From the IMG/VR virus record IMGVR_UViG_3300006103_000037, positions 1 through 38,281 of that record: 38,281 nt of DNA, one strand, 5' to 3'. The position numbers were made by a program, and so were the translations under genes. Below are positions 1 to 38,281 of the stretch, piece by piece. The notes below the pieces were generated by a model. It did no database searches, had not been told where the DNA came from, and was given only the letters and a program-made list of their open reading frames with translations. Origin of the DNA: a virus. Lineage: Duplodnaviria; Caudoviricetes. The first letter of the stretch is position 1, and every line of letters starts with the position of its first letter.

Positions 1-1399
1 CAATACTAGAACCTGCTGCACCACCACTTGCATATGCTTGTGAACCAACAGCAGAACCAGTAGAGGTTAATTGTTTAACAACAGTAGAACCTGCTGTAAT
101 ACCTGTACCCGACAAAACTTGTCCAGCTTGAAATAATCCTGGTGTTACGTTACCAAGCGTTATTATTGAACCAGATGAACTGTTTCCTGTAGCAGATACC
201 CCAACAGCAACAAATGAACTTAAAGTAACATATTGAGCTGGGCTATTTGCGTTTGCTGGGTTAGTTACTGCATATCCATGAGCTGACGAAAATGTTACTA
301 AAGACTGACCACCATTAGATTGTCCAACAATAGAACTAATAGTCGGAGTAGCTGCACTAATAGTTAAAGTCTGTGATGTACCACCTGTAGCTGCGGCATT
401 GGTTTGGTCAAATATATCTGCGCCCATAGAACGCATACGGAATGACATAGCTGGATAGCGAATTGCTGAAGCTGGAACTGAACGATTCTGAGTCTTAGCA
501 TTATTACCATAGGAATATGTAAAACCACGTTGCTTATCAATACCACCTTCGATAAGAACAGATACCCCATAGTGAGTCATTAAAGAAGCACCACTGCTTC
601 CATTATCACGTTGCTCATAGCGAACAGGGAGGTTACCAGTACGGCTCCAAGGTCTAACTTGCGGAACACCATTGATAGTAGCATTACCTACACCAACTTG
701 ATGAAGAACCCAAGGCTCTCCGTTCATTGTTATACCCCAACGAAGTGAACCTGCACCGTACCAAGCATACTCCATCCAAATCATTTGGACTTTAGTCCAA
801 TCTAAGTTATCACGGATTTGCTTACTACCGTTCCATTGAGAAGCGTCAATAACTGTATCAGTTGGTAATCCAGAAGCATCAGAACGAATAACAACACTCA
901 TTGCATACGGATTAGTAGGCGTTGGAGAGCCGCTTTGCAGAAAGAAAATGCCGTTGGAATCATCAAAAATACCAACACGTTGTGTTTGGCCAGTAACAGA
1001 AGAGCCAAAGTTTACGTTAGAAGCCATGTACATTGTCTTACCAGGCTGATAACGATGGTAAGGACGTGACTGACGAATAGTAATATCACCGGGAGTATTA
1101 CCACCACCGATGTTCATTGAAACGCCACCTAGACCTGGGTTTTGAACAATATAAGCTTGTCCAGATACGTTTTGGATATACTGCTCCCAACGCAGGGGCT
1201 GAACGCCGTACTCAAAGTCAGCGTCATAAATATTTTGCGATTGTGATACTTTTAGCTTACCAACAACGTCACGCAAACGTTGAGGAGCGATAAATTCTGC
1301 TGCGCCATCAATACCTTGCCAAGCAGTACTTGGGGTTTGAGTCCCCATAGCACCCGTTTGGTTATTGGGCGAGAAGAAATTGAATAAATTTAAACCCAT
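1..1399 (-). CDS. Virion structural / tail-associated protein, partial (runs off the left edge; absent from the ORF track)
   Basis: ATG at 1399 with AAGGAG RBS. The frame reads MGLNLFNFFSPNNQ...IRQSRPYHRYQPGK...MEYAWYGAGSLRWG and becomes G/S/T/V-rich. It lies downstream of the capsid genes. Confidence 0.75.
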   Translation of the reverse strand, partial: MGLNLFNFFSPNNQTGAMGTQTPSTAWQGIDGAAEFIAPQRLRDVVGKLKVSQSQNIYDADFEYGVQPLRWEQYIQNVSGQAYIVQNPGLGGVSMNIGGGNTPGDITIRQSRPYHRYQPGKTMYMASNVNFGSSVTGQTQRVGIFDDSNGIFFLQSGSPTPTNPYAMSVVIRSDASGLPTDTVIDASQWNGSKQIRDNLDWTKVQMIWMEYAWYGAGSLRWGITMNGEPWVLHQVGVGNATINGVPQVRPWSRTGNLPVRYEQRDNGSSGASLMTHYGVSVLIEGGIDKQRGFTYSYGNNAKTQNRSVPASAIRYPAMSFRMRSMGADIFDQTNAAATGGTSQTLTISAATPTISSIVGQSNGGQSLVTFSSAHGYAVTNPANANSPAQYVTLSSFVAVGVSATGNSSSGSIITLGNVTPGLFQAGQVLSGTGITAGSTVVKQLTSTGSAVGSQAYASGGAAGSSI

Positions 1400-1418
1400 T
1401 TTAGCTCCTTAGATTATT

Positions 1419-1443
1419 TAAAAAAGGGGGATATTAACCCCCT
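1419..1443 (-). terminator. Intrinsic terminator
   Basis: Minus strand AGGGGG-ttaatat-CCCCCT followed by a T run, just after the stop at 1453. Confidence 0.65.
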
Positions 1444-1452
1444 ATTGAGTCA

Positions 1453-2154
1453 TTAATCAAAGTTACCGTATGGATAAGCAGTGCTAGAACCAATATTCAA
1501 ATCTTGTTGGGCATATTTTAAAGAAACAGCAATTTGACCAGATGTTGGAGTTGTTAAACTAGTATTAGTAATCTTCAATGTAACAACAACTTGTGAGAAC
1601 CATGTAGGTTGTGTACCAGGTTGCAAGTTTTGTACGTCTTGTAATGTACCAAAAGAACTAACTAATTGTGAACCTACAAAAGTTGCTGTGCCACGAGTAG
1701 CTGAAGTAATAGCAGCCATAGTAGCGTATACGCCAGAAGAAGTAGCAAAGTTGTTAGAAACATATGGTTGGATTGAGTTAGCAGTAACTGATCCATCGGT
1801 TGGAAGTACACCTACGTCAACAATAACGTCGGTAATATTTGAGCCTTGTGGCAATAAGAAAACAGCACCACGATAGATAGTGCCAGAAGCATCAGCTGTC
1901 GGTGAAGAAGCAGCAGTGGGGCCGTTTGTGCTATATGCACCAGCTTGAGGTGTCCAAATTGTAGCAGCCCTATTTGGAATGCCGTTTGGAGTTACAAATG
2001 TACCTGAACCGCCACCGTAGTTAGTAGTGTTAGCTGAAGTTACAGAAAAGTCTAAAAAAGCTTGTTGCGACAACAAAACTGGGCCAACGTCACGTTGTGG
2101 GCCAAAACGATTATCTCCAGCTAAAACTGGGCCTTCAAATGTACTACGTCCCAT
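1453..2154 (-). CDS. Putative virion structural protein
   Basis: G/S/T-rich ORF directly after the major capsid gene. AAGGAG RBS favours a start at 2154 (MGRSTFEGP) over 2172. Confidence 0.7.
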   Translation of the reverse strand: MGRSTFEGPVLAGDNRFGPQRDVGPVLLSQQAFLDFSVTSANTTNYGGGSGTFVTPNGIPNRAATIWTPQAGAYSTNGPTAASSPTADASGTIYRGAVFLLPQGSNITDVIVDVGVLPTDGSVTANSIQPYVSNNFATSSGVYATMAAITSATRGTATFVGSQLVSSFGTLQDVQNLQPGTQPTWFSQVVVTLKITNTSLTTPTSGQIAVSLKYAQQDLNIGSSTAYPYGNFD

Positions 2155-2164
2155 AATGGACTCC

Positions 2165-2237
2165 TTATGCAAAAGTTACTATCCCGATCATTGCATTGTC
2201 TGCTGGGGCAGTGGTGGAATAGTGGATTACCCAGATG
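2165..2237 (-). ncRNA. Structured RNA element downstream of the Mu-gpT-like capsid gene (candidate Mu-gpT-DE motif)
   Basis: Stem ACTATTCC/GGGATAGT, inner hairpin CTGC-CCCA-GCAG, and two possible pseudoknots (CTGGG/CCCAG; ATGCAA/TTGCAT next to the RBS). The position matches my recollection of the Mu-gpT-DE motif. Confidence 0.55.
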
Positions 2238-2242
2238 TGTTA

Positions 2243-2271
2243 TTTATACTACTTTTTAAAACTGTGTGCAA
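2243..2271 (-). promoter_or_regulatory. Sigma70-like promoter
   Basis: TTGCAC-17 bp-TATAAA on the minus strand, between the capsid terminator and the RNA element. Confidence 0.5.
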
Positions 2272-2281
2272 GTATTTAAAG

Positions 2282-2307
2282 GAAAAACCCCGCCTTTTGA
2301 GCGGGGT
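2282..2307 (-). terminator. Intrinsic terminator after the major capsid gene
   Basis: ACCCCGC-tcaaaag-GCGGGGT followed by a T run. Confidence 0.75.
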
Positions 2308-2340
2308 CCAAACTTATTTACGTTTGCTTAAAACTACGGA

Positions 2341-3243
2341 TTAATATGAACCGTAGATACCGAGTGGGTCAGAGTAACCGAAGCTATAACGCTCACGGCT
2401 CTTATAACGCACATTGCCAGTATCAAAGTCACCGTCCATAGAATTCTGGAGAGGTGTACGTTCGAAATGCTTCAAACCGTTAGGTACATCAGTTGTCAAG
2501 AACCATGCATTAGTTGCAGTCAAGAAGTGGTTAATTGTGTAACCTTCTGGAACGGAACCGTTGTTCTTAATAGCGTTGATGTCGTTGTTGTTTGTACCAA
2601 CACGGAGTTCTGTGTCGAGCAAACGAGTAGCAACGAATTGCAATGCTGGTGGAACAACCAATTTACGTGGTTTTGCAGCGATCAAGAGGCCACGCTCGTC
2701 AGTCCAAGCAGCGATCTGAATAACAGCATTTTCAAGTGCAGTTTCATTCAAGTCAGCAGGAGTAGATGGAGTGTTACCGTTTGTACCGCCGTTTACCAAT
2801 GGGTGAGCAGTGCTGAACAATGTTTGACCATCACCACCAACAAAGGAGGCATTGAAACCATTGTTTAATACAGCAGCAGCTTTAACCTGTTTGGTATAAG
2901 CCATAGCACGAGCTAGACCTTTAGTATAGCGAGCAGATAAAGAATCGTAGAGGTTATCTTCGATTGCTTCTTCAGTCAAGCTAAAGCCAAGGGCGATAGT
3001 TTCGTGGTTGTAGCGAGCTGTCCAAGCTTCTTGTGCATTGTCATAAGCAATTGCAGAACCTTCATTCTTAACCGGAGCGGCTGAGAATCCAGACAGTTTT
3101 GTTTCTTCTTCAAAAGAACGCTCAGAAGTCTCTGTTTCGTAGATTTCTTTGTGTTCTTCACCATAGCGAGCATACTCTAATCCGAACAATGCATTCAATC
3201 CGGGGAGCAACTCTTTCAGTAGTTGTGCGCGTGAAATAGCCAT
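2341..3243 (-). CDS. Major capsid protein (Mu gpT-like, HK97 fold)
   Basis: 300 aa, MAISRAQLLKELLPGLNALFGLEY...DFDTGNVRYKSRERYSFGYSDP. Strong RBS, followed by a terminator, located in the head module. Confidence 0.9.
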   Translation of the reverse strand: MAISRAQLLKELLPGLNALFGLEYARYGEEHKEIYETETSERSFEEETKLSGFSAAPVKNEGSAIAYDNAQEAWTARYNHETIALGFSLTEEAIEDNLYDSLSARYTKGLARAMAYTKQVKAAAVLNNGFNASFVGGDGQTLFSTAHPLVNGGTNGNTPSTPADLNETALENAVIQIAAWTDERGLLIAAKPRKLVVPPALQFVATRLLDTELRVGTNNNDINAIKNNGSVPEGYTINHFLTATNAWFLTTDVPNGLKHFERTPLQNSMDGDFDTGNVRYKSRERYSFGYSDPLGIYGSY

Positions 3244-3258
3244 TTAAAAGCTCCTTAA

Positions 3259-4086
3259 TTAAACTGCAGTAGCAGAGTAGTAACCGTGATAACCGAAGTT
3301 AAATTTCACGAGTACTTCTGGATACTGTGTGAACACCAATGTCGAATTTGCTACAAAAGCTGCAGTTGGTGCTGCGTTGATGGTAACGGAAGTAGCGCCT
3401 GCAGTAGCTGCAGAAGATACATATGAACCGCTTTGGATAAGTTGACCAGCAGAGTCTAAAGAGCCTACATCTGTACCTAATACGAGTGCTTGTGGGAGGG
3501 CGCTTGTAGTCAAAGTAGTAGATGCACCTGATACGAAAGTAGCAGTGCCTAAAGAAACAGCAGTATCACGAACGATGTCGATAACGCGGAAAGGCAATGT
3601 AGCTGTGCTCAATGAAGATGGAACCAAGATTGAGTTAGCAGAGTCACCTGTGTTTGTGTTACCAGCAACAGTTGTAATACCACCAACGTTGGAACCGACC
3701 ATTACTTGAGCTGCAGAACCGATAGTAGAACCAGCGGAACACATAACAGCCTTAATAACGATATCTGGGTCATCAGAAATGATTGCAGTAATATCGCCAG
3801 CAAGGATGCCGCCAGGATAGTATTGTGACCATAAACGTTGTTTAGTTGTTGGGCTAGTGTAGTAGCAACCCAAGAACACACCAGTAGTTTGGTTAGCAGT
3901 AGTTGCGGATGCAATTGATGCGCGGGTAACAAACCCGTTTACTTCTTTAATCGCGTCGCCAAAAAAGATTGCGGTAGCATAGTTGTACTGAATCTGCACA
4001 TTACGTGTAGAACCAGAAAACACTTGACCACCGATCAAGTTAAGCGGCTTGTACCCATAGGGTGCTGGAACGATAGGATAAGCCAT
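3259..4086 (-). CDS. Putative capsid decoration/minor head protein
   Basis: 275 aa, A/T/S/G-rich, immediately upstream of the capsid gene, AGGAG RBS. Confidence 0.65.
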   Translation of the reverse strand: MAYPIVPAPYGYKPLNLIGGQVFSGSTRNVQIQYNYATAIFFGDAIKEVNGFVTRASIASATTANQTTGVFLGCYYTSPTTKQRLWSQYYPGGILAGDITAIISDDPDIVIKAVMCSAGSTIGSAAQVMVGSNVGGITTVAGNTNTGDSANSILVPSSLSTATLPFRVIDIVRDTAVSLGTATFVSGASTTLTTSALPQALVLGTDVGSLDSAGQLIQSGSYVSSAATAGATSVTINAAPTAAFVANSTLVFTQYPEVLVKFNFGYHGYYSATAV

Positions 4087-4105
4087 TTGAAACTCCTAAG
4101 TTTAT

Positions 4106-4555
4106 TTAATTACCTTTACCAAAACTAGTCGATGATCTGCTTTCTTTAAAAATAGGCATTCTCGAATCGCTTTGGCGCATTAAATTATTATCTACAGCTT
4201 CTGTCTGAGCTTGGGTTTGCTTAGCATAATATTCCTGCTGCTGAACCAATAACTCTTCTGGAGTTTTGCAAAGTAATAATCCACCAATCTCAATATTGTC
4301 TTTAAAACGACTATCAGGATCAGTTAACAGTTTAAATTTGGGTTGTTCTTCGATTCTTACTGGCTCCCAACCTTCTCTTATTTTGGAAGAGACGTTGCGT
4401 GGGTCAGCTTTATCTAGCATCGAAACACGAATCCAACGATACGCATACCCAGCCTCTTTGTCAGGCTCTGGGAGTAATTCTGGGGGAGTCCACTGCTTAG
4501 GACGCTCCTGTGTTACACGGGTATCTAATTCACGAGTAATTCTGTTGTTAGCCAT
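4106..4555 (-). CDS. Conserved head-module protein of unknown function
   Basis: WTPPELLPEP...GYAYRWIR...REGWEPV; coupled to the scaffold gene. Confidence 0.7.
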   Translation of the reverse strand: MANNRITRELDTRVTQERPKQWTPPELLPEPDKEAGYAYRWIRVSMLDKADPRNVSSKIREGWEPVRIEEQPKFKLLTDPDSRFKDNIEIGGLLLCKTPEELLVQQQEYYAKQTQAQTEAVDNNLMRQSDSRMPIFKESRSSTSFGKGN

Positions 4556-5505
4556 TATTGTTTCTCCAATTTCATTTGTTCACGGGCATACTGCTCTGGG
4601 GTTAAGCCTAGCTTTTTAGCAATCGCTTGCGCTGAGGTCGATAGTTTTACTTGTTTGGAAGATGTACTTCGAGTTGCGGGCGCAACAACTACTTTTGGCT
4701 TAGCTCTAGTAGGTTTTTGGGCCTCTGATTCGCTCTCTGCCTCGTCCTCTATAGTACTAAAGTACTCAGGGAACTTTTCCCGCATAGTTTTGTCTATGCG
4801 TTTGAAATATTGGTCGGTACCAACAATGTTCTGTCCGTACTCGTCTAACAATTCTTCATGCACACCAACAGCAAAACTGGACATAGCTTTTTTGGCGCCA
4901 TACCAAGGATTATTGTCTAACCAAGCTTGAGTTTTAGGCTCAATTTTTGGCTTAGTGTTTTGCACTGACTCTATTGTTACATCGTTTTCAAATTCTTGTA
5001 AAGCACTAGGTCTAAACTGCCGAGCCTGCTGTGTCTTATAAGATGCTTCATTGAGTTGTGTCTGTGCTTCGACGATTAAGTTAGCATCTCCACTCTCCAA
5101 TGCGTCTTTGTAAGCACGTTGGGCATTTTGTAGCTCAAGGTTAGCAGAGCTTTGTACAGTCTCAATATAGGATTTTTCGCCTGTAGAGAGGGTTGCACGG
5201 AGCCTTTTGTTCTCATCGAGTGCTTTTTTAGCTAAATTAATAGCTTCTTGCTGCTCTCTAAGGGCTGCTTCTTTGGCTCTACGCTCATCGTTCCATACCT
5301 TTTTATATTGCGCTAGGCGTTCTTTTTGAGCTTTAGGGTCTAATTCTTCTTCTGCTGGGTCTTCTTTTTCCAGCTTTTCCACAATTTCTTTAGGCATTGG
5401 TTGCCGATTGCGGTCTTCTGGGGGTGTATCGTCTTCGATTTCAATTTCAATATCTAACTCTTCGTTATCAATTTCATCGGGAAACTTAAATTCTTGCTCA
5501 GCCAT
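4555..5505 (-). CDS. Putative scaffolding protein
   Basis: Acidic N-terminus, long coiled coil, C-terminal AKKLGLTPEQYA. The RBS favours a start at 5505. Confidence 0.65.
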   Translation of the reverse strand: MAEQEFKFPDEIDNEELDIEIEIEDDTPPEDRNRQPMPKEIVEKLEKEDPAEEELDPKAQKERLAQYKKVWNDERRAKEAALREQQEAINLAKKALDENKRLRATLSTGEKSYIETVQSSANLELQNAQRAYKDALESGDANLIVEAQTQLNEASYKTQQARQFRPSALQEFENDVTIESVQNTKPKIEPKTQAWLDNNPWYGAKKAMSSFAVGVHEELLDEYGQNIVGTDQYFKRIDKTMREKFPEYFSTIEDEAESESEAQKPTRAKPKVVVAPATRSTSSKQVKLSTSAQAIAKKLGLTPEQYAREQMKLEKQ

Positions 5506-5515
5506 TTGGGGCTCC

Positions 5516-5935
5516 TTAATTTGCACGTTTGATGCCGCGTGGGTCTTGTACTACGGCCTCTACGGAATCATCATTAATCATACGAAACTCACGGCCATGA
5601 ATAAGTAGGCGTGTACCAGCATTGGGTCTGACCAATACAAAATCACCTTGTTTACACCACGGACCTGAGGGGAAACGCTCTTTATCAGAGTAGCAGTCTG
5701 GACCAAGCGATACTACGAATAGAACTGTTGCCAGCTTTTCTTCGAAGCTCATGGTTTGATCTGCTTTTAGAATGCCGCTTTCAAATTCCTTTTCCACTTC
5801 GGGAATAGCGCACATAATGCGATAACCTGATGGTGTCGGTACTTGTCGGGCTTTTTCATCGTCTGTTGCTTGAAATTTTACTGAACCTACTATTTCTGGA
5901 TTATCGGGGTTTGAGCCGATAAGGATTTCAGTCAT
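5516..5935 (-). CDS. groES: GroES/Cpn10-like co-chaperonin
   Basis: PSGYRIM...ESGIL...VVSLGPD...KQGDFVL...GREFRMINDDSVEAVV matches the Cpn10 pattern. Confidence 0.8.
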   Translation of the reverse strand: MTEILIGSNPDNPEIVGSVKFQATDDEKARQVPTPSGYRIMCAIPEVEKEFESGILKADQTMSFEEKLATVLFVVSLGPDCYSDKERFPSGPWCKQGDFVLVRPNAGTRLLIHGREFRMINDDSVEAVVQDPRGIKRAN

Positions 5936-6116
5936 CTGAGTGCTCCAATTGTTTTGCGAGGTCTTCAATGATTGCACATGCAGCTTCTAGACCTCGAATC
6001 TGTCCACATGTGTACCTATATTCCGCAAAGTCTGTACAGGCGCCACGGGCTAATGCTTTTTGAAGCATCTCCATACGTTCCTTTAGTTCTTTGAGGTAAT
6101 ACTCGTTTAGATCCAT
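5928..6116 (-). CDS. Small conserved protein after the portal
   Basis: 62 aa, DFAEYRYTCGQIRGL; translationally coupled to the portal. Confidence 0.7.
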   Translation of the reverse strand: MDLNEYYLKELKERMEMLQKALARGACTDFAEYRYTCGQIRGLEAACAIIEDLAKQLEHSDD

Positions 6117-8659
6117 TATTCTTTACCTTTTGGGGTTTGATTACGTTTTTGTGCTTCCATTTGCGCTATTGCTTGCTCGTGTGTGAGCCTTGCTTGATGG
6201 GTTTGTGCTGCAATTTGATCCTTAGCTTTAGCTACATCTACACCAATTCTTAGGCCATCTGTTGCCTGTCTTGCTGCTAAATTAGCCTTATCGTTCTGGA
6301 CTTTTGCTCCAATATTCATACCAGCAATCTTTTCTTGAGACTGGATACGGGCACGTTCAAGTTCAATCTGGTCAGCTTTAGCAGAGGCATCAGCAATCAT
6401 CTTCTTCTGCTTAGTTTCAGCATCAAGCTTCTTAATAGCGAGTTCTTGTTGTTGCATTTGGACAATCGGATCTTGCGCTGCTTGCTGAGCTTGTTGTGCT
6501 GCAATTGCTGTCTTATTCTGGTTAAGAATAACTTGAGATGCTTGGGCAGCAAGTTGAGAGATATGAACTTCCATAGCTGGAGGCATACCTTGGTCTTCTG
6601 GGGCATCATCTGGATGGAACGGCAACTCAACACCCATCTGGGCTTCCATTTGTTTACGATACTCATAGGCAATATGCTCATTGATATGCGCAGTCATAGC
6701 AGCCATAAGGGTTTGTGCTTGTGGGTTTTGGCCAATAAGCTGAGCAATCTTAGGGTCTTGCATTGCAGACTTATGTACCATGATGTGTGCCTGATGGTCT
6801 TGATATAAAAACGCACGGACAGGTTTGCTCATCAAAATGTTCTGGTTCTCAGTGATCGGATCTTCTGGCTTATGGTCATCAGGTAACTGAACTAACTTAG
6901 CTGCATTCTTAACGCCAAGAACTTCTAACATCTGACGGTGTAGATACGGGAGGTTATATAACTGTGGTGCTTGTTGTGCTAACTGCATTACTGCTTGGTA
7001 CTGCACAACCTTTTGTGACATGGTCGCTGCATTAGGGTCGCTAACTGGAATAACTTCTACTAAATCATAGTCAGACCGTTTAGCTTTGCGCTCACCTTCC
7101 TCTGGCTCATACTCATACTCATCAGGGGTGTAGTCACGAATAATGTCGCGCAGAAGACAGAGCTCCTTCTTCAATGCATAGTGGATGCGGGCTTGTACTG
7201 CGGACATAACTTTCAGCGTACGTTCTAGAATTGCTAGAGTTGTACCAACGGGAGCCTGGGCGGACATATCACTAACTTGTAAGTCAGCTGCGCCTGCAAA
7301 ACCACGACCTTCTGTAATAATCTTATCTAATAACCCTGCTAATACTTGACTTGGCTCTTTGTATGGCAACGGCATGATGTTGTCACGCATTGTGCCACTA
7401 GGAACATCTACGTCCCTGAACTCGCCGGGGGCGATGGGGGTGTCATCACCTTTGACTCGCAAGCCACGGGTCTTAAAGCCACCTGGCAAGTTTGCAAGTG
7501 ATCCGGCGTCGACAAGCTGACGTAAGATAGAAGTACCACTCTTAGCAAATGCCCCAATAAGATGAATAAGGCCAAAACAATAGAAGCCAAAACCAGGTAT
7601 ATACCCGTAGTGGACGAAGTGCGATCTTGCTTTCTTGAGTTCATCTTCTGGTCTCCAATTTCTGCGGATAGCTAAAACCGTCTGGGTAGCTTTCTCTATT
7701 GTCACAATGTATGGAAGTGCTATACCAGTCGGCTCGCCTTCGTCATCTAAGTCCTCATACCCTTCAAGGTCGAGGTTAACCATCATCTCTAATATCTTAT
7801 AGCGGCTATCTACAGAGGCACGAAAGCCCATCTTCTCTGCAATTTTCTTCTCTACTTCATCAAAGCTATCTACTGGCTCTGGTAAATCAATATCTAACCA
7901 AAAACCTGCGTGTTGCAATATGCGAACTTCATTCTCTGTCTTGCGCATTACATGCGTTACCCGTGGAGCTGTTTCAAGGCTCGAAGCGCCGTACGGCACA
8001 ACTAAGTCTTCCGCTGGGACAAACATACTAACTTGGCGGTTCAATGATGGGTCAAAGTAAACCTTTTTAAACGCATTACCTGAAAGACCTAAGCCCCACA
8101 ACATTCGCTCTGTTTCTGGGCGGTACTCTTCCATTACATCAGTTAACTGATAGTTCATGTCATCTTGGACACGAGTTGCTGCATCTTTTTTCTCTTGTGT
8201 TTCTTTACCAATGATCTGGGTTTTTACAGGGCCCGATGCAGGGAATATGCTGGTAATTGTTTCTGCTTGGAACTTAACTAGGGTCTCGGAAAGCAATGGA
8301 TGATATACACCACAAGCTCCAGGCCACGGCTCCATACGCTCTTCAATGTTCATACCTAACAACTGTAGACCATCTACATACGTCTGAATCCAGTCTTTAC
8401 GAGAGGATATATCTTCCTCAAATTCGCCAAGTAAATCACCAGCTAACATCTGCAACTGGCCTTCTGTAAGATACTCAGCTAAGTTATCATCAAAGCCTTC
8501 TTCGTCTTCACCATCTTTTTCCATGTGCAATAGAGACTGCCCGCCAATACCAATGTCTACAGACTCTGGGTCTTCAATCGAAATCTCAAGGGGCTCTTCT
8601 TCCTCCGCTGCTTGGTTGATTCCTAGTGGTGCTGCGTATAAACCTTTTTCCATTGCCAT
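6116..8659 (-). CDS. Portal protein (podovirus type, with a long Q/A-rich C-terminal helix)
   Basis: 847 aa, between TerL and the scaffold; GNAFKKVYFD and GFYCFGLIHLIG motifs; coiled-coil tail. Confidence 0.85.
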   Translation of the reverse strand: MAMEKGLYAAPLGINQAAEEEEPLEISIEDPESVDIGIGGQSLLHMEKDGEDEEGFDDNLAEYLTEGQLQMLAGDLLGEFEEDISSRKDWIQTYVDGLQLLGMNIEERMEPWPGACGVYHPLLSETLVKFQAETITSIFPASGPVKTQIIGKETQEKKDAATRVQDDMNYQLTDVMEEYRPETERMLWGLGLSGNAFKKVYFDPSLNRQVSMFVPAEDLVVPYGASSLETAPRVTHVMRKTENEVRILQHAGFWLDIDLPEPVDSFDEVEKKIAEKMGFRASVDSRYKILEMMVNLDLEGYEDLDDEGEPTGIALPYIVTIEKATQTVLAIRRNWRPEDELKKARSHFVHYGYIPGFGFYCFGLIHLIGAFAKSGTSILRQLVDAGSLANLPGGFKTRGLRVKGDDTPIAPGEFRDVDVPSGTMRDNIMPLPYKEPSQVLAGLLDKIITEGRGFAGAADLQVSDMSAQAPVGTTLAILERTLKVMSAVQARIHYALKKELCLLRDIIRDYTPDEYEYEPEEGERKAKRSDYDLVEVIPVSDPNAATMSQKVVQYQAVMQLAQQAPQLYNLPYLHRQMLEVLGVKNAAKLVQLPDDHKPEDPITENQNILMSKPVRAFLYQDHQAHIMVHKSAMQDPKIAQLIGQNPQAQTLMAAMTAHINEHIAYEYRKQMEAQMGVELPFHPDDAPEDQGMPPAMEVHISQLAAQASQVILNQNKTAIAAQQAQQAAQDPIVQMQQQELAIKKLDAETKQKKMIADASAKADQIELERARIQSQEKIAGMNIGAKVQNDKANLAARQATDGLRIGVDVAKAKDQIAAQTHQARLTHEQAIAQMEAQKRNQTPKGKE

Positions 8660-8661
8660 AA

Positions 8662-8925
8662 TTATTTCCTAAGTGTTGCTCTGTTTGTCTTTGGGTCGTA
8701 CTTAAATTCTGACGGAGTTCGCCCAGATCCTTTTGATGCTCTATCTATTGCACGTTCTTTAGCGGTCATGTTGTCACGTTTCTGACCCGCTTTTGTTAAT
8801 GTCTTTCCATCTGCTTCTAACTGCCCACGTTTTTTAAGGATACCAATGGCTATTTCTTCGCTACCTACCTGAGCTGCAAGTCTTTTAACTAGCTGGTGCC
8901 TACCCATGTATTTCTGCGTTGTCAT
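8662..8925 (-). CDS. Hypothetical basic protein
   Basis: 87 aa, coupled to TerL by an ATGA overlap. Confidence 0.65.
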   Translation of the reverse strand: MTTQKYMGRHQLVKRLAAQVGSEEIAIGILKKRGQLEADGKTLTKAGQKRDNMTAKERAIDRASKGSGRTPSEFKYDPKTNRATLRK

Positions 8926-10475
8926 ACGTTGTAATAACCCATATTTCTTCTTGACCTGAACTGCAGTGGCTCATCTTCCTCATCGGAATCTAAGCGAACG
9001 AAGCCCCCTCTACGAAAGCGCAACAATGCCTGGGTCATCGAATCCACTAAGTCATCGTGCTCCCCAGACGGAAAACTTGCCACATCTTCCACTAATTCTT
9101 CTGCCCAATGTGTAGCGGGCACCCAAACTCTTCCCGAAGCGAACATATCTGCTACAGCATTCAATCTGGCTATTTTATCATTGCCTTTACTAGGAGTGTA
9201 CTCTTGAACTGGAATACCCATCGCCCGCAATTCAAATACTAGAGGCGCACCGGAAGCTTTTGCCTCGACGATTAACGCATCTGGTTCCCATTCTTTATAG
9301 TGTTCTAGTGCTGTTTGCTTTAGTTCTGGGAACTCCATACGCTGCTTGAACGAGTTTAGAAGGATGATACTAGCTACAGGAACCACGTTTTGGCCCCGTC
9401 TTTCATCGTTATAAAATACTCCCCAAGTAGTACAAGCACTGTAGTCTGAGCGTTGAGTCTTTAGAAAAGCTGTGTCCCAGCTCTGTATGATAAATTCGCA
9501 TGGCGGCGGGGTGTCGTGTTCCCATATCTTCCACCACTCTCGTTTGACAATAGCAGACACATCTGAGGTAGGCGACTGCATATACTGCGCCATCCACTTA
9601 CCATTAGGCAATTCATTACGCAGTGCTAAAAGTTCTTCTAGTTTCCAAAACTCAGGCCATAGTGGTTTATCGTCCGGTAGGATAGCCGGGAACTCAATTA
9701 CTTCCCATTGTTCGCCACTACGTGCAGAGGCAGCCTTTACTACTTGCCCAGTCAGATCTTTCTTAGACCAACGGGTCATCACTATAATAATAGCGCCGCC
9801 TGGTTGTAGACGTTGGCGAGGCCCAGAGGTATACCACTCGTAAGTTTTATCGTAAACCTCGGGGTTTGACTCTGCTAGTGTTGCTTCTTGTTCTGAATGT
9901 GGGTCATCAATAATGAGGATATCCGCGCCCTTACCCGTAACTGCTCCTCCCACACCGATAGCAAAATAGTCTCCACCTTGGTTAGTCGCCCACCGGCCAG
10001 CAGCTTTAGAATCAGACTGGAGCCCCACGCCCGGGAATATGGACTTATATACGTCTGAATCAACCAAGTTACGCACTTTTCTACCAAACCCGACCGCCAA
10101 CTCTGCTGTATGTGCTGTCTCGATAATCTTCTTTTTTGGAAACTTACCAAGAAACCAAGCGGGTAATAGATAAGAAGCGAACTCAGATTTAGTATGACGA
10201 GGCGGCATATTGATAATAAGCCTTTTAATTTCTCCATTTGCAACTCTTTCAAAAGCTCGTGCCATCTCTTGATGATGTGCACCGTCAATAAACCCAGGCC
10301 ATACCTTATGAGCGAAATCCATAAAGTTTTCCTGGCAGTTTTCTACTTCCTTAGACTCTACTGTCTCAGATAATTGTGCATAAAGGGCCCTTAGTTGGCC
10401 TTCGTTTAGCTTACTAAGGTTGTTTTCCAGAGCTTTTAGCTCCGAGTTACTCAGTTTCTTGGGTGCTGTCGTCAT
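8922..10475 (-). CDS. terL: Terminase large subunit
   Basis: Walker A MPPRHTKS, Walker B IIDD, motif III VMTRW, nuclease residues QSWDTA...IVEAKASG...HDDLVDS. Confidence 0.95.
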   Translation of the reverse strand: MTTAPKKLSNSELKALENNLSKLNEGQLRALYAQLSETVESKEVENCQENFMDFAHKVWPGFIDGAHHQEMARAFERVANGEIKRLIINMPPRHTKSEFASYLLPAWFLGKFPKKKIIETAHTAELAVGFGRKVRNLVDSDVYKSIFPGVGLQSDSKAAGRWATNQGGDYFAIGVGGAVTGKGADILIIDDPHSEQEATLAESNPEVYDKTYEWYTSGPRQRLQPGGAIIIVMTRWSKKDLTGQVVKAASARSGEQWEVIEFPAILPDDKPLWPEFWKLEELLALRNELPNGKWMAQYMQSPTSDVSAIVKREWWKIWEHDTPPPCEFIIQSWDTAFLKTQRSDYSACTTWGVFYNDERRGQNVVPVASIILLNSFKQRMEFPELKQTALEHYKEWEPDALIVEAKASGAPLVFELRAMGIPVQEYTPSKGNDKIARLNAVADMFASGRVWVPATHWAEELVEDVASFPSGEHDDLVDSMTQALLRFRRGGFVRLDSDEEDEPLQFRSRRNMGYYNV

Positions 10476-11040
10476 CTAATGCATTTGTTAGGCGTTCTGA
10501 GGTAGGAGTTACATCAATTGTGTTCATTTGCATAAGCAAACGTATCTTTTCCCTGATTCCTTCTTGCAATTCAAGGCTATTTTTGTGTGTAATGGTGATT
10601 TCTTGGTGTTCTGTGAACAAATCTGAGGCTTTTCCGAGCAATTCGACCGCTTTAATAGCTATTTTTAAGTCTTCTTCTTGGCTCATTTCGAGCAAGCGGT
10701 TCACAGCAATATTACGAAGCTGTACTTTATCTGCAATTACTTGTTTATCGTAGTGAGATATATACCCTGCTAACGCATAAGCAACCCCAGGGGTTGACGC
10801 AGCAGCAACTTCTTTTTTCTGTTTGGGTTTTGATGGGTCTTCACCGTCAATTTGTTTGAATAACTCCATTGCTTCAGCACGTTCTTCCTCAGTTACCTCT
10901 ATTGTGGCACCAAGTTCTTTAAGAATAAGAGCAGTATTAGCTTTAACGCGTAGATTGTCTGAATGTGACTGAGCCACCTCGTCTCTAGCGTAGTGTTCTG
11001 GTTGTGGAACGTCTTTGGTCGGTTCTACATTTACCGGCAT
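10447..11040 (-). CDS. Putative terminase small subunit
   Basis: Helical 197-aa ORF overlapping the TerL start; IKAVELLGK...LFTE pattern. Confidence 0.6.
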   Translation of the reverse strand: MPVNVEPTKDVPQPEHYARDEVAQSHSDNLRVKANTALILKELGATIEVTEEERAEAMELFKQIDGEDPSKPKQKKEVAAASTPGVAYALAGYISHYDKQVIADKVQLRNIAVNRLLEMSQEEDLKIAIKAVELLGKASDLFTEHQEITITHKNSLELQEGIREKIRLLMQMNTIDVTPTSERLTNALDDDSTQETE

Positions 11041-11057
11041 GTTTGGTTGCTGGTTAG

Positions 11058-11417
11058 TTATGATGAGCTAATAATACCAGCTTTTTCTTCGTAATGGTGT
11101 ATTCGGTGGCAGTTAGCGCATAGGACTATGCATTTTTTAATTTCTTCGTATGCTTTTGTGAACTGCTTATTAGAGACTAGTCGATTAACGTTGTACTCTT
11201 TAGTGCTTGGGTCTTCGTGGTGAAAGTCTAGTGCAGCTATATGGTCAAACCCACACTTAGTGCATTTAAGGCCTCGCTTAAACTCTGACCATGTTTCTTT
11301 TTGTTGTGCTTTGCTTGCTTTATTTTTTTGTATTATTTCTTCTTGGTTTTTTAAGTAGTGCTTACGGCTGTATTCCTTGTGTTTCTTTTTTCTTGTACTC
11401 TCGTCTTTGTACGGCAT
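11058..11417 (-). CDS. HNH endonuclease
   Basis: CTKCG...LDFHH...KCIVLCANCHRIHH. Confidence 0.85.
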   Translation of the reverse strand: MPYKDESTRKKKHKEYSRKHYLKNQEEIIQKNKASKAQQKETWSEFKRGLKCTKCGFDHIAALDFHHEDPSTKEYNVNRLVSNKQFTKAYEEIKKCIVLCANCHRIHHYEEKAGIISSS

Positions 11418-11850
11418 CAGGATCTAGCTTTCTTTTCCAATAGCATGCGTTACGGAAGGACCACGGTTTCCCCGGAGTATACATCTTAAACCCGGCGTTG
11501 ATTAAAGAATTTGCACTAGCTGGATTATTTGTCGTGTCTGTAATGCACCACGCCCAGCCTAACTTCTTAGCTTGCGCAAGGCGAACTTTAATCATACGCA
11601 GCTGCAGTCCATGACCTGTAAAGCCATCCATTACACCTGCCCTACATAAGTAACCTGTATCTGTCCATTTGATCGAGCGTACCAGACCCGCAAAACCTAT
11701 GGGCTTCCCACATTCTGCATAAGCTATCCACCAATGCCCACGATCCGGAGTGTACGGTTGGTCTTCCGGCAAAATCTTTCTCTGAAGAAATAGCAACAGA
11801 TTCTGAATTGCTGGGTTTCTTATATCGACTTTTCTTACTGTGAACTTCAT
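11362..11850 (-). CDS. GNAT-family acetyltransferase
   Basis: YLCRAGV...GHGLQ (acetyl-CoA loop) and NNPASANSLINAGF (motif B). Confidence 0.8.
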   Translation of the reverse strand: MKFTVRKVDIRNPAIQNLLLFLQRKILPEDQPYTPDRGHWWIAYAECGKPIGFAGLVRSIKWTDTGYLCRAGVMDGFTGHGLQLRMIKVRLAQAKKLGWAWCITDTTNNPASANSLINAGFKMYTPGKPWSFRNACYWKRKLDPDAVQRREYKKKETQGIQP

Positions 11851-11972
11851 GCATCGTCCCCCCTCTCGTGAAACTAAATTATATAGGTGGGGGTGTGGGA
11901 GGTAAACGACTTATGGGGGGTACTTCTAGAGAATGGGCTAGTCTATATAGCCTGGTAACAAAGCATGGGGGT

Positions 11973-11988
11973 GGGGGCCTTAGCCCCC
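11973..11988. terminator. Hairpin after the 38-aa peptide gene
   Basis: GGGGGC-CTTA-GCCCCC; no clear T run. Confidence 0.35.
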
Positions 11989-11993
11989 TGATA

Positions 11994-12110
11994 TTACTTA
12001 GTGAACTGCTTGAGGCTGGAGATTACTGCATTTACCCAGAACTCGTTAAGTTGTTGAACTTGCTTAGCTAAATCTTGAAACTTCTTTTCTGCGTCTTTGA
12101 AATCGAACAT
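11994..12110 (-). CDS. 38-aa amphipathic helical peptide (phasin-like; not in the ORF track)
   Basis: AGGAG RBS; MFDFKDAEKKFQDLAKQVQQLNEFWVNAVISSLKQFTK*; has its own promoter. Confidence 0.75.
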   Translation of the reverse strand: MFDFKDAEKKFQDLAKQVQQLNEFWVNAVISSLKQFTK

Positions 12111-12141
12111 TGTGTTCTCCTAATAGGGGTTAATTTTGTGT

Positions 12142-12172
12142 AGTATATTACACAATTTGCTGCGCTGCAACA
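12142..12172 (-). promoter_or_regulatory. Sigma70 promoter overlapped by a PhaR/PhbF-type operator
   Basis: TTGCAG-17 bp-TATACT; TGTTGCAGCGCAGCAAA covers the -35 element. Confidence 0.65.
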
Positions 12173-12359
12173 TTGTTACTAGGCAGTTTTTGATATGTAT
12201 AGTATTTGCAGCTTTGTAGACATGTTCTGGCGATATGTACATTTTTGTCGACATTTTATACACATTGTGCGGCCTATTAGCAGTTTGGTTGACTTATAAA
12301 TAAGGCTTTAAGTGGGTTACGGACTCATTAATGAGTCATTTCTTTTTCTTATAAAATAC

Positions 12360-12593
12360 CCCGTTCGGGAATATTTTCCTACATTTGCCTACTTTTTCAT
12401 CAATTCTTCCCGTTCGGGAAACTTTTTTATACCTATAGGTTGGAATTGCTTTGTTGTTTTGATACCTATAGGTATCAATTTTATGCCTGTCGATGTCACA
12501 TGTTTGCACGGGTTTTCTTTTTAAAATCATATAGTTACAGCGTTATTTTTTAGAGGTGGTTTTCAAATTTTTTATATACCCCCCGGGGGGTAT
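12360..12593. repeat. Palindrome cluster in the non-coding divergent region
   Basis: CCCGTTCGGGAA twice (12360, 12409), GATACCTATAGGTATC (12461-12476), ATACCCCCCGGGGGGTAT (12576-12593), near-IHF site at 12525-12537. Confidence 0.75.
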
Positions 12594-12736
12594 GCACTAT
12601 AAAGAGGCATGGGGGTACTTATTGCCGATTTTATTTTTGATATATCTACTGTGCAAAACACTGTGTATGTATTGCAGTAGGTACCATCTAAGCGAATCGG
12701 GTTGGTGGGGGTATGGTGGGGTTGGCTGGCTGGCAT

Positions 12737-12764
12737 GACATTCTGAGCTGGGGCTAAGATAGTC
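12737..12764 (-). repeat. Degenerate reversed copy of the 30-bp element
   Basis: Minus strand reads GACTATCTTAG-CCCCAG-CTCAGAATGTC. Confidence 0.5.
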
Positions 12765-12867
12765 TAAATTAGTTTTGGTTTTCTTGATCTAGGTCAAGAG
12801 TTTATCTCGCATACTCGGTTATATTCAAAGCGTACCAAGTCGGTACATAACTTAGAAAGGATTTACC

Positions 12868-13476
12868 ATGTCATACATTACTACAGAATTAACTAAAGCG
12901 GGCTTTATCTCTATTGGCTCAGCATGTGCTGACATTGATGGACAACGGGATGAAGCCTTGCTATCGTTTTATCATGCTGTGCTGGTTGATGGCGATATCA
13001 GCTATGACGCTTGGACTGAGGGCTCTACTTGCTGGAAGGTTGGGTATGCTCAGGCTAAGCGTTGTGCTCCTGAGGATAATAAGGTATCAGTAGCGTGGCA
13101 CAGTTTTACTAGCGATCTCAAGACTCAATACGATATCGTTAAGCCAGTTAAGCCATCCAAAGCAGGTCAAGTCAAGGCTGAGCAAAGAGGCAAAGCGGCT
13201 GTGGAAATGGAAATGCTCAAGGCTAAGCCAATCGAAGAGTTGGTTGAAGAGGTTGCAATGCTTACCCAAAACCCTAGTCTTGAGAATATCAAAAAAGCCA
13301 CAAAAGTACAGAAGGCTGTAGAGGCTAAGCGAAAAGAAGCCATGAAGGATCGCATGGACGGTATCAGCGAATTACAGAAGGTAGTTATTAGTTTAACCAA
13401 AGAATGCCTAGATGAGATGACGCTAGAGCATTGTAGAGCTATCCTCAATGGCGAGGTTGATATCTCCATAATGTAG
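12868..13476 (+). CDS. Hypothetical early protein, paralog 1
   Basis: GAAAGGA RBS and its own terminators; similar to 14331..14930. Confidence 0.85.
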   Translation: MSYITTELTKAGFISIGSACADIDGQRDEALLSFYHAVLVDGDISYDAWTEGSTCWKVGYAQAKRCAPEDNKVSVAWHSFTSDLKTQYDIVKPVKPSKAGQVKAEQRGKAAVEMEMLKAKPIEELVEEVAMLTQNPSLENIKKATKVQKAVEAKRKEAMKDRMDGISELQKVVISLTKECLDEMTLEHCRAILNGEVDISIM

Positions 13477-13480
13477 TAAG

Positions 13481-13534
13481 AGCTGGGGGCAACCCCAGCT
13501 TGTTTTATCCAGCCCAGCTTAGGCTGGGTTTTTT
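13481..13534 (+). terminator. Tandem hairpins / intrinsic terminator
   Basis: AGCTGGGG-GCAA-CCCCAGCT, then AGCCCAGC-TTAG-GCTGGGTT with a T run. Confidence 0.8.
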
Positions 13535-13618
13535 ATTTTATTAGGGAACTGGTTGTAAGCGACGCATTAGCCATGTTCGCCATGCGAACGCAGTCGGCAT
13601 CACACGCAAAGCGAACTC

Positions 13619-13649
13619 GGACATTATTAGGTGTTGGCTAAGTTTGTCC
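13619..13649 (-). repeat. 30-bp element, reversed copy (7-nt spacer)
   Basis: Minus strand reads GGACAAACTTAG-CCAACAC-CTAATAATGTCC. Confidence 0.85.
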
Positions 13650-13658
13650 TCGCAATGC

Positions 13659-13993
13659 AATGTTCCGTTTTATTCGCTTTGTTCTAAGCAATGTTCCTGC
13701 TAAGTTATTGATTTATAAGTAATGTTCGCAATGTTCTAATGTTACACTCGAAAATCTACTTCCAGTTTTCCAAAAATTTCGTTCGCTTGATCCGTCTCGC
13801 ATAGTGCAAGAAATAGATTTTTTAAGCTCGATATATAAATAAAATAACATTATAACATTATAACAATATACTAATAAATGACCTTCTAACCTAATAAGTA
13901 TAAGGGTTTTGTAATGTTCCAACGAAGCGAACAAATCGGAACAATTAGTCGGTTTTTCGAACATTCCTAGTTTGGTATTTCTTAGCGAACAAA
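13659..13993. other. Candidate replication origin (iteron-like AATGTTC/GAACA repeats, AT-rich core, IHF site)
   Basis: AATGTT(C) at 13659, 13690, 13721, 13730, 13738 and 13913; ATAACA(T/A)T three times at 13844-13867; exact WATCAANNNNTTR on the minus strand at 13701-13713. Confidence 0.5.
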
Positions 13994-14130
13994 GCATCAC
14001 CACGCATACCCGCTAAATATCGTGATCTAAACAGAGAATATTCCATACCATAAAACCTCGCCCAATACGCTAGAGTTCCTTTTACTCCATCAATAGTAAT
14101 GTAAACAAAATCTGCTTTTTTCTTTTTCAT
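13945..14130 (-). CDS. Small putative DNA-binding protein
   Basis: AAGGAG RBS; ITIDG...TLAYWARFYGM...RSRY..G resembles the HTH-like tails of phage HNH proteins. Confidence 0.65.
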   Translation of the reverse strand: MKKKKADFVYITIDGVKGTLAYWARFYGMEYSLFRSRYLAGMRGDALFAKKYQTRNVRKTD

Positions 14131-14190
14131 GTGTAAATCTCCTTAAAACCCTATTATAGAACAATACCTAAAACATTGTAGGACAAACAC

Positions 14191-14219
14191 TTGACATTGT
14201 AATGATTCTCTGTTATACT
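14191..14219 (+). promoter_or_regulatory. Strong sigma70 promoter
   Basis: TTGACA-17 bp-TATACT with extended -10 TG. Confidence 0.85.
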
Positions 14220-14261
14220 ACAAGGGTAGTAAAGATTAAAAGGCAGTAAGCAGTAAAAAGC

Positions 14262-14291
14262 GGACAAACTTAGGTAGTGCTAAGAATGTCC
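14262..14291 (+). repeat. 30-bp imperfect inverted repeat element
   Basis: GGACAAACTTAG-GTAGTG-CTAAGAATGTCC. Confidence 0.95.
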
Positions 14292-14330
14292 AGTAAACCA
14301 AACCAAACTTAAGAGGATTTAAAACACACT

Positions 14331-14930
14331 ATGAAAACTACCATTAAAACCCAAGAAATGCTCTATGCATTTGACGAGCAACAAACTGCATCAATCAAGG
14401 CATCTGCCGTAAACTTCTTTGAATCTGAAGAATCTGCCGAGCAAGCCGTTTTGACCTATCAACGCATCATCGGTTTAAACCCGACTTTTGATCAATACGA
14501 AATGGGTCGTTTGTTGTTTATCGAAGCAATCTCTGAAGCAAAGCCCGACATCACCGACAATGCATTAAATGTGCGTTGGAATACCTTTAGCAAAAAATTA
14601 GGTATTGATAAGCCTAAAAAGACAGAATCGGCAGATGCAGTTCGCAAAGCGAACGAGAGAGCATTGGCAAAAGAGAAACAACAGGCAGAATTTGCGGGCA
14701 TGACTATTGACGAGCTAAAGCACGAAGCCAAAAACTTGTTATCTAATCCTACTTTGAAGAACATCGAGCAAGCCAAGAAATATACCAAGCAAGCCGAGAT
14801 GCTCTATAAAGAAGCGAACAAGGAAGAAGCCGAGCAAAAGGCGCAGTTGGTTAAAGACCTGACCGCATGGGCAAAAGATCAGTCATACCTAGACTTATAT
14901 ACAATCTGCGAGAACATGGGCATAATCTAA
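14331..14930 (+). CDS. Hypothetical early protein, paralog 2
   Basis: Own promoter and terminator; LLSNPTLKNIEQAKK aligns with LTQNPSLENIKKATK of paralog 1. Confidence 0.85.
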   Translation: MKTTIKTQEMLYAFDEQQTASIKASAVNFFESEESAEQAVLTYQRIIGLNPTFDQYEMGRLLFIEAISEAKPDITDNALNVRWNTFSKKLGIDKPKKTESADAVRKANERALAKEKQQAEFAGMTIDELKHEAKNLLSNPTLKNIEQAKKYTKQAEMLYKEANKEEAEQKAQLVKDLTAWAKDQSYLDLYTICENMGII

Positions 14931-14950
14931 ACCAAACCCGCTTCACTCTG

Positions 14951-14974
14951 ACCCCGCTATATGCGGGGTTTTTT
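14951..14974 (+). terminator. Intrinsic terminator
   Basis: ACCCCGC-TATAT-GCGGGGT followed by a T run. Confidence 0.85.
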
Positions 14975-15103
14975 ATTATGTAGGATTTGTTTAGGTGTGC
15001 TATGTCGTTCCTATACAACAGAGAACTGGCGGGACAAGCGTGCGACGCAAAAGGAACGAGCCACAAAACGCAATCAAATCAACGCCTTAGGAAGGACAAC
15101 CCC

Positions 15104-15132
15104 TTGACAAAGTAAAGACTTTATGGTATACT
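15104..15132 (+). promoter_or_regulatory. Strong sigma70 promoter
   Basis: TTGACA-17 bp-TATACT with extended -10 TG. Confidence 0.85.
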
Positions 15133-15163
15133 AGAAGGGTAAGTAGAAATTCAAACTCAATCA

Positions 15164-15193
15164 GGACAAACTTAGCAACACCTAAGAATGTCC
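15164..15193 (+). repeat. 30-bp element
   Basis: GGACAAACTTAG-CAACAC-CTAAGAATGTCC. Confidence 0.95.
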
Positions 15194-15212
15194 ACAGCAA
15201 AAGGATATAAAC

Positions 15213-15470
15213 ATGAAGCGACTAGCAAGCCATGAATCACACCGCTATTTCTGCGTAGCTAATATTGCCAAAGACTGCGACACCTATGTTGATGGCGAGC
15301 GTGCAGACATTCTAAACAACCAACACCGACCACTAACTTGCTTAAAGTGTGGCGATGTCATTGCCAAAAGCAAGAAGCACATCGTGCAGATACCCTATTC
15401 CAAAGGTGCGTATCAATATATCCACAACCCGCAAGACTTATTCTTTACTAACCCAAAGAGGACAACATGA
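15213..15470 (+). CDS. Hypothetical Cys-containing (possible Zn-binding) protein
   Basis: AAGGA RBS; YFC...DC...CLKCG...PYSKGAYQYI. Confidence 0.75.
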   Translation: MKRLASHESHRYFCVANIAKDCDTYVDGERADILNNQHRPLTCLKCGDVIAKSKKHIVQIPYSKGAYQYIHNPQDLFFTNPKRTT

Positions 15471-15610
15471 GCAACCCATATATCTATAACCCAACCAAAA
15501 AGCTAGTGCCTTGGACACCGAGAACCCAAGAGCAGTATCTCGACTTTGTTAAACGAGTGTATGCAATGCACAAGCGACTTGGGTTTGAACCACCGAAGAG
15601 GACAACATGA
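15467..15610 (+). CDS. 47-aa hypothetical protein (not in the ORF track)
   Basis: GAGG RBS and ATGA overlaps at both ends; MSNPYIYNPTKK...PPKRTT*. Confidence 0.65.
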   Translation: MSNPYIYNPTKKLVPWTPRTQEQYLDFVKRVYAMHKRLGFEPPKRTT

Positions 15611-15834
15611 GCGTAATGATTGAAGCGAACAACAACTGGCGCAAGTTTATAGACCAGCTAGAAGCGAACAACCCTGATGTGTATAAAAACATATGGCTAA
15701 AAGCACCCGCAAGCGACCCAAAAGTAATAAGCGAGGACTACCATGCGTGGCGCAACCTAGTTCAACAAGCGTTTTTTGAGGGGTATGAAGCGGGTTTTAC
15801 TGACAGATTATTTAAAGGAGATAGAGATGAGTAA
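15607..15834 (+). CDS. Hypothetical protein
   Basis: RBS, coupled to neighbours; AFFEGYEAGF motif. Confidence 0.7.
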   Translation: MSVMIEANNNWRKFIDQLEANNPDVYKNIWLKAPASDPKVISEDYHAWRNLVQQAFFEGYEAGFTDRLFKGDRDE

Positions 15835-16039
15835 GACAAACTTAGCAGAACCTAAGAATGTCCAAGAAAACGACAGAGGACAATGGTTTGACGATGGACT
15901 AACTAAAGCATTTAGATATGCTGAGAGTAACAAAGTAGTAAAGATAGACCGCAAAGGGGTTGCATGTGACGCATATCTTGATGGGTTTTTAGAAGGCATT
16001 GCTTACTATATTTTAGAAAGGAGACAGAACGATGAGTGA
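15827..16039 (+). CDS. Hypothetical protein whose first codons contain the 30-bp element
   Basis: AAGGAG RBS before the ATG at 15827 (MSKTNLAEPKNVQE); AYLDGFLEG motif. Confidence 0.65.
   Translation: MSKTNLAEPKNVQENDRGQWFDDGLTKAFRYAESNKVVKIDRKGVACDAYLDGFLEGIAYYILERRQNDE
15834..15863 (+). repeat. 30-bp element (inside coding sequence)
   Basis: AGACAAACTTAG-CAGAAC-CTAAGAATGTCC. Confidence 0.9.
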
Positions 16040-16205
16040 TGTAAATAGCAGAGCAGACGAAGCATGGAGAAAAATTAACCACCGCTACGACAAATACAGT
16101 AGTGATGAATTCTTTGTGCTTTATGAATTGTTTGTGGAAGCATTTGGGCTTGGCGAAGAAAGCGTATTAAGTATTTGGGAAAGGGCGGGTGGAAAAGTTG
16201 ACTGA
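16032..16205 (+). CDS. 57-aa hypothetical protein (not in the ORF track)
   Basis: AAGGAG RBS; MSDVNSRADEAWRKINHRY... Confidence 0.65.
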   Translation: MSDVNSRADEAWRKINHRYDKYSSDEFFVLYELFVEAFGLGEESVLSIWERAGGKVD

Positions 16206-16404
16206 ATATTACAAAGGGCAACGCATTAGCGAGTTGCTTGAGCACATAGAAGAAATGGAAGGGCGACTCAAGACTTTGGTGCAAATAGCAACTGAGCACC
16301 CCGATGAACCCTTTTCTTTAGCGCAGTATGAAGAAGTAGCACAGGGCTATACATCGCTTGCCCTAGCAAAAGCGAAGTTTAAAGCATTACAAGGAGAGAA
16401 GTGA
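16189..16404 (+). CDS. Hypothetical protein
   Basis: Fits the chain of coupled early genes; start uncertain. Confidence 0.6.
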   Translation: MEKLTEYYKGQRISELLEHIEEMEGRLKTLVQIATEHPDEPFSLAQYEEVAQGYTSLALAKAKFKALQGEK

Positions 16405-16622
16405 TGAACATGATGCACGATTTACACCAAGACTTGTCGGAGTTTATTCCCGATGAGCGTGACCAAGCGACCCTGTTAGAAATCTTTTGGGGTTTGAACG
16501 ACAAGCATGGCGATGCCGACAGTCGTAAAAAAATTGCTATGCAAATCGTCGACCTACGCAATATCTATGGCGACTTGCTTGACGATGCGGTTGAGGTTCT
16601 CTACCAGTATAAGAACAAATGA
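16401..16622 (+). CDS. Hypothetical protein
   Basis: AAGGAG RBS; coupled to neighbours. Confidence 0.7.
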   Translation: MMNMMHDLHQDLSEFIPDERDQATLLEIFWGLNDKHGDADSRKKIAMQIVDLRNIYGDLLDDAVEVLYQYKNK

Positions 16623-16780
16623 CACCAAGCGAACGAAGCGAACTACAAACCCTAATTGACAACTTATCACTCATTAACATAGAAAGGACACCCGCATCAC
16701 TCGTAAGACTAATAGCATTGCAAGCAAGAGATGTATTAGAGAAGTTAATAAGAGAATCGGACAGACTTAGCAAGCCCTAA
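16619..16780 (+). CDS. 53-aa hypothetical protein (not in the ORF track)
   Basis: ATGA overlap; MTPSERSELQTLIDNL...; the stop lies inside a 30-bp element. Confidence 0.5.
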   Translation: MTPSERSELQTLIDNLSLINIERTPASLVRLIALQARDVLEKLIRESDRLSKP

Positions 16781-16788
16781 GAATGTCC
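16759..16788 (+). repeat. 30-bp element
   Basis: GGACAGACTTAG-CAAGCC-CTAAGAATGTCC. Confidence 0.9.
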
Positions 16789-16812
16789 ACAAACCAACGA
16801 AAGGAAGTAAAT

Positions 16813-17091
16813 ATGTATTGGAATAATAGAGTAGTAAGAACCCTATCTCGTTACGAGCATGAGGGACAAGCAGTAGCAGAGCCTTACTTTGAAATCAGCG
16901 AGGTTTTCTACAACGACAAGGGTCAGCCATGTGGCTACACCTCGACAAGTATTGGCGGGGAAACACCTGAGGAAATGCGTGAGGTATACGAGAGAATGGC
17001 GGAAGCATTTGAGCACCCTGTTCTCGATGCTGAGACTGACTTTAATAATAAGTTTGAAGAAGATGAGGAGGATGGACATGAATTCGCTTGA
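16813..17091 (+). CDS. Conserved hypothetical phage protein
   Basis: AAGGA RBS; MYWNNRVV...ISEVFYNDKG.P...MAEAFEHPVL. Confidence 0.75.
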   Translation: MYWNNRVVRTLSRYEHEGQAVAEPYFEISEVFYNDKGQPCGYTSTSIGGETPEEMREVYERMAEAFEHPVLDAETDFNNKFEEDEEDGHEFA

Positions 17092-17287
17092 GAAAAACTT
17101 AAGACCTGTCCCCCGCACATTGGATGAGGCAACACGCAACGCAACATATGCATCATCTATTCAGGCATTTAAGAGCGACACACAAGAAGCGTGGGAGTTC
17201 TTGCTCGGTGCAGTTTATGGGTTCATCATGGTCGGTTGGGCATTTATTGCAATCGGCTTAGTTCTTTACTATTTCTTTGGAGGTTAA
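17078..17287 (+). CDS. Small membrane protein
   Basis: GAGGAGG RBS; PRTLDEA...YAS followed by a C-terminal hydrophobic helix. Confidence 0.7.
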   Translation: MNSLEKNLRPVPRTLDEATRNATYASSIQAFKSDTQEAWEFLLGAVYGFIMVGWAFIAIGLVLYYFFGG

Positions 17288-17288
17288 T

Positions 17289-18245
17289 ATGGGTTGGGGT
17301 TATGGAAATTGCGGTAGATTAAAACCACTATCTACTTATCAGCAAGCACAGGAACACTTTAACTGGGTGACTCCTATTCGTGGTCGTAGCAAAGAAACTA
17401 AACCATTGGGTTTAAACCGACGCTATACGCACTATCTTATCAAAGAGAATATGCGAGTGGTTGACGATGGTTGTCTAGGTGCGTGGCAGAAGACTTACTC
17501 TGCTAATCTGTATAACACGGATATGGTTGAGTGGTATCCCAATGGCGATATTGCGATAGGAACTGGTGGTTGGCAGTCGCCGACGAGTCACGCATTTATA
17601 AATTACACCATCCAAGATTTGGGGTTCATCGAATCGTGGAGTGGCAAGTGGTATTTCACTAATAAGGAACAGAAAAGGTTTTTACTCAAGGGTAAGACTA
17701 AAGATAGGCTCGTGTTAGTTAATACTGGTCGCCAAGTCCAAACCTATGCTAGAGGAATGTGTGATGTATATGAGCCAGCTCATCCAATACAAGAGCATAA
17801 ATACTCAGCGAACAGAAAAGAAATGAATCATCTAAAAAAATACTACGCACCATTTGTTGAGTATGGCAAGAATATGCTACTCATCGACAATAAGTTTGAC
17901 TACAACGAGGAAGAGAATAAGAGAGTCTTTAACAAGTGGGCAAGTCCACACATGATTTCGTATGGGTATCACAGAGAGGAAGCCAAGCGAAATAGGAATT
18001 TCTTTATGACTAAGGTTGGTGAATTTATTGATGAGGGCAGTATGAACTTAGAACTAGCCTATAACTTAGCATTACTTTGTGCGAAGTCTATATCGGGCTG
18101 GGGACAGCGTTGTATGCCCCAAGAGTTTGAGGCGCATTTCATCGAGTTAATAAGGAATCACCATAATAAAGAAGTATTTAGAGCAACTCCTATGCCAATA
18201 GGTGAAGCATTTACTGACCGCAACGCAAAGTATTTTTTAGTTTAA
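17289..18245 (+). CDS. Hypothetical protein
   Basis: GGAGG RBS; about 318 aa, aromatic-rich. Confidence 0.8.
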   Translation: MGWGYGNCGRLKPLSTYQQAQEHFNWVTPIRGRSKETKPLGLNRRYTHYLIKENMRVVDDGCLGAWQKTYSANLYNTDMVEWYPNGDIAIGTGGWQSPTSHAFINYTIQDLGFIESWSGKWYFTNKEQKRFLLKGKTKDRLVLVNTGRQVQTYARGMCDVYEPAHPIQEHKYSANRKEMNHLKKYYAPFVEYGKNMLLIDNKFDYNEEENKRVFNKWASPHMISYGYHREEAKRNRNFFMTKVGEFIDEGSMNLELAYNLALLCAKSISGWGQRCMPQEFEAHFIELIRNHHNKEVFRATPMPIGEAFTDRNAKYFLV

Positions 18246-18261
18246 TAGTAGTTAACCCAAC

Positions 18262-18291
18262 GGACAAACTTAGCAAGACCTAAGAATGTCC
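18262..18291 (+). repeat. 30-bp element
   Basis: GGACAAACTTAG-CAAGAC-CTAAGAATGTCC. Confidence 0.95.
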
Positions 18292-18313
18292 ACAACAACG
18301 GAAGGAAGTAACC

Positions 18314-19408
18314 ATGTCTGAAGTATTTTTGAATAAAGTAGCAACTCTAGTAGAAGCAGAGAACCTTATCCTCTCTATTGGTGCTAACGGAACAGTTCAC
18401 TTAGTTGGTGAGCCAGGTGTAGGCAAGACCTCAATGTTTAAGAACATCGTGCGTCGCACAGGCTTCAAAGGTATCTATATTGATGCACCGAACATCGAAC
18501 TAGGCGAATTAGGTATTCCAATCCCTGACCATGCTACTAAGACAACGCGTATCTATCCCAACGAGCAATGGGGATTTCATGTTAATGAGCCAAAGGTAAT
18601 CTTCATCGACGAGTTCACTAAAGCACACAACGCAGTTAAGAATATGCTTCATCCTATGCTTAACGAACCACGAATGATTATGGGTATCCCATTGCACGAG
18701 AAAGATATTGTCGTAACGGCAGGTAATTACTCAGGCGACGGGGTAGGCGATAACATGATGGCTCACTCTCGTAATCGTGTGACTGTCGTGCAAGTTAAGA
18801 AACCTCATGCGGGTTTGAATCCTGATGGCTCTATTGATCCTGATTCTTGGGGTGCATGGGCGGTGGATAATGACATTGCTCCTGAGGTTCTAGCATGGGT
18901 TAAGGAAACTCCTCATTGCTTGGCTTCATATCTCGATGGCGCACAGGCGGGGAATAAGTATATCTTTAACCCTAAGGAAGCACAGAAGTCTTTTGTTTCT
19001 CCTCGCTCTCTTGCTAGAGCATCAGCAATTCTTAAGGCACGCTTAGGAGTAACTACCAACGCAACTATTTGTGCGCTAGAGGGAACGATTGGTGCTCCTG
19101 CGGCTCGGGATTTGATGTCTTATGTGGAAGTCGCCGACTCGCTACCAACTTGGGCTGATATTCTTAAGAGTCCACAGACTGCGATTGTGCCTAACTCACC
19201 CGCCGCATTGTGCTTGCTAGCTTTCTCTGCGGTGCAAAAGGTTGATAGGGAATCTATTAGTAAGTTCTTTGAATACCTCAAGCGAACTCCAAAGGAATTG
19301 CAATCGGTGTTCTGCTTAACAGGCATGAAGAACGACGACAAGAAAAAATTGTTCTTAACAAGCCAATCATTCACGACATGGATGCGTGAGAACCAATACC
19401 TATTCTAA
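18314..19408 (+). CDS. MoxR-type AAA+ ATPase
   Basis: Walker A GEPGVGKT, Walker B IFIDE, TAGN, SPRS; linked to a VWA gene. Confidence 0.88.
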   Translation: MSEVFLNKVATLVEAENLILSIGANGTVHLVGEPGVGKTSMFKNIVRRTGFKGIYIDAPNIELGELGIPIPDHATKTTRIYPNEQWGFHVNEPKVIFIDEFTKAHNAVKNMLHPMLNEPRMIMGIPLHEKDIVVTAGNYSGDGVGDNMMAHSRNRVTVVQVKKPHAGLNPDGSIDPDSWGAWAVDNDIAPEVLAWVKETPHCLASYLDGAQAGNKYIFNPKEAQKSFVSPRSLARASAILKARLGVTTNATICALEGTIGAPAARDLMSYVEVADSLPTWADILKSPQTAIVPNSPAALCLLAFSAVQKVDRESISKFFEYLKRTPKELQSVFCLTGMKNDDKKKLFLTSQSFTTWMRENQYLF

Positions 19409-19417
19409 GGAGATAGC

Positions 19418-19531
19418 ATGGAAGATTTACCGAAAGACATAAGGGAGTTGGTGTTGTATGCATTGCAAGATGTAATGAACCGACTACATAGAATTGAAGA
19501 AATGCTTTGTGATAACGAGGAAGAAGAATGA
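19418..19531 (+). CDS. 37-aa hypothetical protein (not in the ORF track)
   Basis: AAGGAG RBS; MEDLPKDIRELVLYALQDV... Confidence 0.55.
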   Translation: MEDLPKDIRELVLYALQDVMNRLHRIEEMLCDNEEEE

Positions 19532-19734
19532 AAGAAATTGTAGATGCAATGCGTGAGCATAGTCGTATCAAAGCCGAAGCGAAAAGGAATAACCTTGAAC
19601 TGATGAAGTTAGCGGTGCAGACAGGGTTGCCTCAAGAAGAGGCTTTGAAAATAAATCTGTCTATGTATTTAGATGGTTACTTAATGGCATTAGGGCATAT
19701 GCCCGCACACAGAAGAGGAGTTGTAAATGATTGA
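19528..19734 (+). CDS. Hypothetical protein
   Basis: Coupled ORF. Confidence 0.65.
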   Translation: MKEIVDAMREHSRIKAEAKRNNLELMKLAVQTGLPQEEALKINLSMYLDGYLMALGHMPAHRRGVVND

Positions 19735-19924
19735 GATTACCTACGCAGATTTGTTCCTATTCGTTGTTATTGTGTTGGTGTCAACTCTCTGGTTGAAGGC
19801 AAAGGCAGAGATGGTCATGCAAAAACGAGCCATGATGCAAGGGTTGTATGCCTTGTATCATGGTGAGGCTGAAGTAATCGTTGATGAAGAAGAAGGTTCA
19901 ATCCGTTTACAGGAGAAAGTATGA
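19727..19924 (+). CDS. Small membrane protein
   Basis: GAGGAG RBS; N-terminal hydrophobic helix. Confidence 0.7.
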   Translation: MIEITYADLFLFVVIVLVSTLWLKAKAEMVMQKRAMMQGLYALYHGEAEVIVDEEEGSIRLQEKV

Positions 19925-21111
19925 GTAAGTTAACAGCAGAACAGCGCATCGAACGCACCCATGTTCAGCTAATGAAGCACCCCAATTTTTGTTTGTTCTC
20001 GGGGTTGTTCATGGTGGGCAAGGTGTCGGTAGATGATGAGTGTCCTAGTGCTAAGACCAATGGGGTTGATGTAACCTATGGTCGTGGGTTCGTGGATAGT
20101 TTGAGCGACAAGGCTTTGGCTTTCGTTATATTGCACGAGAATATGCACAAGGCTTATCGTCACTTGGTGGTATGGACAAACTTGCACAAGAAGAACGCAC
20201 AGTTAGCTAATGCGGCTTGTGACTATGTTATCAATCTACAAATCCGTGACTATGACCCTGATGGTCGTGATACTGAGATGCCTGTCGACGCCGACGGCAA
20301 TGTGATGGGACTTATCGACGAGAAGTATCGTGGTATGGATGCGGCTCAAGTCTTTAGATTGCTAGAGGAAGAGCATGGCGGTGGCGGTGGTGGCGGTGGT
20401 CAAGGTATAGATGACCATGACTGGGAAGGCGCACAGGAAGCAACACCTGAGGAACAAGAAGCGATTACTAACGAGATCGAGCGAGCATTGCGACAAGGCG
20501 GTATCTTGGCGGGCAAGATGGGTGGTAAGGTTTCTAAAGAAATGCAAGACCTCTTAACTCCTAAGGTTGACTGGCGAGAAGCCTTGCGTGATTTCGTTAA
20601 GACTTCTACTCAGGGTAAAGACCAAACGACTTGGCGTCGGTTGCATAAACGCTATATCGGTTGCGACATCATCATGCCATCATCTTATGATGAGAAGGTT
20701 GGCGGTATCTTAATTGGTATCGACACCTCAGGTTCTATTGGTGGGGAGGAACTGGCGGGGTTCTTGGGTGAGGTCAAATCCATTTGTGATGAAGTTGCGC
20801 CTGAGAAAATTGACTTACTTTATTGGGACACCCATGTGGCATCTCACGAAGTATGGCAAGGCAACGACCTAGCTGGTCTTACAGAATCAACTAAACCAGC
20901 GGGCGGTGGCGGAACAGAGCCAGCTTGTGTGCCTAAGTATATGAAGAAAGAAGCATTAGACCCTGAGTGTGTCATCATGCTAACTGATGGATACATCGGA
21001 ACGCAGAACCCAAACGATTGGGAGATAGGCAAGCCTATTCTATGGTGCATCAAAGGTAACGAGCGCTTTAATAGTTCTCAAGTATCAGGAAAGGTGGTTC
21101 ATGTGGAATGA
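19921..21111 (+). CDS. HExxH metallopeptidase-like plus VWA domain protein (DUF2201-type)
   Basis: LHENMH, NAACDYVIN, MIDAS DTSGS, GGGGT, LTDGY. Confidence 0.88.
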   Translation: MSKLTAEQRIERTHVQLMKHPNFCLFSGLFMVGKVSVDDECPSAKTNGVDVTYGRGFVDSLSDKALAFVILHENMHKAYRHLVVWTNLHKKNAQLANAACDYVINLQIRDYDPDGRDTEMPVDADGNVMGLIDEKYRGMDAAQVFRLLEEEHGGGGGGGGQGIDDHDWEGAQEATPEEQEAITNEIERALRQGGILAGKMGGKVSKEMQDLLTPKVDWREALRDFVKTSTQGKDQTTWRRLHKRYIGCDIIMPSSYDEKVGGILIGIDTSGSIGGEELAGFLGEVKSICDEVAPEKIDLLYWDTHVASHEVWQGNDLAGLTESTKPAGGGGTEPACVPKYMKKEALDPECVIMLTDGYIGTQNPNDWEIGKPILWCIKGNERFNSSQVSGKVVHVE

Positions 21112-21388
21112 TAAAAAACCGTGGTGGCAGAAACCTAAAGGCGACCCTAAAAAGGTAGTCGATAGGCAGTATGCCAAGAATTGGTGCGTGTTTGTGCAAA
21201 AGCTTGGTGTATATGACCCTAACAGTTGGGGTATGAAAGTAATGATTCATTACACAGCTTGCGCCAAACTCAATGTGCCTAGATTTCTGCATCAAACACA
21301 GGAAGAAGTAGTGGTAGTAGATAACTTAACTAAGCAAGAGGCAAACGAAGTAGCCAAAGGCTTAAACTTTTTAGATGGACAAACTTAG
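21101..21388 (+). CDS. Hypothetical protein
   Basis: Overlaps the VWA stop and ends inside a 30-bp element. Confidence 0.6.
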   Translation: MWNDKKPWWQKPKGDPKKVVDRQYAKNWCVFVQKLGVYDPNSWGMKVMIHYTACAKLNVPRFLHQTQEEVVVVDNLTKQEANEVAKGLNFLDGQT

Positions 21389-21406
21389 GTAGAACTAAGA
21401 ATGTCC
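21377..21406 (+). repeat. 30-bp element
   Basis: GGACAAACTTAG-GTAGAA-CTAAGAATGTCC. Confidence 0.95.
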
Positions 21407-21424
21407 TTAACGATAGGAATGATT

Positions 21425-22327
21425 ATGAACCAAGAAAATAGTATTTCCATTGCATCTTCTGCAATGTTGGTAGAACTTAGCATTAGTGGTTGGAGTGCTA
21501 GGAAGTTAGACAAGCGTGCCTCGGCTCAAGTAGATATCACCAACTCTACCAAGACCAAAGCGGGTAACTATAACAAGAACCTATTAGCTGGCACAGGGTT
21601 CTTGGATACCATAACGAAGTATGCGGCACAGGCTCGTGCATGGCATCTAAGTCAGACATTGCCTTGGTCGGATAACGGCTTGCGTCTATTACCTATGGGT
21701 AGGTTTCTAGAGTATAAGGAGCAACTCAACACTCTGGAGGCAAACTACATGGCGCTAGTGGATAAGTTCGTCGTAGCGTATCCGAATCTGGTAAGTGCCG
21801 CCGCATTTCAGTTAGGTGATTTGTTTGACCGAAGCGAATATCCCGAGGTCGAGAAGATCCCAGCGAAATTCAAATTCTCGGTTAACTACTTGCCTGTCCC
21901 GATGGCTGGAGATTTCAGAGTAGACATTGGTGAGGAAGCGAAAGCCGAACTTGTTAAGTCATGTGAAGATGCTTACAACGAGCGACTAGGTAATGCTATG
22001 AAAGATGCATGGGATAGATTACATGGTTGCTTGACCCGTATGTCTGACCGCTTGGCTGATGAAGTAGTGGAGAAAGAAGTAGATGGACAGATTGTTCAAG
22101 TGTCTCAACGAAAACGAATCCACGACACAGTAATAGAGCATGGTGTCGAGTTAGTAGAACTCCTGAAACACTTTAACCTCACAGGCGACGCTAGCATGGA
22201 GATGGCACGCAAGGACCTCGAGAGAGCAATCGGTGGTCACAATGCCGACGACCTCAAAGACAGCGAGGCTATTCGCATGGGTGTTAAGAGCAAGGTCGAT
22301 GCAATTCTCAGTAAGTTTTCTTTTTAA
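21425..22327 (+). CDS. Conserved helical phage protein (tentatively DUF3150-like)
   Basis: SAMLVELSISGWSARKLD...TLPWSDNGLRLLP...FDRSEYP; the RBS favours a start at 21425. Confidence 0.7.
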   Translation: MNQENSISIASSAMLVELSISGWSARKLDKRASAQVDITNSTKTKAGNYNKNLLAGTGFLDTITKYAAQARAWHLSQTLPWSDNGLRLLPMGRFLEYKEQLNTLEANYMALVDKFVVAYPNLVSAAAFQLGDLFDRSEYPEVEKIPAKFKFSVNYLPVPMAGDFRVDIGEEAKAELVKSCEDAYNERLGNAMKDAWDRLHGCLTRMSDRLADEVVEKEVDGQIVQVSQRKRIHDTVIEHGVELVELLKHFNLTGDASMEMARKDLERAIGGHNADDLKDSEAIRMGVKSKVDAILSKFSF

Positions 22328-22336
22328 GGAGGAAGT

Positions 22337-22537
22337 ATGCGAAGTTATAAAGCACGCAATAGGACTAAGTTAATAGCGGAGGCGAACAAGAACTCGCTAA
22401 CCGCATTGCTTAAACAAGACATTCCTATCGAAGAGAAATATGCAATGGTGGAGGAGCGCAACCCATTCCTTCATGCATTATTTATTAAGAAAGTTAAAGT
22501 TGTTATTAAAGGAGAAGAAGATGATTGTGGTAAATAG
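22337..22537 (+). CDS. Hypothetical protein
   Basis: AAGGAGG RBS. Confidence 0.65.
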   Translation: MRSYKARNRTKLIAEANKNSLTALLKQDIPIEEKYAMVEERNPFLHALFIKKVKVVIKGEEDDCGK

Positions 22538-23390
22538 AGACAAATTGAAGGCTGAGTATCGTTCCGACATTAAATACCTTGACGGATTGGAAAGTTTCTT
22601 AACCGATGTAGCATTAGCCAAGCCATTGCTAACTTATGATGTCGACGATATGTGTATCTCTAATGAGCGAACTAAGGATGCTAACGGCGACTTAAAGATA
22701 GAGAAGCAACTATATCGCATTAGAGTTTATGGTGCGGGGGAATACCTCGGGGATATTGGCATCATCGACAGATGGCGTGGTGGTAGCAAAGAAAGGGCTT
22801 ACCTAGTCGAGTGTTTTCGCATCAGCAAAGGGCGTGGCCGGCAGAATGGAACTACAACGATTGACCCGAAGACTGCGTTGCGTGAGGCTAAGAAAGCATT
22901 TAACCCAAGACAAGACGACGAGTTAAAGACTCTTATCAAGAGCATGGTTAAGAATCAGGTTAACACTATGCTGGATCAGGCTCGTAGTTATTTGCGTTGG
23001 AACTTTGAGCAAGATGCTGAACTATGCCACTATGCCGTCGTAGCTTTTAACGCTAGGAAAAATGGTGACTTGTTTGCCAAGATGCCTGTACATCCAGTAA
23101 CTGTTAAAGATACTAAAGAACACGATAAGCGTTGTGAAAAGTTTATAAATAGCCAAGAACTTTTTGATGCTATAAACGCTAATCGAGGGTATGGCATTAG
23201 AACTAATATGGATAACACTCTAGTTGTATATAGCTACGCTACCGACACCGTTGGTAAGGTTAATTCGTTTGACGATTTGCCTGAGGCTATTCAGTCTAAG
23301 TTTGCTATGTTTAAGGTATTAGAGGCGAATGATCCTGTGGGTAGCATTGGGGTTAAACTAGCTGATAACTTTTATTATGTAATGCAATGA
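22521..23390 (+). CDS. Hypothetical protein
   Basis: AAGGAG RBS before the ATG at 22521 (MIVVNRDK). Confidence 0.8.
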   Translation: MIVVNRDKLKAEYRSDIKYLDGLESFLTDVALAKPLLTYDVDDMCISNERTKDANGDLKIEKQLYRIRVYGAGEYLGDIGIIDRWRGGSKERAYLVECFRISKGRGRQNGTTTIDPKTALREAKKAFNPRQDDELKTLIKSMVKNQVNTMLDQARSYLRWNFEQDAELCHYAVVAFNARKNGDLFAKMPVHPVTVKDTKEHDKRCEKFINSQELFDAINANRGYGIRTNMDNTLVVYSYATDTVGKVNSFDDLPEAIQSKFAMFKVLEANDPVGSIGVKLADNFYYVMQ

Positions 23391-23400
23391 GGTATACTAT

Positions 23401-23570
23401 GGTCAGGTTGACTTCATAGTTAATCCTTTCGTGAGGGTGGTTGGAATGTATGGCAGATGCAAACCAACTGGGATTACCTGATTAACATACTAGGATGTAA
23501 TCTGCCTTACCTAGCGAATATGTATCCATATTCATCCTCCAAAACTAAGCCACCTTCGGGTGGCTTTTTT
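23401..23570 (+). ncRNA. Candidate structured small RNA (about 170 nt)
   Basis: TATACT at 23393-23398, several complementary segments, an anti-SD/anti-start stretch, and a terminal terminator. Confidence 0.5.
23547..23570 (+). terminator. Intrinsic terminator
   Basis: AAGCCACC-TTCG-GGTGGCTT followed by a T run. Confidence 0.9.
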
Positions 23571-23573
23571 ATT

Positions 23574-23603
23574 GGACAAACTTAGGTAGTGCTAAGAATG
23601 TCC
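23574..23603 (+). repeat. 30-bp element (identical to 14262)
   Basis: GGACAAACTTAG-GTAGTG-CTAAGAATGTCC. Confidence 0.95.
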
Positions 23604-23628
23604 TTAGGGAAACCCCCTATAAATTAAT

Positions 23629-23657
23629 TTGCTATGTTATTTTTGGTGTGGTATACT
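23629..23657 (+). promoter_or_regulatory. Sigma70 promoter for the replication operon
   Basis: TTGCTA-17 bp-TATACT with extended -10 TG. Confidence 0.7.
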
Positions 23658-23694
23658 ATGTCAATAATAATAGTTTCACCGAAAGATAAAACCA

Positions 23695-24012
23695 ATGGCA
23701 ACCCCTGAGTCTAAAGTAAAAGACGCAGTAGTTAAGATACTTAAAAAGCATAGTATCTACTACTTTTTTCCAGCTACGCATGGCTATGGTCGCTCGGGCG
23801 TGCCTGATATTATAGCGTGCTTTCGTGGGCAGTTCGTAGCTATCGAATGTAAGGCTGGAAACAACAAGCCGACTGCATTACAACAACGAGAACTCAAAAA
23901 TATTATGACTGCTGGCGGTCATGCCTTTGTAGCGAACGAAGAAAACATTAGCTTTTTTGAATCTTATTTTAATCGGTTTGACTTTGGTTTTGATGACGAT
24001 GACCGATGCTGA
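23695..24012 (+). CDS. VRR-NUC nuclease (Holliday junction resolvase-like)
   Basis: TPESKVK...GVPDIIAC...AIECKAG...PTALQ. Confidence 0.88.
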   Translation: MATPESKVKDAVVKILKKHSIYYFFPATHGYGRSGVPDIIACFRGQFVAIECKAGNNKPTALQQRELKNIMTAGGHAFVANEENISFFESYFNRFDFGFDDDDRC

Positions 24013-24042
24013 TATCCCACCAGTTACAAGAAAGGAAACGAC

Positions 24043-24546
24043 ATGAATGACGGCGTAGCTATGCTAATTGAAAGAATGAAAACAAACCCTGAGGAGTTTA
24101 CGGAAGGGAAATGGAACGCTTTAATACAATCCCACAAAATGTTTTTAAACCCCGAAGACTGCAAAGCCCTTGATGATGGCGTCAATACACTAATGCAACA
24201 ACGCTTTACCGAGAAGGTTATGGAGGAACTTGTTGACCCAAAGTCGAAGGACGGAGTGACACTAAACAACATAAGTCATCCGAACGCTACGATTGGGGCT
24301 ATACGGACCCAGCCACTCTCTTTAAATACTAATGCAGTAACAGGAACTATAAGCAACGGTGGAAGCTGGGGTCATAATATGCTAATAAACAAACTTTTCA
24401 TGGAATTTTATGAAGCTAGATCCGCAAGTTCTATTAGTCTAGAGCATGATGAGCATATGAAAGCCCATATAGAAGCACTAAAGAGAGAAGTAGAAAAGCA
24501 GAAAGAACATAAGACTTTATTCGGAAAGCTATTTAATTACCTATGA
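24043..24546 (+). CDS. Hypothetical protein
   Basis: GAAAGGA RBS; LIERMKTNPEEF. Confidence 0.75.
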   Translation: MNDGVAMLIERMKTNPEEFTEGKWNALIQSHKMFLNPEDCKALDDGVNTLMQQRFTEKVMEELVDPKSKDGVTLNNISHPNATIGAIRTQPLSLNTNAVTGTISNGGSWGHNMLINKLFMEFYEARSASSISLEHDEHMKAHIEALKREVEKQKEHKTLFGKLFNYL

Positions 24547-26375
24547 ATATCATCACGATAGACTTTGAAACATATTACAGTCGGGACTTTAGCTTAACGA
24601 AGTCAACGACTGAGGAGTATGTTCGTTCGGATTTGTTTGAAGTAATAGGCGTATCAGTAAAGGAGAACGATAATGACGCTACATGGTTTAGCGGTAGTCA
24701 CGATGAGGTGGCTGAGTTTTTGCGTGGCTTTGACTGGGCTAATTCTTTTGCTCTTGCCCATAATGCTATGTTTGACGGTGCTATTCTCACTTGGCGGTTT
24801 GATATTAAACCGATGGCTTGGCTTGACACACTTGCAATGGCTCGTGCAACAGACGGTCTTGAAGTTGGAAACTCTCTCGCTAAGTTGGTGGAGCGATACT
24901 CTTTGGGGAGAAAAGGCACAGAAGTTCTTGACGCCCTCGGTAAACGACGTGCAGATTTTAGCAAGCAGGAACTTCACGCTTATGCTGGGTATTGCAAGAA
25001 TGACGTGGAATTAACCTATAAGCTGTTTATGATTCTTGTACAACGCTTTTCTAAATCGGAACTACAACTCATTAGCCTCACGATTAAGATGTTTTCTGAA
25101 CCAACACTTCAGTTAAATACCCCATTGTTAGAGCAACACCTAATGCAAGTGCAGACCAAGAAGGAGAAGCTATTAGAGGCATGCTTAGCTAATAAAGAAA
25201 CACTCATGTCTAACATTAAGCTAGCCGAACTACTTATTACTATGGGTGTAGAACCACCTATGAAAGAAAGTCCGACAACTGGAAAGGTCACCTATGCGTT
25301 TGCCAAAACAGATGAAGAATTCAAAGCCCTTGCAGAACACCCCGACCTCAGAGTCCAAGCGATTGTTGCCGCAAGACTCGGTACTAAGTCGACTCTTGAA
25401 GAAACTCGAACCCAGCGATTTATTAATATCTCGCTTAGAGGTTCTATGCCTGTACCTCTTCGTTATTATGCTGCTCATACGGGGCGTTGGGGCGGTGATG
25501 ACAAGCTTAACCTCCAAAACTTACCTCGTAAGTCTAGCCTCAAAGATTCTATTTCTGCCCCTAAAGGATTTGTTTTAATTGACGCCGACTCCTCACAGAT
25601 TGAGGCTCGTACTGTAGCATGGCTATCAGGACAAAACGATTTAGTCGATGCGTTTGAAAGGAAAGAAGATGTATACAAGATCATGGCGTCTGCTATCTAC
25701 GGCAAGGCGGAAACAGAAATCGACTCGGGCGAAAGGTTCGTGGGGAAGACGACAATCCTTGGTGCGGGTTATGGTATGGGAAGTACTAAATTTGGAATCC
25801 AACTCAAGACTTTTGGCGTGGAAATTGCGGATGAGGAGGCGGCACGCATCATTGCGGTCTATCGACAAACCTATCCCCATATCCCTAGACTTTGGAAAGA
25901 AGCTAATAATTCCTTGGATGCCATCAGACAGGGCAAGACTACGTCGGTTGGTCACCAGCCACAGGCATTATCGGTCACGGCATCAGGTTTCTTATTACCA
26001 TCAGGACTATATCTAAACTACCCTGACTTACAAGAGGGCGATGACGGCTATACATATAAGAGTCGTCGTGGTCGCATTAAGATTTATGGCGGTAAGGTAG
26101 TAGAGAATATCTGTCAGGCTGTGGCTCGTTGCATTATCGGGGAGCAGATGCTTAGGATAGCGAAGAAATACAGAGTAGCATTGACCGTACATGATGCGGT
26201 GATGGCAGTTGTGAAAGAAGAGGAACAAGAGGAGGCTATGCGCTACATAGATGAGTGCTTGAAGTGGCGGCCGGAGTGGGCGAAAACCCTTCCTCTTACT
26301 TGTGAATTGGGTGTAGGTAAAAGCTATGGTGATTGTGGTATTAAGAAACCTATCGAACAATGGGGGTTGAAATGA
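24543..26375 (+). CDS. polA: Family A DNA polymerase with 3'-5' exonuclease
   Basis: Exonuclease IDFET and HNAMFD; TGRW...NLQNLP; motif A DSSQIEAR; motif B RFVGKTTILGAGYG; motif C VHDA. Confidence 0.93.
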   Translation: MNIITIDFETYYSRDFSLTKSTTEEYVRSDLFEVIGVSVKENDNDATWFSGSHDEVAEFLRGFDWANSFALAHNAMFDGAILTWRFDIKPMAWLDTLAMARATDGLEVGNSLAKLVERYSLGRKGTEVLDALGKRRADFSKQELHAYAGYCKNDVELTYKLFMILVQRFSKSELQLISLTIKMFSEPTLQLNTPLLEQHLMQVQTKKEKLLEACLANKETLMSNIKLAELLITMGVEPPMKESPTTGKVTYAFAKTDEEFKALAEHPDLRVQAIVAARLGTKSTLEETRTQRFINISLRGSMPVPLRYYAAHTGRWGGDDKLNLQNLPRKSSLKDSISAPKGFVLIDADSSQIEARTVAWLSGQNDLVDAFERKEDVYKIMASAIYGKAETEIDSGERFVGKTTILGAGYGMGSTKFGIQLKTFGVEIADEEAARIIAVYRQTYPHIPRLWKEANNSLDAIRQGKTTSVGHQPQALSVTASGFLLPSGLYLNYPDLQEGDDGYTYKSRRGRIKIYGGKVVENICQAVARCIIGEQMLRIAKKYRVALTVHDAVMAVVKEEEQEEAMRYIDECLKWRPEWAKTLPLTCELGVGKSYGDCGIKKPIEQWGLK

Positions 26376-26659
26376 ATAATGAACTACCAGCAGAACAATT
26401 AGCTCAATGGTGCGATGAAGCATCACAGGAATATGGTAATAAACCACTTGTGCAAGCAGCCACCATGCTACGCCAGCAACAAGCTGAAATAGAGGCGTTG
26501 AAATATGAAAAGTCTAGCGGTGTTTATGATTTAGAAAAGACACTAACAGATGAGGAAATAATGGATGCCTATGTAGAGCATTGTAAAACTGAAGCTAGTG
26601 GCAAAGGAAATTTAATTGATTTTGCTAGAGCAATACTAAGAAAGGCACAAGAAAAATAA
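26372..26659 (+). CDS. Modular array gene A (M1 variant-M2-M3-M4)
   Basis: ATGA overlap with the polA stop. Confidence 0.8.
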   Translation: MNNELPAEQLAQWCDEASQEYGNKPLVQAATMLRQQQAEIEALKYEKSSGVYDLEKTLTDEEIMDAYVEHCKTEASGKGNLIDFARAILRKAQEK

Positions 26660-26763
26660 TGGACTATGCACTAGGGTTTTTAGCTGGAATGTATTTCACT
26701 ATTTTGTGTATTTGGACACAGTTAGTTGTTAGAGAAAACAAAAGAAAGGCACAAGAGAAATGA
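26659..26763 (+). CDS. Modular array gene B, 34-aa membrane peptide (not in the ORF track)
   Basis: MDYALGFLAGMYFTILCIWTQLVVRENKRKAQEK*. Confidence 0.65.
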   Translation: MDYALGFLAGMYFTILCIWTQLVVRENKRKAQEK

Positions 26764-26936
26764 ACGCTAAAGAAATTGAATTGAAATTGACTTGTCAAAT
26801 AGTTACCTATAACCAACAAGAAATACTAAAGTTGCGTGAAAAATTATATGAAGCCTTTGAAAACTGCACCCATAACATAGTTGATAGGGAAGGCTTAGTA
26901 GGTAATCTACAACTTGAACTGTCTGGCGAACACTAA
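26760..26936 (+). CDS. Modular array gene C, 58 aa (not in the ORF track)
   Basis: MNAKEIELKLTCQ...; the M4 remnant follows out of frame. Confidence 0.6.
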   Translation: MNAKEIELKLTCQIVTYNQQEILKLREKLYEAFENCTHNIVDREGLVGNLQLELSGEH

Positions 26937-26952
26937 GAAAGGCTAATGAGAA

Positions 26953-27186
26953 ATGAACAATGAACCAGTAGCGTGGATGCACAAAACCGCAACAAGCTGG
27001 GTTAGCACTTTTATTCATCCTGAAACTGAACCTGATGAATGGATTCCACTCTACACCCATCCAGCAAAGACACTAACAGATGAGGAAATAGTAGAAGTCT
27101 TTGACAATACTTTTAAGGTGCGTGATTTTGAAGATTACTTTTTAAAGTTTGCTAGAGCAATATTAAGAAAGGCACAAGAGAAATGA
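26953..27186 (+). CDS. Modular array gene D (EPVAW...PLYT, M3-M4)
   Basis: MNNEPVAW...IPLYTHPAKTLTDEEI...FARAILRKAQEK. Confidence 0.8.
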   Translation: MNNEPVAWMHKTATSWVSTFIHPETEPDEWIPLYTHPAKTLTDEEIVEVFDNTFKVRDFEDYFLKFARAILRKAQEK

Positions 27187-27461
27187 ACGCAAATGAACTA
27201 GCTGATGATTTAGATTACGCTTGTACCATATCTGAACCAAGAATCACAATGATGGGTCGTATGCACATGGCAGCCACCATGCTACGCCAGCAACAAGCTG
27301 AAATAGAGGCGTTGAAAAACGGTTTTAATACAACTTGGGCAGGAACTAGTAATTCTGAAATGGCAGAAGTAAGAGCAAGGGCTAATGTTGATGGTCATTC
27401 ATCTATGGAACAGTTGAAATGGTTTGCTAGAGCAATACTAAGAAAGGCACATGGGAAATGA
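27183..27461 (+). CDS. Modular array gene E (M1-M2-M4)
   Basis: Coupled by an ATGA overlap. Confidence 0.8.
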   Translation: MNANELADDLDYACTISEPRITMMGRMHMAATMLRQQQAEIEALKNGFNTTWAGTSNSEMAEVRARANVDGHSSMEQLKWFARAILRKAHGK

Positions 27462-27613
27462 TGGACTCAAAACAAGTAATAGAAGAACTAACTAAAAAAT
27501 TAAACAAACAATTAGCAAAAATGCCTAACGATAAAGCAAGACAAAGGGCATTAGATGATTTAAGCAACCGAATGTTTTGCGGAAAGGTAAAGAAAAAAGA
27601 TGAACGCAAATGA
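27458..27613 (+). CDS. Modular array gene F, 51 aa (not in the ORF track)
   Basis: MMDSKQVIEELTKKLNKQLAKMP...; overlaps both neighbours. Confidence 0.6.
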   Translation: MMDSKQVIEELTKKLNKQLAKMPNDKARQRALDDLSNRMFCGKVKKKDERK

Positions 27614-27878
27614 ACTAGCTAATTTATTGGAAGTAGATAGTTGGTATAAGCTAGTAACTAGAGAAGAAATAGCCACTATGCTACGACAGCAACAAGCTGA
27701 AATAGAAGCGTTGAAAAAGGAAGCCGCACTACAAAGGCTATCTGACTTCACGCAAGAAGCTACAAAGACACTAACAGATGAGGAAATAGAAAAAGTGGCA
27801 CAGGCTTTAATTGATGACTGCTCCTACTGTTCTTTGCATTTTGCTAGAGCAATACTAAAAAAGGCACAAAAAAAATGA
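27600..27878 (+). CDS. Modular array gene G (M1-M2-M3-M4)
   Basis: All four modules present. Confidence 0.8.
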   Translation: MNANELANLLEVDSWYKLVTREEIATMLRQQQAEIEALKKEAALQRLSDFTQEATKTLTDEEIEKVAQALIDDCSYCSLHFARAILKKAQKK

Positions 27879-28066
27879 TTGATTCTATTATGGCAGTAGT
27901 AATAGGATTCTTTGCTGGACTATGTATTCCAAAGCGTAGTAGCTGGGATGAGCAACGCAAAATATATGAGGCTAGGTTACAAGAGCAAGCGAATACTATT
28001 GAATACTATAAAAGATTAACCAAGACTTTAGTTGAAGAGAACACAGAACTTAGGAGAGAGCAATGA
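27875..28066 (+). CDS. Small membrane-anchored coiled-coil protein
   Basis: N-terminal hydrophobic segment; coupled. Confidence 0.7.
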   Translation: MIDSIMAVVIGFFAGLCIPKRSSWDEQRKIYEARLQEQANTIEYYKRLTKTLVEENTELRREQ

Positions 28067-28242
28067 GAGATGGCGGCAAGGGCGATAGACCAAGACCTTT
28101 AGGCGTAGACATGGAACAGTTTGATAAAAGCTGGGACTCTATCTTTGGTAAGAAGGAAGAAAAGAAACCTGAGATAGAACTAGACTTAGAAGTCGATAAT
28201 GATTCACAAGAAGTAACTATTAAGAAAACGTGGGAGTTCTAA
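28063..28242 (+). CDS. 59-aa hypothetical protein (not in the ORF track)
   Basis: AGGAG RBS; MRDGGKGDRPRP...FDKSWDSIFGKK. Confidence 0.7.
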   Translation: MRDGGKGDRPRPLGVDMEQFDKSWDSIFGKKEEKKPEIELDLEVDNDSQEVTIKKTWEF

Positions 28243-28460
28243 TGGGTATTACAGTACAAATCATTAAGGAAAATAAAGATGGATCAGCCAATGCTCAAGT
28301 TAGGTTTGACAAAGAAGGGCTCGAAACGCTCGTGCAATGGGGGCTTGTTGCTATGCTTACCAAAGCAGTTGATGCATACAGAGTTAGACCTGAGGAAGAT
28401 GAGGAAGTTGTGGTTGCCCCTGTTAAAAAACCAAAAAAGAAAGTAGTTAAATCTAAATGA
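28242..28460 (+). CDS. Hypothetical protein
   Basis: TAATG coupling; IKENKDGSA. Confidence 0.7.
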   Translation: MGITVQIIKENKDGSANAQVRFDKEGLETLVQWGLVAMLTKAVDAYRVRPEEDEEVVVAPVKKPKKKVVKSK

Positions 28461-29128
28461 ACTTTACTTGGTCATACTCATCACTTGGTTTATTCCAACA
28501 ATGCCCTAGGAAATACTACCATCTAAGGGTAATCAAGGATATACAAGAGCCTCCTACTGAAGCGATACTCTTTGGTAAGGAAGTGCATCAAGCTGCGGAG
28601 GATTACATAGGTAAGGGGACACCAATCCCTGCGAAATATAAGTTTATCGAACCAGTTCTCCAACTGCTTGAAAAGATGCCCGGAGAAAAGCTAGTGGAGT
28701 ACAAGATGGGCTTGACTAAAAGTTTAGAGGCATGTGATTTCTTCTCTAAAGAAGTTTGGTTCAGAGGTGTAGCAGACTTAATTATTATTGATGGGGATGT
28801 AGCTAGTGTTGTCGACTACAAAACAGGTAAGTCTAGTCAGTACGCCGACACTAAACAGTTAGAGTTAATGGCATTGGCTGTGTTTAAGCACTTCCCGCAA
28901 GTAACTAAAGTAAAAGCAGGACTAGCATTTGTAGTGTGTGAGGATTTTGTTAAGGCTAAGTACAGCGTAGATGATGCGTCATTGTTTTGGTTACGCTGGA
29001 TTGAAGAGACTAGCCGATTAGAAAATGCTTATAAGAATGATGTATGGAACCCTAAACAGAACTTTACATGTAAGAACTACTGCAAGGTATTAACTTGTGA
29101 ACATAACGGAAAAGGGCAATACAGATGA
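28457..29128 (+). CDS. PD-(D/E)XK exonuclease (Cas4/RecB-like)
   Basis: WSYSS...CPRKYY, GVAD...VDYKTGK, QL, C-terminal C..YC....C. Confidence 0.88.
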   Translation: MNFTWSYSSLGLFQQCPRKYYHLRVIKDIQEPPTEAILFGKEVHQAAEDYIGKGTPIPAKYKFIEPVLQLLEKMPGEKLVEYKMGLTKSLEACDFFSKEVWFRGVADLIIIDGDVASVVDYKTGKSSQYADTKQLELMALAVFKHFPQVTKVKAGLAFVVCEDFVKAKYSVDDASLFWLRWIEETSRLENAYKNDVWNPKQNFTCKNYCKVLTCEHNGKGQYR

Positions 29129-29337
29129 GTGATGACAAACTAACCAAAGAACAATGTGATGCGGGGCTAACTATTGAAGGACAGTTAAATGAACGCTTTG
29201 ATGAACTGTTTAGGCAAACATGGAACGCTAGAATTAAACCGTTTGTATTACAAATGATTAACGAAAAGATTGCAGAAGAAGCTATGAAGCTAGGTAAACA
29301 ATTGGGTGAAATACATAGTAAACGAGGCAACCTATGA
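29125..29337 (+). CDS. Hypothetical protein
   Basis: Coupled ORF. Confidence 0.65.
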   Translation: MSDDKLTKEQCDAGLTIEGQLNERFDELFRQTWNARIKPFVLQMINEKIAEEAMKLGKQLGEIHSKRGNL

Positions 29338-29549
29338 ACGACAATGATTTTAGAGATGCTTGTAGTATTTTAGTGTTGCCTGCTTTGATACAGGCTTATG
29401 CAATTATGGGCGTTAAGCTAAATGTAGAAGAGTTATGTGATGGCGCACTTCAATATGCAGTAAAGCTGGCAGAATTAAAAAACCAAGAACCGAAAGAAGA
29501 AGTTGGTATTGTTGCAGCTAAACCTAAGAGGAGAACTAAGAGTGAGTAA
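29334..29549 (+). CDS. Hypothetical protein
   Basis: GAGG RBS; coupled. Confidence 0.7.
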   Translation: MNDNDFRDACSILVLPALIQAYAIMGVKLNVEELCDGALQYAVKLAELKNQEPKEEVGIVAAKPKRRTKSE

Positions 29550-29694
29550 GATAATTATATTTTGGTTTGTTGTTTTGGCGCTAATGCTTTTTACCGTGGT
29601 ATCTTATGCATGTACCGTTCAAGTATTTGTTATTGATGGAAGACATGTAACCTGCACAATATGCCCCGAAACAAACACAACCGTTTGCAATTAG
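29542..29694 (+). CDS. Small secreted Cys-containing peptide
   Basis: GTG start after GAGGAG; signal-peptide-like segment ending in SYA, then CT...CTIC...VCN. Confidence 0.6.
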   Translation: MSKIIIFWFVVLALMLFTVVSYACTVQVFVIDGRHVTCTICPETNTTVCN

Positions 29695-29900
29695 TCGAGA
29701 TAGTAGACGAAGCTTTAAAACATTTACCTATAACCATACCTAAGTTTTCTAACCTAAAGAGTTTTTCTAATGTACCTGATATACGACGAGAACAAAGAAT
29801 TGATGCGAACGGTCTCAAGACAAGAAGAAGCACGGGTAATAGTAAATGGGAGAGCTGGGTGGATATTCAAGCTGGTAAGAACGAAACGCAAAGTAATTGA
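29661..29900 (+). CDS. Hypothetical protein (start uncertain)
   Basis: Fills the gap in the operon; no clear RBS. Confidence 0.4.
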   Translation: MPRNKHNRLQLVEIVDEALKHLPITIPKFSNLKSFSNVPDIRREQRIDANGLKTRRSTGNSKWESWVDIQAGKNETQSN

Positions 29901-29927
29901 TTTATCACTGTTTGAGGAGGCTTTAAT

Positions 29928-30278
29928 ATGAGCGTTGGAGATGTGAATAGTAGCGACAAGGGGTCAGGCGCACGATATAACGATGACAAGGCCGACTTTA
30001 GTTTAATCCCCCTGTGTACGCTAGAAGATGAGGCTAGAGTATGGTCTTACGGTGAGAAAAAATATGCTGCATGGAATTGGGCAAAAGGTATGCCTTGGTC
30101 TGTTCCCTATGCTTGTGCAATGCGACACTTAGCTGCTTGGCAAAAAGGGGAAGATATAGACCCTGAGTCAGGACAAACCCACCTAGCCCATGTGATGTGC
30201 AATATTAGAATGTTGATGCTGTACTCTAAAACGTATCCCGAAGGCGACAACCGCCCTCCTAAAGAATTGATGCCATGA
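29928..30278 (+). CDS. dATP/dGTP diphosphohydrolase N-terminal domain protein (DUF5664-like)
   Basis: RYNDDK..FSLIP...YGEKKYAAWNWAKG...AMRHL.AW..GED.DPESG..HLAH. Confidence 0.85.
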   Translation: MSVGDVNSSDKGSGARYNDDKADFSLIPLCTLEDEARVWSYGEKKYAAWNWAKGMPWSVPYACAMRHLAAWQKGEDIDPESGQTHLAHVMCNIRMLMLYSKTYPEGDNRPPKELMP

Positions 30279-30394
30279 GTTTTACTATCTATCAAGCTGA
30301 TGGCATGAAAGTTATTCAATGGTTCTTTAATATAGATGACCTTATTAAAGCTATGCTTAATAACCCAAAAGATTCTTACCATAGGAACTCATAA
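30275..30394 (+). CDS. 39-aa hypothetical protein (not in the ORF track)
   Basis: Coupled at both ends; MSFTIYQADGMKVIQWFFNIDDLIKAM... Confidence 0.55.
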   Translation: MSFTIYQADGMKVIQWFFNIDDLIKAMLNNPKDSYHRNS

Positions 30395-30720
30395 TGAGCG
30401 AAATTAAAATCACCCAATATAATCCTGATTGGTATCCACCTTGTTTTGCTAGCCAACAACAACACAAAGAGTATATGTTTGCCGTAGTACAAACAGGTAG
30501 GCCTATGGATCCAAATAATTATTGTATGGACTGTACTAGAGGGTATAAAGTTAAGATGCTGCGAGAAAAGAAATGCGAACATCCTGAGACTATTTTTGTA
30601 ACTTGGCGAACTACTTATAAGCAACCCACGGCTGAAGGTAGAGTAGTGTCTACAACCGAAACAGATATGATCGGTATCTCTGATATTAGCAAGTTTTGGA
30701 ACAGCCCTTTATATGATTGA
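30394..30720 (+). CDS. Hypothetical Cys-motif protein
   Basis: PPCF...YCMDCT..Y...M....CEHP. Confidence 0.75.
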   Translation: MSEIKITQYNPDWYPPCFASQQQHKEYMFAVVQTGRPMDPNNYCMDCTRGYKVKMLREKKCEHPETIFVTWRTTYKQPTAEGRVVSTTETDMIGISDISKFWNSPLYD

Positions 30721-31018
30721 TAACCACGAACCAATACCATTTGCAGGCTTAATAGACCTTGAATTAGAAGACTTTATTAGGGAAACCTATGGCGAAGATC
30801 TGCAAAATATGCCAAAATATGTGGTATTAGGGGATGGCGCTGTGTACATCTACCATAAAGAAGGGAACCAATATGCCATATGTCAACAAGCCTCGTCCAT
30901 ACAAGAAGGAATACCAACAGCAGAAGGAGCGTGGGGAACAACCAGCTCGGAATGCTCGGGAACGAGCACGCTATGCGATGGACAAGAAGGGTGTGGACAG
31001 GAAGGGCAAGGATATTGA
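30713..31018 (+). CDS. Hypothetical protein overlapping the HNH gene
   Basis: Plausible N-terminal half; the C-terminal half overlaps the HNH gene. Confidence 0.55.
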   Translation: MIDNHEPIPFAGLIDLELEDFIRETYGEDLQNMPKYVVLGDGAVYIYHKEGNQYAICQQASSIQEGIPTAEGAWGTTSSECSGTSTLCDGQEGCGQEGQGY

Positions 31019-31157
31019 CCATGTTATCCCTCTTTCAAAAGGCGGAACAAACGCCCCCTCAAATCTTAAAGTTAAATCCGCTAGTGCTAACCGCTCATTT
31101 AGCCGAAACTCAGACCACACCATTAAGAAAAACCGACCGAAAAATGGAAAAGCCTGA
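30873..31157 (+). CDS. Small HNH endonuclease
   Basis: MPYVNKPRPYKKEY...KDIDHVIPLSKGG.N...NL...ANRS. Confidence 0.85.
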   Translation: MPYVNKPRPYKKEYQQQKERGEQPARNARERARYAMDKKGVDRKGKDIDHVIPLSKGGTNAPSNLKVKSASANRSFSRNSDHTIKKNRPKNGKA

Positions 31158-32526
31158 CGTATATTCTTGGCCGGGTGTATACCCACCAATGCAGCACCAA
31201 CGTGAGACAGCGATATTTTTAGCAACTAATCAAAGAGCCTTTTGTTTTAACGAGCAAGGCACAGGCAAGACAGCCTCATCTATATGGGCAGCAGATTGCC
31301 TTATGGAGCAAGAGATTATCCGTAGGGTTTTAATTATCTGCCCTCTTTCTATTATGCAGTCAGCGTGGCAAGCAGATTTATTTAAGTTTGCCGTACATAG
31401 AAAAGTAGCCGTAGCTTATGGTGACCGTCTAAAGCGTAGAGCAATCATTGAAAGTGACGCCGACTTCGTTATCATTAATTATGATGGTGTAGAGATTGTT
31501 GCTGATGCTATTGCTAACGGTGGGTTTGACTTAATTATTATTGACGAAGCGAACGCATACAAAACAGTGACCACTCAGCGGTGGAAAACACTTAATAAAC
31601 TTATTACTGAAGACACTTGGTTATGGATGATGACAGGCACACCGGCAGCTCAAAGTCCTACTGATGCTTTCGGATTAGCTAAGATGTGTGTTCCAGGTAA
31701 TGTCCCACGTTTCTTTGGTGCGTTCCGTGATAAGACGATGGTAAACATTACTAAGTTCAAGTGGATACCAAGACCTGATGCTAGTGATGTTGTTTTTAAA
31801 GCCCTACAACCTGCAATTAGATTTACTAAAGAAGATTGCTTAGACCTACCTGAGGTGACCCATGTTTTTAGAGATGCTCCGCTTACTCCGCAACAAGATA
31901 AATACTATAAGCTTCTTAAAAAAGAAATGCTCATGCACGCCGACGGAGAAGAAATCAGCACCGTCAATGCCGCCGTCAATCTTAACAAACTCTTACAGAT
32001 ATCAGGAGGAGCTGTTTATACTGATAGTGGCTCTGTTGTTGAATTCGATGTTACTAATCGCCTTCGTGTTATAACAGAAGTAATTGAAGAGTCAAGCAAT
32101 AAGGTACTTGTCTTTGTCCCATTCACGCATACAATAGAGTTGCTCAGTGCGCATTTGAGAGGGGCAGGTATTGTCTGCGATATCATAAATGGTAACGTTC
32201 CCGTATCTAAGCGAACTGAAATATTTAAAAGATTTCAAGAGACTGAATACCCAAAAGTCCTTTTAATTCAACCACAAGCAGCAGCACATGGTGTTACTCT
32301 AACAGCAGCAGACACTATCATATGGTATTCCCCAGTAACGTCTATAGAAACCTATTTGCAAGCAAACGCACGTATAGATCGACAAGGGCAAAAGAACACA
32401 ATGACTATTGTGCATATTAAGGGTTCTCCCGTAGAAGCAAAATTATATGCAATGCTTCAAACAAAACTAGAAGTCCATGATAAACTGATCGACCTTTATA
32501 ACAATGAAGTTGAAGAAGGGTCTTGA
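31144..32526 (+). CDS. SNF2-family (SF2) helicase
   Basis: EQGTGKT, IIDEA, MTGTP, HGVTLTAA, QANARIDRQGQ. Likely start at 31144. Confidence 0.92.
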   Translation: MEKPDVYSWPGVYPPMQHQRETAIFLATNQRAFCFNEQGTGKTASSIWAADCLMEQEIIRRVLIICPLSIMQSAWQADLFKFAVHRKVAVAYGDRLKRRAIIESDADFVIINYDGVEIVADAIANGGFDLIIIDEANAYKTVTTQRWKTLNKLITEDTWLWMMTGTPAAQSPTDAFGLAKMCVPGNVPRFFGAFRDKTMVNITKFKWIPRPDASDVVFKALQPAIRFTKEDCLDLPEVTHVFRDAPLTPQQDKYYKLLKKEMLMHADGEEISTVNAAVNLNKLLQISGGAVYTDSGSVVEFDVTNRLRVITEVIEESSNKVLVFVPFTHTIELLSAHLRGAGIVCDIINGNVPVSKRTEIFKRFQETEYPKVLLIQPQAAAHGVTLTAADTIIWYSPVTSIETYLQANARIDRQGQKNTMTIVHIKGSPVEAKLYAMLQTKLEVHDKLIDLYNNEVEEGS

Positions 32527-32551
32527 CAAAGTAAATAAGCTGTTGTAGTAT
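32523..32551 (+). promoter_or_regulatory. Sigma70 promoter
   Basis: TTGACA-17 bp-TAGTAT; TTGACAAAGTAAA is identical to the 15104 promoter. Confidence 0.75.
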
Positions 32552-32598
32552 CTATCTAACAGACGTAGAGCTGTGAAAATAAATCTTGAAAGGATAGT

Positions 32599-32994
32599 AT
32601 GGAAGATACAAATTTAGACCAATTAGTTGAAGTCTATATAAAGATACGTGACGCTAAGTCCGAGGCAGCGAAGAAAGCTGCTGAAGTAGAAGCTGAATTT
32701 GATGCGCAGTTAGATACACTTGAGCAGCATATGTTGGAAGCCTGCAAAACTACTGGAGCATCAAGTATTAAAACGCCACATGGCACAATCCTGCAGTCAG
32801 TAAAAACACGGTATTGGACAAATGACTGGGAAAAGTTTTATCAGTTTATGTTTGAGAACCATGTACCTGAGTTGCTTGAGAAACGTATTCAACAAACAAA
32901 CATGAAACAATTTTTAGAAGAAAACCCCGATATCCTACCGCAGGGGCTAAACGTGGATAGGGAACACTCGATAACTGTAAGGAGAAGTAAATGA
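32599..32994 (+). CDS. Conserved replication-module protein
   Basis: YIKIRD coiled coil, SIKTPHGT, DWEKFY, LLEKRI.Q, LPQGL. Confidence 0.8.
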   Translation: MEDTNLDQLVEVYIKIRDAKSEAAKKAAEVEAEFDAQLDTLEQHMLEACKTTGASSIKTPHGTILQSVKTRYWTNDWEKFYQFMFENHVPELLEKRIQQTNMKQFLEENPDILPQGLNVDREHSITVRRSK

Positions 32995-33170
32995 ACCCAA
33001 ATGATATTCAACTAAGAGCAATGACTCTAGACTTAGCAATCAAGGCACACACTGATGGGGCTATTGATTGGAGTGAACCTGATGCTGGCGATACAGATGC
33101 ATTAGTACATACAGCACAAAAGTTTTACGATTATCTAACTGGATCAACAACTGTAGAGGTGGTAGCATGA
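32991..33170 (+). CDS. 59-aa hypothetical protein (not in the ORF track)
   Basis: AAGGAG RBS; LRAMTLDLAIK...AQKFYDYL. Confidence 0.65.
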   Translation: MNPNDIQLRAMTLDLAIKAHTDGAIDWSEPDAGDTDALVHTAQKFYDYLTGSTTVEVVA

Positions 33171-34060
33171 GCGAAATTACTTTATTTAACCAAGACTTAC
33201 CTGACTATTTAAAAGACGTAGAATTAGATGCAGTAACTAAAGCCCTAGTCGGTAATGGTGGTAGCAAGCGTATTTCTTTGCGTGGTGGCAAGTTCCGTAT
33301 GGTTGTAAATGGCGAGGAAATCCTTACTAGCAATAGCGATACTTTGAATGTAGTTATCGTTAACGCTGCTAAGGATGTATCTCGTACTTTTTATGAAGGC
33401 GTATATAACCCTAAAGAAAAAGCTGGACCTCCTGATTGTTGGTCCGCGGACGGCGTAACCCCTGATGCTTCTATAGCAGAACCACAACATCATAATTGCG
33501 GTGAGTGCCCACAAAATATTAAAGGGTCTGGTGCAGGTGGTGGTCGTGCGTGCCGTCACTTCCGTAGGATTGCAGTAGCATTAGCCGACGATATCGGTGG
33601 AGACATCTACCAGCTCACTTTAGCTTCAAAGTCTATTTTTGGTAAGGGAGATTTAAACCATATGCCATTTGAGCAATACGCTAAGTATGTAGGTTCACAA
33701 GGCTATAACTTAAATACTTTATCTACTGAGATGCGCTTTGATGAAGATAGCGATACTGCTAAGTTGTATTTTAAACCCTTGAAGTTCTTATCCAAAGAAC
33801 AATGGGAAGTTGCTAAGAAGCAAGGCACAACACCAGCAGCTATTAAAGCCGTTGAGATGAGCGTACCTAAAAACCCAACAGGCGAGAATGCTCCGAAGTT
33901 AGTTGCACCTGCGTATATCCATAGGGACGTACCAAAGTTTGAACAAGAAGAGCCTGAAGTAGCAGAACCTAAGAAACGTGCTGAGAAAAAAGCTGTGGAA
34001 CCTACGCCTAAGAAAGACCTAAAAGCTATCATGGGTGACTGGAGCAAAGAATCAACATGA
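33167..34060 (+). CDS. Putative ssDNA-binding protein with a four-Cys site
   Basis: RISLRGGKF, CWS.DG, CGECPQN, AC; flexible charged tail; located in the replication module. Confidence 0.65.
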   Translation: MSEITLFNQDLPDYLKDVELDAVTKALVGNGGSKRISLRGGKFRMVVNGEEILTSNSDTLNVVIVNAAKDVSRTFYEGVYNPKEKAGPPDCWSADGVTPDASIAEPQHHNCGECPQNIKGSGAGGGRACRHFRRIAVALADDIGGDIYQLTLASKSIFGKGDLNHMPFEQYAKYVGSQGYNLNTLSTEMRFDEDSDTAKLYFKPLKFLSKEQWEVAKKQGTTPAAIKAVEMSVPKNPTGENAPKLVAPAYIHRDVPKFEQEEPEVAEPKKRAEKKAVEPTPKKDLKAIMGDWSKEST

Positions 34061-34284
34061 GTCTAAGAGGCTATAGCTACCTCCTTGTAAAAGCCAATAA
34101 AGCTGCTGACACTAAAAGTATTGGAGTCAAGCTGGGTAGGTATTGCATTGCTAATGACATTGAAGTTGCACGAGTTGCTGCAGTATTAGGCGTAAGTCGT
34201 ATGACGGTGTATCAATGGTTTACTGGCAAGGCAACCCCTCACAAGGATAAAGTAGACAGAATACAAGAGCTATTAAGTAAATAG
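34057..34284 (+). CDS. Cro-like HTH protein
   Basis: VAAVLGVSRMTVYQWFTG. Confidence 0.85.
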   Translation: MSLRGYSYLLVKANKAADTKSIGVKLGRYCIANDIEVARVAAVLGVSRMTVYQWFTGKATPHKDKVDRIQELLSK

Positions 34285-34293
34285 TTTACCCCC

Positions 34294-34347
34294 AGGGCAG
34301 CTAGTTTGACGGAGCGAAAAGGGAGACGCCGAATCCCCTGCTGCCCT
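34294..34347 (+). ncRNA. Structured leader upstream of the primase-helicase
   Basis: AGGGCAGC/GCTGCCCT closing stem enclosing two small hairpins. Confidence 0.45.
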
Positions 34348-34372
34348 TCCTTTCTTCGGATTTTGAGGTGAT

Positions 34373-37222
34373 ATGGCAACGAAAGATTTATTGACAGCAG
34401 TACTATCCCCACAAGGGTGGTATTGCATTGTCGGTCTAAAACAAGAAGGGCATCCACGGCAAGTATTTGCAGAGACTTTAGTAGAAGCTGAAGATGAAAT
34501 TGCAAACTTGTTGGCTCAAAATTACGATGTGTATTTTGCATGTGCAAAGTATGAGAACGATACCGACGGGCGTACACAAAAGAATAGTACGTACTTTAAA
34601 TCCTTTTGGTTAGATGTAGATTGTGGTATTGATAAAGATTTAACTGGTAAAGGTTATGTCGACCAAGAAACAGGCATAGCTGAGTTAAAGATATTTTGTG
34701 ATAAGACTGGCCTGCCATTACCGACTATAGTTAATTCTGGTCGTGGCGTTCATGCATACTGGAGACTTGCAGAAACTATTACTCGTACTGAGTGGAAGCC
34801 TGTAGCTGACCGTATAAAAGCATTGTGTGAAGAGCATGGATTTAGGGCTGACCCATCACGTACTGCGGAGAGTGCATCTATTCTTCGTGTACCTGAGACT
34901 CTTAACTTTAAACAAGAACCGCCGTTACCTGTTGAGATTTTAGCTATTGCACCTGAGACAGACTATGAAGATATTAAAGGAATCATAGGAGTATTAATCG
35001 CTCCAGACTATATCCCACGTCAAGCAAGTGCAATGTCACAAGCTATGTTTAACAATCGTCAAAGTCGTTTTAAAACGATTATGATTAAGACTACCGAAGG
35101 TAAAGGTTGTGCTCAACTAGAGCATATTGCTATTAACCAAGAATCTATTGAGGAACCATTATGGAGAGCAGGACTATCTATTGCTCAAGCGTGCATTGAT
35201 GCGGACGAAGCGATTCATATCATTTCGAGTAACCACCCTGAGTACGATGCGCATCAGACTGAAAGGAAGGCAGCCTCAACTAAAGGACCATATACCTGTA
35301 CGACATTTGAGAAGCTCAATCCCGAGGGGTGTAAGGAATGCCCGCACAAGGGTTCGCTATCGTCTCCGATACAGCTCGGCTCTGAAATTGCGGCCGCTCC
35401 CAAGGATGCTCCTATCGTCGTGGAAACAGATGAAGGTGAAAGACAAACTTTTAAGATTCCAGAATATCCCTTCCCATACTTTAGGGGAAAAAGCGGCGGA
35501 GTCTATAAACGAGCAATAGACGAAGATGATGAAGACAGCGATGGCCCTACTGTAGTCTACGAACATGACCTATATGTAGTTAAGCGTTTGTTTGACCCTA
35601 ACAAGGGCGAGACTGTATGGATTAGATTGCACTTACCTATGGATGGTATGCGTGAATTTGCAATGCCTCAAACAGATGCACTAACTTATGAGAGGTTACG
35701 TGAGAAATTAGCTTGGTATGGTGTAGCTGCCCCCAAGAAACAAATGGATAACATAATGCATTACATCATTATGTCAATTAAGGAAATGCAATTTAAAGAT
35801 AAGGTAGAAATGATGCGAACACAATTTGGTTGGGCAGACAACGATAGTACATTTATTCTTGGTGACCAAGAGATTAGCGCAACAGGCTCGAGATATAGTC
35901 CTCCTTCTAGTGCTACTGGTAGCTTAGCGAACCATATGAAACCTACTGGTGATTTAGAAGTATGGCAGTCCATAGCTAATACTTATAATGCTCCTAGCTT
36001 TGAACCGCATGCGTTTGGATTTTTTACCGCTTTCGGGGCACCCCTGCTTAAACACCTTAACTTAAAAGGTGCAATTATTAACCTCGTCAATAACACGTCG
36101 GGCACAGGTAAATCTACAGTACTTAAAATGTGCAATAGCGTATATGGTCATCCTGAGGAACTAATGCTTCAGTGGAAAGATACTATGAACTCTATGGTTC
36201 ATCGCTTGGGTATTATGAATAACTTGCCTGTAACTATTGACGAGATTACTAAGTTATCGGGAGACAATTTCTCGGACTTAGCGTACAGCATATCTCAAGG
36301 CCGTGGTAAGAACCGCATGATGCAGCATGATAATGCCGAGCGAATTAATGCTACTAAGTGGGCGACTATTGCGCTATGTAGTTCCAATGCTTCATTCTAT
36401 GACAAACTTGCTTCTATCAAAGCTACTCCGGATGGTGAGTTCATGCGCCTGCTAGAGTATAGGATTGAAGTAACCGAGGCCTTAACGAAGGAAGAAGCCG
36501 ATGCTATATTCAATGAGCTTTATTCTAACTATGGTCACGCAGGGGATATGTATATTAAGTACCTCGTAGCAAACTTAGAAACAGCGATTGATACAGTTAT
36601 TCAAGTACAAAAGAAGTTAGATGAGGAAGTAAACTTCACAAGCCGTGAGCGTTTCTGGTCGGCGACGGCTGCATGTAATATTGCAGGAGCTTTGCTTGCT
36701 AAGGATCTAGGTATTATCCCTGACTTTGATATTGGCAGAGTGTATCGCTGGTTAGTTAAAGAATTACAAGCCATGCGTGGTGAAGTAAGAACGCCGACTG
36801 CAACCAACCAAGCTAGTGTTATTGGTGAGTTTATGAATGAGCACCGTGCATCTACCCTAGTTATTAATAGTAAGGCCGATGCTAGATCAGGAATGGAGCA
36901 GTTACCCATTGTTGAGCCAAAATTTAATGATCTCTTCGTTCGCATTGAGCCTGATGATAAGCGCCTTTATATCAATGCCAAGCAACTGCGTACTTACTGC
37001 GCTAAGCAACAGATTACTCTTAAGGACATCCTCAAGGGACTAACCGCTGACGGTATCTATCTAGGGCAAGTGAAGAAGCGTTTGTCTAAAGGAACCAAGT
37101 TATCTTCTCCAGCTATTGACGCCTATGTATTTGACCTTAGTGCTGAGAACTTCTTGGATACTGAGACTTATATAACCGCTGCAAAGAACGCACCTGATGT
37201 TGATTCACGGGCTGGACTTTAA
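34373..37222 (+). CDS. Primase-helicase (AEP/RepB'-like primase, Cys cluster, DUF927 region, P-loop helicase)
   Basis: WLDVD, SGRGVHAYW, LRVPETLN; PYTC...C..C; SGTGKST and TIDE. Confidence 0.88.
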   Translation: MATKDLLTAVLSPQGWYCIVGLKQEGHPRQVFAETLVEAEDEIANLLAQNYDVYFACAKYENDTDGRTQKNSTYFKSFWLDVDCGIDKDLTGKGYVDQETGIAELKIFCDKTGLPLPTIVNSGRGVHAYWRLAETITRTEWKPVADRIKALCEEHGFRADPSRTAESASILRVPETLNFKQEPPLPVEILAIAPETDYEDIKGIIGVLIAPDYIPRQASAMSQAMFNNRQSRFKTIMIKTTEGKGCAQLEHIAINQESIEEPLWRAGLSIAQACIDADEAIHIISSNHPEYDAHQTERKAASTKGPYTCTTFEKLNPEGCKECPHKGSLSSPIQLGSEIAAAPKDAPIVVETDEGERQTFKIPEYPFPYFRGKSGGVYKRAIDEDDEDSDGPTVVYEHDLYVVKRLFDPNKGETVWIRLHLPMDGMREFAMPQTDALTYERLREKLAWYGVAAPKKQMDNIMHYIIMSIKEMQFKDKVEMMRTQFGWADNDSTFILGDQEISATGSRYSPPSSATGSLANHMKPTGDLEVWQSIANTYNAPSFEPHAFGFFTAFGAPLLKHLNLKGAIINLVNNTSGTGKSTVLKMCNSVYGHPEELMLQWKDTMNSMVHRLGIMNNLPVTIDEITKLSGDNFSDLAYSISQGRGKNRMMQHDNAERINATKWATIALCSSNASFYDKLASIKATPDGEFMRLLEYRIEVTEALTKEEADAIFNELYSNYGHAGDMYIKYLVANLETAIDTVIQVQKKLDEEVNFTSRERFWSATAACNIAGALLAKDLGIIPDFDIGRVYRWLVKELQAMRGEVRTPTATNQASVIGEFMNEHRASTLVINSKADARSGMEQLPIVEPKFNDLFVRIEPDDKRLYINAKQLRTYCAKQQITLKDILKGLTADGIYLGQVKKRLSKGTKLSSPAIDAYVFDLSAENFLDTETYITAAKNAPDVDSRAGL

Positions 37223-37394
37223 GATAGAGTGGTCTAAGTTTATAGTTGGCGCTTCCTTTTTTATCCCTTGTTTGGATACCAAAGAGGCGCTGACTCAGAT
37301 TAAACGTACCACTAGCAGACTAAGATTCCGCATAAAATCCCGGGCCGTTATCGAAGAAGGGGTTTATGGCTTGCGTGTTTGGAGAATTAAGTAG
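37197..37394 (+). CDS. Small conserved protein (possible DNA-binding)
   Basis: W.KF.VG.SFFIPC...GLRVWR. Confidence 0.75.
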   Translation: MLIHGLDFKIEWSKFIVGASFFIPCLDTKEALTQIKRTTSRLRFRIKSRAVIEEGVYGLRVWRIK

Positions 37395-37401
37395 TATTAT
37401 C

Positions 37402-37476
37402 GGGGGGTAGTCCGTTTGGTTTCGGCTACTCCTTTCGAGTGATATTTGGTCCCGCCGTAAAAAGCGGGACTTTTTT
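37402..37476 (+). ncRNA. Candidate small RNA (about 75 nt) ending in a terminator
   Basis: TTGCGT-18 bp-TATTAT upstream; GGGGTAG..CCG/CGGCTACTCC hairpin; TCCTTTCG motif. Confidence 0.4.
37449..37476 (+). terminator. Intrinsic terminator at the convergence point
   Basis: GTCCCGC-cgtaaaaa-GCGGGAC followed by a T run. Confidence 0.8.
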
Positions 37477-38281
37477 ATTCTTCAGAATACCCAAGCATCG
37501 GTGCTAGCTTGCCAATAGCCTTCTTATTAATGTTTACGCCACCTGTCATATTGGCTAAAGCACGCTGCATGTAACGACGTTTAATTGAAGCCTGTAATCC
37601 TTTTGCGTCAATCATATACTCAGGATTTGCTGTATCAAACTTAATAATCTTTTGCATTACACGCTGTTGCATATCAGAATCACCGCTATCAAATGCCATA
37701 AAGAAAGCGTTTTCTAAGTCAGTCTTGCGTTGAGTAATTTCCATATCTTGGCTCTTCATTTCCATTGCAGCTTTTTGTTTTTGAGCTGTATCTTCTGGAG
37801 AGAAACCAAGCATTTGTTTTAAAGCGTCTCGTGCTGGAACGTTATCGTCTAGTGTGTCGCCCTTCATAGTTAGAGCTTTACCCTCTACTAAATACCTAGT
37901 ACCGACAAAGATATTCTTAATACCGGCGGGTAACATAGCTTCAGCAGCACGTTCATAGTGCCCGTCATTTAGACGTTTAAGCGCCTCGGCGTATCCTAGT
38001 GCAGCACCAGCTACAGGACCCATTAAGTTAGTCATAACATTTTGTAAATATTGCACTTCATCTTGGCTTTTCTTAACGCTTGGGAACCACATATCGCTCA
38101 TGTTAATACTCATACGGTCTGCAAAGTTTGCTCCAGTAGCCTGGGATAATACGCCACGAGATATAGAGTCGCCGACAAACCCACCAAAATGCCTATTACA
38201 CCAATTCTTAAACCAATTATCTGCATCAAATGGCTCGTCAGAATCACCAAAAGCAGCGTGGAAAGCTGATGCAATAGCAGA
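37475..38281 (-). CDS. C-terminal part of a large virion (probable internal/ejection) protein, partial
   Basis: The frame stays open from the right edge. Helical, G/A-rich, last gene of a converging structural operon. Confidence 0.65.
   Translation of the reverse strand, partial: SAIASAFHAAFGDSDEPFDADNWFKNWCNRHFGGFVGDSISRGVLSQATGANFADRMSINMSDMWFPSVKKSQDEVQYLQNVMTNLMGPVAGAALGYAEALKRLNDGHYERAAEAMLPAGIKNIFVGTRYLVEGKALTMKGDTLDDNVPARDALKQMLGFSPEDTAQKQKAAMEMKSQDMEITQRKTDLENAFFMAFDSGDSDMQQRVMQKIIKFDTANPEYMIDAKGLQASIKRRYMQRALANMTGGVNINKKAIGKLAPMLGYSEE

Follow-up and report, generated by a model that had tools for sequence, protein, structure and literature searches.

Cluster A mycobacteriophages carry an operator/stoperator system of the L5 gp71 type (PMC6550527, PMC9283540). 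In the available portions of these reports, one phage contains many intergenic sites, some of them at promoters, the distance between site motifs correlates with the distance between repressors, and a block of both initiation and elongation is proposed. The stoperators are 13 bp long and asymmetric, most of them share one orientation, over 20 are distributed genome-wide, the repressor is a monomer with a helix-turn-helix (HTH) and a second domain, and the phages are temperate. The ESAS inverted repeats of Cluster K and a 17-bp palindrome of Cluster O mycobacteriophages (PMC3203893, PMC11373665, PMC4351075) are repeated imperfect inverted repeats that precede start codons or sit at promoters. 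In the sections available they are conserved by gene, ESAS varies between subclusters and has 17-bp arms, a variable spacer and a promoter inside, and the regulator of both is given as unknown. The accessible text on the PeSL cassettes of T4-type phages (PMC2839356) describes units of a promoter and a terminator, which give rise to mini-circles and are repeated among non-essential early genes. For phage T5, the part of the source at hand (bioRxiv 10.1101/866236) describes a first-step-transfer region of ~10 kb that is expressed first, with repeats and palindromes clustered at an injection stop signal and early proteins that are proposed to control entry. The SroF repressor of SPbeta-like phages is described, in the available excerpt, as a monomer with a non-CI fold that contains integrase core-binding and catalytic domains and has a 26-bp box (bioRxiv 10.1101/2025.11.27.690993).

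The locus discussed here comes from an uncultured freshwater phage, and the window is the whole stretch that was analysed (38,281 nt). It shares with the Cluster A system, as far as that system is covered in the available text, the many intergenic sites, some at promoters, the correlation of site distance with protein distance (rho 0.64 for the candidate reader versus 0.11 for an adjacent ATPase) and the proposed block of initiation and elongation. It differs in having a 26-bp two-fold site plus spacer that occurs in either orientation (36 one way, 12 the other and 2 unclassed in 50 rows) and in 9-11 copies confined to the early block, in having a predicted dimer with no HTH match as its candidate reader, and in that no integrase was found. 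The placement of the copies and their conservation by gene resemble ESAS and Cluster O, but the sequences and hosts are unrelated, the site follows the promoter while a separate box precedes the -35, and a candidate protein has been identified. Like the PeSLs, the element is a putative regulatory sequence repeated among non-essential early genes, and exchange between copies may occur; however, it is neither promoter nor terminator and no element-to-element junction was seen among 9 joints. The first-expressed block with palindromes recalls T5, although here the element is spread before genes. As with SroF, the candidate would be a phage repressor with an unexpected fold and a 26-bp site, but it has ~200 aa and the integrase fold was unmatched.

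Nine copies of a 30-base near-palindrome are found across the early genes between 12736 and 23603. A first-pass annotation had placed seven plus-strand copies at 14262, 15164, 15834, 16759, 18262, 21377 and 23574, and these starts are exact, with 0-1 mismatches per copy and no matches to the element in dinucleotide shuffles of the window (n=100). The reversed copy and the degenerate reversed copy that it listed are both real as well. The former (13619..13649, minus strand) has a 7-nt spacer and one mismatch, lies downstream of the terminator of the gene termed paralog 1 and has the opposite orientation in the relative L002. The latter (12736..12765) lies ~100 nt upstream of paralog 1 and has 5 mismatches; it is counted as a real copy because the relatives L002, L010 and L017 have one at the same place. 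A matrix scan found these 9 copies and no tenth anywhere in the window's 38 kb of a ~60-68 kb genome. All copies (49/49) in five near-complete relatives also fall within the early block, in agreement with the earlier observation of none in the structural or replication genes.

All of the remaining features are on the plus strand. Paralog 1 (12868..13476, 202 aa) is the first early gene, and across relatives this gene has a copy just upstream or inside it. A strong sigma70-type promoter-like site (14191..14219; 11/12 match, extended -10) is followed by the copy at 14262..14291, which begins at ~+36 of the predicted transcription start and lies upstream of paralog 2 (14331..14930, 199 aa). A second strong sigma70-type promoter-like site (15104..15132, 11/12 match) is followed by the copy at 15164..15193, which begins at ~+25 and is flipped in L002, L009 and L041. 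The copy at 15834..15863, missing from L002, lies within the start of a small ORF and is the sole copy well within an ORF. The earlier placement inside coding sequence holds for this copy; those at 16759..16788 (a gene junction) and 21377..21406 (upstream of a DUF3150-like gene; flipped in L009 and L014) just overlap stop codons. The copy at 18262..18291 is located 52 nt upstream of a MoxR-like ATPase gene, a position kept in 46/46 related loci. An intrinsic-terminator-like hairpin with a U tract (23547..23573) closes the early block, and directly behind it are the last copy (23574..23603; flipped in L009 and L033) and, downstream, a promoter-like site for the replication genes (23629..23657) with a weaker -35.

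In all of the related phage loci examined (46/46), a lineage-own near-palindrome of 28-31 bp was found at matching early positions, and by sequence comparison the window element is one lineage's version of a clade-wide system. The clade-wide arrangement is an inverted 13-N(2-5)-13, with a centre of 2-5 nt between 13-bp halves, and each half-site consists of a 5-bp outer box, a 3-bp linker that is mostly A/T and a 5-bp inner box. The AA/AA asymmetry between the halves, which had been described as fixed, is constant in the window's lineage (0/50 rows symmetric) but not in the clade, as the copies of L072 and L116 are mostly symmetric. Orthologous copies differ in orientation between close relatives at 4/8 shared sites, and the proposal that polarity is organised around an origin-like segment is not supported by this comparison.

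The outer box also occurs alone. In the window, GGACA, which is lineage-specific, lies 10 bp upstream of the -35 hexamer of the first early promoter (14181..14185) and of the second (15094..15098). Among relatives, the lineage's own outer box is present at this distance in 38/42 promoters that are then followed by the element, as opposed to 2/27 other promoter-like sites and a background of 1.6%. In lineages whose box is not GGACA, the own box fits better than GGACA in 11/13 (p 1e-4).

The element co-varies with the first early protein. In 30 non-redundant genomes, element distance correlates with the distance between first early proteins (rho 0.64; 0.64 when partial on the ATPase, p 0.001), whereas the correlation with the adjacent ATPase is 0.11; seven other genes give 0.07-0.30, in a test that took in genes common to most relatives and that a small variable gene could escape. 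A weaker signal is seen for w17277 (0.30). Simple linkage does not account for the result, since rho holds at 0.63-0.67 when solely copies 4-11 kb from the gene are used. The outer box co-varies strongly (0.82), the inner box weakly (0.31, about the value of 0.30 for TerS). The family is present in 36/46 loci, and the remaining 10 loci extend less than 4.4 kb upstream. Of two other proteins that the first-pass annotation listed for binding tests, the HTH protein at 34057-34284 shows no co-variation with the element (Cro-like HTH, rho 0.03, n=20; 0.13 versus 0.73 for the first early protein in the same 13 genomes), and the ORF at 13945-14130 has a homolog in just 4/50 related loci. The annotation's suggestion of an operator for a phage protein is supported by the co-variation and the promoter box, and the two paralogs, which it also listed for binding tests, are the best candidates. 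At the residue level, Arg at position 79 and C at half-site position 12 occur together in 20 cases and are both missing in 9, with 1 exception, and 3/4 changes on the tree agree; this pair was chosen after the fact among many columns and three independent events underlie it. In L164 and L165, Arg is present in one of the two paralogs only.

The first early protein, a candidate new phage regulator, matched no known family or fold and is predicted to dimerise. Paralog 2 is modelled as all-helical and as a homodimer, with a score of 0.71 versus 0.01 for the best control, pLDDT of at least 75 and contacts that agree between runs to at least 92%; the homodimer mark is reached by 20/30 solved homodimers and 1/23 single chains. 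In this model, residues 82, 85 and 86 of paralog 2 are in contact with the other chain, which counts against the Arg-C link. With a pI of 5.3-5.4, the two paralogs of the window are on the acidic side overall, a point against the operator reading. Neither is named by Pfam or PHROGs, and Pfam, PDB-sequence and fold searches matched no DNA-binding family or fold, where absence from fold lists is not proof. Fold searches with the full and N-terminal models gave generic helical bundles at best (Z 6.8 and 5.7), and the ESM Atlas returned solely hypothetical viral clusters (0.89). An integrase fold found no support: the ESM Atlas row lies below the bar at TM 0.36 and fold searches left it unmatched. 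Fold searches likewise failed to confirm a visual likeness to Myb/HTH helices or to the core-binding helices of integrases. A heterodimer of the paralogs is unnecessary as the source of the AA/AA asymmetry because asymmetry is also seen in single-gene lineages (L084, L090, L095 and L107) and some copies of two-gene lineages are symmetric.

We consider it somewhat more probable than not that the element is an operator array read by a dimer of the first early protein, which would damp early transcription. It is proposed that the strong early promoters, transcribed by the host polymerase, fire first and yield the first early protein. The accumulated protein would then occupy the box that precedes the -35 by 10 bp, together with the palindromes that begin at +24 to +50 or lie at gene junctions, and would block initiation or elongation of the early block, its own genes included. 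A superinfecting phage that shares the site would be silenced by the same repressor, which would explain the rapid diversification of site and protein. Flips are likely to result from template switching or from conversion among the copies and would be tolerated because the site is two-fold symmetric. The proposal offers a candidate for how strong early promoters are held in check when a phage encodes neither RNA polymerase nor sigma factor, and this in a freshwater clade that is widespread and uncultured. As the family (~500 clusters at 50% identity) has neither annotation nor a matching fold, a positive binding result would establish a new DNA-binding domain; protein-site pairs that occur in nature, dozens in number, provide a panel for specificity swaps and orthogonal repressor parts; and kin-specific exclusion, if true, would be repressor-type immunity without an integrase.

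The same protein and sites could instead activate or assist transcription, with the palindromes as loading or read-through sites and the last copy activating the replication-gene promoter. Class II activators also sit where a box abuts the -35, the position of the box here is fixed, and the last copy has a terminator on one side and, on the other, a promoter whose -35 is weaker. This is nonetheless unlikely, as the early promoters already lie close to consensus and have an extended -10, and the palindromes have no fixed geometry: across relatives, the next -10 hexamer is ~45 to >60 nt away from the last copy (read by eye), and the other copies downstream of promoters begin anywhere from +24 to +50. 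It is also unlikely that the array serves to gate or drive DNA entry in stages, whereby host polymerase would draw in the initial 11 kb, as far as the terminator, and dimers bound along this DNA would hold, ratchet or protect it until anti-restriction functions are made. The terminator immediately precedes the last copy in 20 genomes, and the window's marked block contains no GCWGC (21.6 expected) and no ACGT (20.2 expected), a loss of restriction words that coincides with the marked block in 5/5 near-complete relatives as well; an entry role keeps some plausibility because of this block without restriction-site words. However, the depletion extends 1-2 kb beyond the last copy in the window and several relatives, the promoter box points to transcription, and in T7-type early regions site avoidance is expected in the first-entering genes without any role for an array. 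Equally unlikely is a combination in which a dimer of new fold is both a lineage-specific self/non-self switch and a DNA-entry gate, coating the restriction-site-free first 11 kb and holding the rest at the terminator-plus-site boundary until the cell is disarmed; if true, a one-residue, one-base code could be readable over dozens of natural protein-site pairs.

The first-pass annotation had also offered RNA hairpins with an A-A loop, tyrosine-recombinase-like sites and polar DNA sites, and none of these is supported, given the flips in place, the lack of G·U bias and the lack of a recombinase. As RNA, each copy would form a hairpin, interrupted by a 2x2 internal loop, that the first early protein recognises; its role, in processing or antitermination, would be RNase III- or nut-like. 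The copies do fold at -9.6 to -11.4 kcal/mol, and many sit in leaders 10-39 nt before start codons and just past promoters, but flips relative to transcription turn AA/AA into UU/UU, G·U and A·C pairs are found in similar numbers (93 versus 99, p 0.72), the mismatch position varies among lineages, some of which are paired throughout, the outer box is found again ahead of the predicted transcription start, and the last copy lies behind a terminator. Rfam gave no match to the copies at gathering score, and we regard the RNA reading as improbable. Sites for a site-specific recombinase or HUH enzyme that inverts or excises gene modules are very improbable. Individual copies are inverted at their positions, and within genomes identical centres are more frequent than expected (57/773 pairs versus 29.6 +/- 5.8), yet flanking genes remain colinear and co-oriented around flipped copies, the 6-nt spacers differ among copies of one genome and so provide no identical 6-8 bp overlap, and the clade-wide centre is only 2-5 nt. 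PF00589, PF00239 and PF01797 were found in 0/5 near-complete relatives (96-100% completeness), and no tyrosine recombinase is among the 60 window ORFs. Element-to-element deletions were seen at 0 of 9 joints in the contigs of 4/24 runs, a weak negative because contigs drop rare variants. Least probable are binding sites of a host regulator, with lineage differences that reflect different hosts. In a scan of GTDB as a whole (185,579 genomes), the exact pattern gave 2 single matches, each a perfect palindrome and the two from unrelated taxa, which speaks against a host repeat or host operator, and the element tracks the phage gene more closely than the remaining genome.

A DNA search of 50,697 phage records returned no match, and the nearest ATPase relatives there are <30% identical, so no cultured model was found. 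In a literature search that covered few subscription papers, no description of the element or of the first-early-protein family was found. Among more distant DUF3150 phages (L167-L184), the stretches examined gave no match to this family, and these phages carry other palindrome arrays.

The 30-bp near-palindromic element forms a real array in the early region of the window. All seven plus-strand copies listed in the first-pass annotation were matched by the element pattern (0 matches in 100 shuffles), and the reversed copy placed at 13619 and the degenerate copy placed at 12737 were both recovered by a looser scan of the window at 13619-13649 (with a 7-nt spacer) and 12736-12765, respectively. 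A matrix scan found these nine copies and no others in the window. In GTDB genomes the exact pattern had only 2 matches, both unrelated single perfect palindromes, so the element is not a host repeat, a possibility that the annotation had raised. The window is from a freshwater environment and has the gene content of a tailed phage, with terminase, portal, and capsid genes on the minus strand and PolA, helicase, and primase genes on the plus strand. A GroES-like gene (5516-5977) is located among the head genes, a GNAT acetyltransferase gene (11362-11850) precedes the small terminase, and a 212-aa ORF (37475-38113) matches the end of much longer DarB-like antirestriction protein profiles. No cultured relatives were found among 50,697 records.

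Comparison with related phages indicates that a whole clade has such a system, of which the element is one version. Loci with a related MoxR-like ATPase numbered 52, of which 46 were used (four lacked the ATPase start and two had just 34% identity). In 46/46 loci a near-palindrome of 28-31 bp starts 50-71 nt before the ATPase start and is repeated 3-11 times per locus within the stretch retrieved. Each lineage has its own sequence, but the layout is shared (5-3-5, a centre of 2-5 nt, 5-3-5). The confinement to the early region extends to five near-complete relatives, where 49/49 copies are inside the early block, within 9-10 kb (two of these records were scanned to 60,000 of 60,346 and 60,723 bases). 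In the window, the ATPase, a DUF2201 metallopeptidase/vWA protein, and a DUF3150-like protein form a conserved module in the marked block (18314-22327).

The invariant AA/AA asymmetry of the facing linker bases that was first described holds for the window's lineage but not for the clade. Among 50 lineage rows (5 of them truncated repeats of the same copy), the coding strand carries AA/AA in 36, TT/TT in 12, and other bases in 2, with no row symmetric there, whereas the copies in two other loci (L072 and L116) are mostly symmetric; the A-A loop is thus a lineage trait and not the essence of the element. Over 238 copies from 30 genomes, linkers of the same copy match each other 34 times vs 69.5 +/- 4.9 in within-genome shuffles, which is rarer than expected.

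Exact matches to the element occur in five IMG/VR contigs and in additional metagenome contigs; one of the five represents essentially the same genome as the window. The orientation of the copies is changeable: in close relatives the genes keep their order and direction, but at 4/8 shared sites (those matching 13619, 15164, 21377, and 23574) the element is inverted in place. At the first of these sites, two relatives carry a private base change on opposite arms (left in L002, right in L032), which points to physical inversion of the element. Spacers are also found reversed on their own. According to PMC8604942, template switching yields spacer inversion and arm homogenisation; the former was seen in the lineage and the latter was not, suggesting either inversion or conversion of each copy as a unit or selection against perfect palindromes, which would fold ~6-7 kcal/mol more stably. 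Copies from one genome share identical centres more often than expected (57/773 pairs vs 29.6 +/- 5.8), which would fit either conversion among the copies or a preference of the lineage.

The likely reader of the element is a new protein family encoded by the first early gene, which is present as two paralogs in the window (12868-13476 and 14331-14930) and once or twice in 36/46 loci; the remaining 10 loci reach <4.4 kb upstream of the ATPase. The family comprises ~500 clusters at 50% identity and has no counterpart in Pfam or PHROG. Its predicted models are all-helical (pLDDT 89 and 93) and gave no clear match in a fold search. Structure prediction supports pairing of paralog 2 as a homodimer, with a score of 0.71 vs 0.01 for the best control, contact agreement between runs of at least 92%, and pLDDT of at least 75 (the mark used was passed by 20/30 solved homodimers and 1/23 single chains). 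Co-variation was determined in a non-redundant set of 30 genomes, each with the family, at least 4 element copies, and an ATPase <97% identical to the others. Distance between elements correlates with distance between first early proteins (rho 0.64 for the first paralog and 0.53 for the last) more strongly than with that of the ATPase (0.11) or of seven other genes (0.07-0.30), a contrast that carries more weight than p values because genome pairs are not independent. The signal persists when only the copy next to the ATPase is used, with 0.64 for the first gene, which is distant, vs 0.11 for the ATPase. An operator for a phage protein had been suggested, with the paralogs and the Cro-like HTH protein (34057-34284) among the products to test for binding; the paralogs are favoured by these values, but the HTH protein shows no co-variation with the element.

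In 38/42 promoters the lineage's own outer box, the first 5 bp of the half-site, precedes the -35 hexamer by exactly 10 bp, vs 2/27 other sites and a 1.6% background. Arg79, in a helix of paralog 1 (residues 71-85), co-occurs with C at half-site position 12: 20 genomes have both, 9 neither, and 1 is an exception, with 3/4 changes on the tree concordant and the same rule in the second paralogs of 14/14 two-gene genomes. This link was chosen post hoc, and one out-of-sample pair was mixed. The residue matching Arg79 contacts the partner chain in the predicted dimer.

The element putatively acts as a DNA site. The proposed RNA hairpin with an A-A loop is disfavoured by the lack of a G·U excess among apposed pairs on the coding strand (G·U 93, A·C 99) and by an asymmetry that is not clade-wide. 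A terminator directly precedes 24/238 copies, 20 of which are the last copy. Tyrosine-recombinase-like sites also lost ground, as searches of five relatives for a tyrosine recombinase, a resolvase, or a Y1 transposase were negative; element-to-element joints were not seen in contigs of four runs, a weak test. The copies are probably bound by the first early protein as a dimer, and it is somewhat favoured that the bound protein would damp early transcription. Within 150 nt of 53/69 strong promoter-like sites there is an element copy, which starts at +20 to +49 in 37 and between -50 and +19 in none; at two it starts at -51, overlapping the putative -35. Repression is preferred over activation, which we consider improbable, because early promoters are already near consensus, copies sit just past the polymerase footprint with variable spacing, and a copy is located before or inside the candidate regulator's own gene. 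Gating of DNA entry by the array is similarly doubtful; it rests on a loss of restriction-site-like words across the element-marked block, seen in the window and in 5/5 relatives, but the words were picked for being the most depleted there and their per-word p values are therefore inflated.

As a candidate multi-site operator with a co-evolving regulator, the array would belong to a known kind of system. In its working it would most resemble the Cluster A mycobacteriophage stoperator network (PMC6550527, PMC9283540), but the sites differ in symmetry, orientation, and distribution. The ESAS and Cluster O repeats (PMC3203893, PMC11373665, PMC4351075) are similar arrays without an explanation. 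Within the literature collection searched, there was no report of the element or of the first early protein family.

Several neighbouring features were also observed. Restriction-site-like palindromic words are sharply depleted in the window at 12736-24900 (GCWGC, ACGT, GTAC, AGCT) and, with partly different words, in the early blocks of the near-complete relatives (G001-G005); the depletion ends 0-2 kb past the last element copy. AATGTTC repeats, five forward and one inverted, surround an AT-rich tract (13659-13965), resemble the outer part of the half-site, and by eye occupy the same interval in relatives. In the replication-gene promoter, the -10 hexamer is followed by TGTCAA, a reversed TTGACA-like word (23652-23665), which is at the same place in most lineages, whatever the element type. 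An int-alpA RNA motif (Rfam RF02996, 44 bits) lies at 34294-34360 between the Cro-like HTH and primase genes. In four loci (L094, L095, L097, and L098) the candidate regulator's own coding sequence contains the first element copy. Distant phages with a DUF3150-like gene (L167-L184) have other palindrome arrays, with 3-5 copies found per locus and no match to the first early protein family in the fetched stretch, which suggests that other readers may serve the same layout. Two more distant phages carry two paralogs of the family on the strand opposite to the early block (L164:1661-3143 and L165:1784-3269); their element is related and has TTACA as its inner box.
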